Origin: Oculina patagonica
Taxonomy: Eukaryota
Assembly: GCF_052425735.1 (NCBI RefSeq)
Contig: NC_135769.1
Location: 16,988,001-17,052,000 of the forward strand
DNA: 64,000 bases
Direction of reading: 5' to 3'
The translations under genes and the position numbers were made by a program. The notes beneath the pieces were generated by a model. That model was not told the origin of the DNA and did no database searches. It saw nothing but the letters and a program-made list of their open reading frames with translations. How positions within the stretch are numbered: the stretch's first letter is position 1; every line of letters starts with the position of its first letter. Below, piece after piece: positions 1 to 64,000 of this stretch.

Positions 1-1058
1 CTTTTTATACTGCTACGTATGGTCTTCATCATAACTCAATACTTCGCGGCAAAAACTTCGCAGAGAACATAAGCAAGTTAGTAGTATGGAAGGCTTGTTT
101 TAAGCCACTTTTTGAGCAGGAATCTCATTAGCGTGAGCAGGAATACATTAACTGGGTGACGTGATAAAATTTAATTAATAAAATGCTGTGGATTTAATTA
201 AATTGTGGGTGATTTCAAGTTCTATTTTTTTTTCTTTGTTGATATAACCAAAGGCCAGGTTTGTCATGTTCTATGTTTTCTTTGCTGGTATAACCGGGTA
301 GTTTAATTATCACTATATTGTTATATTATAGGGGCATCAGTACTAGTTGTGTTTTATTCTTTTTGAAATCACTGGAGGAACCATTGAGTTGTAATTATGC
401 AACTTTCTTATCGCATAGATTATCAAATGCAAGCATCATTGTTTCCAACAGATGGCTTTATACTCGATGCGCTTGTTATGAGTGAACTCAGTGATAAAAC
501 GGTTTTTAGTCCTAAGCAAAAACATTTGCAAAATTTCTTTTTCCTCCACCCAAATTCTATTGTTTGCCACCGCCGCCACCACCGCCACGATTCTATTGTC
601 CTACACCACGACCACCACAATTCCATGCCACCCCCTCCCCAATTCTATTGTTTACCTCCTCCTCCGCTTCCTCCTCCTCCACAGTTCTATTATATTCTTT
701 TTTCGTCCACAACCACCGCCACCACCACTACGACCGCTACCGTGACCATTACCATCACCACCGCGACTACCACCACCACAATCATCACCACCGCCACCGC
801 CTCCACCTCCACGACCCCCTTCCCCCCCCCCCCTCACAACCGCCAACACATTTTTATTGTATGCCACATCCACATCATGCGCCACCACCACAACCACAAC
901 CACAAGGTCGAGGTGAGGTCGATGTGTGGTTGCTGTGAGGTCGATGGAGGGTCAACCCAGGGTACAGAGTTAGTACAGAAAAGTTTCTCAGTTCACGCTC
1001 TTGTGCTTGGTTACCCCGCTTATACCCCATCTATACCCCCACTGCACCTTGCGTTGAC

Positions 1059-1541
1059 TAGGCTTTGGTAGATTGTGCTAGCATAATTTTTGGCATAATT
1101 GGAGCTAAAAAGCATAATTTGTGAAACGAGCACTGACACGGCATAATTAGCAATTTTTAGCACTTTTTGGAGCATAAATTCATAAAATTTAGTAAATATG
1201 GTGTACTTTCTAAGGAAATAAGTAAAGTCGTTGGAGGCATTTTACAAACGGTTCAGAGATGCGAGCAGCTAATTTGGACAGCTGACGGCCGTGACAAACT
1301 GCCATAAAACACAAATAAATTTACAACAACAGTCTATTTGAAAAACATCATAATTTGGTGTCGTTATTGCGCACCTCTATGTACAGAATCTACGTCATTT
1401 TGTGAGCATAATTTCGGAAATCAGAAGCAAAATTTGGGAATTCAGGCATAATTTTTGCATAATTTGGCAACATTTTGAGCACTGCTAGTAGCATAATATG
1501 CCACTTTTAGGAGCAAAATCTGCAAAATCTACCAAAGCCTA
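1059..1541. mobile_element. hAT-like MITE
   Basis: TIR TAGGCTTTGGTAGATT / AATCTACCAAAGCCTA. 8-bp TSD GCGTTGAC (1051-1058, 1542-1549). Many internal GCATAATT motifs. Empty site at ~49550-49565. Confidence 0.9.
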
Positions 1542-4385
1542 GCGTTGACCCTCCATCGACCTCACATCCACCCCACATCGATCGAACCCGTGATTGTGGT
1601 GGTGGCGGCGGATGTGGTACAAAATAAACTTGTGTTGGCAGTGGTAGTGGTGGGTGTTGAGGTGGTGCAGGAGGTGGTGGTGGTAGATGAGAAGGAGAAA
1701 GAGCAGGACGAGGAAGTGGTGGTGAGGGTGTTGGTGTTGGTGCTGATGGTAATGGTCGCGGTGATGACCGTAGCGGTGGTGGTGGAGGTGGTTGTGGACG
1801 AGGAAAACAATAGAATTGTGGTTCATGGAATTGTGGTGGTGGTGTAGGACAATAAAATCGTGGTGGTGGTGGTGGCGGCGGCGGCGGTGGTAAACAATGC
1901 AATTGTGATGGTGGACATTATGCAAATGGTTTTGCTTAGGACTAAGTTTTTAAGCGCTTTTATCACTAATTTTACGCGCATCCAGTATAAAACCATTGTT
2001 TGAAATCAATGATAGCAAATTTATATGTAATATAAATGCCAATTTACATGTAATATAAATTAAAGTTAATGTGACAACCATGAAAGGAGTTCAGAGAAGT
2101 CATAAGATCACTCTATTCAAATACGCAGATCTGTCACGCAATATGCTGCAAGACTATCACTCTTGCGTTACATTCAAAGGTCAAACTCACTTCTGAGTGT
2201 GATGCGCTATTCGGGCTGGCCAATCACATCGCCCCTTTTCTATTATGTCAATCAAGGCCATGCGGTTTTATCTAGACTTGAGTAGTTTTACTTCAAATTC
2301 TCTGAGCTCCCTAAAAGAGTTTTCACAATAATTATTATTGCTGTGATATCTTTCGATTTTTTTTCGCTTCAACATCGCTCCATCAGTACTTTATGAGTTA
2401 TCCTGGTATCTGCCCACGAACTACGTTCCGGATTTACACATTTTATTCTGTCGTTCGAAGATAAATGTGCGGACGATCTGTCGAAGGCCTCGCACTACTG
2501 AACAGGTATTCGGTCCAACAACTCAGGAACTTGATATGCACACACAGAACAGATTACCTCTACCGGAATATGGCCACTCTACCGACTCGGCTTCAAGGTC
2601 CTGTGGTCTCCAAACCGCGGCTAAACCCGACACTACAGCAAAAAGTATGAACCTCACAAAAACATTATTTGCATGGTGGAGACAACATAGAATATAGAAT
2701 ATACTATTCTCTTGTCAAGCCGGAGAACAGTCAACAAGGGTCCGTCGTGAATGTCTTTCAAGCCTCGTCTAGCGCGCCGCCTTCTCTCCCGCCGAAAGTG
2801 GTCAGTAAAAAATTGGACAAGCAATCCGGATTTCCCTAGGGTGCATCTTGGCCAAGTGGAATCCAGGAGCTTGCTAAAAGCTAAGTATAAATATTTATAA
2901 GCTGATTCTATTTTGCGTTATATTAGACCGGCGTTAAATGAGATTTCAATATGAAAACAAACGAAACTTAGAGCAATTTGCAGGCTGCCGTTTCCACCAG
3001 CCGTCGAAAAGCCTAAAGGGCTGGAAATTACAAGATTCCGGTAGAATTCGCTATTGTTATCTTCTGTAATGTTCGAAGTCATGTCTTAATACCTGAGTAG
3101 ACGAGACCCTTTATAATTTGGCTGCTCAAAGTTGAGGAAGAGCGACATAAACTTAGCTTTGCTGGAGGCTAGGGTAGCGAATTCTCGTCCCTTGTCACTA
3201 AAGTAAAAATAGGACAAATATCAACTCAAAGCAACGAAAGTTCTCAGCTTATAGAATACTTTATGAAGATTCTAAAAATGTAAACAGTTTTTACATTTAA
3301 TGCAAGAATTTTGAGGTATTTAAAGGTGCCATTGTCACTGCCATTTTAACAAAAAAATAGGTTATAACTCAAGGGGAAATTGAACAATAATATTATTGTA
3401 GCAAGAATTTGATCCAAGACATACAGGGGCGTACCTGCCTTTACTACCACTAAAATTGCCTAGAAACGGCCCTGACATAAAATACAATAACAGGACTTTC
3501 TACGGGAGTATGTCACAGGAAATACAAAAGTGAGGATTCTAGGATCAAAACATAAAATTTTGCTTTGTAGTGAATACATTACTTTGTTCATGCAGAAGCA
3601 TTGAACCATTTCAAGCCTGCCAAGTTTAGTGGCACAAGGATAAATCCAACAGGAGCTACTATATCTACAATGAATGCATGTCTGTGTAGCAAGTGTCTTA
3701 ATTGTTCAAATACGCCTTATTTTTCGCACCTTCTACCCTGATTGATTCTTGTGTGAGTTCTGCCTTCCTGCCATGTTTCTTAGGTCAGCAATGTATAATT
3801 CCAGTGGTGAATAACAAACTTTTGCTCTGTATAAGGTCTTTTATTCCCGTTTTTCCCAGCACTCATTGAATTTGTGCTGTATCATTCAAAGGGAAACCAT
3901 GAATAGGGCATTTTAGTATTAACAGTCTTGAATTTATATATCTACTCCTTTACGTGTATGAAATGGCTAGGTCACACCTTACGGATGCCTTCCTGTACCA
4001 ACAAAAGGCAAGCTTTGACCTGAAATCCTCAAGGGAGTCAAAAGAGAGGTCGACTATTAAACACCTGGAGACGTTCGCTAAAAGCAGAGATCGAGTCCAT
4101 GGGCAAGAGTTGGTACCAGCTAGAGAAGCATGCACAGGACAGGATGCTATGACGATAGTCTATACTCCCGAAAAGGAGTCGAGTGAAGGGCTACTACTAC
4201 TTATTTACATGTTAACTTAAACCTATTTTATATTTTCGTGCTGTTCATCTATGGGGAATACACTTCGTGTATTTGTGGGGATGAAGTGCTCTGTACCATT
4301 CGCCCTTTTGCCCCATAGCCTCACAGGGTCAGCTTTCCCCTTATAGTGGGGCCCCCCAGTGTTGCTGTTGTTGGTTGTTGTGATT

Positions 4386-4601
4386 GTTCCCAAGGGTCCT
4401 AGAGATTAGGACCCCAGTTTCTTGGGAACCAGGGCATGTGGTTGTGTTTGTTCCCAAGGGTCCTAGAGATTAGGACCCCAGTTTCTTGGGAACGTTCCCA
4501 AGGGTCCTAGAGATTAGGACCCCAGTTTCTTGGGAACCAGGGCATGTGGTTGTGGTTGTTCCCAAGGGTCCTAGAGATTAGGACCCCAGTTTCTTGGGAA
4601 C
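4386..4601. repeat. Four copies of a 44-bp hairpin-forming repeat in B1
   Basis: GTTCCCAAGGGTCCTAGAGATTAGGACCCCAGTTTCTTGGGAAC at 4386, 4450, 4494, 4558, with linkers of 20, 0 and 20 bp. Confidence 0.95.
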
Positions 4602-5717
4602 TAGGGCTTCCTGAAAGGAAGGAGAGGATTCCAGTCTCTCGTTGCCAACCAACTAACCTGTGATACATGTACCCTGCATGATTTCTATTGATGATTCTGA
4701 TTGGCAACTCGAGCACTTCATCCCTTACCCCTTTTCTCCCACTGAACTTGTTGTCTTGTTTTGACTTCATGGGTTGGGAACATTAAAGCAAATTTATATG
4801 TAATATAAATGCCAATTTACATGTAATATAAATTAAAGTTAATGTGACAACCATGAAAGGAGTTCAGAGAAGTCATAAGATCACTCTATTCAAATACGCA
4901 GATCTGTCACGCAATATGCTGCAAGACTATCACTCTTGCGTTACATTCAAAGGTCAAACTCACTTCTGAGTGTGATGCGCTATTCGGGCTGGCCAATCAC
5001 ATCGCCCCTTTTCTATTATGTCAATCAAGGCCATGCGGTTTTATCTAGACTTGAGTAGTTTTACTTCAAATTCTCTGAGCTCCCTAAAAGAGTTTTCACA
5101 ATAATTCCCACCCACCCAACCCTCTTTGGTTCTCTTTTAGCTTAGTATTTGTAAAAATGTAGGCAATGTTTTAGTTCTACGCACATATCCGGCTATGTTA
5201 AGGGTGTCTATTATATTACTATTATTATTTTTAAACGTTAGCCATAGCTGATGGACTAAAGAAGCAAGCCCGCATTTATAGACATTATTCTAATAATTAT
5301 TATTTCCATTTTGTACGCTTACTTACGTTTAGAGCTGATGGACTTAAGCAGCATGCCTGCTTACAGAAACATTGTTTTTTATATTGTTATCATTTTGTAT
5401 GTTAGCTCAGGCTTAGAGCTGTTGGACTTGAGCAATGTGTCTGCTTTTGAGATATTGATATACATGTAACCGTTAGCTTTAGTGTCGAGCTGGCATGTAT
5501 CAACTCGACCATTCTGTTATTCGATTACTGTCTTTTCTGAACTTCTTCAATAGCTTTAGACCATCTTAACTAAGCATTGTCTTTTCTTATAGTTAATAAA
5601 CCACGGGAGGGGATGAAGTGCTCTGTACCATTCGCCCTTTTGCCCCATAGCCTCACAGGGTCAGCTTTCCCCTTATAGTGGGGCCCCCCAGTGTTGCTGT
5701 TGTTGGTTGTTGTGATT

Positions 5718-5933
5718 GTTCCCAAGGGTCCTAGAGATTAGGACCCCAGTTTCTTGGGAACCAGGGCATGTGGTTGTGTTTGTTCCCAAGGGTCCTAGAG
5801 ATTAGGACCCCAGTTTCTTGGGAACGTTCCCAAGGGTCCTAGAGATTAGGACCCCAGTTTCTTGGGAACCAGGGCATGTGGTTGTGGTTGTTCCCAAGGG
5901 TCCTAGAGATTAGGACCCCAGTTTCTTGGGAAC
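5718..5933. repeat. Same 44-bp hairpin repeat array in B2
   Basis: Identical to 4386-4601 at offset 1332. Confidence 0.95.
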
Positions 5934-6134
5934 TAGGGCTTCCTGAAAGGAAGGAGAGGATTCCAGTCTCTCGTTGCCAACCAACTAACCTGTAATACAT
6001 GTACCCTGCATGATTTCTATTGATGATTCTGATTGGCAACTCGAGCACTTCATCCCTTACCCCTTTTCTCCCACTGAACTTGTTGTCTTGTTTTGACTTC
6101 ATGGGTTGGGAACATTAAGTCTGCATATGATAAG

Positions 6135-7031
6135 TCACGCCTGTCCTCTGGTGGTTTGCCTCTTCTTACACGACAACATGTCACGGAGATGCTCACGGAA
6201 GCTTTTTATCAGCATGCTGTACAACACCGGATTGATACAAGGGTTGAAAGTTACCGATAATGTACCACTCTTATCGTACCACGAACCCATAACCACTCCA
6301 TCCCAGGATTTTAAGACGTAAGCTGTTAAGTTCGGAATCCAGGACACTGCGTAGATCACGCTGACCGTAATCAGCGTTATGGTAACTTGCTTACGATAGC
6401 GTAGTGAAGCACTCTGGGAAGCTTCCAAATTCTCGACTGGCTTGAACCACAAGTGACGCACTACTCTGGAGTACAGGTATACCATGATGCTTACAGGGAC
6501 TATGCCTGCTAGGACCATCCAAACCAGTCCGTCTACTTTGGCCTCCACGTCGCCAAATTTGCCTTCACTTTCGCATGAACGTAAGTCAGGTCGATAATAC
6601 CCCGTGCTCATAAAGTCAGGAACATTTATGAAAAAAGCAAAACTCCATCCAAGACCGATGAAGACTTTTAGACGTCGTCTTGTAAATATATCGCGCTGGC
6701 GAAGCGGATGAATAATGGCAAAGTAGCCTTCAACAGCGATGTAGACCAAGCACAGAATGGATACAGCACCACCAACCCACGCTATAGTTCCGTCTGTGAA
6801 AAATTTACACAAATATAGGCCTGTCTGTCCTTGGGGGTGGGCAATGGACGGCATTATAATGTACTGTATACTTATGAAAGAGGCGAACATCATGTCGGCG
6901 ACAGCCAAGTTGACCAGTAGATAATTGAGCGTAGTTTGCATATGCTTGTTGACAAGGACAGTTAAAATGACCAGCGTGTTGCCGACCAGGGATATAAGTA
7001 CAAGGATTGATAACACCACGATGAATAACAT
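6135..7031 (-). CDS. Class A GPCR copy 1 (type B-like), C-tail deleted, ERY changed to EGY; possibly non-functional
   Basis: 7TM motifs GN, LAVAD, W4.50, SWIP, NPVLY. Ends RGQA* where paralogs continue ~120 aa. Confidence 0.8.
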   Translation of the reverse strand: MLFIVVLSILVLISLVGNTLVILTVLVNKHMQTTLNYLLVNLAVADMMFASFISIQYIIMPSIAHPQGQTGLYLCKFFTDGTIAWVGGAVSILCLVYIAVEGYFAIIHPLRQRDIFTRRRLKVFIGLGWSFAFFINVPDFMSTGYYRPDLRSCESEGKFGDVEAKVDGLVWMVLAGIVPVSIMVYLYSRVVRHLWFKPVENLEASQSASLRYRKQVTITLITVSVIYAVSWIPNLTAYVLKSWDGVVMGSWYDKSGTLSVTFNPCINPVLYSMLIKSFREHLRDMLSCKKRQTTRGQA

Positions 7032-8629
7032 CTTAACAAGTATTCAGAGTCAATTTGATCTAAAAGTGAAAACACAAAATGAGAGATTTGCTTTGTCTCA
7101 CTAAAAGAGATCAGTGCAGAGATTGCATGCACCTACATATCAAAGCCATCTTGAACGAGAAACACGAGCGAATAACGTCAAATACGAACGAATAACAATC
7201 CCTATAAAAAAAATAGTAAAAACGAGTCCTGGAAAGTAGCGTCAGCCCGACCGTAGCGACCTACCAAACTTTCTCTAATGTTTATGTTAGGTAGTATTAG
7301 TTTATTACTGTGTTCTGATGAGTAATTTCCGTTAATTTCGCCGCGAAGGAGAACCTGCAATACTTCCCTCCAACTACAGCAATACCGTCTATTAGCAAAT
7401 AAGAAAGAGTTTGTAGAAAAACCTTTGTAAATACCCATTATACTGGATCAGCGACATAAAACGTATCATATTTTTGAACCTACAAGTACGGATGCATCCG
7501 AAAATAAGAACGAGGATCTCTGACTTTTTTTAAGTCGCCTTTGATTATGCGATGTTATACTACTTACGATTTCAGGAATGGTTCAGTAAATGGTACAGTA
7601 CACCTTTGAAAGCGTTCTTTCGGTGGAAGAACGGCTTTATTGATACATATAGCTTAGATTTGGACGAATTCACGGCTTCGAAAAGCTTTGGGCCTCATGA
7701 TATACAAAATGCATAAATTTTATTCACTATTTCCTCACTTAAAGCTGACTGTTTATTTGGAAGGACTGCAAAAAAGGGAGAAAACAAATGAAGAAGTGAT
7801 GAGGTTTTTTAATTGCTCAGCAGTCCTTATTTATCTTTCTTTTTAACGCTGAATAAACATTTGCTATTATATTTTTTTAATGATTTTTTATGTCTCTTGT
7901 GCTTAGCTACACGACCAGTTGGCACAATTTGTAGCCTTGAGTAGCCGAACTGTTCATGATCAGTTACCATTTGTTAAACCGGCAAGCTTTTCTGGATTAC
8001 GTTCAACAACGAAAATTGGACTAAGCTCGAAAATATGCAGATGCACACTTTTATTCCGAAAAGAAAAACGCTCAAAAAACGTATTCAAACAAATATTCTA
8101 TTATCATTGTTTTCCATTTCCGTAAGCATTACCATTTTTGATTATTTTTGAGTCGTGCTGAGGTTTTAATGGATTTTTCATTTGTCTAAGAGAAAGAACA
8201 TGCAAACTGTTGTTATACACAGGAAACGATTGCACAAGACCCTTGCCAAGGTTCAAATAATTGATTTCCTTCCATGAAAGAAAACACTCATGGAAAGTGA
8301 TTATAATAGTATTTTACATTCCCCAGGTCCAAGAGATCGTCTATGAAGAGATATGTTCTCAATTTGTATATAACTTTACTACTCCATTGGGCATCTACGA
8401 CCTTTTGGTAACTTTCATCATTTCTGTATTTTAAAATTATTGTGTTGAGTAAATAGATTCTGTTAATAAAACACTGCATTGTCTTTCGCCTGTCAGGATT
8501 CGGCAAATCTATTATTGTTATTTACATTCATAATCATAATCATAAGACTTGACTGACATCTTAACAGCAATATTGTTTTCTTCGGCATTAACAGCAATGA
8601 GATTTTATTTTTATTAGGTAACGCTTCCT

Positions 8630-8885
8630 TCTTGCATAAGCATAACCATAACTAAGCATAAACTTAAGCATAAAGTGATTAGAAGAAGCCAGCACAATCA
8701 TTTTACTTGCGCTGTCCTAACTTGGAAAAAGAATAAGCACAAGGAGAAGAAACCTTTTTTTTTTGCTCGTGCTTATGGGGGGATGCTTATGCTTATGCCC
8801 CATGAGAACAGCATACAAAAAAAGGAGGGCGTTCGTTCTTTTGGTGCGCGTATGCTTGTGCTTGTGCTCGATACCCATTAAAACT
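8630..8885. mobile_element. Degraded MITE with AAGCAT/ATGCTT subterminal repeats (also ~15980-16215, 22838-23075, 30840-31080, 34605-34850, 44735-44950)
   Basis: (AAGCAT)n-like motifs on the left mirrored by (CTTATG)n on the right. Confidence 0.5.
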
Positions 8886-8954
8886 CAGTTTTTAAAGCCA
8901 TATTCAAGAGTCTTGCATGTTGCAAGATTTTTATGGCATTTCAATTGCTCTTAG

Positions 8955-9287
8955 GTGCTGACGAAAAAGAGAAAGATTGCATCTTCTGTTTCCCACCTTA
9001 CTGGTGAAGATTCACTTCATTGCGGTTCTTCTGCTATGCCATGCCGGACTCTACCACAAGCACTACGGTTAGTTCGCAGTGGCGGTAAGAATTGTCTTAA
9101 CGGAAGGAAGAGCGAGTCTCATCCATACGGCTGTTTAATAATGGACGGTGCTAATGGAGTGAAGCTGAAACTTATAGACAAAAATGTTAAAATACATGGT
9201 CAGTTCTCGAAAGCTCATACTTCTTGCGAACATCGCGATAGCCTAGCTTTTTTGGAAAACATGCCAGGAATGGGTCCCTTAAAGTGA
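8955..9287 (+). pseudogene. Decayed exon-like fragment of an unrelated extracellular/membrane protein, co-duplicated with the array (also ~16290-16563, 23176-23409, 31190-31420, 34948-35175, 45020-45300)
   Basis: Peptide TGEDSLHCGSSAMPCRTLPQALRLVRSGGKNCLNGRKSESHPYGC...KAHTSC recurs with frameshifts in six spacers. From recall it resembles N-terminal 'G-D-xx-CG-xxx-PC-RT' domains of cnidarian beta-helix surface proteins. Confidence 0.5.
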
Positions 9288-9571
9288 CCACTCAAACCTT
9301 GTATACGACAACAATGGGATCGTTTCATCAATCCGAGTTCTTTAACAGTGGTACTAAGTACCTTAATTGTCCTTCATACAGCATAATTCAAAAGGACATC
9401 AATAAAACAAAAATTTATAGAAACTTTTTACCCCATTTAAAGTGCACTCAATACTGCGCGGCAAAAACTTCGCCGAGATCATTGGCAAGTTAATCTATAT
9501 ATTTTTACTGCGAACTCCCTTCAAGAAGACATTCCTACAGTTTCCATCAATTTTATGAAATGTTTGATTAC

Positions 9572-10501
9572 TTACAGACGTGTTTCTGTATTATTATGGA
9601 GTTGTTCGATAGTTGCTAACGTAACTTAAGCTTCCCCTGTTCTCATACATTTCTACAGACAAGTTGAGCAATCAGTCCCTGCATCTCCCGTTACTTTATT
9701 ACTCTTTGTAATTGCTGTACATGTGGCCGTTTCTATATTCTGCTGCAGAAAAAAAAAAATGACAAAAAGTTTCTTCCAGAATTCGCTTCGTTAAGTACGA
9801 TTGCTGTCGTGACCATCTCTTCTTTAAATGCTGATGAAAATGAGAATGGTGTTGGTGCCGCTGTGTTACACACGGATTCCTCAGTTCCATTAATTGGTTG
9901 CCCTGTTGTAGGCCCCACATCCACAACAGCTGCCTGTCCTCTTGCTGTTTGCCTTTTCTTGCACAACAACATATCGCGAAGATGTTCACGGAAGCTTTTT
10001 AACCGCATGCTATACACGTCGCCAAATTTACCTTCCTTTCCGCACAAACGTAAGCCAGGTTGATAATACCCCGTGCTCATAAAATCAGGAACATTTATCA
10101 AAAAAGCAAAACTCCATCCAAGAACAATGAAGACTTTTAGACGTCGCCTTGTAAATCTACCGCGCTGGCGAAGCGGATGAATAATGGCAAAGTAACGTTC
10201 AATGGCGATGTAGACCAAGCACAAACTGGACACAGCACCACCAACCCACGCTATAGCTCCGTCTGTGACAAATTTACACAGATATTGACCAGTCTGTCCT
10301 TCGGGGTGGACAATGAATTTAGATTGTATCATAATGTACTGAATACCTATGGACAAGGCAAACATCATGTCGGCGACACCCAAATTGACCAGTAGATAAT
10401 TGAGTGTAGTCTGGCTTATTGAAAAGAACAGTTAAGACGACCAACGTGTTGCCGACCAGGGATATAAGTACAAGGATTGATAACGATACGATAAATATCA
10501 T
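9572..10501 (-). pseudogene. GPCR pseudogene, copy 2 (A/B mosaic)
   Basis: Frameshifting deletion near 10413. In-frame deletion of TM5-TM7 (KFGDV joined to YSMRLK, ~10013). Frameshift in the tail. Confidence 0.9.
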
Positions 10502-10689
10502 GTTAACACGAAAGCAGATCCACTTTGATCTAAAAGTGAAAACACATTATTACAGATTAATGAAAGCTTTTCTTACTGAAAGTGATCAGTGCAGATATTG
10601 CAATTCGACACGCACCTACACATCTGAGCCGAGTACATCGATTTTACACAATAAAAATAACATATCTCACAGGCCATTATAAAATTATA

Positions 10690-10942
10690 AAAGGACTATG
10701 TGGAGCCAAGTGGCCCATATCGCTGGAGCTTTTTCTGTCTTCGTTAGCATTAAGCGACTAGAAGTGTTTCTACTCCTCCCTGGATGGAATGCTAGTCCAT
10801 CGCAGGGTTACCCCTAGCGTTAAATCGCATATACCCATTTATACACCAGGGTGGAGAGAAGAACTATAAGTGTCTTGCCCAAGAAAACGACACATGCAAT
10901 GACCCCGGCTTGGGCTCCAACATGGACCCCTCGATCCGGAGT
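10690..10942 (-). mobile_element. tRNA-derived SINE (Nin-domain-like), 5' truncated
   Basis: Contains ctggatggaatgctagtccatcgcagggttacc...tacccatttatacaccagggtggagaga...tgtcttgcccaaga, homologous to the fuller copy at 18260-18545. Confidence 0.75.
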
Positions 10943-11224
10943 AGTCCTTATTGCGAATAAATAACTGTGTTCTTGTGAGAAAGTCCCGTTAAGGCCGCAA
11001 AGAAAGGAAAGCCTGTAATAGCTCCCTCCAGCTGAAGAATATCGTCTATTACCAAGTATGAGAGGGAACATTCAAATCAGTGCTTCTGTTACATTTTAAC
11101 GCAAGGCTGCAAAGAGCCCATACTGTTGCTTTCAGCGTCATAAAAGGTGCAATTTTTCTAACCCAAAAGTACAGTTACATCCGCAATAGTCAACGAGGAT
11201 CGTTTCTTTTGGAGCTGTCTAAAA

Positions 11225-11718
11225 CATGACCACTATAAACACCATTTATTTATTTATTTATTTATTTCTAAAATTTCTACATAATCCGGATGAATGTCAT
11301 GGTCTGTTGTTTCCGCGTGAAATCTTATTGCGCTTTCGTTATTAGATCTTGTGCCAGGCTTGTGCTCTGCGCCGCGCGAATTCCACGATCTTTTGCTCTC
11401 TCCCACATAGGCAAAATCACATGTTTTAGAAAGAAATGTCAACAATAGGAAACAACGCCTATTCCTAGAAGCGCTACATTCTATCCAGGACATTAACTGT
11501 GTGAATGAGCATGTGCAATTCCCACAAGTTTATTTAACATTGGGAACATCCCTAGAGACCGGCGGTGTATAAAAACTTATTATGCAAAAACTGAACCAAT
11601 TTTAACTCTGATGAAGGTAACAGAGAGTTACCGAAAATTCAGTTTTATACGTTTTTTACCAACCGATTTTAAGATCAGATACAAACCAAATTTTTATTAT
11701 GTCAAACACTGATCGCCT
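11225..11718 (+). mobile_element. Penelope-like element fragment replacing part of the spacer
   Basis: Absent from paralogous spacers (compare ~40710-41160). Contains (TTTA)n and a minimal hammerhead. Confidence 0.55.
11604..11644 (+). ncRNA. Minimal type I hammerhead ribozyme motif
   Basis: AACT-CTGATGA-A-GGTAAC-agaga-GTTACC-GAA-AATT-C-AGTT. Stem I is AACT/AGTT, stem II is GGTAAC/GTTACC, stem III is the palindrome AATT. Predicted cleavage after C11640. Confidence 0.75.
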
Positions 11719-12634
11719 TAATAACAAGTGTTTCTAAATTTCATTACACAACAGAATTTTCGACCAAGCTTGAAAACATGCAAAAGAGGGCTTTTCTTCC
11801 TGAACAAAAACTGCTTCGAAAACAATAACTACAAATAGTATTTTACCTTGCTTTCTATATCTATAAAAAAGCATTTTTGATTACTTTGGCGCCCTGTCGA
11901 GTTATTATTGGATTTTTTTCATTTTCACAAGACAAAAGGCCTTTTATAAAAAGTTTTACTCCTGCAAAAGTTCGTCGCCACGATTTGTACAATTTATTGC
12001 TCATGGAACGTAACGTGACAATACTTTTACACTTCCTAGGGTCATCACTGATTAATAGATGTGTTTTCAATCAGTATAGCACTGACGCTGGGCATCCGGA
12101 TGGCCTTTTGGTAACTTTCATCTTTTCTCTGTTCTAGAATTGTTGCATTGAGTAAATAGATGCTGGTCTGCTGCCGGCTGTAGCTTGCATCCCTGTGGTG
12201 TTTGCAATTTTTTCTCAAATCTATGTAATGCTTACTACGAACTCGCTTCTAAAGGCGTTCCCACAGCTTTCAGTTCTTTTTCTGCAAAAACGGTTGCTTA
12301 CATAACATAACATAAAACTTTACAGACATGTTTCTGTGTTATTATTGAGTTGCTGGCTTGCATTAGCCTTTAAAGTTGCTAAAGCACCTAAAGCTTTTTC
12401 ACTTTTTATATTTTCCTGAAGACAAGTTGAGCAATAAGTCCCAGCTTCTCCTGTTACTTCTTTACACTCTGTAAATGTTGTGAATGTTGCCGTTTCTTTT
12501 TTCCCTACTTCTGCTGCAGTGCCACAAATTGTCAAAGATTTTCTTTTGGATTTCACCACGTTGAGTGACGTTTCCGTCGTGGTAATTCCTGCTGAGGAAA
12601 ATGAGAATGGTGTTGGTGCTGCTCTATTACGTGC

Positions 12635-13585
12635 TTATTCCTCAGATCCATTGCTTGGTTGCCCTGTTGCAGGCCCCACATGCACAACACCTGCCTGTCC
12701 TCCGGCTGTTTGCTTTTTCTTGCACAACAACATGTCACGGAGATGTTCACGGAAACGTTTCATACGCATGCTGTACAACACCGGATTAATACAAGCGTTG
12801 AAGGTTACCGATAATGTACCACTTTTATCGTACCACGAACCCATAACCACTCCACCCCAGGATTTTAAGACGTAAACTGTCAAGTTTGGAATCCAGGAGA
12901 CTGCGTATATTACGCTGACTGTAATCAGCGTTGTGGTAACTTGCTTGCGATACCGAAGCGCAGCCTTCTGGGAAGCTTCTAAATTCTCGGCTGGCTTGAA
13001 CCACAAGTGATGCACTACTCTGGTATACAGGTATACCATGATGCCTACAGGAATTATGCCTGCTAGAATAATCCAAACCATACTGTCTACTTTGGCCTCC
13101 ACGTCGCCAAATTTACCTTCCTTTCCGCAAAAACGTAAGCCAGGTTGATAATACCCCGTGCTCATAAAGTCAGGAACATTTATCAAAAAAGCAAAACTCC
13201 ATCCAAGAACAATGAAGACTTTCAGACGTCGCCTTGTAAATCTACCGCGCTGGCGAAGCGGATGAATAATGGCAAAGTAGCGTTCAACAGCGATGTAGAC
13301 CAAGCACAGAATGGATACAGCACCACCAACCCACGCTATAGTTCCGTCTGTGAAAAATTTGCACAAATATAGGCCTGTCTGTCCTTGGGGGTGGGCAATG
13401 GACGGCATTATAATATACTGTATACTTATGGACGAGGTGAACATCATGTCGGCGACAGCTAAGTTGACCAGTAGATAATTGAGCGTAGTCTGCATGGGCT
13501 TGTTGAGAAGGACAGTTAAAACTACCAGCGTGTTGCCGACCAGGGATATAAGTACAAGGGTTGATAACGCCACGATGAATAACAT
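12635..13585 (-). CDS. Class A GPCR copy 3 (type B); 316 aa to TAA, frame stays open to 12320
   Basis: Full 7TM, ERY, NPVLY. 104 further open codons ending TETCL*. Confidence 0.9.
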   Translation of the reverse strand: MLFIVALSTLVLISLVGNTLVVLTVLLNKPMQTTLNYLLVNLAVADMMFTSSISIQYIIMPSIAHPQGQTGLYLCKFFTDGTIAWVGGAVSILCLVYIAVERYFAIIHPLRQRGRFTRRRLKVFIVLGWSFAFLINVPDFMSTGYYQPGLRFCGKEGKFGDVEAKVDSMVWIILAGIIPVGIMVYLYTRVVHHLWFKPAENLEASQKAALRYRKQVTTTLITVSVIYAVSWIPNLTVYVLKSWGGVVMGSWYDKSGTLSVTFNACINPVLYSMRMKRFREHLRDMLLCKKKQTAGGQAGVVHVGPATGQPSNGSEE

Positions 13586-14648
13586 CTTAACAAGTATTCA
13601 AAGTCACTTTGATCTAAAAGTGAAAACACAAAATGAGAAATTTGCTTCTCTCACTAAATAAAATCAGTGCAGATATTGCATGCACCTACATATCTAAACC
13701 ACCTTGAACGAGGAACTGAGTGACGAGCGAATAACGTCGAATACGAACAAATAAAAACGAGTCCTGGAATATAGCGTCAGCCCGAGCGTATCGACCTACC
13801 AAACTTTCTCTAATGTTTATGTTATAGGTAGTCTAAGTACATTACTGTGTTCTGATTTTATATAATTCGCGAAAGAGAACCTGTAATACTTCCCTCCAAC
13901 CACACCAATACCATCTATTAGCAAATAAGAGAGAGTTTGTAGAAAAAAACCTTTGCAAATACCCATTAAGCTGGATCAGCGTCATGAAACGTATCATATT
14001 TTTCAATCTAAAAGTACAGTTGCATCCAAAAGTAAGAACGAGGATCTCCTCCTTTTTGAAAATTTTGCGGTGAAGCCTACTTACGATTTCACGAATGGCG
14101 GCAAATGTTACGGTACACCATCGAAAACCTTTTCGCCTCGTAATGACCAAAGTGTATAGATTGTATTCATTAAAAGGACTACAATTGACTCTAACCTCCA
14201 AACAAAACTAAACAAAAAAGGCACAAAACAAATGAAGAAATGATGAGGTTTTTTATTGCTCAGCAGTCCTTATTTATCTTTCTTTATAACGCTGAATAAA
14301 CATCTGTTATTATATTTAAATGATTTTTTTATTTTCTTGTGCTTGGCTACACGATCAGTTGACACAATTTGTAGCCGAACTGTTCATGATCAGTTACCTT
14401 TTTGTAAAACAAGCTTTTCTGGATTACGTTTAACAAACAGCGAAAATTTGGACCAAGCTTGAAAACATACTGTATAGATGAGAACTTTTTTCCCGAACAA
14501 GAAACACTCAACAATCTATTCATACAAATACTATTATCATTGTTTTGAATTTCCGTAACCATTAACACTGTTTAAATAATTTTGACGTCTTACTGAGGTT
14601 TTATTCGATTTTTCATTTCTCAAATCAATAGGCCTTCATAAGAAGTTA

Positions 14649-15422
14649 CTAGTAATACGTGACTCGCAGGGCCTCGCGAAGCTCTGGGTTGGGGAGGGGG
14701 GGAGGGTTATAAATAAGGAGTGGATTATTTGAAGTTGAACATTAATTGAATTGTACATATTCAATTTTCCACAGTAGGCAGGAAGATATATTTGTTAGAA
14801 ATTTTATTTCAACTGGCATGGCGGCGACACCCTCGTTCTCAGGGTCTACTCCGCTTTAAAGATGGTGGCTTTTTCTGGTTCGTAAAGAGGTATAAAGCGT
14901 TGGGAAGCGCAGGCTATTTTCAAAATCATCGACAAATTATTGGATATTCGCATTTTGGACATTTATTTGATGGCACAAAAAAAAAAGAACGAACGGCAGG
15001 AGGATTCGAAGCCTCCGCCCGCGCGCCCCTGATGGCGATGAAAGGTTTATAGCCTGAATAGGCGTTGAGGGAGTATTATGTGGAAATCAATGTTATTTTA
15101 ATCCGAAAAGAAAAACGATAAAAATGAAAGGCTCAGGATTCGAACCCACAAAAAAAAGGAAAAAAAAAAGAAAAAAAAAACCCTAGCCGGATTCGAACCC
15201 CCGACCTCAGGTCCGAAGATCTGATTTCAAGTTCGACGCCTTACCATTAGGCCACCTGCGCGCGGCGGCCGTGTGACGTCATTTCCGCCACACACCAAGC
15301 TCACAAATATAGAAATATATATGACCGTAAACTCCACACGAGATTTCATCCCGCCTGATCCCTTTGAGGGACAAAATTATACACCCCGCTACGCTCGGCC
15401 TTCGGCCTCGCTTCGCGAGGAA
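14649..15422 (-). mobile_element. Non-autonomous Helitron/Helitron2-type rolling-circle element
   Basis: Inserted at A|T with no TSD (empty site gaagtta|taaacatg at ~22271). Minus strand reads TTCCTCGCGAAGC...CTAG. Asymmetric inverted repeat CCTCGCGAAGC. GGCCGAAGGCC hairpin. Confidence 0.75.
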
Positions 15423-16815
15423 TAAACATGCAAACTGTTATTATACACAGGAAGCGAATGCACAAGACCCTTGCCAAGGTTTTAACAATTCATTTCCTCC
15501 CAAGAGGGAAAACACTCAAGTAACGTGGCCATAATAGTATTTTACATCCCTCAGGTTCAAGACTAGTTCTAAGCATTGATAACTAAGCATAACTAAGCAT
15601 AAGAATGAACGTTTAAAGATGTACGTTATATAGAGGCGTGTTTTCAATTTGTGAAGATCTTTACTATTGCATTGGCTTGGATGGCTTTTTCGTAACTTTG
15701 ATATTTTCTTTTTTGTAAAATTATTGCATGGAGATGCTGTTAATAAAACACTGTATTGACTTTCGCCTGTCAGGATTCCACAAATCTGTCATTTTAATTT
15801 ACCTTGAAAGTGCAAATTTAATTTATCGGCGGCTAGGGTCTCTTTGGTGGTCTGTATGGGCCTGTATGTCAATCTGTTATCATAAGACTGAACTGACATC
15901 TTGACAGCAATATTGTATTCTCCACCGTTAACAGGAATGAGCTTTTCTTTTTCATTAGGTAACGTTTTCTTCTTGCCTAAGCATAACCACACGCAAAAGC
16001 ATAACTAGTAAGCATATCCTTAAGCATAAGCCCATTTAAAGAAGGAGCAGGCACATTCATTTCACTTGCGCTGTCTTCACTAGGAATATGCATAAGGAAA
16101 GGAAGAAGAATTTCTCTTTTGCTTATGCTTATGCCCCTTGAGAAAAGTATAAAAGAATGAGGGCGTTCGCTCTTTTTATGCGCTTATGCTTATTCTTGTG
16201 TTTGTGCTTATACCCAATTAAGCTAGCCTTTAAAGTAAATATACAAGAGTCTTGCATTTTGCAAAATTTCAATTTCCCTTATCATGGCTGACAAAGAAGA
16301 GGCTGATTGACTCTTTTTTTTCCATCTTACTGGTGAAGATTCACTTCACTGTGGTTATTATGCCATGCCGAAGTCTACGCCCGGCAATTTGGCTAGTTCG
16401 CTATGGCAGAAAGAGTTGTCCATATGGTTGTTTAAAAATGAACGGTCTTATTGGAATAAAGCTAAAATTTATAGACAAAAGTCACAATACATCGGCAGTT
16501 TCGAAGGCTCATATTTCTTGCGAACATCGCGATAGCCTAGCTTTCGGTACACATACCAGATAAAGAATCTCTTAAAGTGACCACTTGTAATCGACAACAA
16601 TGCATGGGATCATTTCATCAATCTGTGTTCTTTAACAGTGGTACCAAGTGCCTTAAATGTCCTTTAACAGCATTGTTCAAAAGGGCATCAATAAAACTGA
16701 GACAGTTATTTACCCGATTTAAGGCGCACTCAATACTGCGCGGCAACAACTTCGCTGCAAACCGTTCAAAAGGACAATTCCTACAACTTCCATCTTTTTT
16801 TTTAAGGTTGATTAC

Positions 16816-18069
16816 TTACAGACATGTTTCTGTGTTATTATGAAGTTGTTCGATAGTTGTTAATATACCTAAAGCGTCCCCAGTTCTCATATATTCCTGC
16901 AGACAAGTTGCGCAATCAGTCCCTGCGTCTCCCGTTACTTTATTACTTTTTGTAATTGCTGTACACGTGGCCGTTTCTATATTCCCCGTGTCTGCTGCAG
17001 CAACAGACAATGGCAAAACGTTTCTTCTAGAAGTTGCTTCGTTCAATATGATTTCTGTCGTGACCATCTCTTCTTTAAATGCAGATGAAAATGAGAATGG
17101 TTTTGGTGCTGCTGTGATACACACCGATTCCTCAGTTCCATTAATTGGTTGCCCTTTTGTGGGCCCCACATCCACAACAGCTGCCTGTCCTCTGACTGTT
17201 TGCCTTTTCTTGCACAACAACATATCGCGAAGATGTTCACGGAAGCTTTTTAACCGCATGCTGTACAACACCGGATTAACACAAGAGTTAAAGGTGAGCA
17301 ATAATGTACCACTCTTGTCGAACCACGAACCAACAACATCTCCACCCCAGGACACCACGACGTAAGCTGTCAAGTTTGGAATCCAAGAAGCTGCATAGAT
17401 CACGCTGACTGCAATCAGCGTTATGGTAACTTGCTTTCGATACCGATGCGAAGCCCTCTGGGAAGCATCTAAATTCTCGACTGTATTGAACCACAGGTGA
17501 TGCACAACTCTGGAGTACAGGAACACCATGATGCACACAGGAACTATGCCTGCTAGAACCATCCAAACCAGGCTGTGCACTTTGTCTACGGCGCCAAGGT
17601 TGCCGCAACTTTTGCACAAACCTAAGTTAGGTTGATAATATCTGGTCATAAAGGTAGGTATATTAATCAATAAAGCAAATGTCCATGCAAGGGCGATGAA
17701 GACCTTCAGACGTCGCCTTGTAAATCTACCGCGCTGGCGAAGCGGGTGAATAATGGCAAAGTAGCGTTCAATGGCGATGTAGACCAAGCACAAACTGGAC
17801 ACAGCACCACCAACCCACGCTATGGCTCCGTCTGTGACAAATTTACACAGGTATTGACCAGTCTGTCCTTCGGGGTGGACAATGAATTGCATCATAATGT
17901 ACTGAATACCTATGGACAAGGCGAACATCATGTCGGCGACAGCCAAATTGACCAGTAGATAATTGAGTGTAGTCTGCATGGGATTTCTGAAAAGAACAGT
18001 TAAAACGACCAACATGTTGCCGACCAGGGATATAAGTACAAGGATTGATAACACCACGATAAATATCAT
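16816..18069 (-). CDS. Class A GPCR copy 4 (type A, full tail, 417 aa)
   Basis: Intact 7TM ORF ending NNTETCL. Confidence 0.92.
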   Translation of the reverse strand: MIFIVVLSILVLISLVGNMLVVLTVLFRNPMQTTLNYLLVNLAVADMMFALSIGIQYIMMQFIVHPEGQTGQYLCKFVTDGAIAWVGGAVSSLCLVYIAIERYFAIIHPLRQRGRFTRRRLKVFIALAWTFALLINIPTFMTRYYQPNLGLCKSCGNLGAVDKVHSLVWMVLAGIVPVCIMVFLYSRVVHHLWFNTVENLDASQRASHRYRKQVTITLIAVSVIYAASWIPNLTAYVVVSWGGDVVGSWFDKSGTLLLTFNSCVNPVLYSMRLKSFREHLRDMLLCKKRQTVRGQAAVVDVGPTKGQPINGTEESVCITAAPKPFSFSSAFKEEMVTTEIILNEATSRRNVLPLSVAAADTGNIETATCTAITKSNKVTGDAGTDCATCLQEYMRTGDALGILTTIEQLHNNTETCL

Positions 18070-18259
18070 GATAACACGAAAGCAGATCCACTTTGATCTA
18101 AAAGTGAAAACACATTATTACAAATCAATGATAGCTTTTCTCACTAAAAGCGATCAGTGCAGATATTGCAATTCAACACGTACCTACACATCTGAGCCAA
18201 GTACATCGATTTTTCACCATAATAATAACATATCTGACAGGCGATTATGAAATTTTAAT

Positions 18260-18545
18260 AGCACTATGTGGAGCCATACTGCTGGAGCTTTTACTGGTTT
18301 CTTAAGCATTAAGCGACTAGAAGAAATGTTTCTACTCCCTCCTGGATGGGATGCAAGTCCATCGCAGGGTTATCCCTAGCATTAAACCGCCATACCTATT
18401 TAAACACCTGGGTGTAGAGAGGCACTATAAAGGTAACACGTCTTGCCCAAGAAACGACACATGCAATGATCCCGGCCAGGGCACGAACCCGGACCTCTCA
18501 AACCGGAGTCCATCCTACTAACCATTGAGTCACAGCGTCTTCCAT
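18260..18545 (-). mobile_element. tRNA-derived SINE
   Basis: Minus-strand head with A box (TGACTCAATGG) and B box (GGTTCGTGCCC), followed by the conserved body. Confidence 0.8.
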
Positions 18546-19907
18546 ATCTTGTATATATTAGGTGGTCCTTATTTCAAATACATAACTGTGTTCTGGTGTG
18601 ACATTCCCGTTAAGCCCGCGAATATTACAAAAAAATTCGGAAAGAGAACCTGTTTTAAATAACTCCCTCCAGCTGATGAATACCATCTATTGCCAAGTAA
18701 GAGAAGAGGATATTCAAATCAGTGCTTCTTTTACCTACCTTAACGCAAGGCTGCAAAGAGCCGATACTGTTGCTTTCAACGTTATAATAGGTACAATTTT
18801 TCCAACCGAAAATTACAATTACATCCGAAATAAACAACGAGGGTCTTTTCTTTTGGAACTGTCTAAATAATGTAAAAAGAAAATTAAAAATTTTGCGGTC
18901 GAACCTACTTACGATTTCACGAATGACGACAAATGGTACAGCACGGCTTGAAAAGCACTGTGTTGGAAGAAGAAATGCTTCTGTGATGCAAAGCTTTGGT
19001 TTGAAATTACTGATTCCAAAGCCTTTTCGCCTCTTTATGTACAGAAACATTAATTTGAATTCATTATTTTCTTCCTTTAAGTACTGTTTTTAGAAGGACT
19101 GCAATTGACTCAAGCTCCAAACAAAGCTAAACAAAAAAAGGAGAAAACAAATGAAGAAATCATGAGAGTCGATATTGCTCAGCGGTCCTTATTTATCTTT
19201 TGGTATAATGCTAAACATTTCTTTTCTTTCATTTTTAATTAATTTTTCTTACCTGAGTATTTGTCTTCACGATCAGTAGGCAAAATTCGTAGGCACAGTT
19301 CATGAAGATTTTGTATTTGCATTACATTTTCGACCAAGCTTGAAAACATGCAAAAGAGGGTTTTCTTCTTCAACAAAAATTGCTTCGAAAACTATTAGTA
19401 CAAATAGTAGTTTACATGGTTTTTTATATCTATAAGAATAAGCATTTTTCATTACTTTGGCGCCCTGCCGAGTTATTATTGGATTTTTCATTTTCGTAAG
19501 ACAAAAGGCCTTTTATAAAAAGTTCTACACCTCCAAAAGACCCTTGACACGGTTTGTACAATCTATTTCCTATTAACAGAAAAAGTGCTCATGGAACGTA
19601 ACGTGACAATACTTTTACACTTCCTAGGGTCATCACTGATTAATAGATGTGCTTTCAATCAGTATAGCACTGACACTGGGCATCCGGATGGCCTTTTGGT
19701 AACTTTCATCTTTTCTCTGTTGTAAAATTGTTGCATTGAGTAAATAGATGCTGGTCTGCTGCCGGCTGTAGCTTGCATCCCTGTGGTGTTTGCAATTTTT
19801 TCTCAAATCTATGTAATGCTTACTACGAACTCGCTTCTAAAGGCGTTCCCACAGCCTTCAGTTCTTTTTTTGCAAAAACGTTTGCTTACATAACATAACA
19901 TAAAACT

Positions 19908-21173
19908 TTACAGACATGTTTCTGTGTTATTATTGAGTTGCTGGCTTGCATTAGCCTTTAAAGTTGCTAAAGCACCTAAAGCTTTTTCACTTTTTATATT
20001 TTCCTGAAGACAAGTTGAGCAATAAGTCCCAGCTTCTCCTGTTACTTCTTTACACTCTGTAAATGTTGTGAATGTTGCCGTTTCTTTTTTCCCTACTTCT
20101 GCTGCAGTGCAACAAATTGTCAAAGATTTTCTTTTGGATTTCACCACGTTGAGTGACGTTTCCGTCGTGGTAATTCCTGCTGAGGAAAATGAGAATGGTG
20201 TTGGTGCTGCTCTATTACGTGCTTATTCCTCAGATCCATTGCTTGGTTTCCCTGTTGCAGGCCCCACATGCACAACAGCTGCCTGTCCTCTGACTGTTTG
20301 CTTTTTCTTGCACAACAACATGTCACGGAGATGTTCACGGAAACGTTTCATCCGCATGCTGTACAACACCGGATTGATACAAGCGTTAAAGGTTACCGAT
20401 AATGTACCACTTTTATCGTACCACGAACCCATAACTACTCCACCCCAGGATTTTAAGACGTAAACTGTCAAGTTTGGAATCCAGGAGACTGCGTATATTA
20501 CGCTGACTGTAATCAGCGTTGTGGTAACTTGCTTGCGATACCGAAGCGCAGCCTTCTAGGAAGCTTTTAAATTCTCGGCTGGCTTGAACCACAAGTGATG
20601 CACTACTCTGGTATACAGGTATACCATGATGCCTACAGGGATTATGCCTGCTAGAATAATCCAAACCATACTGTCTACTTTGGCCTCCACGTCGCCAAAT
20701 TTACCTTCCTTTCCGCACAAACGTAAGTCAGGTTGATAATACCCCGTGCTCATAAAGTCAGGAACATTTATCAAAAAAGCAAAACTCCATCCAAGAACAA
20801 TGAAGACTTTTAGACGTCGCCTTGTAAATCTACCGCGCTTGCGAAGCGGATGAATAATGGCAAAGTAGCGTTCAACAGCGATGTAGACCAAGCACAGAAT
20901 GGATACAGCACCACCAACCCACGCTATAGTTCCGTCTGTGAAAAATTTGCACAAATATAGGCCTGTCTGTCCTTGGGGGTGGGCAATGGACGGCATTATA
21001 ATATACTGTATACTTATGGACGAGGCGAACATCATGTCGGCGACAGCTAAGTTGACCAGTAGATAATTGAGCGTAGTCTGCATCGGCTTGTTGAGAAGGA
21101 CAGTTAAGACTACCAGCGTGTTGCCGACCAGGGATATAAGTACAAGGGTTGATAACGCCACGATGAATAACAT
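19908..21173 (-). pseudogene. GPCR copy 5 (type B) with nonsense mutation in ICL3
   Basis: CAG>TAG at 20556-20558. Otherwise colinear with copy 3, including the TAA at 20223. Confidence 0.88.
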
Positions 21174-23692
21174 CTTAACAAGTATTCAAAGTCACTTTGA
21201 TCTAAAAGTGAAAACACAAAATGAGAAATTTGCTTCTCTCACTAAATAAAATCAGTGCAGATATTGCATGCACCTACATATCTAAACCACCTTGAACGAG
21301 GAACTGAGTGACGAGCGAATAACGTCGAATACGAACAAATAAAAACGAGTCCTGGAATATAGCGTCAGCCCGAGCGTATCGACCTACCAAACTTTCTCTA
21401 ATGTTTATGTTATAGGTAGTCTAAGTACATTCCTGTGTTCTGATTTTATATAATTCGCGAAGGAGAACCTGTAATACTTCCCTCCAACCACACCAATACC
21501 ATCTATTAGCAAATAAGAGAGAGTTTGTAGAAAAAACCTTTGCAAATACCCATTAAGCTGGATCAGCGTCATGAAACGTATCATATTTTTCAACCGAAAA
21601 GTACAGTTGCATCCAAAAGTAAGAACGAGGATCTCCTACTTTTTGAAAATTTTGCGGTAAAGCCTACTTACGATTTCACGAATGGCAGCAAATGTTACGG
21701 TACACCCTGAAGAAGAATTCACGGTATCGAAAACCTTTTCGCCTCGTAATGACCAAAGTGTATAGATTGTATTCATTATATTTTCATTATAAAAGCTGAC
21801 TGTTTTTTAAAAGGACTACAATTGACTCAACCTCCAAACAAAACTAAACAAAAAAGGCAGAAAACAAATGAAGAAATGATGAGGTTTTTTATTGCTCAGC
21901 AGTCCTTGTTTATCTTTCTTTATAACGCTGAATAAACATCTGTTATTATATTTAAATGATTTTTTATTTCCTTGTGCTTGGCTACACGATCAGTTAGCAC
22001 AATTTGTAGCCGAACTGTTCATGATCAGTTACCTTTTTGTAAAACAAGCTTTTCTGGATTACGTTTAACAAACAGCGAAAATTTGGACCAAGCTTGAAAA
22101 CATACAGATGAGAACTTTTTTTCCCGAACAAGAAACACTCAACAATCTATTCATACAAATACTATTATCATTGTTTTGTATTTCCGTAACCATTAACACT
22201 GTTTAAATAATTTTGACGTCTTACTGAGGTTTTTAGATTTTTTATTTCTGAAATCAATAGGCCTTCATAAGAAGTTATAAACATGCAAACTGTTATTATA
22301 CACAGGAAGCGAATGCACAAGACCCTTGCCAAGGTTTTAACAATTCATTTCCTCCCAAGAGGGAAAACACTCAAGTAACGTGGCCATAATAGTATTTTAC
22401 ATCCCTCAGGTTCAAGACTAGTTCTAAGCATTGATAACTAAGCATAACTAAGCATAAGAATGAACGTTTAAAGATGTACGTTATATAGAGGCGTGTTTTC
22501 AATTTGTGAAGATCTTTACTATTGCATTGGCTTGGATGGCTTTTTCGTAACTTTGATATTTTCTTTTTTGTAAAATTATTGCATGGAGATGCTGTTAATA
22601 AAACACTGTATTGACTTTCGCCTGTCAGGATTCCACAAATCTGTCATTTTAATTTACCTTGAAAGCGCAAATTTAATTTATCGGCGGCTAGGGTCTCTTT
22701 GGTGGTCTGTATACGCCTGTATGTCAATCTGTTATCATAAGACTGAACTGACATCTTGACAGCAATATTGTATTCTCCACCGTTGTGGAGAATACAATAT
22801 TGTTTCTTTTTCATTAGGTAACGTTTTCTTCTTGCCTAAGCATAACCACACGCAAAAGCATAACTAGTAAGCATAACCTTAAGCATAAGCCCATTTGAAG
22901 AAGGAGCCGGCACATTCATTCCACTTGCGCTGTCTTCACTAGGAATATGCATAAGGAAAGGAAGAAGAATTTCTCTTTTGCTTATGCTTATGCCCCTTGA
23001 GAAAAGTATAAAAGAATGAGGGCGTTCTTTCTTTTTACGCGCTTATGCTTATTCTTGTGTTTGTGCTTATACCCAATTAAGCTAGCCTTTAAAGTAAATA
23101 TACAAGAGTCTTGCATTTTGCAAAATTTTATGTTATTTCAATTTCCCTTATAGTGGCTGACAAAGGAGAGGACGATTGACTCTTTTTTTCCATCTTACTG
23201 GTGAAGATTCACTTCATTGTGGTTATTATGCCATGCCGAAGTCTACGCCCGGCAATTTGGCTAGTTCGCTATGGCAGAAAGAGTTGTCCATATGGTTGTT
23301 TAAGAATGAACGATCTTATTGGAATAAAGCTGAAATTTATAGACAAAAGTCACAATACATCGGCAGTTTTCGAAGGCTCATATTTCTTGCGAACATCGCG
23401 ATAGCCTAGCTTTCGGTACACATACCAGATAAAGAATCTCTTAAAGTGACCACTCAAACCTTGTAATCGACAACAATGCATGCGATCATTTCATCAATCT
23501 CTGTTCTTTAACAGTGGTACCAAGTGCCTTAAATGTCCTTTAACAGCATTGTTCAAAAGGGCATCAATAAAACTGAGACAGTTATTTACCCGATTTAAGG
23601 CGCACTCAATACTGCGCGGCAACAACTTCGCTGCAAACCGTTCAAAAGGACAATTCCTACAACTTCCATCTTTTTTTTTTAAGGTTGATTAC

Positions 23693-24949
23693 TTACAGAC
23701 ATGTTTCTGTGTTATTATGAAGTTGTTCGATAGTTGTTAATATACCTAAAGCGTCCCCAGTTCTCATATATTTCGCAGACAAGTTGCGCACTCGATCAGT
23801 CCCTGCGTCTCCCGTTACTTTATTACTTTTTGTAATTGCTGTACACGTGGCCGTTTCTATATTCCCCGTGTCTGCTGCAGCAACAGACAATGGCAAAACG
23901 TTTCTTCTAGAAGTTGCTTCGTTAAATATGATTTCTGTCGTGACCATCTCTTCTTTAAATGCAGATGAAAATGAGAATGGTTTTGGTGCTGCTGTGATAC
24001 ACACCGATTCCTCAGTTCCATTAATTGGTTGCCCTTTTGTGGGCCCCACATGCACAACAGCTGCCTGTCTTCTGACTGTTTGCCTTTTCTTGCACAACAA
24101 CATATCACGGAGATGTTCACGGAAACTTTTTAATCGCATGCTGTACAAGACCGGATTAACACAAGAGTTAAAGGTGAGCAATAACGTACCACTCTTGTCG
24201 AACCACGAACCAACAACATCTCCACCCCAGGACACCATGATGTAAGCTGTCAAGTTCGGAATCCAAGAAGCTGCATAGATCACGCTGACTGCAATCAGCG
24301 TTATGGTAACTTGCTTTCGATAGCGTAGTGCAGCCCTCTGGGAAGCTTCTAAATTCTCGACTGTATTGAACCACAGGTGATGCACAACTCTGGAGTACAG
24401 GAACACCATGATGCACACAGGAACTATGCCTGCTAGAACCATCCAAACCAGGCTGTGCACTTTGTCTACGTCGCCAAGGTTGCCGCCACTTTTGCACAAA
24501 CGTGAGTTAGCTTGATAATATCTGGTCATAAAGGTAGGTATATTAATCAATAAAGCAAATTTCCATGCAAGGGCGATGAAGACCTTCAGACGTCGCCTTG
24601 TAAATCTACCGCGCTGGCGAAGCGGATGAATAATGGCAAAGTAGCGTTCAATGGCGATGTAGACCAAGCACAAACTGGACACAGCACCACCAACCCACGC
24701 TATAGCTCCGTCTGTGACAAATTTACACAGGTATTGACCAGTCTGTCCTTCGGGGTGGACAATGAATTGCATCATAATGTACTGAATACCTATGGACAAG
24801 GCGAACATCATGTCGGCGACAGCCAAATTGACCAGTAGATAATTGAGTGTAGTCTGCATGGGCTTTTTGAAAAGAACAGTTAAAACGACCAACGTGTTGC
24901 CGACCAGGGATATAAGTACAAGGATTGATAACGATACGATAAATATCAT
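23693..24949 (-). CDS. Class A GPCR copy 6 (type A, 418 aa)
   Basis: Intact ORF with a short compensated frameshift in the tail. Confidence 0.9.
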   Translation of the reverse strand: MIFIVSLSILVLISLVGNTLVVLTVLFKKPMQTTLNYLLVNLAVADMMFALSIGIQYIMMQFIVHPEGQTGQYLCKFVTDGAIAWVGGAVSSLCLVYIAIERYFAIIHPLRQRGRFTRRRLKVFIALAWKFALLINIPTFMTRYYQANSRLCKSGGNLGDVDKVHSLVWMVLAGIVPVCIMVFLYSRVVHHLWFNTVENLEASQRAALRYRKQVTITLIAVSVIYAASWIPNLTAYIMVSWGGDVVGSWFDKSGTLLLTFNSCVNPVLYSMRLKSFREHLRDMLLCKKRQTVRRQAAVVHVGPTKGQPINGTEESVCITAAPKPFSFSSAFKEEMVTTEIIFNEATSRRNVLPLSVAAADTGNIETATCTAITKSNKVTGDAGTDRVRNLSAKYMRTGDALGILTTIEQLHNNTETCL

Positions 24950-25139
24950 GTTAACACGAAAGCAGATCCACTTTGATCTAAAAGTGAAAACACATTATTA
25001 CAAATTAATGATAGCTTTTTCGGCACTAAAAGCGATCAGTGCAGATATTGCAATTCAACACGTACCTACACATCTGAGCCAAGTACATCGATTTTTCACC
25101 ATAATAATAACATATCTGACAGGTGATTATGAAATTATA

Positions 25140-25425
25140 AAAGGACTATGTGGAGCCATACTGCTGGAGCTTTTACTGGTTTCTTAAGCATTAAGCGACT
25201 AGAAGAAGTGTTTCTACTCCCTCCTGGATGGGATGCAAGTCCATCGCAGGGTTATCCCTAGCATTAAACCGCCATACCTATTTAAACACCTGGGTGTAGA
25301 GAGGCACTATAAAGGTAACACGTCTTGCCCAAGAAACCACACATGCAATGATCCCGGCCAGGGCACGAACCCGGACCTCTCGAACCGGAGTCCATCGTAC
25401 TAACCATTAAGTCACAGCGTCTTCC
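25140..25425 (-). mobile_element. tRNA-derived SINE (duplicated with the unit)
   Basis: Near-identical to 18260-18545 in the same position. Confidence 0.8.
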
Positions 25426-26017
25426 ATATCTTGTATATATTAGGTGGTCCTTATTTCAAATACATAACTGTGTTCTGGTGTGAAATTCCCGTTAAGCCCG
25501 CGAATATTACAAAAAAATTCGGAAAGAGAACCTGTTTTAAATAACTCCCTCCAGCTGATGAATACCATCTATTACCAAGTAAGAGAGAGGATATTCAAAT
25601 CAGTGCTTCTTTTACCTACCTTAACGCTTGGCTGCAAAGAGCCCATACCGTTGCTTTCAACGTTATAATAGGTACAATTTTTCCAACCGAAAAGTACAGT
25701 TACATCCGAAATAAACAACGAGGGTCTTTTCTTTTGGAACTGTCTAAATAATGTAAAAAGAAAATTAAAAATTTTGCGGTCGAACCTACTTACGATTTCA
25801 CGAATGACGACAAATGGTACAGCACGGCTTGAAAAGCACTGTGTTGGAAGAAGAAATGCTTCTGTGATGCAAAGCTTTGGTTTTAAATTACTGATTCCAA
25901 AGCCTTTTCGCCTCTTTATGTACAGAAACATTAATTTGAATTCATTATTGTCTTCCTTTAAGTACTGTTTTTAGAAGGACTGCAATTGACTCAAGCTCCA
26001 AACAAAGCTAAACAAAA

Positions 26018-27113
26018 TCAAAGGCGCTTTGTTAGCCCACTCGTGAATGAGAATACTAAATGTATTGGTGTAGAGCTATGAAATGATTCTGTCTTTTTGT
26101 GAGCGGCATGTTAATATAGAAGTTGTTTGAAGGGAGATATGATCACGTTGGTTCCTTGTGTTTACAGCGGACGCGGGTAATCCATTCAAAAGCCTTCGTT
26201 ATATAACACTAATTTCTACCATAAAGTGCAAGCTTGCAAACGCGTTGAGTAGTGGCAATGCGTTGGCCCTCCAGTCCAGCGGCCCGGGTTCGATTCTCAG
26301 CAGGGACGATTAATTTTTTTTTTACGACAATCTATTTTACAATTTTATACGACGTCTTTTTTTTTCTTTCTCCTTTTTTTATGAATCTATTAGAGATGCA
26401 AATCAAGTACTATACAGTATATTATTAAAAGGCAACAAAATTCGTCAGTTTGGCGAGCTTTTTTACGATAAATTATTTACGTATCATGACTATCGATTAT
26501 CATACAATACGCTTGGAACTATAAAACATTCAGAGACTGCTAAAATTTGACTTTATTCATACAATTGTCCTGAGATCAACCTTTTAATACCCAACACAGT
26601 CGCAGTCCACAGTTCGTGCCTGGAAAATCTAAAAATTCGATCAAAACACGGAATGTCAGTTCAGTGTTTCGAAGATTTTCATATTTTCTCTAAGATTATT
26701 TCTTCTATTTGTCATGTGAAATTCTTAAGAGCTATAAATCGAGCCATTCGAAGAAGCTTTACATACAAGCCATTTAACTTTGAACCTACGGTATCGGTAA
26801 TCGTACTAACAACAACACAAAGAAATCTATATGCTAATTTTCAGCCCAAATGATCAGTACGCCGAAGTTGTCAAGCGGTAGGGGGTTTGGTCTTCAAAAA
26901 CATAGTTGATGTTAGGAGTCGCCGGTTCAAACCTCAGAAGTGTGAAACAAAAAGTTTAAAAAAAAAACAAGGAAAATTAATTTATAATTTAATGCATAAA
27001 TTATTATTCATAAATTAAAGTTAACAGCCCATCGACCGACCGACCGACCGACTGAAAATTTGCATATCACTTTCCATAACCATAACAATACTCGTTTCAT
27101 TACATTCACGAGT
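26018..27113 (-). mobile_element. Helentron-associated non-autonomous element (HINE/DINE-1-like)
   Basis: Inserted in an A-run with no TSD (empty site ~19131). Asymmetric IR ACTCGTGAATG 26039-26049 / CATTCACGAGT 27103-27113. Terminal hairpin CAAAGGCGCTTTG. (CCGA)n microsatellite ~27033-27052. Confidence 0.8.
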
Positions 27114-28228
27114 AAAAAGGAGAAAACAAATGAAGGAATGATGAGAGTCGATATTGTTCAGCGGTCCCTATTTATCTTTTGGGTATAATGCTAAATAAAC
27201 ATTTATTTTATTTCATTTTTAATTAATTTTTCTTACCTCAGTATTTGTCTTCACGATCAGTAGGCAAAATTCGTAGGCACAGTTCATGAAGAATTTTTTG
27301 GTGATAACAAGTGTTTTTGGATTTCATTACACAACGGAGTTTTCGACCAAGCTTGAAAACATGCAAAAGAGGGTTTTCTTCGTGAACAAAAATTGCTTCG
27401 AAAACTATTAGTAGTTTACATGGTTTTTTATATCTATAAGAATAAGCACTTTTGATTACTTTGGCGCCCTGCCGAGTTGTTATTGGATTTTCATTTTCGT
27501 AAGACAAAAGGCCTTTTATAAAAAGTTCTACACCTGCATGCAAAAGACCCTTGACACGGTTTTTACATCTATTTCCTATTAACAGAAAAAGTGCTCATGG
27601 AACGTAACGTGACAATAATTTTACACTTCCTAGGGTCATCACTGAATAATAGATGTGTTTTCAATCAGTATAGCACTGACGCTGGGCATCCGGATGGCCT
27701 TTTGGTAACTTTCATCTTTTCTCTGTTGTAAAATTGTTGCATTGAGTAAATAGATGCTGGTCTGCTGCCGGCTGTAGCTTGCATCCCTGTGGTGTTTGCA
27801 ATTTTTTCTCAAATCTATGTAATGCTTACTACGAACTCGCTTCTAAAGGCGTTCCCACAGCTTTCAGTTCTTTTTTTGCAAAAACGGTTGCTTACATAAC
27901 ATAACATAAAACTTTACAGACATGTTTCTGTGTTATTATTGAGTTGCTGGCTTGCATTAGCCTTTAAAGTTGCTAAAGCACCTAAAGCTTTTTCACTTTT
28001 TATATTTTCCTGAAGACAAGTTGAGCAATAAGTCCCAGCTTCTCCTGTTACTTCTTTACACTCTGTAAATGTTGTGAATGTTGCCGTTTCTTTTTTTCCT
28101 ACTTCTGCTGCAGTGCCACAAATTGTCAAAGATTTTCTTTTGGATTTCACCACGTTGAGTGACGTTTCCGTCGTGGTAATTCCTGCTGAGGAAAATGAGA
28201 ATGGTGTTGGTGCTGCTCTATTACGTGC

Positions 28229-29179
28229 TTATTCCTCAGATCCATTGCTTGGCTGCCCTGTTGCAGGCCCCACATGCACAACACCTGCCTGTCCTCTTGC
28301 TGTTTGCTTTTTCTTGCACAACAACATGTCACGGAGATGTTCACGGAAACGTTTCATCCGCATGCTGTACAACACCGGATTAATACAAGCGTTGAAGGTT
28401 ACCGATAATGTACCACTTTTATCGTACCACGAACCCATAACCACTCCACCCCAGGATTTTAAGACGTAAACTGTCAAGTTTGGAATCCAGGAGACTGCGT
28501 ATATTACGCTGACTGTAATCAGCGTTGTGGTAACTTGCTTGCGATACCGAAGCGCAGCCTTCTGGGAAGCTTCTAAATTCTCGGCTGGCTTGAACCACAA
28601 GTGATGCACTACTCTGGTATACAGGTATACCATGATGCCTACAGGGATTATGCCTGCTAGAATAATCCAAACCATACTGTCTACTTTGGCCTCCACGTCG
28701 CCAAATTTACCTTCCTTTCCGCACAAACGTAAGCCAGGTTGATAATACCCCGTGCTCATAAAGTCAGGAACATTTATCAAAAAAGCAAAACTCCATCCAA
28801 GAACAATGAAGACTTTTAGACGTCGCCTTGTAAATCTACCGCGCTGGCGAAGCGGATGAATAATGGCAAAGTAGCGTTCAACAGCGATGTAGACCAAGCA
28901 CAGAATGGATACAGCACCACCAACCCACGCTATAGTTCCGTCTGTGAAAAATTTGCACAAATATAGGCCTGTCTGTCCTTGGGGGTGGGCAATGGACGGC
29001 ATTATAATATACTGTATACTTATGGACGAGGCGAACATCATGTCGGCGACAGCTAAGTTGACCAGTAGATAATTGAGCGTAGTCTGCATGGGCTTGTTGA
29101 GAAGGACAGTTAAAGCTACCAGCGTGTTGCCGACCAGGGATATAAGTACAAGGGTTGATAACGCCACGATGAATAACAT
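28229..29179 (-). CDS. Class A GPCR copy 7 (type B); 316 aa to TAA, frame stays open to 27914
   Basis: Near-identical to copy 3. Confidence 0.9.
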   Translation of the reverse strand: MLFIVALSTLVLISLVGNTLVALTVLLNKPMQTTLNYLLVNLAVADMMFASSISIQYIIMPSIAHPQGQTGLYLCKFFTDGTIAWVGGAVSILCLVYIAVERYFAIIHPLRQRGRFTRRRLKVFIVLGWSFAFLINVPDFMSTGYYQPGLRLCGKEGKFGDVEAKVDSMVWIILAGIIPVGIMVYLYTRVVHHLWFKPAENLEASQKAALRYRKQVTTTLITVSVIYAVSWIPNLTVYVLKSWGGVVMGSWYDKSGTLSVTFNACINPVLYSMRMKRFREHLRDMLLCKKKQTARGQAGVVHVGPATGQPSNGSEE

Positions 29180-31693
29180 CTTAACAAGTATTCAAAGTCA
29201 CTTTGATCTAAAAGTGAAAACACAAAATGAGAAATTTGCTTCTCTCACTAAATGAAATCAGTGCAGATATTGCATGCACCTACATATCTAAACCACCTTG
29301 AACGAGGAACTGAGTGACGAGCGAATAACGTCGAATACGAACAAATAAAAACGAGTCCTGGAATATAGCGTCAGCCCGAGCGTATCGACCTACCAAACTT
29401 TCTCTAATGTTTATGTTATAGGTAGTCTAAGTACATTACTGCGTTCTGATTTTATATAATTCGCGAAAGAGAACCTGTAATACTTCCCTCCAACCACACC
29501 AATACCATCTATTAGCAAATAAGAGAGAGTTTGTAGAAAAAACCTTTGCAAATACCCATTAAGCTGGATCAGCGTCATGAAACGTATCATATTTTTCAAT
29601 CTAAAAGTACAGTTGCATCCAAAAGTAAGAACGAGGATCTCCTCCTTTTTGAAAATTTTGCGGTGAAGCCTACTTACGATTTCACGAATGGCGGCAAATG
29701 TTACGGTACACCATGAAGAAGAATTCACGGTATCGAAAATCTTTTCGCCTCGTAATGACCAAAGTGTATAGATTGTATTCATTATATTTTCATTATTAAA
29801 GCTGACTGTTTTTTAAAAGGACTACAATTGACTCTAACCTCCAAACAAAACTAAACAAAAAAGGCAGAAAACAAATGAAGAAATGATGAGGTTTTTTATT
29901 GCTCAGCAGTCCTTATTTATCTTTCTTTATAACGCTGAATAAACATCTGTTATTATATTTAAATGATTTTTTTATTTTCTTGTGCTTGGCTACACGATCA
30001 GTTGACACAATTTGTAGCCGAACTGTTCATGATCAGTTACCTTTTTGTAAAACAAGCTTTTCTGGATTACGTTTAACAAACAGCGAAAATTTGGACCAAG
30101 CTTGAAAACATATAGATGAGAACTTTTTTCCCGAACAAGAAACACTCAACAATCTATTCATACAAATACTATTATCATTGTTTTGAATTTCCGTAACCAT
30201 TAACACTGTTTAAATAATTTTGACGTCTTACTGAGGTTTTATAAGATTTTTCATTTCTCAAATCAATAGGCCTTCATAAGAAGTTATAAACATGCAAACT
30301 GTTATTATACACAGGAAGCGAATGCACAAGACCCTTGCCAAGGTTTTAACAATTCATTTCCTCCCAAGAGGGAAAACACTCAAGTAACGTGGCCATAATA
30401 GTATTTTACATCCCTCAGGTTCAAGACTAGTTCTAAGCATTGATAACTAAGCATAACTAAGCATAAGAATGAACGTTTAAAGATGTACGTTATATAGAGG
30501 CGTGTTTTCAATTTGTGAAGATCTTTACTATTGCATTGGCATGGATGGCTTTTTCGTAACTTTGATATTTTCTTTTTTGTAAAATTATTGCATGGAGATG
30601 CTGTTAATAAAACACTGTATTGACTTTCGCCTGTCAGGATTCCACAAATCTGTCATTTTAATTTACCTTGAAAGCGCAAATTTAATTTATCGGCGGCTAG
30701 GGTCTCTTTGGTGGTCTGTATGCGCCTGTATGTCAATCTGTTATCATAAGACTGAACTGACATCTTGACAGCAATATTGTATTCTCCACCGTTAACAGGA
30801 ATGAGATTTTCTTTTTCATTAGGTAACGTTTTCTTCTTGCCTAAGCATAACCACACGCAAAAGCATAACTAGTAAGCATAACCTTAAGCATAAGCCCATT
30901 TGAAGAAGGAGCCGGCACATTCATTCCACTTGCGCTGTCTTCACTAGGAATATGCATAAGGAAAGGAAGAAGAATTTCTCTTTTGCTTATGCTTATGCCC
31001 CTTGAGAAAAGTATAAAAGAATGAGGGCGTTCGCTCTTTTAATGCGCTTATGTTTATTCTTGTGTTTGTGCTTATACCCAATTAGCCTAGCCTTTAAAGT
31101 AAACATACAAGAGTCTTGCATTTTGCAAAATTTTTATGTTATTTCAATTTCCGTTATAGTGGCTGACAAAGACGAGGACGATTGACTCTTTTTTTCGAGC
31201 TTACTGGTGAAGATTAACTTAACTGTGGTTATTATGCCATGCCGAAGTCTACGCCCGGCAATTTGGCTAGTTCGCTATGGCAGAAAGAGTTGTCCATATG
31301 TTGTTTTTAAGAATGAACGGTCTTATTGGAATAAAGCTGAAATTTATAGACAAAAGTCACAATACATCGGCAGTTTTCGAAGGCTCATATTTCTTGCGAA
31401 CATCGCGATAGCCGCCTAGCTTTCGGTACACATACCAGATAAAGAAACTCTTAAAGTGACCACTCAAACCTTGTAATCGACAACAATGGGATCATTTCAT
31501 CAATCTGTGTTCTTTAACAGTGGTACCAAGTGCCTTAAATGTCCTTTCTACAGCATTATTCAAAAGGACATCAATAAAACTGAGACAGTTATTTACCCGA
31601 TTTAAGGCGCACTCAATACTGCGCGGCAACAACTTCGCTGCAAACCGTTCAAAAGGACAATTCCTACAACTTCCATCTTTTAAGTTTGATTAC

Positions 31694-32953
31694 TTACAGA
31701 CGTGTTTCTGTGTTATTATGAACTTGTTCGATAGTTGTTAATGTACCCAAAGCGTCCCCAGTTCTCATATATTCCTGCACACAAGTTGCGCACTCAGTCC
31801 CTGCTTCTCCCGTTACTTTATTACTCTTTGTAATTGCTGTACATGTGGCCGTTTCTATATTACCCGTGTCTGCTGCATCAACAGACAATGGCAAAAAGTT
31901 TCTTCTAGAATTCGCTTCGTTAAATATGATTTCTGTCGTGACCATCTCTTCTTTAAATGCTGATGAAAAAGAGAATGGTTTTGGTGCTGCTGTGTTACAC
32001 ACCGATTCCTCAGTTCCATTAATTGGTTGCCCTGTTGTGGGCCCGACATGCACAACAGCTGCCTGTCCTCTGACTGTTTGCCTTTTCTTGCACAACAACA
32101 TATCACGAAGATGTTCACGGAAGCTTTTTAATCGCATGCTGTACAAGACCGGATTAACACAAGAGTTAAAGGTGAGCAATAACGTACCACTCTTGTCGAA
32201 CCACGAACCAACAACATCTCCACCCCAGGACACCACGACGTAAGCTGTCAAGTTCGGAATCCAAGAAGCTGCATAGATCACGCTGACCGCAATCAGCGTT
32301 ATGGTAACTTGCTTTCGATAGCGTAGTGCAGCCCTCTGGAAAGCTTCTAAATTCTCGACTGTATTGAACCACAGGTGATGCACAACTCTGGAGTACAGGA
32401 ACACCATGATGCACACAGGAACTATGCCTGCTAGAACCATCCAAACCAGGCTGTGCACTTTGTCTACGTCGCCAAGGTTGCCGCCACTTTTGCACAAACC
32501 TAAGTTAGGTTGATAATGTCTGGTCATAAAGTCAGGAACATTTATCAAAAAAGCAAAACTCCATCCAAGAACAATGAAGACTTTTAGACGTCGCCTTGTA
32601 AATCTACCGCGCTGGCGAAGCGGATGAATAATGGCAAAGTAGCGTTCAATGGCGATGTAGACCAAGCACAAACTGGACACAGCACCACCAACCCACGCTA
32701 TGGCTCCGTCTGTGACAAATTTACACAGATATTGACCAGTCTGTCCTTCGGGGTGGACAATGAATTTAGATTGTATCATAATGTACTGAATACCTATGGA
32801 CAAGGCGAACATCATGTCGGCGACAGCTAAATTGACCAGTAGATAATTGAGCGTAGTCTGCATGGGTTTGTTGATAATGACAGTTAAAACTACCAGCGTG
32901 TTGCCGACCAGGGATATAAGTACAAGGGTTGATAACGCCACGATGAATAACAT
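31694..32953 (-). CDS. Class A GPCR copy 8, B/A chimera (419 aa)
   Basis: Type B upstream region and N-terminus (MLFIVALSTL), type B TM4 patch, type A remainder. Ends TETRL. Confidence 0.9.
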   Translation of the reverse strand: MLFIVALSTLVLISLVGNTLVVLTVIINKPMQTTLNYLLVNLAVADMMFALSIGIQYIMIQSKFIVHPEGQTGQYLCKFVTDGAIAWVGGAVSSLCLVYIAIERYFAIIHPLRQRGRFTRRRLKVFIVLGWSFAFLINVPDFMTRHYQPNLGLCKSGGNLGDVDKVHSLVWMVLAGIVPVCIMVFLYSRVVHHLWFNTVENLEAFQRAALRYRKQVTITLIAVSVIYAASWIPNLTAYVVVSWGGDVVGSWFDKSGTLLLTFNSCVNPVLYSMRLKSFREHLRDMLLCKKRQTVRGQAAVVHVGPTTGQPINGTEESVCNTAAPKPFSFSSAFKEEMVTTEIIFNEANSRRNFLPLSVDAADTGNIETATCTAITKSNKVTGEAGTECATCVQEYMRTGDALGTLTTIEQVHNNTETRL

Positions 32954-35457
32954 CTTAACAAGTATTCAAAGTCACTTTGATCTAAAAGTGAAAACACAAA
33001 ATGAGAAATTTGCTTCTCTCACTAAATGAAATCAGTGCAGATATTGCATGCACCTACATATCTAAACCACCTTGAACGAGGAACTGAGTGACGAGCGAAT
33101 AACGTCGAATACGAACAAATAAAAACGAGTCCTGAAATATAGCGTCAGCCCGAGCGTATCGACCTACCAAACTTTCACTAATGTTTATGTTATAGGTAGT
33201 CTAAGTACATTACTGTGTTCTGATTTTATATAATTCGCGAAAGAGAACCTGTAATACTTCCCTCCAACCACACCAATACCATCTATTAGCAAATAAGAGA
33301 GAGTTTGTAGAAAAAAACCTTTGCAAATACCCATTAAGCTGGATCAGCGTCATGAAACGTATCATATTTTTCAACCTAAAAGTACAGTTGCATCCAAAAG
33401 AAAGAACGAGGATCTCCTCCTTTTTGAACATTTTGCGGTGAAGCCTACTTACGATTTCACGAATGGCGGCAAATGTTACGGTGAAGAAGAATTCACGGTA
33501 TCGAAAACCTTTTCGCCTCGTAATGACCAAAGTGTATAGATTGTATTCATTATATTTTCATTATTAAAGCTGACTGTTTTTTAAAAGGACTACAATTTAA
33601 TCAACCTCCAAACAAAACTAAACAAAAACGGCAGAAAACAAATGAAGAAATGATGAGGGTTTTTATTGCTCAGCAGTCCTTATTTATCTTTCTTTATAAC
33701 GCTGAATAAACATCTGTTATTATATTTAAATGATTTTTTATTTCCTTGTGCGTGGCTACACGATCAGTTAGCACAATTTGTAGCCGAACTGTTCATGATC
33801 AGTTACCTTTTTGTAAAACAAGCTTTTCTGGATTAGGTTTAACAAACAGCGAAAATTTGGACCAAGCTTGAAAACATACAGATGAGAACTTTTTTTCCCG
33901 AGCAAGAAACACTCAACAATCTATTCATACAAATACTATTATCATTGTTTTGTATTTCCGTAACCATTAACACTGTTTAAATAATTTTGACGTCTTACTG
34001 AGGTTTTATTAGATTTTTCATTTCTCAAATCAATAGGCCTTCATAAGAAGTTATAAACATGCAAACTGTTATTATACACAGGAAGCGAATGCACAAGACC
34101 CTTGCCAAGGTTTTAACAATTCATTTCCTCCCAAGAGGGAAAACACTCAAGTAACGTGGCCATAATAGTATTTTACATCCCTCAGGTTCAAGACTAGTAC
34201 TAAGCATTGATAACTAAGCATAACTAAGCATAACAATGAACGTTTAAAGATGTACGTTATATAGAGGCGTCTTTTCAATTTGTAAAGATCTTTACTATTG
34301 CATTGGCTTGGATGGCTTTTTCGTAACTTTGATATTTTCTTTTTTGTAAAATTATTGCATGGAGATGCTGTTAATAAAACACTGTATTGACTTTCGCCTG
34401 TCAGGATTCCACAAATCTGTCATTTTAATTTACCTTGAAAGCGCAAATTTAATTTATCGGCGGCTAGGGTCTCTTTGGTGGTCTGTATACGCCTGTATGT
34501 CAATCTGTTATCGTGAGACTGAACTGACATCTTGACAGCAATATTGTATTCTCCACCGTTAACAGGAATGAGCTTTTCTTTTTCATTAGGTAACGTTTCT
34601 TCTTGCCTAAGCATAACCACACGCAAAAGCATAACTAGTAAGCATAACCTTAAGCATAAGCCCATTTGAAGAAGGAGCCGGCACATTCATTCCACTTGCG
34701 CTGTCTTCACTAGGAATATGCATAAGGAAAGGAAGAAGAATTTCTCTTTTGCTTATGCTTATGCCCCTTGAGAAAAGTATAAAAGAATGAGGGCGTTCGC
34801 TCTTTTAATGCGCTTATGTTTATTCTTGTGTTTGTGCTTATACCCAATTAGCCTAGCCTTTAAAGTAAACATACAAGAGTCTTGCATTTTGCAAAATTTT
34901 TATGTTATTTCAATTTCCGTTATAGTGGCTGACAAAGACGAGGACGATTGACTCTTTTTTTCGAGCTTACTGGTGAAGATTCACTTCGCTGTGGTTATTA
35001 TGCCATGCCGAAGTCTACGCCCGGCAATTTGGCTAGTTCGCTATGGCAGAAAGAGTTGTCCATATGTTGTTTAAGAATGAACGGTCTTATTGGAATAAAG
35101 CTGAAATTTATAGACAAAAGTCACAATACATCGGCAGTTTTCGAAGGCTCATATTTCTTGCGAACATCGCGATAGCCGCCTAGCTTTCGGTACACATACC
35201 AGATAAAGAAACTCTTAAAGTGACCACTCAAACCTTGTAATCGACAACAATGGGATCATTTCATCAATCTGTGTTCTTTAACAGTGGTACCAAGTGCCTT
35301 AAATGTCCTTTCTACAGCATTATTCAAAAGGACATCAATAAAACTGAGACAGTTATTTACCTGATTTAAGGCGCACTCAATACTGCGCGGCAACAACTTC
35401 GCTGCAAACCGTTCAAAAGGACAATTCCTACAACTTCCATCTTTTAAGGTTGATTAC

Positions 35458-36711
35458 TTACAGACATGTTTCTGTGTTATTTTGAACTTGTTCAATAGTT
35501 GTTAATGTACCTAAAGCATCCCCAGTTCTCATATATTCCTGCACACAAGTTGCGCACTCAGTCCCTGCTTCTCCCGTTACTTTATTACTCTTTGTAATTG
35601 CTGTACATGTGACCGTTTCTATATTCCCCGTGTCTGCTGCATCAACAGACAATGGCAAAAAGTTTCTTCTAGAATTCGCTTCGTTAAATATGATTTCTGT
35701 CGTGACCATCTCTTCTTTAAATGCTGATGAAAAAGAGAATGGTTTTGGTGCTGCTGTGTTACACACCGATTCCTCAGTTCCATTAATTGGTTGCCCTGTT
35801 GTGGGCCCGACATGCACAACAGCTGCCTGTCCTCTGACTGTTTGCCTTTTCTTGCACAACAACATATCACGGAGATGTTCACGGAAGCTTTTTAACCGCA
35901 TGCTGTACAAGACCGGATTAACACAAGAGTTAAAGGTGAGCAATAACGTACCACTCTTGTCGAACCACGAACCAACAACATCTCCACCCCAGGACACCAC
36001 GACGTAAGCTGTCAAGTTCGGAATCCAAGAAGCTGCATAGATCACGCTGACCGCAATCAGCGTTATGGTAACTTGCTTTCGATAGCGTAGTGCAGCCCTC
36101 TGGAAAGCTTCTAAATTCTCGACTGTATTGAACCACAGGTGATGCACAACTCTGGAGTACAGGAACACCATGATGCACACAGGAACTATGCCTGCTAGAA
36201 CCATCCAAACCAGGCTGTGCACTTTGTCTACGTCGCCAAGGTTGCCGCCACTTTTGCACAAACCTAAGTTAGGTTGATAATGTCTGGTCATAAAGGTAGG
36301 TATATTAATCAATAAAGCAAATGTCCATGCAAGGGCGATGAAGACCTTCAGACGTCGCCTTGTAAATCTACCGCGCTGGCGAAGCGGATGAATAATGGCA
36401 AAGTAGCGTTCAATGGCGATGTAGACCAAGCACAAACTGGACACAGCACCACCAACCCACGCTATGGCTCCGTCTGTGACAAATTTACACAGGTATTGAC
36501 CAGTCTGTCCTTCGGGGTGGACAATGAATTGCATCATAATGTACTGAATACCTATGGACAAGGCGAACATCATGTCGGCGACAGCCAAATTGACCAGTAG
36601 ATAATTGAGTGTAGTCTGCATGGGCTTTTTGAAAAGAACAGTTAAAACGACCAACGTGTTGCCGACCAGGGATATAAGTACAAGGATTGATAACGATACG
36701 ATAAATATCAT
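35458..36711 (-). CDS. Class A GPCR copy 9 (type A, 417 aa)
   Basis: Intact ORF ending TETCL. Confidence 0.92.
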   Translation of the reverse strand: MIFIVSLSILVLISLVGNTLVVLTVLFKKPMQTTLNYLLVNLAVADMMFALSIGIQYIMMQFIVHPEGQTGQYLCKFVTDGAIAWVGGAVSSLCLVYIAIERYFAIIHPLRQRGRFTRRRLKVFIALAWTFALLINIPTFMTRHYQPNLGLCKSGGNLGDVDKVHSLVWMVLAGIVPVCIMVFLYSRVVHHLWFNTVENLEAFQRAALRYRKQVTITLIAVSVIYAASWIPNLTAYVVVSWGGDVVGSWFDKSGTLLLTFNSCVNPVLYSMRLKSFREHLRDMLLCKKRQTVRGQAAVVHVGPTTGQPINGTEESVCNTAAPKPFSFSSAFKEEMVTTEIIFNEANSRRNFLPLSVDAADTGNIETVTCTAITKSNKVTGEAGTECATCVQEYMRTGDALGTLTTIEQVQNNTETCL

Positions 36712-36899
36712 GTTAACATGAAAGCAGATCCACTTTGATCTAAAAATGAAAACACATTATTACAAATTAATGATAGCTTTTCTCACTAAAAGCGATCAGT
36801 GCAGATATTGCAATTCAACACGTACCTACACATCTGAGCCAAGTACATCGATTTTTCACCATAATAATAACATATCTGACAGGTGATTATGAAATTATA

Positions 36900-37185
36900 A
36901 TAGGACTATGTGGAGCCATACTGCTGGAGCTTTTACTGGTTTCTTAAGCATTAAGCGACTAGAAGAAGTGTTTCTACTCCCTCCTGGATGGGATGCAAGT
37001 CCATCGCAGGGTTATCCCTAGCATTAAACCGCCATACCTATTTAAACACCTGGGTGTAGAGAGGCACTATAAAGGTAACACGTCTTGCCCAAGAAACGAC
37101 ACATGCAGTGATCCCGGCCAGGGCACGAACCCGGACCTCTCGAACCGGAGTCCATCGAACTAACCATTGAGTCACAGCGTCTTCC
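36900..37185 (-). mobile_element. tRNA-derived SINE (duplicated with the unit)
   Basis: Same as 18260-18545. Confidence 0.8.
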
Positions 37186-38696
37186 ATATCTTGTATATAT
37201 TAGGTGGTCCTTATTTCAAATACATAACTGTGTTCTGGTGTGAAATTCCCGTTAAGCCCGCGAATATTACAAAAAAAATTCGGAAAGAGAACCTGTTTTA
37301 AATAACTCCCTCCAGCTGATGAATACCATCTATTACCAAGTAAGAGAGAGGATATTCAAATCAGTGCTTCTTTTACCTACCTTAACGCAAGGCTGCAAAG
37401 AGCCGATACTGTTGCTTTCAACGTTATAATAGGTACAATTTTTCCAACCGAAAAGTACAGTTACATCCGAAATAAACAACGAGGGTCTTTTCTTTTGGAA
37501 CTGTCTAAATAATGTAAAAAGAAAATTAAAAATTTTGCGGTCGAACCTACTTACGATTTCACGAATGACGACAAATGGTACAGCACGGCTTGAAAAGCAC
37601 TGTGTTGGAAGAAGAAATTCTTCTGTGCTGCGAAGCTTTGGTTTTAAATTACTGATTCCAAAGCCTTTTCGCCTCTTTATGTACAGAAACATTAATTTGA
37701 ATTCATTATTGTCTTCCTTTAAGAACTGTTTTTAGAAGGACTGCAATTGACTCAAGCTCCAAAAAAAGCTAAACAAAAAAAGGAGAAAACAAATGAAGAA
37801 ATGATGAGAGTCGATATTGCTCAGCGGTCCTTATTTATCTTTTGGTATAATGCTGAATAAACATTTCTTTTATTTCATTTTTAATTAATTTTTCTTACCT
37901 CAGTATTTGTCTTCACGATCAGTAGGCAAAATTCGTAGGCACAGTTCATGAAGATTTTGTATTTACATTACATTTTCGACCAAGCTTGAAAACATGCAAA
38001 AGAGGGTTTTCTTCTTCAACAAAAATTGCTTCGAAAACTATTAGTACAAATAGTAGTTTACATGGTTTTTTATATCTATAAGAATAAGCATTTTTCATTA
38101 CTTTGGTGCCCTGCCGGGTTATTATTGGATTTTTCATTTTCGTAAGACAAAAGGCCTTTTATAAAAAGTTCTACATCTGCAAAAGACCCTTGACACGGTT
38201 TGTACAATCTATTTCCTATTAACAGAAAAAGTGCTCATGGAACGTAACGTGACAATAATTTTACACTTCCTAGGGTCATCACTGTGTAATAGATGTGTTT
38301 TCAATCAGTATAGCACTGACGCTGGGCATCCGGATGGCCTTTTGGTAACTGTCATCTTTTCTCTGTTGTAAAATTGTTGCATTGAGTAAATAGATGCTGG
38401 TCTGCTGCCGGCTGTAGCTTGCATCCCTGTGGTGTTTGCTATTTTATCTCAAATCAGGCAAATCCTCCGTGCGCTGTACCAGTGTGTTAGACTCGTGTAC
38501 GAATACACAACGTCTCTGCGATCTTTCTCAAGGTCTAGTCAGGACCTGATTGAGCGGGATTATGCTAAGTACTTGCCGGGAACATAAGCAAGTTGGTCTA
38601 CCTAATGCTTACTACGAACTCACTTCGAAAGACGTTACCACAGCTTCCATCTCCTTTTTGCGAAAATCGGTTGCTTACATAACATAACATAGAACT

Positions 38697-39971
38697 TTAC
38701 AGACACGTTTCTGTGTAATTATTGAGTTGCTGGCTTGCATAAGCCTTGAAAGTTTCGATAGTTGCTAAAGCACCTAAAGCTTTCTCACTTTTCATATTTT
38801 CCTGCAGACAAGTTGAGCAATCAGTCCCAGCATCTACTGTTACTCCTTTACACTCTGTATATAGTGTGCATGTGGCTGTCACTATGTTCCCTTTGTCTGC
38901 TGCAGCGCCACAAATTGTCAAATATTCTCTCCTGGATTTCACTACGTTAAGTGACGTTTCCGTCGTGGTAATTTCTCCTGAGGAAAATAAGAATGGTGTT
39001 GGTGCTGCTGTGTTACGCGCAGATATCTCAGTTCCATTATTTGGTTGCCCTGTTGTAGGCCCCACATGCACAACAGCTGCCTGTCTTCCGACTGTTTGCC
39101 TTTTCTTACACAACAGCATATCACGGAGATGTTCACGGAAGCATTTCATCCGCATGCTGTACAACACCGGATTGATACAAGAGTTGAAGGTTACTGATAA
39201 TCTACCACTCTTATCGTACCACGAACCCATAACCACTCCACCCCAGGATTTTAAGACGTAAGCTGTTAAGTTAGGAATCCAGGAAACTGCGTAGATCAGG
39301 CTGACCGTAATCAGCGTTATGGCAACTTGCTTACGATAGCGTAGTGAAGCCCTCTGGGAAGCGTCCAAATTCTCGACTGGCTTGAACCACAAGTGATGCA
39401 CTACTCTGGAGTACAGGTATACCATGATGCTTACAGGGACTATGCCTGCTAGAACCATCCAAACCAGACTGTCTACTTTGGCCTCGACGTAGCCAAAGTT
39501 ACCGTCACGTTTGCACAAACGTTGGTCGGGTTGAAAATATCTGGTGTCCATAAAGGCAGGCACGTTCATCAAAATAGCAAAACTCCATGCAAGGACGATG
39601 AAGACTTTCAGACGTCGCCTTGTAAATCTACCGCGCTGGCGAAGCGGATGAATAATGGCAAAGTAGCGTTCAACAGCGATGTACACCAAGCACAGAATGG
39701 ATACAGCAGCACCAACCCACGCAATAGCTCCGTCTGTGACAAATCTACACAGGTATCGGCCTGTCTCTCCTTCGGGGTGGGCAATGAATGGCATCATAAC
39801 GTACTGAATACCTATGAATAAGGCGAACGTCATGTCGGCGACAGCTAAGTTGACCAGTAGATAATTAAGCGTAGTCTGCATGGGCTTGTTGATAAGGACA
39901 GTTAAAATGACCAACGTGTTGCCGACCAGGGATATAAGTACAAGGATTGACAACGCCACGATAAATATCAT
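38697..39971 (-). CDS. Class A GPCR copy 10 (divergent, full B-like tail, 424 aa)
   Basis: Intact ORF. Its tail is homologous to the post-stop frames of copies 3, 5, 7 and 11. Confidence 0.92.
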   Translation of the reverse strand: MIFIVALSILVLISLVGNTLVILTVLINKPMQTTLNYLLVNLAVADMTFALFIGIQYVMMPFIAHPEGETGRYLCRFVTDGAIAWVGAAVSILCLVYIAVERYFAIIHPLRQRGRFTRRRLKVFIVLAWSFAILMNVPAFMDTRYFQPDQRLCKRDGNFGYVEAKVDSLVWMVLAGIVPVSIMVYLYSRVVHHLWFKPVENLDASQRASLRYRKQVAITLITVSLIYAVSWIPNLTAYVLKSWGGVVMGSWYDKSGRLSVTFNSCINPVLYSMRMKCFREHLRDMLLCKKRQTVGRQAAVVHVGPTTGQPNNGTEISARNTAAPTPFLFSSGEITTTETSLNVVKSRREYLTICGAAADKGNIVTATCTLYTECKGVTVDAGTDCSTCLQENMKSEKALGALATIETFKAYASQQLNNYTETCL

Positions 39972-40159
39972 GTTAACACGAATTCAGAGACACTATGATC
40001 TAAAAGTAAAAAAAACACATAATAAGATATTAATGATAGTTTATATCACTAAAAGCTATCACGGCAGATATTGCAATCCAACACGTACATACATATCTTA
40101 GCCAAGTACATCGATTTGACACCATAAAATAACATATCTGACAGGTGATTATAAAATTA

Positions 40160-40412
40160 TAAAAGATCTATGTGGAGCGAAGTGGCCCATATCGCTGGAG
40201 CTTTTTCTGGTTTCTGTATCATTAGGCGACTAGAAGTGTTCTACTTACCCTGGATGGGATGCTAGTCCATCGCATGGTTACCCCCAGCATTAAATCGCCA
40301 GTACCTATTTATACACCAGGGTGGAGAGAAGCACTTTAAGTGTCTTGCCCAAGAAAACGGCACATGCAATGACCCCGGCTAGGGCTCCAACCTGGACCGC
40401 TCGATCCGGAGT
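40160..40412 (-). mobile_element. tRNA-derived SINE, 5' truncated
   Basis: Same truncation as 10690-10942. Confidence 0.75.
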
Positions 40413-42238
40413 ATGTATATGTTAGGTAGTCCTTATTGCAAATAAATAACTGTGTTCTTGTGAGAAAGTCCCGTTAAGGCCTCAAATTTTACAAAACAAA
40501 AATTGGAAGGGAAGCCTGTGAAAACTCCCTCCAGTTGAAGAATATCGTCTATTACCAAGTATGAGAGGGAATATTGAAATCAGTGCTTCTTTTACCTTTT
40601 AACAAAAGGCTGCAAAGAGCAAATACTGTTGCTTTCAGCGTCATAAAAGGTACAATTTTTCCAACCCAAAAGTACAGTTACATCCGCAATAATCAACGAG
40701 GATCGTTTCTGTACAATGTAAAAAAAAATAAAATATTTTGCGGTCGAACCTACTTACGATTTCACTATTGACGGTAAATGGTACAGCACGGCTTGGAAAG
40801 CACTGTGTTGGTGGAAGAAATGCTTTTGTGATGCAAAGCTTTGGTTTTAATATACTGATTCGAAAGCCTTTTCGCCTCGTGGTGTACAGAAAGCTTAAAT
40901 TTAATTTATATTTTCTTCCTTTAAGTACTGTTTTTAGAAAGACTGCAATTGACTCCGGCTCAAAAACAAAGCTAAGCAAAAAAAGAAAACAAATGAAGAA
41001 ATGATGAGATTCGTTATTGCTCAGCGGTCCTTATTTATCTTTTAGTATAATGCTGAATAAACATTTATTTTATTTTTTAATTAATTTTTCTTTCCCCAGT
41101 GTTTGACTTCACGATCAGTAGGCAAAGTTTATAGGCACAGTTCATGAAGAGTTTTTTGTGATAACAGGTGTTTCTGAATTTCATTACACAAGGGAATTTT
41201 TAACCAAGCTTGAAAACATGCAAAAGAAGGCTTTTCTTCCTGAACAAAAACTGCTTCGAAAACAATAACTACAAATAGTATTTTACCTTGCTGTCTATAT
41301 CTATAAGAAAAAGCATTTTTGATTACTTTTGCGCCCTGTCGAGTTATTATTGGATTTTTCATTTTCACAAGACAAAAGCCCTTTTATAAAAGAAAAAGAT
41401 CCTCGCCACGGTTTGTACAATTTATTTCGTACCAATAGAAAAAGTGCTCATGGAACGTAACGTGAAAATAATTTTACACTTCCTAGGGTCATCACTGATT
41501 AATAGATGTGTTTTCAATCAGTATAGCACTGACACTGGGCATCCGGATGTCCTTTTGGTAACTTTCATCTTTTCTCTGTTCTAGAATTGTTGCATTGAGT
41601 AAATAGATGCTGGTCTGCTGCCGGCTGTAGCGTGCATCCCTGTGGTGTTTGCTATTTTATCTCAAATCAGGCAAATGTTCAGTGCGCTGTACCAATGTGT
41701 TCGACTCGTGCACAAATACACAACGTCTCTGCGTTCTTTCTCAAGGTCTAGTGAGGACCTGATTGAGTGAGATTATGCTAAGTACTCGCCGGGAACATGG
41801 GCAAATTTGTCTATGTAATGCTTACTACGAACTCCGCGCTTCTAGAGGCGTTCCCACAGCTTCCATCTCCTTTTTGCAAAAACGGTTGCTTACATAACAT
41901 AACATAAAACTTTACAGACATGTTTCTATGTTATGATTGAGTTGCTGGCTTGCATTAGCTTTTAAAGTTGCGATAGTTGCTAAAGCGCCTAAAGCTTCCT
42001 CACTTTTTATCTTTTCCTGCAGACAAGTTGAGCAATCAGTCCCAGCATCTCCTGTTACTACTTTACATTCTGTAAATAGTGTGCATGTGGCCGTTTCTAT
42101 ATTCCCTTTGTCTGCTGCAGCGCCACAAATTGTCAAAGACTTTCTCCTGGATTTCTCTACGTTAAGTGGTGTTTCCGTCGTGGTAATTTCTGCTGGGGAA
42201 AATGAGAATGGTGTTGGTGCTGCTGTATTACGAGCAGA

Positions 42239-43186
42239 TTACGCAGATCCATTGACTGGTTGCCCTGTTGCAGGCCCCACATGCACAACAGCTGCCTGTC
42301 CTCTTGCTGTTTGCTTTTTCTTGCACAACAACATGTCACGGAGATGTTCACGGAAACATTTCATACGCACGCTGTACAACACCGGATTAATACAAGCGTT
42401 GAAGGTTACCGATAATGTACCACTCTTATCGTACCAAGAATACATAACCACTCCACCCCAGGATTTTAAGACGTAAGCTGTTACGTTCGGAATCCAGGAC
42501 AATGCGTAGATCACGCTGACCGTAATCAGCGTTATGGTAACTTGCTTACGATAGCGTAGTGAAGCCCTCTGGGAAGCTTCTAAATTCTCGACTGGCTTAA
42601 ACCACAAGTGACGCACTACTCTGGTATACATGTATGTCATGACGCTTATAGGGGCAATGCCTGCTAGAACCATCCAAACCAGACTGTCTACTTTGGCCTC
42701 CACGTCGCCAAATTTGCCTTCACTTTCACACAAACGTAAGTCAGATTGATAATACCCCGTGCTCATAAAGTCAGGAACATTTATCAAAAAAGCAAAACTC
42801 CATCCAAGAACAATGAAGACTTTTAGACGTCGTCTTGTAAATCTACCACGCTGGCGAAGCGGATGAATAATGGCAAAGTAGCGTTCAACAGAGATGTAGA
42901 CCAAGCACAGAATGGATACAGCACCACCAACCCACGCTATAGTTCCGTCTGTGAAAAATTTACACAAATATAGGCCTGTCTGTCCTTGGGGATGGGCAAT
43001 GGATGGCATTATAATATACTGTATACTTATGGACGAGGCGAAAATCATATCGGCGACAGCTAAGTTGACCAGTAGATAATTGAGCGTAGTCTGCATGGGC
43101 TTGTTGACAAGGACAGTTAAAATGACCAGCGTGTTGCCGACCAGGGATATAAGTACAAGGGTTGATAACACCACGATGAATAACAT
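42239..43186 (-). CDS. Class A GPCR copy 11 (type B'); 315 aa to TAA, frame stays open to 41912
   Basis: Full 7TM. 108 further open codons ending IETCL*. Confidence 0.88.
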   Translation of the reverse strand: MLFIVVLSTLVLISLVGNTLVILTVLVNKPMQTTLNYLLVNLAVADMIFASSISIQYIIMPSIAHPQGQTGLYLCKFFTDGTIAWVGGAVSILCLVYISVERYFAIIHPLRQRGRFTRRRLKVFIVLGWSFAFLINVPDFMSTGYYQSDLRLCESEGKFGDVEAKVDSLVWMVLAGIAPISVMTYMYTRVVRHLWFKPVENLEASQRASLRYRKQVTITLITVSVIYALSWIPNVTAYVLKSWGGVVMYSWYDKSGTLSVTFNACINPVLYSVRMKCFREHLRDMLLCKKKQTARGQAAVVHVGPATGQPVNGSA

Positions 43187-45681
43187 CTTAACAAGTATTC
43201 AGAGTCACTTTGACCTAAAAGTAAAAACACAAACTGAGAAATTTGCTTGTCTCACTAAAAGAAATCAGTGCAGAGATGGCATGCACCTACATTAGACTAC
43301 ATATCAAAACCATCTTAAACGAGGAACACGGGCGAATAACGTCGAATACGAACGAATAACGAATCCCTATAAAAAATAGTAAAAACGAGTCCTGGAAAGT
43401 AACGTCAGCCCGAACGTATCGACCTACCAAATTGTCTCTAATGTTTATGTTAGGTAGTCTAAGTACATTACTGTTTTCTGATGAGAAATTCCCACAGTTA
43501 ATTTCGCGAAGGAAAGCCTGTAATACTTCTCTCCAACTACAGCAATACCGTCTATAAGCAAATAAGAAAGAGTTTGAAGAAAATCCTTTGCAAATACCCA
43601 TTAAGATGGATCAGCGTCATGAAACGTATCATAGTTTTCAACCTAAAAGTACAGTTGCATCCAAAAGTAAGAAAGAGGATCTCTTACTTTTTGAAAAATT
43701 TGGCGGTGAAGCCTACTTACGATTTCACGAATGGCGGCAAATGATACAGTACACCTTGAAGAAGAATTCTCGGCATCGCAAACCTTTTTGCCTTGTGCGA
43801 AGTGCATAGATTGTATTCATTATTTTCTTACTTACAGCTGACTGTTTTTGGAAGGACTTCAATTACTCAGCCTCCAAACTAAACTAAACAAAAAAGGCAG
43901 AAAACAAATGAAGAAATGATGAGGTTTTTTATTGCTCAGCAGTCCTTATTTATATTTCTTTATAACGCTGAATAAACATTTGCTATTATATTTTTTAATG
44001 ATTTTTTATTTCCCTTGTGCTTGGCTACACGATTAGTTGGCACAATTTGTAGCCGAACTGTTCATACCTTTTTGTTAAACTTGCCTTCCTGGATTACGTT
44101 CAAAAACGACAATTTGGACCAAGCTCAAAAAATTACAGATGAGAACTTTTCATTTGAAAAAAAAACGCTCAAAAACCGTTTCATATAAATAGTATTATCA
44201 TTGTTTTTCATTTCCGTAAGTATTACGTTTTTGATTATTTTGGCATCATACTGAGGTTTTAATGGATTTTTCATTTCTCGAACTAAAAGGCATTCTATAT
44301 GAAGAACATGCAAACTGTTATTATACACAGGAAATAAGACACTTGCCAAGGTCTAAACAATTTATTTCCTTCCATGAGAGAAAACACTTATGGAACGTGA
44401 CCATAATAGTATTTTACACTCCCCAGGTTCAGGTCTAAACGTTCCAAGAGGTCTTTTTCAGAGACGTGTTTTCAATTTGTATAAAATTCTACCACTGCAT
44501 TGGGCCCTTACCGCCTTTTGGTAACTTTCATCGTTTCTGTATTGTAAAATTATTTCGTTGGGTAAAAAGATTCTGTTAATAAAACACTACATTGACTTTC
44601 GTCTGTCAGGATTCTGCAAATCTATTATTGTTATGTATATTCATAATCATAATCATAAGACTTGACTGACACCTTGACAGCAATATTGTTTTCTCCGGCA
44701 TAGACAGGAATAAGATTTTCTTTTTATTAATAACTAAGCATAAACTTAAACATAGCTGATGAGAAGAAGGATCCAGCGCAATCATTTTACTTGCGTTGTC
44801 CTCACTAGGAATAAGAACAACAACAAGAAGAAGAAACCATTTTTTTGCTCGTGCTTATGCTTATGCCCCATGAGAACAGCATACAAAAAAATGAGGGCGT
44901 TCGTCTTTTTTGTGCGCGTATGCTTATGCGTGTGCTTGATACCCACTAAAAGTTATTTTTTAAAGTAAATATTCAAAGGCTTGCATATTGCAAGATTTTC
45001 ATGGCATTTCAATTGCCCTTAGGTGCTGACGAAGAAGAGAATGATTGCTTCTTTATTTTCCACCTTACTGGTGAAGATTCACTTCATTGCGGTTCTTCTG
45101 TTATGCCATGCCGGACTCTACCACCAGCACTACGGTTAGTTCGCGGTGGCGGTAAGAATTGTCTTAACGGAAGAAACAGCTAGTCTCATTGATACGGTTG
45201 TTTAAGAATGTACCATCCTAATGTAGTGAAGCTGAAAGTTTTAGACAACAGTGGCCAGTTCTCAAAAGCTCATATTTCTTGCGAACATCGTTATAGCCAT
45301 AGCTTTTGGGACACATGCCAGAAATGTGTCTCTTATAGTAACCACTCAAACTTTGTATTCAACAACATTGGGATCATTTTATTAATCTGTGTTCTTTAAC
45401 AGTGGAACCAAGTGCCTTAAATGTCCTTTACACAGCATAATTCAAAAGGACATCAATAAAAATCAAATTGATAGAAACTTTTTCCCCGATTTAAGGCGCA
45501 CTCAATAATGCGCGGCAAAAAGTTCACTGAAAACATTAGCAAGTTAATCTATAGATTTTTACTGCGAACTCCCTTCAAGAAGACATTCCTACAGTTTCCA
45601 TCTATTTTTTGAAAAGTTTGATTACTAAAAACATGTTCCTGTGTTATTATGGAGTTGTTCGATAGTTGCTAACGTAACTTA

Positions 45682-45834
45682 GATTTAAATTTTATTATTG
45701 TAAATAGCCATATTTTTTAGCATTTTCTTTTATTTTGACCCTTTTTTGTTATGTCCCCGTATTAGTGGGGGAGTTTTCCCCAGCTAGGTGGTTTATGACA
45801 TTTTCTTAATAAAGTTTCTATCTAGTTTCTATCT
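45682..45834 (+). mobile_element. 3' end of a non-LTR retroelement inserted in the dead tail of copy 12
   Basis: 8-bp TSD GTAACTTA (45674-45681, 45835-45842). AATAAA followed by a TCTA-type tail. Confidence 0.75.
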
Positions 45835-46125
45835 GTAACTTAAGCTTCCTCAATTCTTAATATTCCTGCAGACAAGTTGAGCAATCAGTCCCCGCGTCTC
45901 CCCATGTAGCCGTTTCTATGTTCCCTGCGTCTACTGCAGCGAGAGAAAATGTCAACAATTTTCTTCTAGAATTCACCTTGTTAAATATAATTTCTGTCGT
46001 GACCATCTCTTGTTTAAATGCTGATGAAAATGAGATGGTGTTGGTGCTGCTGTGTTACGCACGGATTCCTCAGTTCCATTAATTGGTTTCCCTGTTGTAG
46101 GCCCCTCATGCACAACAGCTGCCTG

Positions 46126-47016
46126 TTATCTGGCTGTTTGCTTTCTCTTGCACAACAACATGTCACGGAGATGTTCACGGAAGCTCTTCATCTGCATGCT
46201 GTACAACACCGGATTAATACAAGAATTGAATGTGACCAATAATGTACCGCTCTTGTCGACCCACGCACCCACAACTGCCTCTTCACCCCAGAACTGTATG
46301 ACGTAGGCTATCAAGTTCGGAACCCAGGAGACTGCATACATCACGCTGACCGTAATCATCGTTATGGTAACTTGCTTGCGATAGCGTAGCGCAGCCCTCT
46401 GGGAAGCTTCCAAATTCTCGACTGGCTTGAACCACAAGTGCTGCACTACTCTGGAGTACAGGTATACCATGATGCTTACAGGGACTATGCCTGCTAGAAC
46501 CATCCAAGCCAAACTTCCCACTTTGGCCTCCACGTAGCCAAAGTTACCGTCACGTTTGCACAAACGTAGGTCGGGTCGATAATATCTGATTTCTATAAAG
46601 CCATGCATTTGCATCAAAATAGCAAAACTCCGTCCAAGGACGATGAAGACTTTCAGACGTCGCTTTGTAAATCTACCGCGCTGGCGAAGTGGATGAATAA
46701 TGGCAAAATAGCGTTCCACAGCAATGTAGACCAAGCACAGAACGGACATAGCACCACCAACCCACGCTATAGTTCCGTCTGTGAAAAATTTACACAGGTA
46801 TCGGCCTGTCTGTCCTTCGGGATGGACAATGAATGGCATCATAATGTACTGAATACTTATGGCTAAGGAGAGAATCGTGTCGGCGACAGCTAAATTGACC
46901 AGTAGATAATTGAGTGTAGTCTTCATGGGCTTGTTGATAAGGACAGTTAAAATGACCAGCGTGTTGCCGACCAGGGATATAAGTAAAAGGATTGATTGCA
47001 CCACGATAAATATCAT
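46126..47016 (-). CDS. Class A GPCR copy 12 (type D), truncated after helix 8, W4.50R
   Basis: 7TM ORF ending KQTAR*. Decayed tail remnant to ~45625. Confidence 0.75.
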   Translation of the reverse strand: MIFIVVQSILLLISLVGNTLVILTVLINKPMKTTLNYLLVNLAVADTILSLAISIQYIMMPFIVHPEGQTGRYLCKFFTDGTIAWVGGAMSVLCLVYIAVERYFAIIHPLRQRGRFTKRRLKVFIVLGRSFAILMQMHGFIEIRYYRPDLRLCKRDGNFGYVEAKVGSLAWMVLAGIVPVSIMVYLYSRVVQHLWFKPVENLEASQRAALRYRKQVTITMITVSVMYAVSWVPNLIAYVIQFWGEEAVVGAWVDKSGTLLVTFNSCINPVLYSMQMKSFREHLRDMLLCKRKQTAR

Positions 47017-50000
47017 CTTAACAAGAATTCAGAGTCACTTTGATCTAAAAGTGAAAACACATAGTGAGAGACTAATGATAGCTTTTTTCACTAAAAGTAA
47101 TCAGTATGGATATTGCACATTCATCAGTCACCTACATAGACTAAATATCTCTGTAATCGTGCAGTTCGTTGTTGTTCAGTTTCTGTTTCTATTCTGTCTG
47201 CTGTATTTTGTCCTTTACTGCGAGTCACGTATTACTAGTAATTTTCTTACTTGAAGTTGACTGTTTGTCTGTTGCTTGTTTGAGAAGGACTGCGATTGAC
47301 TCAAGTTCCAAACAAAAGTAAACAAAAAAAGGCACATGAAGAAATGATAAGATTACTCAGCGGCACTTTTTATCTATTGTTATAATGCTGATTAAATATC
47401 ACTCATTTTTATTTATATACTTTAAAATTATATTCCTTTGCTTGGTGCTTGGCTTCACAATCACTGTTCACGAAGAGTTATATTTTTGTAAAACGAGCTT
47501 TTCTGGATTTTAATAAACAACGAAATCTTCGACCAAGATTGAAAACATGCACGTGAGCACTTTTCTTCCTAACAAAATTGTTCAGAAATCTATTAATGCA
47601 AATATTATTTTTTCGTGTTTTCTATTTCCGTAAGAATAAGCACTTTTTGATTACTTTGCCATCCTGCGGAGGTTTTATTGGATTTTTCATTTTCACAAAA
47701 CAAAAAGCCTTTTATAAGAAGCTCTACACATGCGAACGGTAATTGTACACAGGAAACAAATGCATTAGACTCCTGTCAAGGTTTATACAATTTAGTTCCT
47801 CTCAAGAGGGAAAACACTCATTGATCGTGGTCATAATATTGTACACTCCCCAGGTTTAGAACTAAACGGTTCAAGGGGTCTTTTATAAAGAGATGTGTTT
47901 TCTATTTGTGAAGAACTTTATTATTGAATTGGCATCGATGGCCTTTTGGTAAGCATCTTTTCTGTATTGTAAAATTATTGCATAAAGTAAACTGAGTATA
48001 TAGGTGCTGTTAATAAAACACTGTACTGACTTCCGTCTGCCAGGATTCGACAAATCTTTTATTGTCATTTACATTCTGGAAGGGCAGATCTAATTCATCG
48101 ACAACTCGGTTCTCTTTGTTCTTGGTCTGTATGCGCCGATATGTCAATCATAACACTTGACTGACGTCTTGAAATTAATATAGTTTTGTCAGCCATTAAA
48201 AGGAATGTGACTTTCCGTTCATTCACTACCTTTTTCTTCTTCTTGCATAAATAAGTAAAACAAGGAAATGCAGTACAAAGAGTTATATTTACTTTATTAC
48301 TTTACTTTTATTAGACTTTATATTTAACCTGGGAGTTATTGACAAATTTATTAGTCAAGAGCAAGGTAGGCAATGACAACAATGATGAAAGCGAATTTAT
48401 ATTCAGTGCTTATTCTCGTTTTGGAAATCACTTACAGAAGGTCTAAGAACCCAACAACGCTTATACTCATACGGCTGCTTTTATATCTCGGGTCTACTTT
48501 TCTGGACTACGTTTCCTTACTGACTGAGTTACAGACCACAGACATACTTTGTCAAGCTAGCTTTTTTCCTTTCACAAAACGTTAAAGTTTTAAAAAAAAC
48601 CACGAGAGCGTTTTAACGAGCTACGGCTCCTAAGCTCTACGTGGATAAATAAATTATGTCTACGTCTTTGTCTATGTGAGTGATTTCATGTTCTTTTTTC
48701 CCTTTGTTGATATAACCAGAGGCCAGGTTTGTCATGTTCTATTTTTTCTTGGCTGGTATAACCGGGTTGACAGGATTTACTCTTTGGATCACAGTAGCGG
48801 TTTAATTATCATCGTTATTGTATTATGGGCATCAGTACTAGTTGTTTTTCATTCTATTTGAAATCACTGGAAGAAGCATTGGGGTTGTAATTATGCAACT
48901 TTCTTATTGCATAGATTATCAAACGCAGACATCATTGTTTTCAATAAATGGTTTTATACTCGATGCGCTTGAGTGAACTCAGTGATAAAAGGGTTTAAAA
49001 ACTTAGTCCCAAGCAAAAACATTTGCAAAATTTCTTTTTCCTTCACCACAGTTCTATTGTTTTCCACCGCCACCACCACTGCCACGATTCTATTGTCCTA
49101 CACCACCACCACCACAATTCCATGCCGCCCTCTCCTCCTCCTCCTCCTTAATTCTATTGTTTACCTCCTCCTCGTCTGCCTCCTCCTCCTCTACAGTTCT
49201 ATTATTTTCTTCGTCCACAACCACCTCCACCACCATCACCACCACTACGACCGCTACCGTGACCATAACCATCACCACCGCGAATACCACCACCACCACC
49301 ACCATCATCATCATCACCACCACCACCACCTCAACGAACCCACCACCACCGCCAACACAATTGTATTGTGTGCCACATCCACACCCACCGCCACAACCAC
49401 AACCACAGGGTCGAGGTGAGGTCAACGTGTGGTTGCTGTGAGGTCGATGGAGGTACAATCCAGGATACAGAGTTTGTACATAAAAGTTTCTCCGTTCACG
49501 CTCATGTGCTTGCTTACCCCGCTTATACCCCATCTATACCCCTCTGCACCTTGCATTTACCCTCCATCGACATTCCATCAACTCTACATCGACCTAACGT
49601 CGAACCCATGATTGTGGTGGTAGCGGTGGTTGTGGTACAAAATAAACTTGTTTTGGTAGTGGTGGTGGTGGGTGTTCGTGGAGGTGGTGCAGGCGGTGGT
49701 GCTGGTTGAGGAGGAGGAGGAGGAGGAGGAGGAGGAGGAGGAGGAGGAGGAGGAGGTGCAGGCGCCGGTGGTGGTGGTGGTGGTAGTGGTGGTGGTGATG
49801 GTAATTGTCGCGGTGGTGACCGTAACTATTTTTGGTGGTGGTGGACATTATGCAAATGGTTTTGCTTAGGACTAAGTTTTTAAGTGCTACCGACTGGAAT
49901 TTTCGAGAAAAAAAAATTCAAAACTCCGAATTCGCATTTCTTCATATTCAGTCAAAAGAAACCCTTTGGTGAACTATTTACGAAAATGACATTTAAAATT

Positions 50001-50714
50001 TTCAAAGGGTTTTTATATTTGAGAAAATCGGCAAAAGGTTTAAAGGCCGTTTTCGCGTCCCCGCCGCCATAAAATTTTGTCGAATTTTTGTGGGTATTCA
50101 AAACACTCGTACGGAAAGAAGGTTGAACGTATGAAATTTATCTTTGGCAGGTATGCGGGGCATCCAATATACTACACAGAAACCTAAAATATTGCAAAAC
50201 GATGCAATTAAACAGATCTTTTTTAAAGCCCGAAAATTGGTATTTTGAGCACTTTGGTAAACACTTGAAACAAGGGTAACTTTGGTGGCAAAAATCGTGT
50301 TCTGGTACATCGAGATTTGGAATAAAAAATAGATCGGCGTCAAGTACTATTATGGTACTGTAACATATCAAAAATTCAGCCCGGGCAATTGAAAAACCAC
50401 TCGTTGAGAGAAGTAAACGCATAGTGAATATTTCATGTATTGACTACAAGAATTGTCACGGTCACGCAACACTAGTAAACACATTTCGATCTGATTTATT
50501 CAATGTGTTTTAGTTTTTCTCACTTTGGCTATAGTTTATGCTCGAAAAAGTCTACCTATCTTATGTATAATTTACTGTTTTGTATTCATATAAAAATTAA
50601 TTTTAGAGGATGGGATAATTGATCTGACCGCAAAAATACAAAGGTCAAGTTTCGTGTCATATTTACCGACTTTGCCGCTCATTCTGTGTAACTCGCACTG
50701 TGAAAGAAATAAAA

Positions 50715-51757
50715 TAGCCTGCGAACAGGCTCCCGAGTGGGGTTACGCGAGCGAAGCGAGCGGCGAACGCGAGCTAAGCGAGCGGAAGAGCGGGGCCTGA
50801 GGGGGAATACGGGGCGCGGGAGCCTGTGGACAGTCCTTTGAAACCGCCGATCCATGATACCAGATTCTGGTATCATGATCTGATAGGTCAGACCGCTAAT
50901 TTTTGACAACTGAACGATGAATATTGATAGATGCTGTCAACACAGAGTATTGCGCTACAAATTTTCATACTCTTGGCTGCCGTGATCGATTATGATTGCC
51001 GATTTCTTCGATAACGTTTTCCTGTCCATGGACAATAATATTGCCGCGCGAACTTTACGGATCTCCTAGAAGATTTTCCTGTCACATTCTCTTTGTTGCC
51101 CAAAAGTCAATTTTGTTGGCGGTTTGCCGAAGGTGTTTCACTACTCGGCGATCGTAGCGCCGAAGTTCTTTTTTAGCCTGGCGGAGTCGTACACTCAGTA
51201 GAATTCTCTGGTTGTTCCAAAGATTTATTGCAACGGCCGGTAATCATTTCGCGGGAATTAGAAAGTCGGACAAGTTGTCGAGTACAAGAAAGGCATGACA
51301 ATTCAGAATAATTTTCTCCACGCTGCAAGCGTTGTCCCAGCTTTTCAATTTCCGCAGCTAAAATCACACTTTCTTTGTAAGAAGCCACAAGCAATTCTTT
51401 GTTTTTAGCGTGTTGAATACGAAAACCACTGGCGCTCGTTTGCCCTGAGGCATCAGGGATTTCTTGCAGAAACGGCAAATCTGTTTTCCGTTGAAAATAC
51501 CCAAGTGCGCGCGAATGTTATGAGAACCGATGTATTCGAGCGTAAAATACATAATTTTTGACAGGTCTAATTACCTTTCTGACAGATTTGTTACAGGATA
51601 TATTAATTTATTACAAGTGGGCGAATGGGCGGAATTAAACAAAGTCTACAGGCTCCCCCTCAGGCCCCGCTCTTCCGCTCGCTTAGCTCGCGTTCGCCGC
51701 TCGCTTCGCTCGCGTAACCCCACTCGGGACCCCACTCGGGAGCCTGTTCGCAGGCTA
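50715..51757. mobile_element. Non-autonomous TIR element, AcademH-like
   Basis: ~100-bp GC-rich TIR starting TAGCCTGCGAACAGGCTCC. 9-bp TSD GAAATAAAA (50706-50714, 51758-51766). Empty site in the right arm at ~54815-54830. Confidence 0.85.
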
Positions 51758-52616
51758 GAAATAAAACAATTCAAAGCGAAATGTCTTCACAAAGTAGTCT
51801 CGTAGCGTGTCATATTTTATCCTGGTGGTTCTGTTTCATTAAATTACTAACTATTTAACACTGGTAAAAGTTATTTTTAGTTCCGGCTGTATCGATTCTG
51901 TAAAGTTTTTCGAATACCTCAGTCTGTGTGTCAACAACATGAATTTTGCAAATACAGTATGTGTTCATAAACAAGATAATGATCTTATCGACAAGCGTAT
52001 CTATAGGAGAACATCGAAAAATGAAGTAACTGTGTTCAACTGCTTGTATATTTTCCTTTTAAGAGTGCGGGTCCTCGACTTGATATTATACGCCAGAACT
52101 GATACATGTACATGTTTACCAAGAACTGCAAGAACTGGAATTAGATGTTTGTCTGAATGTCTGTTGATTTCCTGTTTAACAATAACAATAAAAAAAAACA
52201 CTCTTGGCTATAAAGCAAAAGATACTTTACCACCAGCAGCAGCTTACCATACATGTCCAAACATAACAAGTAACGATTCTCGGCTGGTTGAGCAAATACC
52301 AAACACATTCGAAAAAGCGATCTCCACAGCCGTTGTCAGCCGTCGTCACACTCTCCCCTTCGCTCCATTGTTCCCAAGCTGTCTGCCTTTCTCCCGTTTG
52401 CAGTTCTCTGTCTTTTTACTGCGGCATTCACAACCAATCTCGACTCACTCTTTGTACCTCCAGACTCTTAAAGTCAAATTCCATCCTTTGGATAGCGGAG
52501 AAAGGGAAGGTTTTATGCGGGTGTTGGGTGGGGGGGGGGGGGGGTCAAAGTTTATTTTGTCATTGATCTTATTGTCCCACGAAGTGACTGACCAGATTAC
52601 CTGGTGTAATCAGTTA

Positions 52617-53941
52617 CCTTAAGCTAAAGATGGTAGTAATTTTAGCGATTTTTTTTAGCAAGATTTAGCGACAATGTAATTTAGCGATTTTCAGATTTTT
52701 TAAAAAAAAAAAACAGCAGGCCCTAGAAAAAAGATACTCAGTGTAAACCAGTATTTCATAAAGTAATAGCTAAGATGGAAATAAATGTTCAGTAAAAGAA
52801 CAGAATCACTAGACGGCATTGTCAGAAAGAACAAATTTTCGATATCCATTTCTTAAAATAATTTTTGATGTCGACTATGATTAATTTATTTTCCTTTGGG
52901 GAGGGGGGAGGGAGGTACTAAAATTTAACGAGTATTAAATTTGACGAAGACTAATTTTCGTGCTACTCGCTCAAATCACTAAAATTAGAAGCCGTTAAAA
53001 ATTGCACCCTTGAGGTATGTTGTACTGACAGCAGCCTGGGAACTAGCTAAGGGTTGGCCCTCAGCCCTCAGATACTGAGGTGGACAGGAATTCAGGAAGA
53101 GAGGTTTAACTTAAAAAAAAAAACAACAGCGACAAAAAACCTTGTAGTAGAGAGAAGAAAAGGACCAACCTTGCAGAAAAAAATTGGTCGGAAATCATTT
53201 CCTGTCTCCACTTCTCAGTATTTGAAGGTTTGCCCCTTGCCTTATTTTAGGATATGTGGGACGATTAAATGCAGAGGGCCACACAACGTTAGGAAGACTT
53301 TGGCACAATTCTTTGTCGGATCTCACGTAGCTTGGAGATGCGTGTACTAGAAGTCACTCAAGGTGTATAAAACAGTAATTTTAAATGCACGGCTAGTACG
53401 ACGACACTTAGTATTGGACAATTTATTAGGAGCTAGCTTATGTGTACTAAACAGTGGCGGATCCAGACCTTTAGGTAGGTGGGGCCCCCAATCATCCTTA
53501 CCTGAAATTAGCTCTTGAAGATGATTTTTCTTGGTCCCGTGGGCCTCGGTTTAGCCTAAAAATAATGGGGACCAGGGCCCAATGGCTTCTCCCCTTGATC
53601 CGCCACTGTTTTTAATAGTTGCAGACGCAACAGAACACAGAGCATTTTAACTTGGTCCCGCATTCATGCAACTACATTCCTGGACAAGTTCTTGCAACAG
53701 GACCACATTAAGAGCCCTTTTCCTCACTTGTGGAACAGGAACAAACAGCTAGTCCAAGTTCATTGCAAAAGAATTGTAGCTGCCACAGATTTTTCTTCGA
53801 AAGAGAGTTTGCCTGAACCATTTCCCACACAAGGGCCTGGCCTAAAAAAACAAATTCTGAAAGCGCTAAATTAAATAGTCACTAAATCTTGCTCAGAAAA
53901 ATGGCTTAAATAAGTAGCCGCTAAAAATAGCAACCTTAAGG
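52617..53941. mobile_element. TA-flanked Tc1/mariner-type non-autonomous element at the palindrome centre
   Basis: TA|CCTTAAG...CTTAAGG|TA, with imperfect extended TIR and TTTAGCG subterminal motifs. Confidence 0.55.
53452..53608. mobile_element. Short MITE with CAGTGGCGGATC TIRs (hAT-like)
   Basis: CAGTGGCGGATC / GATCCGCCACTG. No clear TSD. Confidence 0.7.
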
Positions 53942-56237
53942 TAACGATTACTTCTGCAATTCTGGTAATCTGGTCAGTCACTTTGTGGGACAATAAGATC
54001 AATGACAAAATAAACCTTGACCCCCTACCACCCCACCCCCTCCCCCCACCCACCCAACACCCGTATAAAACCTTCCCTTTCTCCGCTATCTAAAGGATGG
54101 AATTTGATTTTAAGAGTCTGGAGGTACAAAGAGTGAGTCGAGATTGGTTTTGAATGCCGCAGTAAAAAGACAGAGAACTGCAAACGGGAGAAAGGCAGAC
54201 AGCTTGGGAACAGTGGAGCGAAGGGGAGAGCGTGACGACGGCTGACAACGGCTGTGGAGATCGCCTTTTCGAATGTGTTTGGTATTTGCTCAACCAGCCG
54301 AGAATCGTTACTTGTTATGTTTGGACATGTATGGTAAGCTGCTGCTGGTGGTATAGTATCTTTTGCTTTATAGCCAAAAGTGTTTTTTTTTTATTGTTAT
54401 TGTTAAACAGGAAATCAACAGACATTCAGACAGACATCTAATTCCAGTTCTTGCAGTTCTTGGTAAACATGTACATGTATCAGTTCTGGCGTATAATATC
54501 AAGTCGAGGACCCGCACTCTTAAAAGGAAAGTATACAAGCAGTTGAACACAGTTACTTCATTTTTCGATGTTCTCCTATAGATACGCTTGTCGATAAGAT
54601 CATTATCTTGTTTATGAACACATACTGTATTTGCAAAATTCATGTTGTTGACACACAGACTGAGGTATTCGAAAAACTTTACAGAATCGATACAGCCGGA
54701 ACTAAAAATAACTTTTACCAGTGTTAAATAGTTAGTAATTTAATGAAACAGAACCACCAGAATAAAATATGACACGCTACGAGACTACTTTGTGAAGACA
54801 TTTCGCTTTGAATTGTTTTATTTCTTTCACAGTGCGAGTTACACAGTGTGAGCGGCAAAGTCGGTAAATATGACACGAAACTTGACCTTTGTATTTTTGC
54901 GGTCAGATCAATTATCCCATCCTCTAAAATTAATTTTTATATGAATACAAAACAGTAAATTATACATAAGATAGGTAGACTTTTTCGAGCATAAACTGTA
55001 GCCAAAGTGAGAAAAACTAAAACACATTGAATAAATCAGATCGAAATGTGTTTACTGGTGTTGCGTGACCGTGACAATTTTTGTAGTCAATACATGAAAT
55101 ATTCACTATGCGTTTACTTCTCTCAACGGGTGGTTTTTCAATTGCCCGGGCTGGATTTTTTATATGTTACAGTACCATAATAGTACTTGACGCCGATCTA
55201 TTTTTTATTCCAAATCTCGATGTACCAGAACACGATTTTTGCCACCAAAGTTACCCTTGTTTCAAGTGTTTACCAAAGTGCTCAAAATACCAATTTTCGG
55301 GCTTTAAAAAAGATCTGTTTAATTGCATCGTTTTGCAATATTTTAGGTTTCTGTGTAGTATATTGGATGCCCCGCATACCTGCCAAAGATAAATTTCATA
55401 CGTTCAACCTTCTTTCCGTACGAGTGTTTTGAATACCCACAAAAATTCGACAAAATTTTATGGCGGCGGGGACGCGAAAACGGCCTTTTAACCTTTTGCC
55501 GATTTTCTCAAATATAAAAACCCTTTGAAAATTTTAAATGTCATTTTCGTAAATAGCTCACCAAAGGGTTTCTTTTGACTGAATATGAAGAAATGCGAAT
55601 TCGGAGTTTTGAAATTTTTTTCTCGAAAATTCCAGTCGGTAGCACTTAAGCGCTTTTATCACTAATTTTACGCGCATCCAGTATAACACCATTGTTTGAC
55701 ATCAATGATGTCTGCAAATGATTAGTCATGTTTGCATAATTACAAACTCGAATTGTTCTTTCAGTGCTTTCAAATCGAATGAAAAACAACTAGTACTGAT
55801 ACCTCTATTGCGTGATACTTTAAACCGCTACTGTGATCCGAAAGGGGAATCCTGTCAACCTGTTTATACCAGCTAAGATAAAAACAGAACATGTCACACC
55901 TGGCGAACTAGTTATACCAGCAAAGGGAAAAATTGAAAGTAAAATCACCCACAGCTTAATTAAATCCACTGCATTTTATTCATGACTCTATGACGGTACC
56001 CAGTTAATGTACTCCTGCTGACGCAAATGAGATTCCTGCTCAAAAAAGTGGCCTAAAACATCCCCCCATACTACTTAAGTTAGAACTCACTTCGAAAAGA
56101 CATTCCAACAGCTTTCATCTATTTTTGAGAAATGTGATTACTTACAGACATTTTTCTGTGTTATTATATGGCCGTATGCTTGCATTAGCCTTGAAAGCTG
56201 CGTTTGTTCTATTGTTGCTTAAACACCTAAAACCTTT

Positions 56238-57428
56238 TCAGTTTTTCATATTTTTTTGCAGAAATGTTGAGCAATCAGTCCCTGCATCTCCTGTTACCTG
56301 TTTACCCTCTGTAAATGTTGTGCATGTCGCCGTTTCTATATTCCCTATGTCTGCTGCAGCGCCAGAAAAAGGCAAAGATTTTCTCCTCGATTTCACTTCG
56401 TTAAGTGGTGTTTCCGAAGAAATAATTTTTGCTGAGGAAAATGAGAATGGTTTTGGTGCTGCTATGTTACGAGCAGGTTCCTCACATCCATTGGTTGGTT
56501 TCCCTGTTGCAGGCCCCACATGCACAACAGCTGCCTGTCCTCTTGCTGTTTGCTTTTTCTTGCACAACAACATGTCGCGGAGATGTTCACGGAAGCTTTT
56601 CATCCGCATGCTGTACATCACCGGATTAACACAAGAGTTGAAGGTGACCAATAATGAACCACTCTTATCGTGCCACGGACCAATAACTACTTCTCCACCC
56701 CAGTACTGTATGACGTAAGCTATCAAGTTCGGAATCCAGGAGAATGCGTAGATAACGCTGACCGTAATCAGCGTTATGGTAACTTGCTTGCGATAGCGTA
56801 GCGCAGCCCTCTGGGAAGCTTCCAAATTCTCGACTGGCTTGAACCACAAGTGCTGCACTACTCTGGAGTACAGGTATACCATGATGCTTACAGGGACTAT
56901 GCCTGCTAGAACCATCCAAGCCAAACTTCCCACTTTGGCCTCCACGTAGCCAAAGTTACCGTCACGTTTGCACGAACGTAGGTCGGGTCGATAATATCTG
57001 ATTTCTATAAAGCCATGCATTTGCATCAAAATAGCAAAACTCCGTCCAAGGACGATGAAGACTTTCAGACGTCGCTTTGTAAATCTACCGCGCTGGCGAA
57101 GTGGATGAATAATGGCAAAATAGCGTTCCACAGCAATGTAGACCAAGCACAGAACGGACATAGCACCACCAACCCACGCTATAGTTCCGTCTGTGAAAAA
57201 TTTACACAGGTATCGGCCTGTCTGTCCTTCGGGATGGACAATGAATGGCATCATAATGTACTGAATACTTATGGCTAAGGAGAGAATCGTGTCGGCGACA
57301 GCTAAATTGACCAGTAGATAATTGAGTGTAGTCTTCATGGGCTTGTTGACAAGGACAGTTAAAATGACCAGCGTGTTGCCGACCAGGGATATAAGTAAAA
57401 GGATTGATTGCAGCACGATAAATATCAT
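56238..57428 (-). CDS. Class A GPCR copy 13 (type D, 396 aa), W4.50R, last ~30 codons lost by frameshift
   Basis: 7TM ORF. Remnant NNTEKCL* lies in another frame near 56142-56165. Confidence 0.85.
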   Translation of the reverse strand: MIFIVLQSILLLISLVGNTLVILTVLVNKPMKTTLNYLLVNLAVADTILSLAISIQYIMMPFIVHPEGQTGRYLCKFFTDGTIAWVGGAMSVLCLVYIAVERYFAIIHPLRQRGRFTKRRLKVFIVLGRSFAILMQMHGFIEIRYYRPDLRSCKRDGNFGYVEAKVGSLAWMVLAGIVPVSIMVYLYSRVVQHLWFKPVENLEASQRAALRYRKQVTITLITVSVIYAFSWIPNLIAYVIQYWGGEVVIGPWHDKSGSLLVTFNSCVNPVMYSMRMKSFREHLRDMLLCKKKQTARGQAAVVHVGPATGKPTNGCEEPARNIAAPKPFSFSSAKIISSETPLNEVKSRRKSLPFSGAAADIGNIETATCTTFTEGKQVTGDAGTDCSTFLQKNMKN

Positions 57429-57845
57429 CTTAACAAGAATTCAGAGTCACTTTGATCTAAATGTGAAAACACATAGTGAGAGACTACTGATAGCTTTTTT
57501 CACTAAAAGCAAACAGTATTGATATTTCACATTCATCAGTCACCTTCATAGACTAAATATCTAAGCCAAGTACATCGATTTTACCACAATAAAAATAACA
57601 TAACTAACACGAGACTATGAAATTACAAAAAGTGATAATATTATACCCATCTCGTAGCTTTTTCTTATTTCTTGAACGAGGAATACCAGCGAATAACGAA
57701 TCCCTATAAATCCCTCTCACATTCTGTATTGGTTCGGTGGTCCCTATTGCAAATACATGACTGTGTTTTGGAGAAAAATTATCATTCATACCTCGACTAT
57801 TAAAAGAAGTTCGGAAGAAGATTCTGTAATAATTCCTTCCAACTA

Positions 57846-58308
57846 CAGTACTTACCCGCTTATAAGAACCTGCAATTTAAGAACCTGTTAGCCTAAAAAT
57901 ATCAATTTAGACCCCATTTACATAAGAACCTATTTAGCCTAAAATTTGAAACAGGTTCTTATAGAGAGGTTCTTATAGAAATTAACCTAAAAAAAACTTC
58001 ATGCAAAAAAACATAACTCGAAAGTAGTGAACTTGAACATGTATACACTTCTAAATTAGGCGACTTTTTGGCTTAATAAACAAGTTTGACTAGTGAAAGT
58101 TGCTTATTAAACAAAAAAGACCCTGTTTTGGCATTAAATTAATATACATGCCACCTTTCTACCATTCACAGGTGTATAATATATTTCTCATTAAATAAGA
58201 ACATATTTAAGAACCTGCGTAGCCTAAAATCCCACTAAGCACCATTTACATAAGAACCCGTTTAGGCTAAATTTGAAAAAATGGGTTCTTATAAGCGGGT
58301 AAGTACTC
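57846..58308. mobile_element. Tc1/mariner(pogo)-type MITE
   Basis: TA-flanked TIR CAGTACTTACCCGCTTATAAGAACC. Internal TAAGAACCT repeats. Confidence 0.85.
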
Positions 58309-59763
58309 TATAGCATCCAAAGTAACAACGAGGGTCTTTATTTTTGAAACTTAACGATATCATATAATACGAAATTTTGCGCTGAAGCCTACCTACGATT
58401 TCTCGAATGGCGGCAAATGGTAGAGCACACCTTGGGAAGCACTGTGTTGGTGAAAGAAACGCTTCAGTGACACATAGCTTTAGTTTGGACTAATTCATGG
58501 CTTCGAAAACCTTTCGGCCCTTTGATGTACAAATAGCCTAAATTTTATTTCATAATTTTCTACCTTGAAGTTGACTGTTTGTTTGTTGTTTGTTTGAGAA
58601 GGACTGCGATTGACTCAAGTTCCAAACAAAAGTAAACAAAAAACGGCACATGAAGAAATAATAAGATTACTCAGCGGTACTTTTTATCTATTGTTACTGA
58701 TGCTGATTAAATATCTCTCATTTTTATTTATATACTTTAAAATGATATTCCTTTGCTTGGTGCTTGGCTTCACAATCACTGTTCACGAAGAGTTATATTT
58801 TTGTAAAACGAGCTTTTCTGGATTTTAATAAACAACGAAATCCTCGACCAAGATTGAAAACATGCACATGAGCACATTTCTTCCTAACAAAATTGTTCAG
58901 AAATCTATTAATGCAAATATTATTTTTTCGTGTTTACTATTTCCGTACGAATAAGCACTTTTTGATTACTTTGCCATCCTGCGGAGGTTTTATTGGATTT
59001 TTCATTTTCACAAAACAAAAAGCCTTTTATAAGAAGCTCTACACATGCGAACGGTAATTGTACACAGGAAACAAATGCATTAGACTCCTGTCAAGGTTTA
59101 TACAATTTAGTTCCTCTCAAGAGGGAAAACACTCATTGATCGTGGTCATAATATTGTACACTCCCCAGGTTTAGGACTGAACGTTACAAGAGGTCTTTTA
59201 TAAAGAGATGTGTTTTCAAATTGTGTAGAACTTTATTATTGAATTGGCATCGATGGCCTTTTGGTAACTTTCATCTTTTATGTATTGTAAAATTGTTGAA
59301 TGAAGTAAACTAAGTATATAGGCGCTGTTAAAAGAACACTGTATTGACTTCCATCTGCCAGGATTCGGCAAATCTATCATTTGTATTTACATTTTGAAAG
59401 CGCAGATCTAATTCAACTCGGTTCTCTTTGTCGTTGGTCTGTATGCGCCGATATGTCAATCATAACAATTGACTGACCTCTTGAAATTAATATAGTTTTG
59501 TCAGCCATTTACAGGAATGAGACTTTCTCTTTCACTCGCTACCGTTTTCTTCTTCTTGCATAAATAAGTAAAACAAGGAAATGCAGTACAAAGAGTTATA
59601 TTTACTTTATTATTTCACTTTTATTAGACTTTATATTTAACCTGGGAGTTATTGACAAATTTATTAGTCAAGAGCAAGGTAGGCAATGACAACAATGATG
59701 AAAGCGAATTTATATGCAGTGCTCATTCTCGTTTTGGAAATCACTTACAGAAGGTCTAAGAAC

Positions 59764-60118
59764 CCATAAGGCCTCTATGAAGCCCCCACCCACCCTTCTC
59801 TCTAATCATAGTTCCCCCCTTTTTGGAGCTTTAAAATTTATTAAGCCCCCCCCCCCCCCCCCTTTCCTTTACAAACAAAACAAACGGCAGACTGTATTAC
59901 CGGTGCATTTTTACCGTACCAATCCAGGCACTAATTCACATACAGTACTCGCGAGCTTTAGGGGAAATATTGATTAATCACTAATACATGTACATGAAAC
60001 ACTTCATTGCCAGTTATCCACACGCTGAAAGTAAATAGCCTCGCCCTCTGTATTTAGTCCCCCCTCGTGCATGCTTGAAATATATAAACCCCGTGGTGGA
60101 TTAATAGAGACTTTATGG
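59764..60118. mobile_element. Degenerate MITE at the edge of the GPCR array
   Basis: Imperfect TIR CCATAAGGCCTCTAT / ATAGAGACTTTATGG(TA). Homology to ~48450 stops here. Confidence 0.55.
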
Positions 60119-60483
60119 TAATCTCTAAAAAGCTGTCAAAATCTCTTTGCACGTCCGATATGCGGGCTTGCTGCCCTTTTCATTATTATTATGTACACTT
60201 TACACACTTTATTTTACACTTTATGTATATTGCTTATAATTATTTTGCAAACAATCTCTGCTGTCATCTGACATCGAATCGTGGCGTCCTTTTTTACAGT
60301 CCGAGAAACTAGGATCTATGCATACAGACTGGCGTCATATCTACAGACATAGATATTTATTAATTATGGTTAATTAATTAATTATTCCATTAATTATTAT
60401 TACTGAGTGACTTTATATATGTTGTTTGATGCAAATTTAATTATTTTTTTGGGCTCAGCTTTTAGTTCCACTCTTTCCCCCAG

Positions 60484-61164
60484 AGCAGTGTCAAGGATTA
60501 ACCAATCAAGAGAAGAACCGCCTCGCGGCCAATCGGTGGAGGGCCCTCTCAGAGGAGGAGAAAAAAAAGTTTGAAGAAATAGCTAAAAAATACAAGCATC
60601 CTGATATCGCTGATTGGTCACAGGAGGAAAGAAACAAACTTATTGCTAGACATAGAAGGCAGTTATTGGCAGAGGTATCAGATGTACTTTGCTTGTTCCT
60701 TATTTTTTTTTAAAAAAAAGTAGAGAATAGTCGTGTTTCACATAGCCTGATGCAAATTTGGGAGAATTTGTATGTACACCGTTACTTTGAATTTTCTCGA
60801 GTGTCGCCGTATATGTATCAGGCTCAGCGAAAATTTAACAATGTGCAGTATCTCTGATTAATAAAAAAGGGGTGTTAAGCTTCATGGGAGAAAAATGTCT
60901 AAACTATATTTAAACTTGTTACGGTAAGAATGAGTGGCTAGGTCAGAAGTTAAGTTAAGTTAAGTTAAGTTAAAGAAGTATTGTTTTCTTACACGTTGTT
61001 ATGGTACGATTTTAGATTATGCTGTTGGAAGATCTTGGATGCCACAGTTCAATGATATATGTTCGTTGATACTTGTGGTGAATTGTTTAATCTTGGCTCT
61101 ACAGAAGGAGTAAACTTTTTGATGACCAATACCGATGTTGTTGCAAAGTTTAGACAACATTTCT
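60484..61164 (+). pseudogene. Two-exon relic of a spliced gene with an HMG-box-like helix
   Basis: Exon 60484-60674 (ccccag| ... |gtatc) encodes QCQGLTNQEKNRLAANRWRALSEEEKKKFEEIAKKYKHPDIADWSQEERNKLIARHRRQLLAE. Exon 61016-61164 (tttag| ... |gtgagt) encodes IMLLEDLGCHSSMIYV/DTCGELFNLGSTEGVNFL..., with a 4-nt frameshift. Confidence 0.6.
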
Positions 61165-61238
61165 GTGAGTTATTGATAAACTTTAATGTAAATGCTTTGT
61201 CATTTTAGTCCCTAGTGAAAGTTGGCTTTCCTGGATAG

Positions 61239-62985
61239 TATATATATAGCCTTGGCTCCTAAGTGAAGCATAGCTCATCCACAGTTTTCTTCCACTGTTC
61301 TCTGTCTTGGGCTTGGTGTTCAATTTGGGTCCATCGTAGACCTATCTGCCGCAGTTCTTGTTCGGCTGATCTTCTCCAGTTGTTTTTGGCCTTCCACGAT
61401 TTCTCTTTCCTTGAGGGTTCCAGAAGAGTGCCTGTTTAGTTACGCTATTGTGTGGTTTCCTTAGCGTGTGTCCTATCCATTTCCACTTCTTTCTTCTGAT
61501 TTGAATCATCATCTTGTCTTCCTGAGTCCTTGCCCATAGATCTTCGTTGCTGATGGTGTTTGGCCATCTTACACCAAGGATGTAGCGTAGGCAGCGGTTG
61601 ACGAAGGCTTGGGTTTTATCTGTGATGTTCTTCGTTACTCTCCAAGTTTCAGCTCCATACATCAGTACTGTTTTAACATTAGTGTTAAAGATCCTTAGCT
61701 TGGTCCGCAGGGATATTTCCTTTGATCTCCACACAGGTCTGAGTAGAAGGAAGGCTGTTCTGGCTTTGCCAATCCTCACCAACACGTCCCGTTCGGTTCC
61801 ACCATCAACAATTATCACGCTTCCTAGGTAGGTAAAGGAGGCGACATTCTCTATGTCCTCAATGTCCAGCTTGATTGGGGCTTGGTTTGTGCTGTTTATG
61901 CGCATTGTCTTGGTCTTGCTCTTGTTGATGTTAAGACCTGTCATTTCTGCGGTCGTAGCCAATGAGTTGACTTTGTCCTGCGCATGTCTGTGGTTGTGGG
62001 AAAGTAGGGCGAGGTCATCGGCAAAATCCAGATCGTGCAGTTGGGAGAAGAGGGTCCATTGCAATCCCGTCCTGGATCCTTCCGTTGTGGTCTTCATTAT
62101 CCAATCAATAACCAAAAGAAAAAGCATAGGTGATAGGATGCAGCCTTGTCGGACTCCGGTCTTCACAGAGAAAGGCGGTGTAAGTTCACGATTGTGTATT
62201 ACCCTGGTTTGAGAATTGTAGTACGACTGCTGTATGATGGCAATAAACTTCTCTGGGATTCCATAGTGGCGAAGAATCTTCCAGAGAGTGTTGTGATCGA
62301 CACTATCGAAGGCCTTTTCAAAGTCTATGAAAGTGATGTAAAGTGAAGAGTTCCATTCTAGCGACTGCTCAGCTATAATTCTTAGGGTTGCGATATGGTC
62401 AGTACAAGACCTGTTCTTTCTAAAGCCCATTTGTTGGTCCCTTAGGATCTCCTCGAGGGCATCAACTAGTCTCTGCAGGATTATTCGGCTGAGGATTTTT
62501 CCTGGTACAGATAGCATGGTTATTCCTCTGTAGTTGTTACAGTTTGCTAGGTCTCCCTTTTTGGGGACTTTTACCAGATAGCCCTCTTTCCAATCCTCAG
62601 GAATAGTTTCCTCTTCCCAAACCTTCTTAAAGATCTCATATAACATCTGCGTTGAGGTGTTCACATCTGCTTTTAGAATTTCTGCTGGAATTCCATCCGG
62701 CCCTGGAGCTTTTCCGTTCTTTTGTTTCTGGATTGCTTTTGCTATTTCTTCCTTGCTGGGTTTTTCGGTGTTAACATCCAGCATGAGCTCGGCTTCTGGG
62801 ATGGCTATAGAGTCTGGTGGTGGTGGTCGGTTCAACAATTCCTCAAAATATTCGCGCCATCTCTTCAGCTGATCTTCCTGCTTGGTGAGCGTGTTGCCGT
62901 GTTTGTCCTTGATGGGTTTTGATGCAGAGCTCTTCTTGCCCGCTAGCTTCTTTGTCAGCTCATACAAGTCTTTCATCCTGTGTTG
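61239..62985 (-). mobile_element. 5'-truncated RTE-clade LINE
   Basis: 12-bp TSD TTTCCTGGATAG (61227-61238, 62986-62997). (TA)n tail. RT ORF. Confidence 0.93.
61342..62985 (-). CDS. Reverse transcriptase domain of RTE LINE (no endonuclease; 1-nt frameshift near the C-terminus)
   Basis: KAPGPDGIP, NYRGITMLS, DFEKAFDSV, GVRQGCILSP, FADD, FTYLGS, WIGHTLR motifs. Confidence 0.93.
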   Translation of the reverse strand, partial: QHRMKDLYELTKKLAGKKSSASKPIKDKHGNTLTKQEDQLKRWREYFEELLNRPPPPDSIAIPEAELMLDVNTEKPSKEEIAKAIQKQKNGKAPGPDGIPAEILKADVNTSTQMLYEIFKKVWEEETIPEDWKEGYLVKVPKKGDLANCNNYRGITMLSVPGKILSRIILQRLVDALEEILRDQQMGFRKNRSCTDHIATLRIIAEQSLEWNSSLYITFIDFEKAFDSVDHNTLWKILRHYGIPEKFIAIIQQSYYNSQTRVIHNRELTPPFSVKTGVRQGCILSPMLFLLVIDWIMKTTTEGSRTGLQWTLFSQLHDLDFADDLALLSHNHRHAQDKVNSLATTAEMTGLNINKSKTKTMRINSTNQAPIKLDIEDIENVASFTYLGSVIIVDGGTERDVLVRIGKARTAFLLLRPVWRSKEISLRTKLRIFNTNVKTVLMYGAETWRVTKNITDKTQAFVNRCLRYILGVRWPNTISNEDLWARTQEDKMMIQIRRKKWKWIGHTLRKPHNSVTKQALFWNPQGKRNRGRPKTTGEDQPNKNCGR

Positions 62986-63293
62986 TTTCCTGGATAGACC
63001 CATTTCAATTAACGTTGACTGACAGAAGCGTTAAACCTATAAGACAAGACCGAATGGTAGTCTGGGTATTCATCTCAGAATTTGCATATTCTACAAGTTT
63101 TTATTTCGCAGATGTATTTGCTTTGCTCCGAATCAGATAATGTGTTTTTCTATTTTTGTTTTACTAGCTGATGTATGATTCTGCTAAAATTTAGTTTGGC
63201 TAAAAGTAGCTTACTTCTACAGGTTAAAAACAAAAAGGAAACGTTTGAAATAATGTTTTTATGTTATTATATCTCATTAGTTTTCAGTGCATG

Positions 63294-63444
63294 GAGGGGG
63301 GAGGTACAGAATAGGGAGGAGGGAGAAATGGCCAAAAAATTTAGGGAGGAGGGAGAAATTTTGGCAAAAAATAGGGAGGAGGGAGAAATTTTGGCGAAAA
63401 AAAATAGGGAGGAGGGATATTTATACTCCTGTCCCTCCCCCCTC
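63294..63444. mobile_element. 151-bp MITE with internal tandem repeats
   Basis: TIR GAGGGGGGAGG(T/G)ACAG. Flanking TGCATG duplicated (63288-63293, 63445-63450). Four TAGGGAGGAGGGA units. Confidence 0.7.
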
Positions 63445-64000
63445 TGCATGAAGCAGTTTTCTACTTTTACCCTTCGGTACCTTTCGGTTTTGTCTTGGTT
63501 TCTATCCTAAAATGTTAATTGAAATGAATGGGTGTATTTCTGCTATTTCTTCCCTTTCCGACTGTATAACTTTTGCTGTTAATCTTTTGTGGATTATAAA
63601 GCAGCCGTTTAATGATCCACATGGATTTTGATGTCTTATATGTTATCCTGTTAATCAGATGTCCAGTGCAAGCGGTACACGTATCGTCACGTACAAAGCC
63701 TGTTCAACAAGAAATATAGTAAGTTATAATAAAAGTTTGGTTGGCTAATTCACGATTCTTATGCAATATGTCCATGTCTAATTAAAAGGCGCCTAGCTAA
63801 GGCGGACGTTAATCAGTCCGTTCGTGATCTCACCCCACCCACCTAATCCATGAATAAATGTGAAAAGGTTAGTCAGCACGGGTGACTACATTTTTTACTC
63901 TTTTTGAGCAATTTAGTATGAGGAGGTGTAGAAGACAAGGCCAACGCTTCAAAGTCACCGCCCAATTTCATGACGCGATCTTCACAGCAAGCATGATCTT

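Follow-up and report, generated by a model that had tools for sequence, protein, structure and literature searches.

Four GPCR genes in a tandem array of the coral Oculina patagonica carry a premature TAA that is followed, in the same reading frame, by a long open tail. We analysed these genes in a 64,000-nucleotide stretch of DNA, hereafter the window, together with additional stretches from the same chromosome (L001, L003 and L004) and from a related coral (L002). Our results indicate that these stops are, very probably, ordinary young nonsense mutations in a receptor array that evolves by birth and death, and that the tails behind them are open because they have collected too few substitutions so far. 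The array evolves through duplication, gene conversion and decay. One nonsense mutation cost the ancestor of copies 3, 5 and 7 the final ~105 residues of its cytoplasmic tail, and was then carried along by a triplication of a ~7.8-kb segment. Another, in the lineage of copy 11 and its partner c11', likewise took away the final ~105 tail residues and passed between these two copies via a conversion tract that extends ~56 nt beyond the stop. What follows each stop would now be an untranslated relic, part of the 3' UTR. Translation presumably ends at the TAA, and the resulting products of 315-316 aa may be short-tail receptors that are tolerated, or genes on the way to becoming pseudogenes.

The receptor array and its tail lesions

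The window holds a portion of a tandem array, roughly 160 kb long, whose GPCR genes are lineage-specific and of the rhodopsin class (neuropeptide-receptor-like). Protein searches placed this array on chromosome CM126646.1 of the O. patagonica assembly GCA_052425735.1, and further copies are present on the same chromosome beyond the window. Within the window we found 13 copies, arranged head-to-tail, single-exon and all on the minus strand. These copies match the Pfam family 7tm_1 with E-values of about 1e-41 (3e-42 for copy 3). The scores of 145 bits for copy 3 and 141 bits for copy 10 lie above the curated cut-off of 30.5 and place the genes in class A. Moreover, an E/DRY-like ERY motif and the NPxxY motif (as NPVLY) are visible in the alignment of the copies. 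In annotation, the paralogs go under names such as 'QRFP-like peptide receptor' and 'allatostatin-A receptor-like'. Relatives were also found in other scleractinians, with tails that are variable in length and poorly conserved, and many relatives in other corals measure 305-335 aa, such as an Orbicella protein of 318 aa. The start codons of the 13 copies and the full-length copy that served as our reference are located as follows:

7031, 10383 (fragment), 13585, 18069, 21173, 24949 and 29179, minus strand: ATGs of the 13 copies
32953, 36711, 39971, 43186, 47016 and 57428, minus strand: ATGs of the 13 copies, remainder
38697..39971, minus strand: copy 10, full-length receptor of 424 aa with a translated tail (ORF list, Pfam); reference for the relic tails

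We then took a census of 22 O. patagonica copies, all from the same chromosome. A complete tail is retained by only five of them (c4, c6, c8, c9 and c10), and lesions of the core are present in six. In the other 11 copies the 7TM core is intact and the tail is truncated; they trace back to nine independent events, which cut the tail at codons 297, 298, 316, 317, about 337, 375, 393, 397 and about 400. The tail was the first region to be hit in 9 of 15 cases, as against the 30% expected from its length (P=0.014). The lesions of the array comprise nonsense mutations, frameshifts, deletions and transposon insertions, differing from copy to copy, and retrotransposons are dispersed between the copies. 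Ab initio gene models (e.g. P0003 and P0016) splice around the tail lesions, which the RNA evidence here does not support.

Birth-and-death evolution with frequent pseudogenes is characteristic of olfactory, vomeronasal and taste receptor arrays. The same mode of evolution, again with pseudogenes, is found in invertebrate class-A expansions (e.g. PMC11886862). The coral array resembles such class-A arrays in its single coding exon per copy, its head-to-tail order and its multi-gene segmental duplication, and also in gene conversion, chimeric copies, copy-specific lesions and retrotransposons between the copies. Unlike in those arrays, the coral lesions are enriched in a long cytoplasmic tail, many cores are intact, and tail lengths vary.

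Origin of the two stops

The first-pass annotation had read copies 3, 5 and 7 as ...NGSEE, a TAA and an open tail ending in ETCL. We found this arrangement in all three copies, each with 104 open codons:

12638..13585, minus strand: copy 3 ORF of 316 codons, holding the 7TM core, helix 8 and ~30 proximal tail residues (ORF list; 7tm_1)
12635..12637, minus strand: premature TAA of copy 3, codon 317, after ...NGSEE; ancestral codon TCN (Ser)
12323..12634, minus strand: relic tail of copy 3, 104 open codons, ARNRAAPTPF...NNNTETCL; terminal TAA at 12320-12322
20223..20225, minus strand: TAA of copy 5, codon 317, the same inherited stop; relic tail at 19911-20222
20556..20558, minus strand: extra TAG of copy 5, codon 206, CAG>TAG, inside the 7TM core (sequence)
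28229..28231, minus strand: TAA of copy 7, codon 317, the same inherited stop; body at 28232-29179, relic tail at 27917-28228

The mutation behind this stop changed GAA-TCN to GAA-TAA; the affected codon is TCT in L003a, c10 and c11, and TCG in the B-type copies. The c3+c4, c5+c6 and c7+c8 pairs are segmental duplicates of ~7.8 kb that share ~96% identity, intergenic DNA included, and the tails of copies 3, 5 and 7 show two base differences in total, one nucleotide separating c3 from c7 and one separating c3 from c5. For this reason the three copies count as one event, and they provide a single data point, not three replicates. The post-stop tail of copy 3 has no Pfam match, and the post-stop tails of copies 3 and 7 contain a stretch unique to these two copies around ...AEVGKKETATFTTFTECK... 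The TAG at codon 206 of copy 5 had been missed in the earlier scan. As it lies in the 7TM core, copy 5 cannot make a receptor and is a pseudogene. We also considered whether the smaller number of differences in the tail than in the body among copies 3, 5 and 7 (2 vs 21) could be a signal, and rejected this idea: along the three units, any 300 nt may hold between 2 and 10 differences, a range that includes the tail, and a cluster of differences at 12659-12705 inflates the body count.

The stop of copy 11 lies one codon earlier and arose through a different change, from GAG-GAA-TCT to GCG-TAA-TCT:

42239..42241, minus strand: TAA of copy 11, codon 316, after ...NGSA; GAA>TAA, with the preceding codon GAG>GCG; body at 42242-43186
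41915..42238, minus strand: relic tail of copy 11, 108 open codons, SARNTAAP...NHNIETCL, with a mosaic history

In an ML tree of 23 copies, the group (c3,c7,c5) is sister to the A-like copy L003a, where the stop site still reads TCT and which carries a frameshift and a transposon insertion of its own. The P0014 copy, with GAA-TCN intact, branches next, while (c11,c11') and c1 sit on separate branches. Since copies that are intact at the stop site (L003a and the P0014 copy) branch between the two stop lineages, the two stops are independent and both are younger than the nearest paralog splits. The earlier view of the copy 11 stop as a separate mutation is thus borne out, both by the codons that changed and by the intact copies in between. 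The branches that follow the stops measure 0.003-0.014 substitutions per site.

Both stops are clustered double changes within one 9-nt stretch, which is variable in all copies; this clustering is mildly unusual. The adjacency of the two stops was also examined as a possible hotspot or target and was rejected. With nine events on 125 codons, the probability of at least one adjacent pair is 0.60, so that the neighbouring positions of the stops need no special cause.

The paralog c11' (L001:677-1951) carries the copy 11 stop too, and in their site patterns the two copies stay together from the 5' flank until ~56 nt beyond the stop. Further on, copy 11 mostly groups with its positional duplicate, the P0014 copy, in patches of the tail and over the whole 3' flank. 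Its tail is accordingly c11'-like for ~56 nt past the stop and mostly P0014-copy-like from there. These patterns indicate that a gene-conversion tract moved the body and the TAA between c11 and c11'. Until very recently, a sense codon probably preceded most of the copy 11 tail, and the openness of this tail is even less informative for that reason. The tails of c11 and c11' differ at 18 of 324 positions (5 synonymous, S, to 13 nonsynonymous, N; omega 0.82; S fraction vs neutral, P=0.43), although, given the mosaic that conversion has left in the tail, this comparison does not cover post-stop change alone. The rate of change in these tails is six times that of the bodies (9/945), and it is not below that of the 3' flank (42/478, P=0.10).

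Openness and constraint of the tails

The absence of stop codons and frameshifts behind the two stops, described in the first-pass annotation, is correct, as the frames remain open for 104 and 108 codons. The match of these tails to the translated tail of copy 10 also holds, at 88-90% nucleotide identity, and the post-stop tail of copy 12 has indeed decayed. The many substitutions and the in-frame indel that had been reported apply between the lineages, where the tails of copies 3 and 11 show 34 differences over 324 positions plus one 9-nt indel, but not among copies 3, 5 and 7, which are two bases apart. We used c10, c13 and the B-type copies to polarise the changes in the tails. This assigned 16 substitutions to the lineage of copies 3, 5 and 7 (6 S:10 N) and 10 to that of copy 11 (4 S:6 N), with 8 left unassigned; these lineage counts are upper bounds for the post-stop change. 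A single substitution in the tail creates a stop in about 4-5% of cases. In simulations, the probability of finding no stop was 0.4-0.6 when 16-20 substitutions had occurred and 0.6-0.75 after 10-14 of them, and the joint probability that both tails stay open was roughly 0.25-0.45. With a probability of 0.4-0.75 per lineage, the openness of both tails is unremarkable and not beyond chance.

The only indel in the tails is one in-frame 9-nt deletion in copies 3, 5 and 7, which could predate or postdate the stop. This deletion, together with the absence of frameshifts in both lineages, fits weak maintenance and chance equally well. Copy 5, with its dead core, has a tail as open as those of copies 3 and 7. 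In addition, c10', a copy outside the window (L001:12967), carries a fresh K375>TAA with the remainder open. Open 'ghost' tails are the usual look of young stops in this array.

The dN/dS check that had been proposed for the post-stop tails was carried out by the method of Nei and Gojobori. Tail omega falls between 0.5 and 0.9 in every pair, translated or post-stop alike. Where both tails are translated, it reaches 0.63 for c10-c4, 0.91 for c10-c9 and 0.50 for c4-c9, and the post-stop pair c3-c11 gives 0.55. The post-stop tails do not differ from the translated ones, and their values are not significantly below 1 (10 S:16 N over the two lineages; P=0.43 for c11/c11'). The tail seems to evolve near-neutrally, and is probably dispensable or weakly constrained. 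Body omega ranges from 0.2 to 0.6 over pairs, and from 0.24 to 0.38 among copies with a common stop. Selection acts, or acted until recently, more strongly on the core than on the tail. The body changes among copies 3, 5 and 7 amount to 10 S:11 N (P=0.013 vs neutral). Other paralogs share six of these ten synonymous states, which makes conversion a possible source, and the body changes unique to these copies look neutral (4 S:8 N, P=0.30). A long antisense ORF (131-197 codons, plus strand) lies over every tail; it was rejected as a candidate feature and is attributable to amino-acid and codon composition (synonymous-redraw P 0.09-0.36).

Alternative explanations and significance

A regulated system of long and short receptors had been put forward earlier for these genes. 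Under such a scheme, copies 3 and 7 and, independently of them, copy 11 would produce a short receptor plus a minor long form ending in ETCL, either via removal of a 99-nt segment or via readthrough of the UAA, and the switch would have arisen twice. We consider this highly unlikely in view of the chance openness, the equal dN/dS of translated and post-stop tails, the UAA-G/U contexts and the lack of RNA structure, as well as the restriction of the weak-donor segment to copies 3 and 7 and the equally open tail of copy 5. As for its individual forms, programmed readthrough of the UAA or A-to-I editing would yield a minor long isoform with a tail rich in phosphorylation sites and a PDZ-ligand end. 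The 104-108-codon open tails do end in ETCL like the full-length paralogs, tail omega is nominally below 1, and readthrough of two GPCRs, OPRL1 and OPRK1, is known in vertebrates (PMC4132726). The coral genes share with these the layout of a GPCR ORF followed by an in-frame open extension. However, in OPRL1 and OPRK1, the best-known cases among GPCRs, a UGA-CUAG under deep conservation serves as the signal (Loughran et al., 2014, PMC4132726), and readthrough fell about 6-fold in that study when UGA was exchanged for UAA. The coral stops, in contrast, are UAA-G or UAA-U, young and unconserved, and the extension is a relic of the ancestral tail with no significant coding constraint. The contexts read UAA-GCA in copies 3, 5 and 7 and UAA-UCU in copy 11. 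Neither stop has any of the leaky-stop signals that we looked for (UGA or UAG with C at +4, CUAG, CARYYA or 3' structure), and no stable RNA structure was found 3' of the stops (fold z -1.2 and +0.85). Nor is there conservation of stop plus extension: the nearest paralogs have sense codons, and the S:N ratio of the extension is not different from neutral. Editing of UAA to a sense codon would require two edits and a double-stranded partner, and the copies all share one orientation in a window without such a partner. Chance accounts for the openness that these mechanisms would explain, and we regard both as extremely unlikely.

Exitrons are introns within a protein-coding exon that are removed in only some transcripts. 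A segment resembling one lies over the stop of copy 3:

12592..12690, minus strand: candidate 99-nt in-frame GT...AG segment over the copy 3 stop, with donor CAG/GTGTTG and acceptor ttttcctcag/C (from sequence only)

As in exitrons, this in-frame segment sits within the coding exon of copies 3 and 7, and its removal from some transcripts would delete 33 codons and the TAA and restore ETCL. The splice-like boundaries and the multiple-of-3 length speak for such a rescue; they occur in copies 3 and 7 only, with a donor G that is a single derived change common to both. However, the donor is weak, as positions +4 to +6 of GTGTTG match none of those of GTAAGT, and the acceptor is ordinary coding sequence (FSSA) that is kept in all paralogs, stopless ones included. 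Moreover, c5, c11 and c11' have GCT where the donor GT would be required, so that the segment is confined to one lineage and leaves the second one unexplained. A search with modest thresholds for in-frame GT-AG pairs spanning the stops yielded no reasonable ones in the stop-bearing copies. Four read runs (three of them labelled 'RNA?') cover 12200-18150 at low depth, equally evenly across genes and intergenic DNA. They contain no gene splice joints, the 12690>12592 joint included, and no start or end pile-ups, and thus resemble low-depth DNA and are uninformative about transcription. Among RNA-Seq libraries, a search listed no run with this stretch. Very high read depth occurs in these runs only over the repeat at 14588-15582. 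Rescue by splicing is, in our assessment, very improbable.

The recent convergent tail loss that had also been proposed stands in so far as the losses are recent, independent and recurrent (two stops; nine truncations among 22 copies); nothing marks them as adaptive. If tail loss were adaptive, selection would favour receptors that have shed the C-terminal T-x-L motif along with the Ser/Thr-rich tail, for instance because desensitisation or trafficking is altered, and stops would recur and spread while the 7TM core remains under purifying selection. The excess of tail-only first lesions, the 11 of 22 copies that pair an intact core with a truncated tail, the common occurrence of 305-335 aa members in other corals, the low body omega among copies with a common stop, and the spread of the copy 11 stop through gene conversion are all in line with this. 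Nevertheless, the same pattern follows if the tail is dispensable and purifying selection acts only on the core. The truncation sites are scattered over codons 297-400 and not targeted, the body changes unique to copies 3, 5 and 7 look neutral, with a synonymous excess that may have been imported by conversion, and copy 5 later lost its core. We therefore deem adaptive loss unlikely, and our data support a tail loss that is tolerated and not demonstrably adaptive. As for an assembly or sequencing error, with TAAs that do not exist in the DNA of the animal, nothing positive speaks for it, although the contig pieces do not visibly bridge 12635-12637. The same TAA is present in three separately assembled copies (c3, c5 and c7) and the other one in two (c11 and c11'), the changes are substitutions and not homopolymer-length errors, and no alternative letter appears at 12635-12637 among the differences listed for the four read runs. 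The chance of such an error is practically negligible.

Ordinary nonsense mutation in a birth-and-death array being the preferred reading, the finding matters little as it stands. It illustrates clearly how young nonsense mutations in recent duplicates leave long open 'ghost' frames that are seemingly maintained but are not, and how segmental duplication and gene conversion multiply one event into apparent replicates. The rarity of the full tail, present in only five of 22 paralogs, is of modest value for the annotation of the O. patagonica genome. If expression and function of the short-tail copies were established, the array would provide a natural tail-length series of one receptor for studies of desensitisation and trafficking in cnidarians. 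A length of 315-316 aa is typical of family members in other corals.

Sequence exchange between receptor copies

The tail TAA of copy 11 recurs in c11', a paralog in L001, a stretch of the same chromosome outside the window. We found that the two genes differ by about 1% in the 5' flank and body, as against 5-9% in the tail and 3' flank, and that this step lies ~56 nt downstream of the stop (window 42180-42240; L001:677-1951). Past the step, copy 11 resembles not c11' but the P0014 copy, an array paralog outside the window that is intact at the stop site. The jump in divergence, together with the switch to a P0014 match, indicates that a gene-conversion tract transferred the stop codon between copy 11 and c11'.

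Two other copies in the window carry marks of recombination:

31694-32953, minus strand: copy 8, a patchwork of segments from the A-type and B-type receptors of the array
9733-10383, minus strand: copy 2, a fragment with a deletion

The A-type segments of copy 8 are its N-terminus and VLGWSFAFLINVPDFM; the others are B-type. An IQSKF insertion is common to both copies, and the deletion in copy 2 removes TM5-TM7. Both copies are evidence that the receptor types have exchanged sequence, by gene conversion or by unequal crossing-over.

Stops and frames in the receptor tails

Copy 10 has a twin of 98% identity (L001:12967-14241) with a codon 375 AAA>TAA change, and the ~49 tail codons behind it remain open. 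This twin is a further case of a young stop that has left its ghost tail open. Copy 5, used as a supporting copy in the first-pass annotation, carries the tail TAA shared with copies 3 and 7 and, in addition, a second stop in the 7TM core:

20556-20558, minus strand: copy 5 nonsense mutation CAG>TAG, codon 206

Copy 5 is a clear pseudogene. In copy 6, codons ~383-395 (about 23765-23803, minus strand) read GTDRVRNLSAKYM, where relatives have GTD-CATCLQEYM. This stretch looks like a +1/-1 compensated frameshift in the tail, with the frame regained up to the ETCL end. This apparent restoration hints that the far C-terminus may matter in full-length B-type copies.

Gene starts and antisense frames

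All copies begin right at TM1 (MxFIV...) and lack an extracellular N-terminus; the deposited gene models start at the same ATG. A ttttag lies ~28 nt 5' of it (window 13586-13620 and equivalents before each copy's ATG). A 5' exon may exist upstream of the receptor ATGs.

12480-12875 and equivalents, plus strand: open reading frames of 131-197 codons antisense to all receptor tails

When synonymous codons were redrawn, equally long antisense runs arose in 9-36% of trials. We therefore rejected these frames as a signal and regard them as a by-product of composition.

Repeats and retrotransposons

14648-15422: very high-copy repeat of 774 bp, inserted between copies 3 and 4
61342-63003, minus strand: 553-aa open reading frame with the reverse-transcriptase look typical of a non-LTR retrotransposon

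In one DNA run, word depth over the 774-bp repeat was 20,000-40,000, compared with about 45 in its flanks. The repeat is missing from both sister duplication units and is skipped by one contig of run X11. A similar endonuclease/reverse-transcriptase gene lies within the array in L001, adjoining the 5'-truncated P0014 copy.
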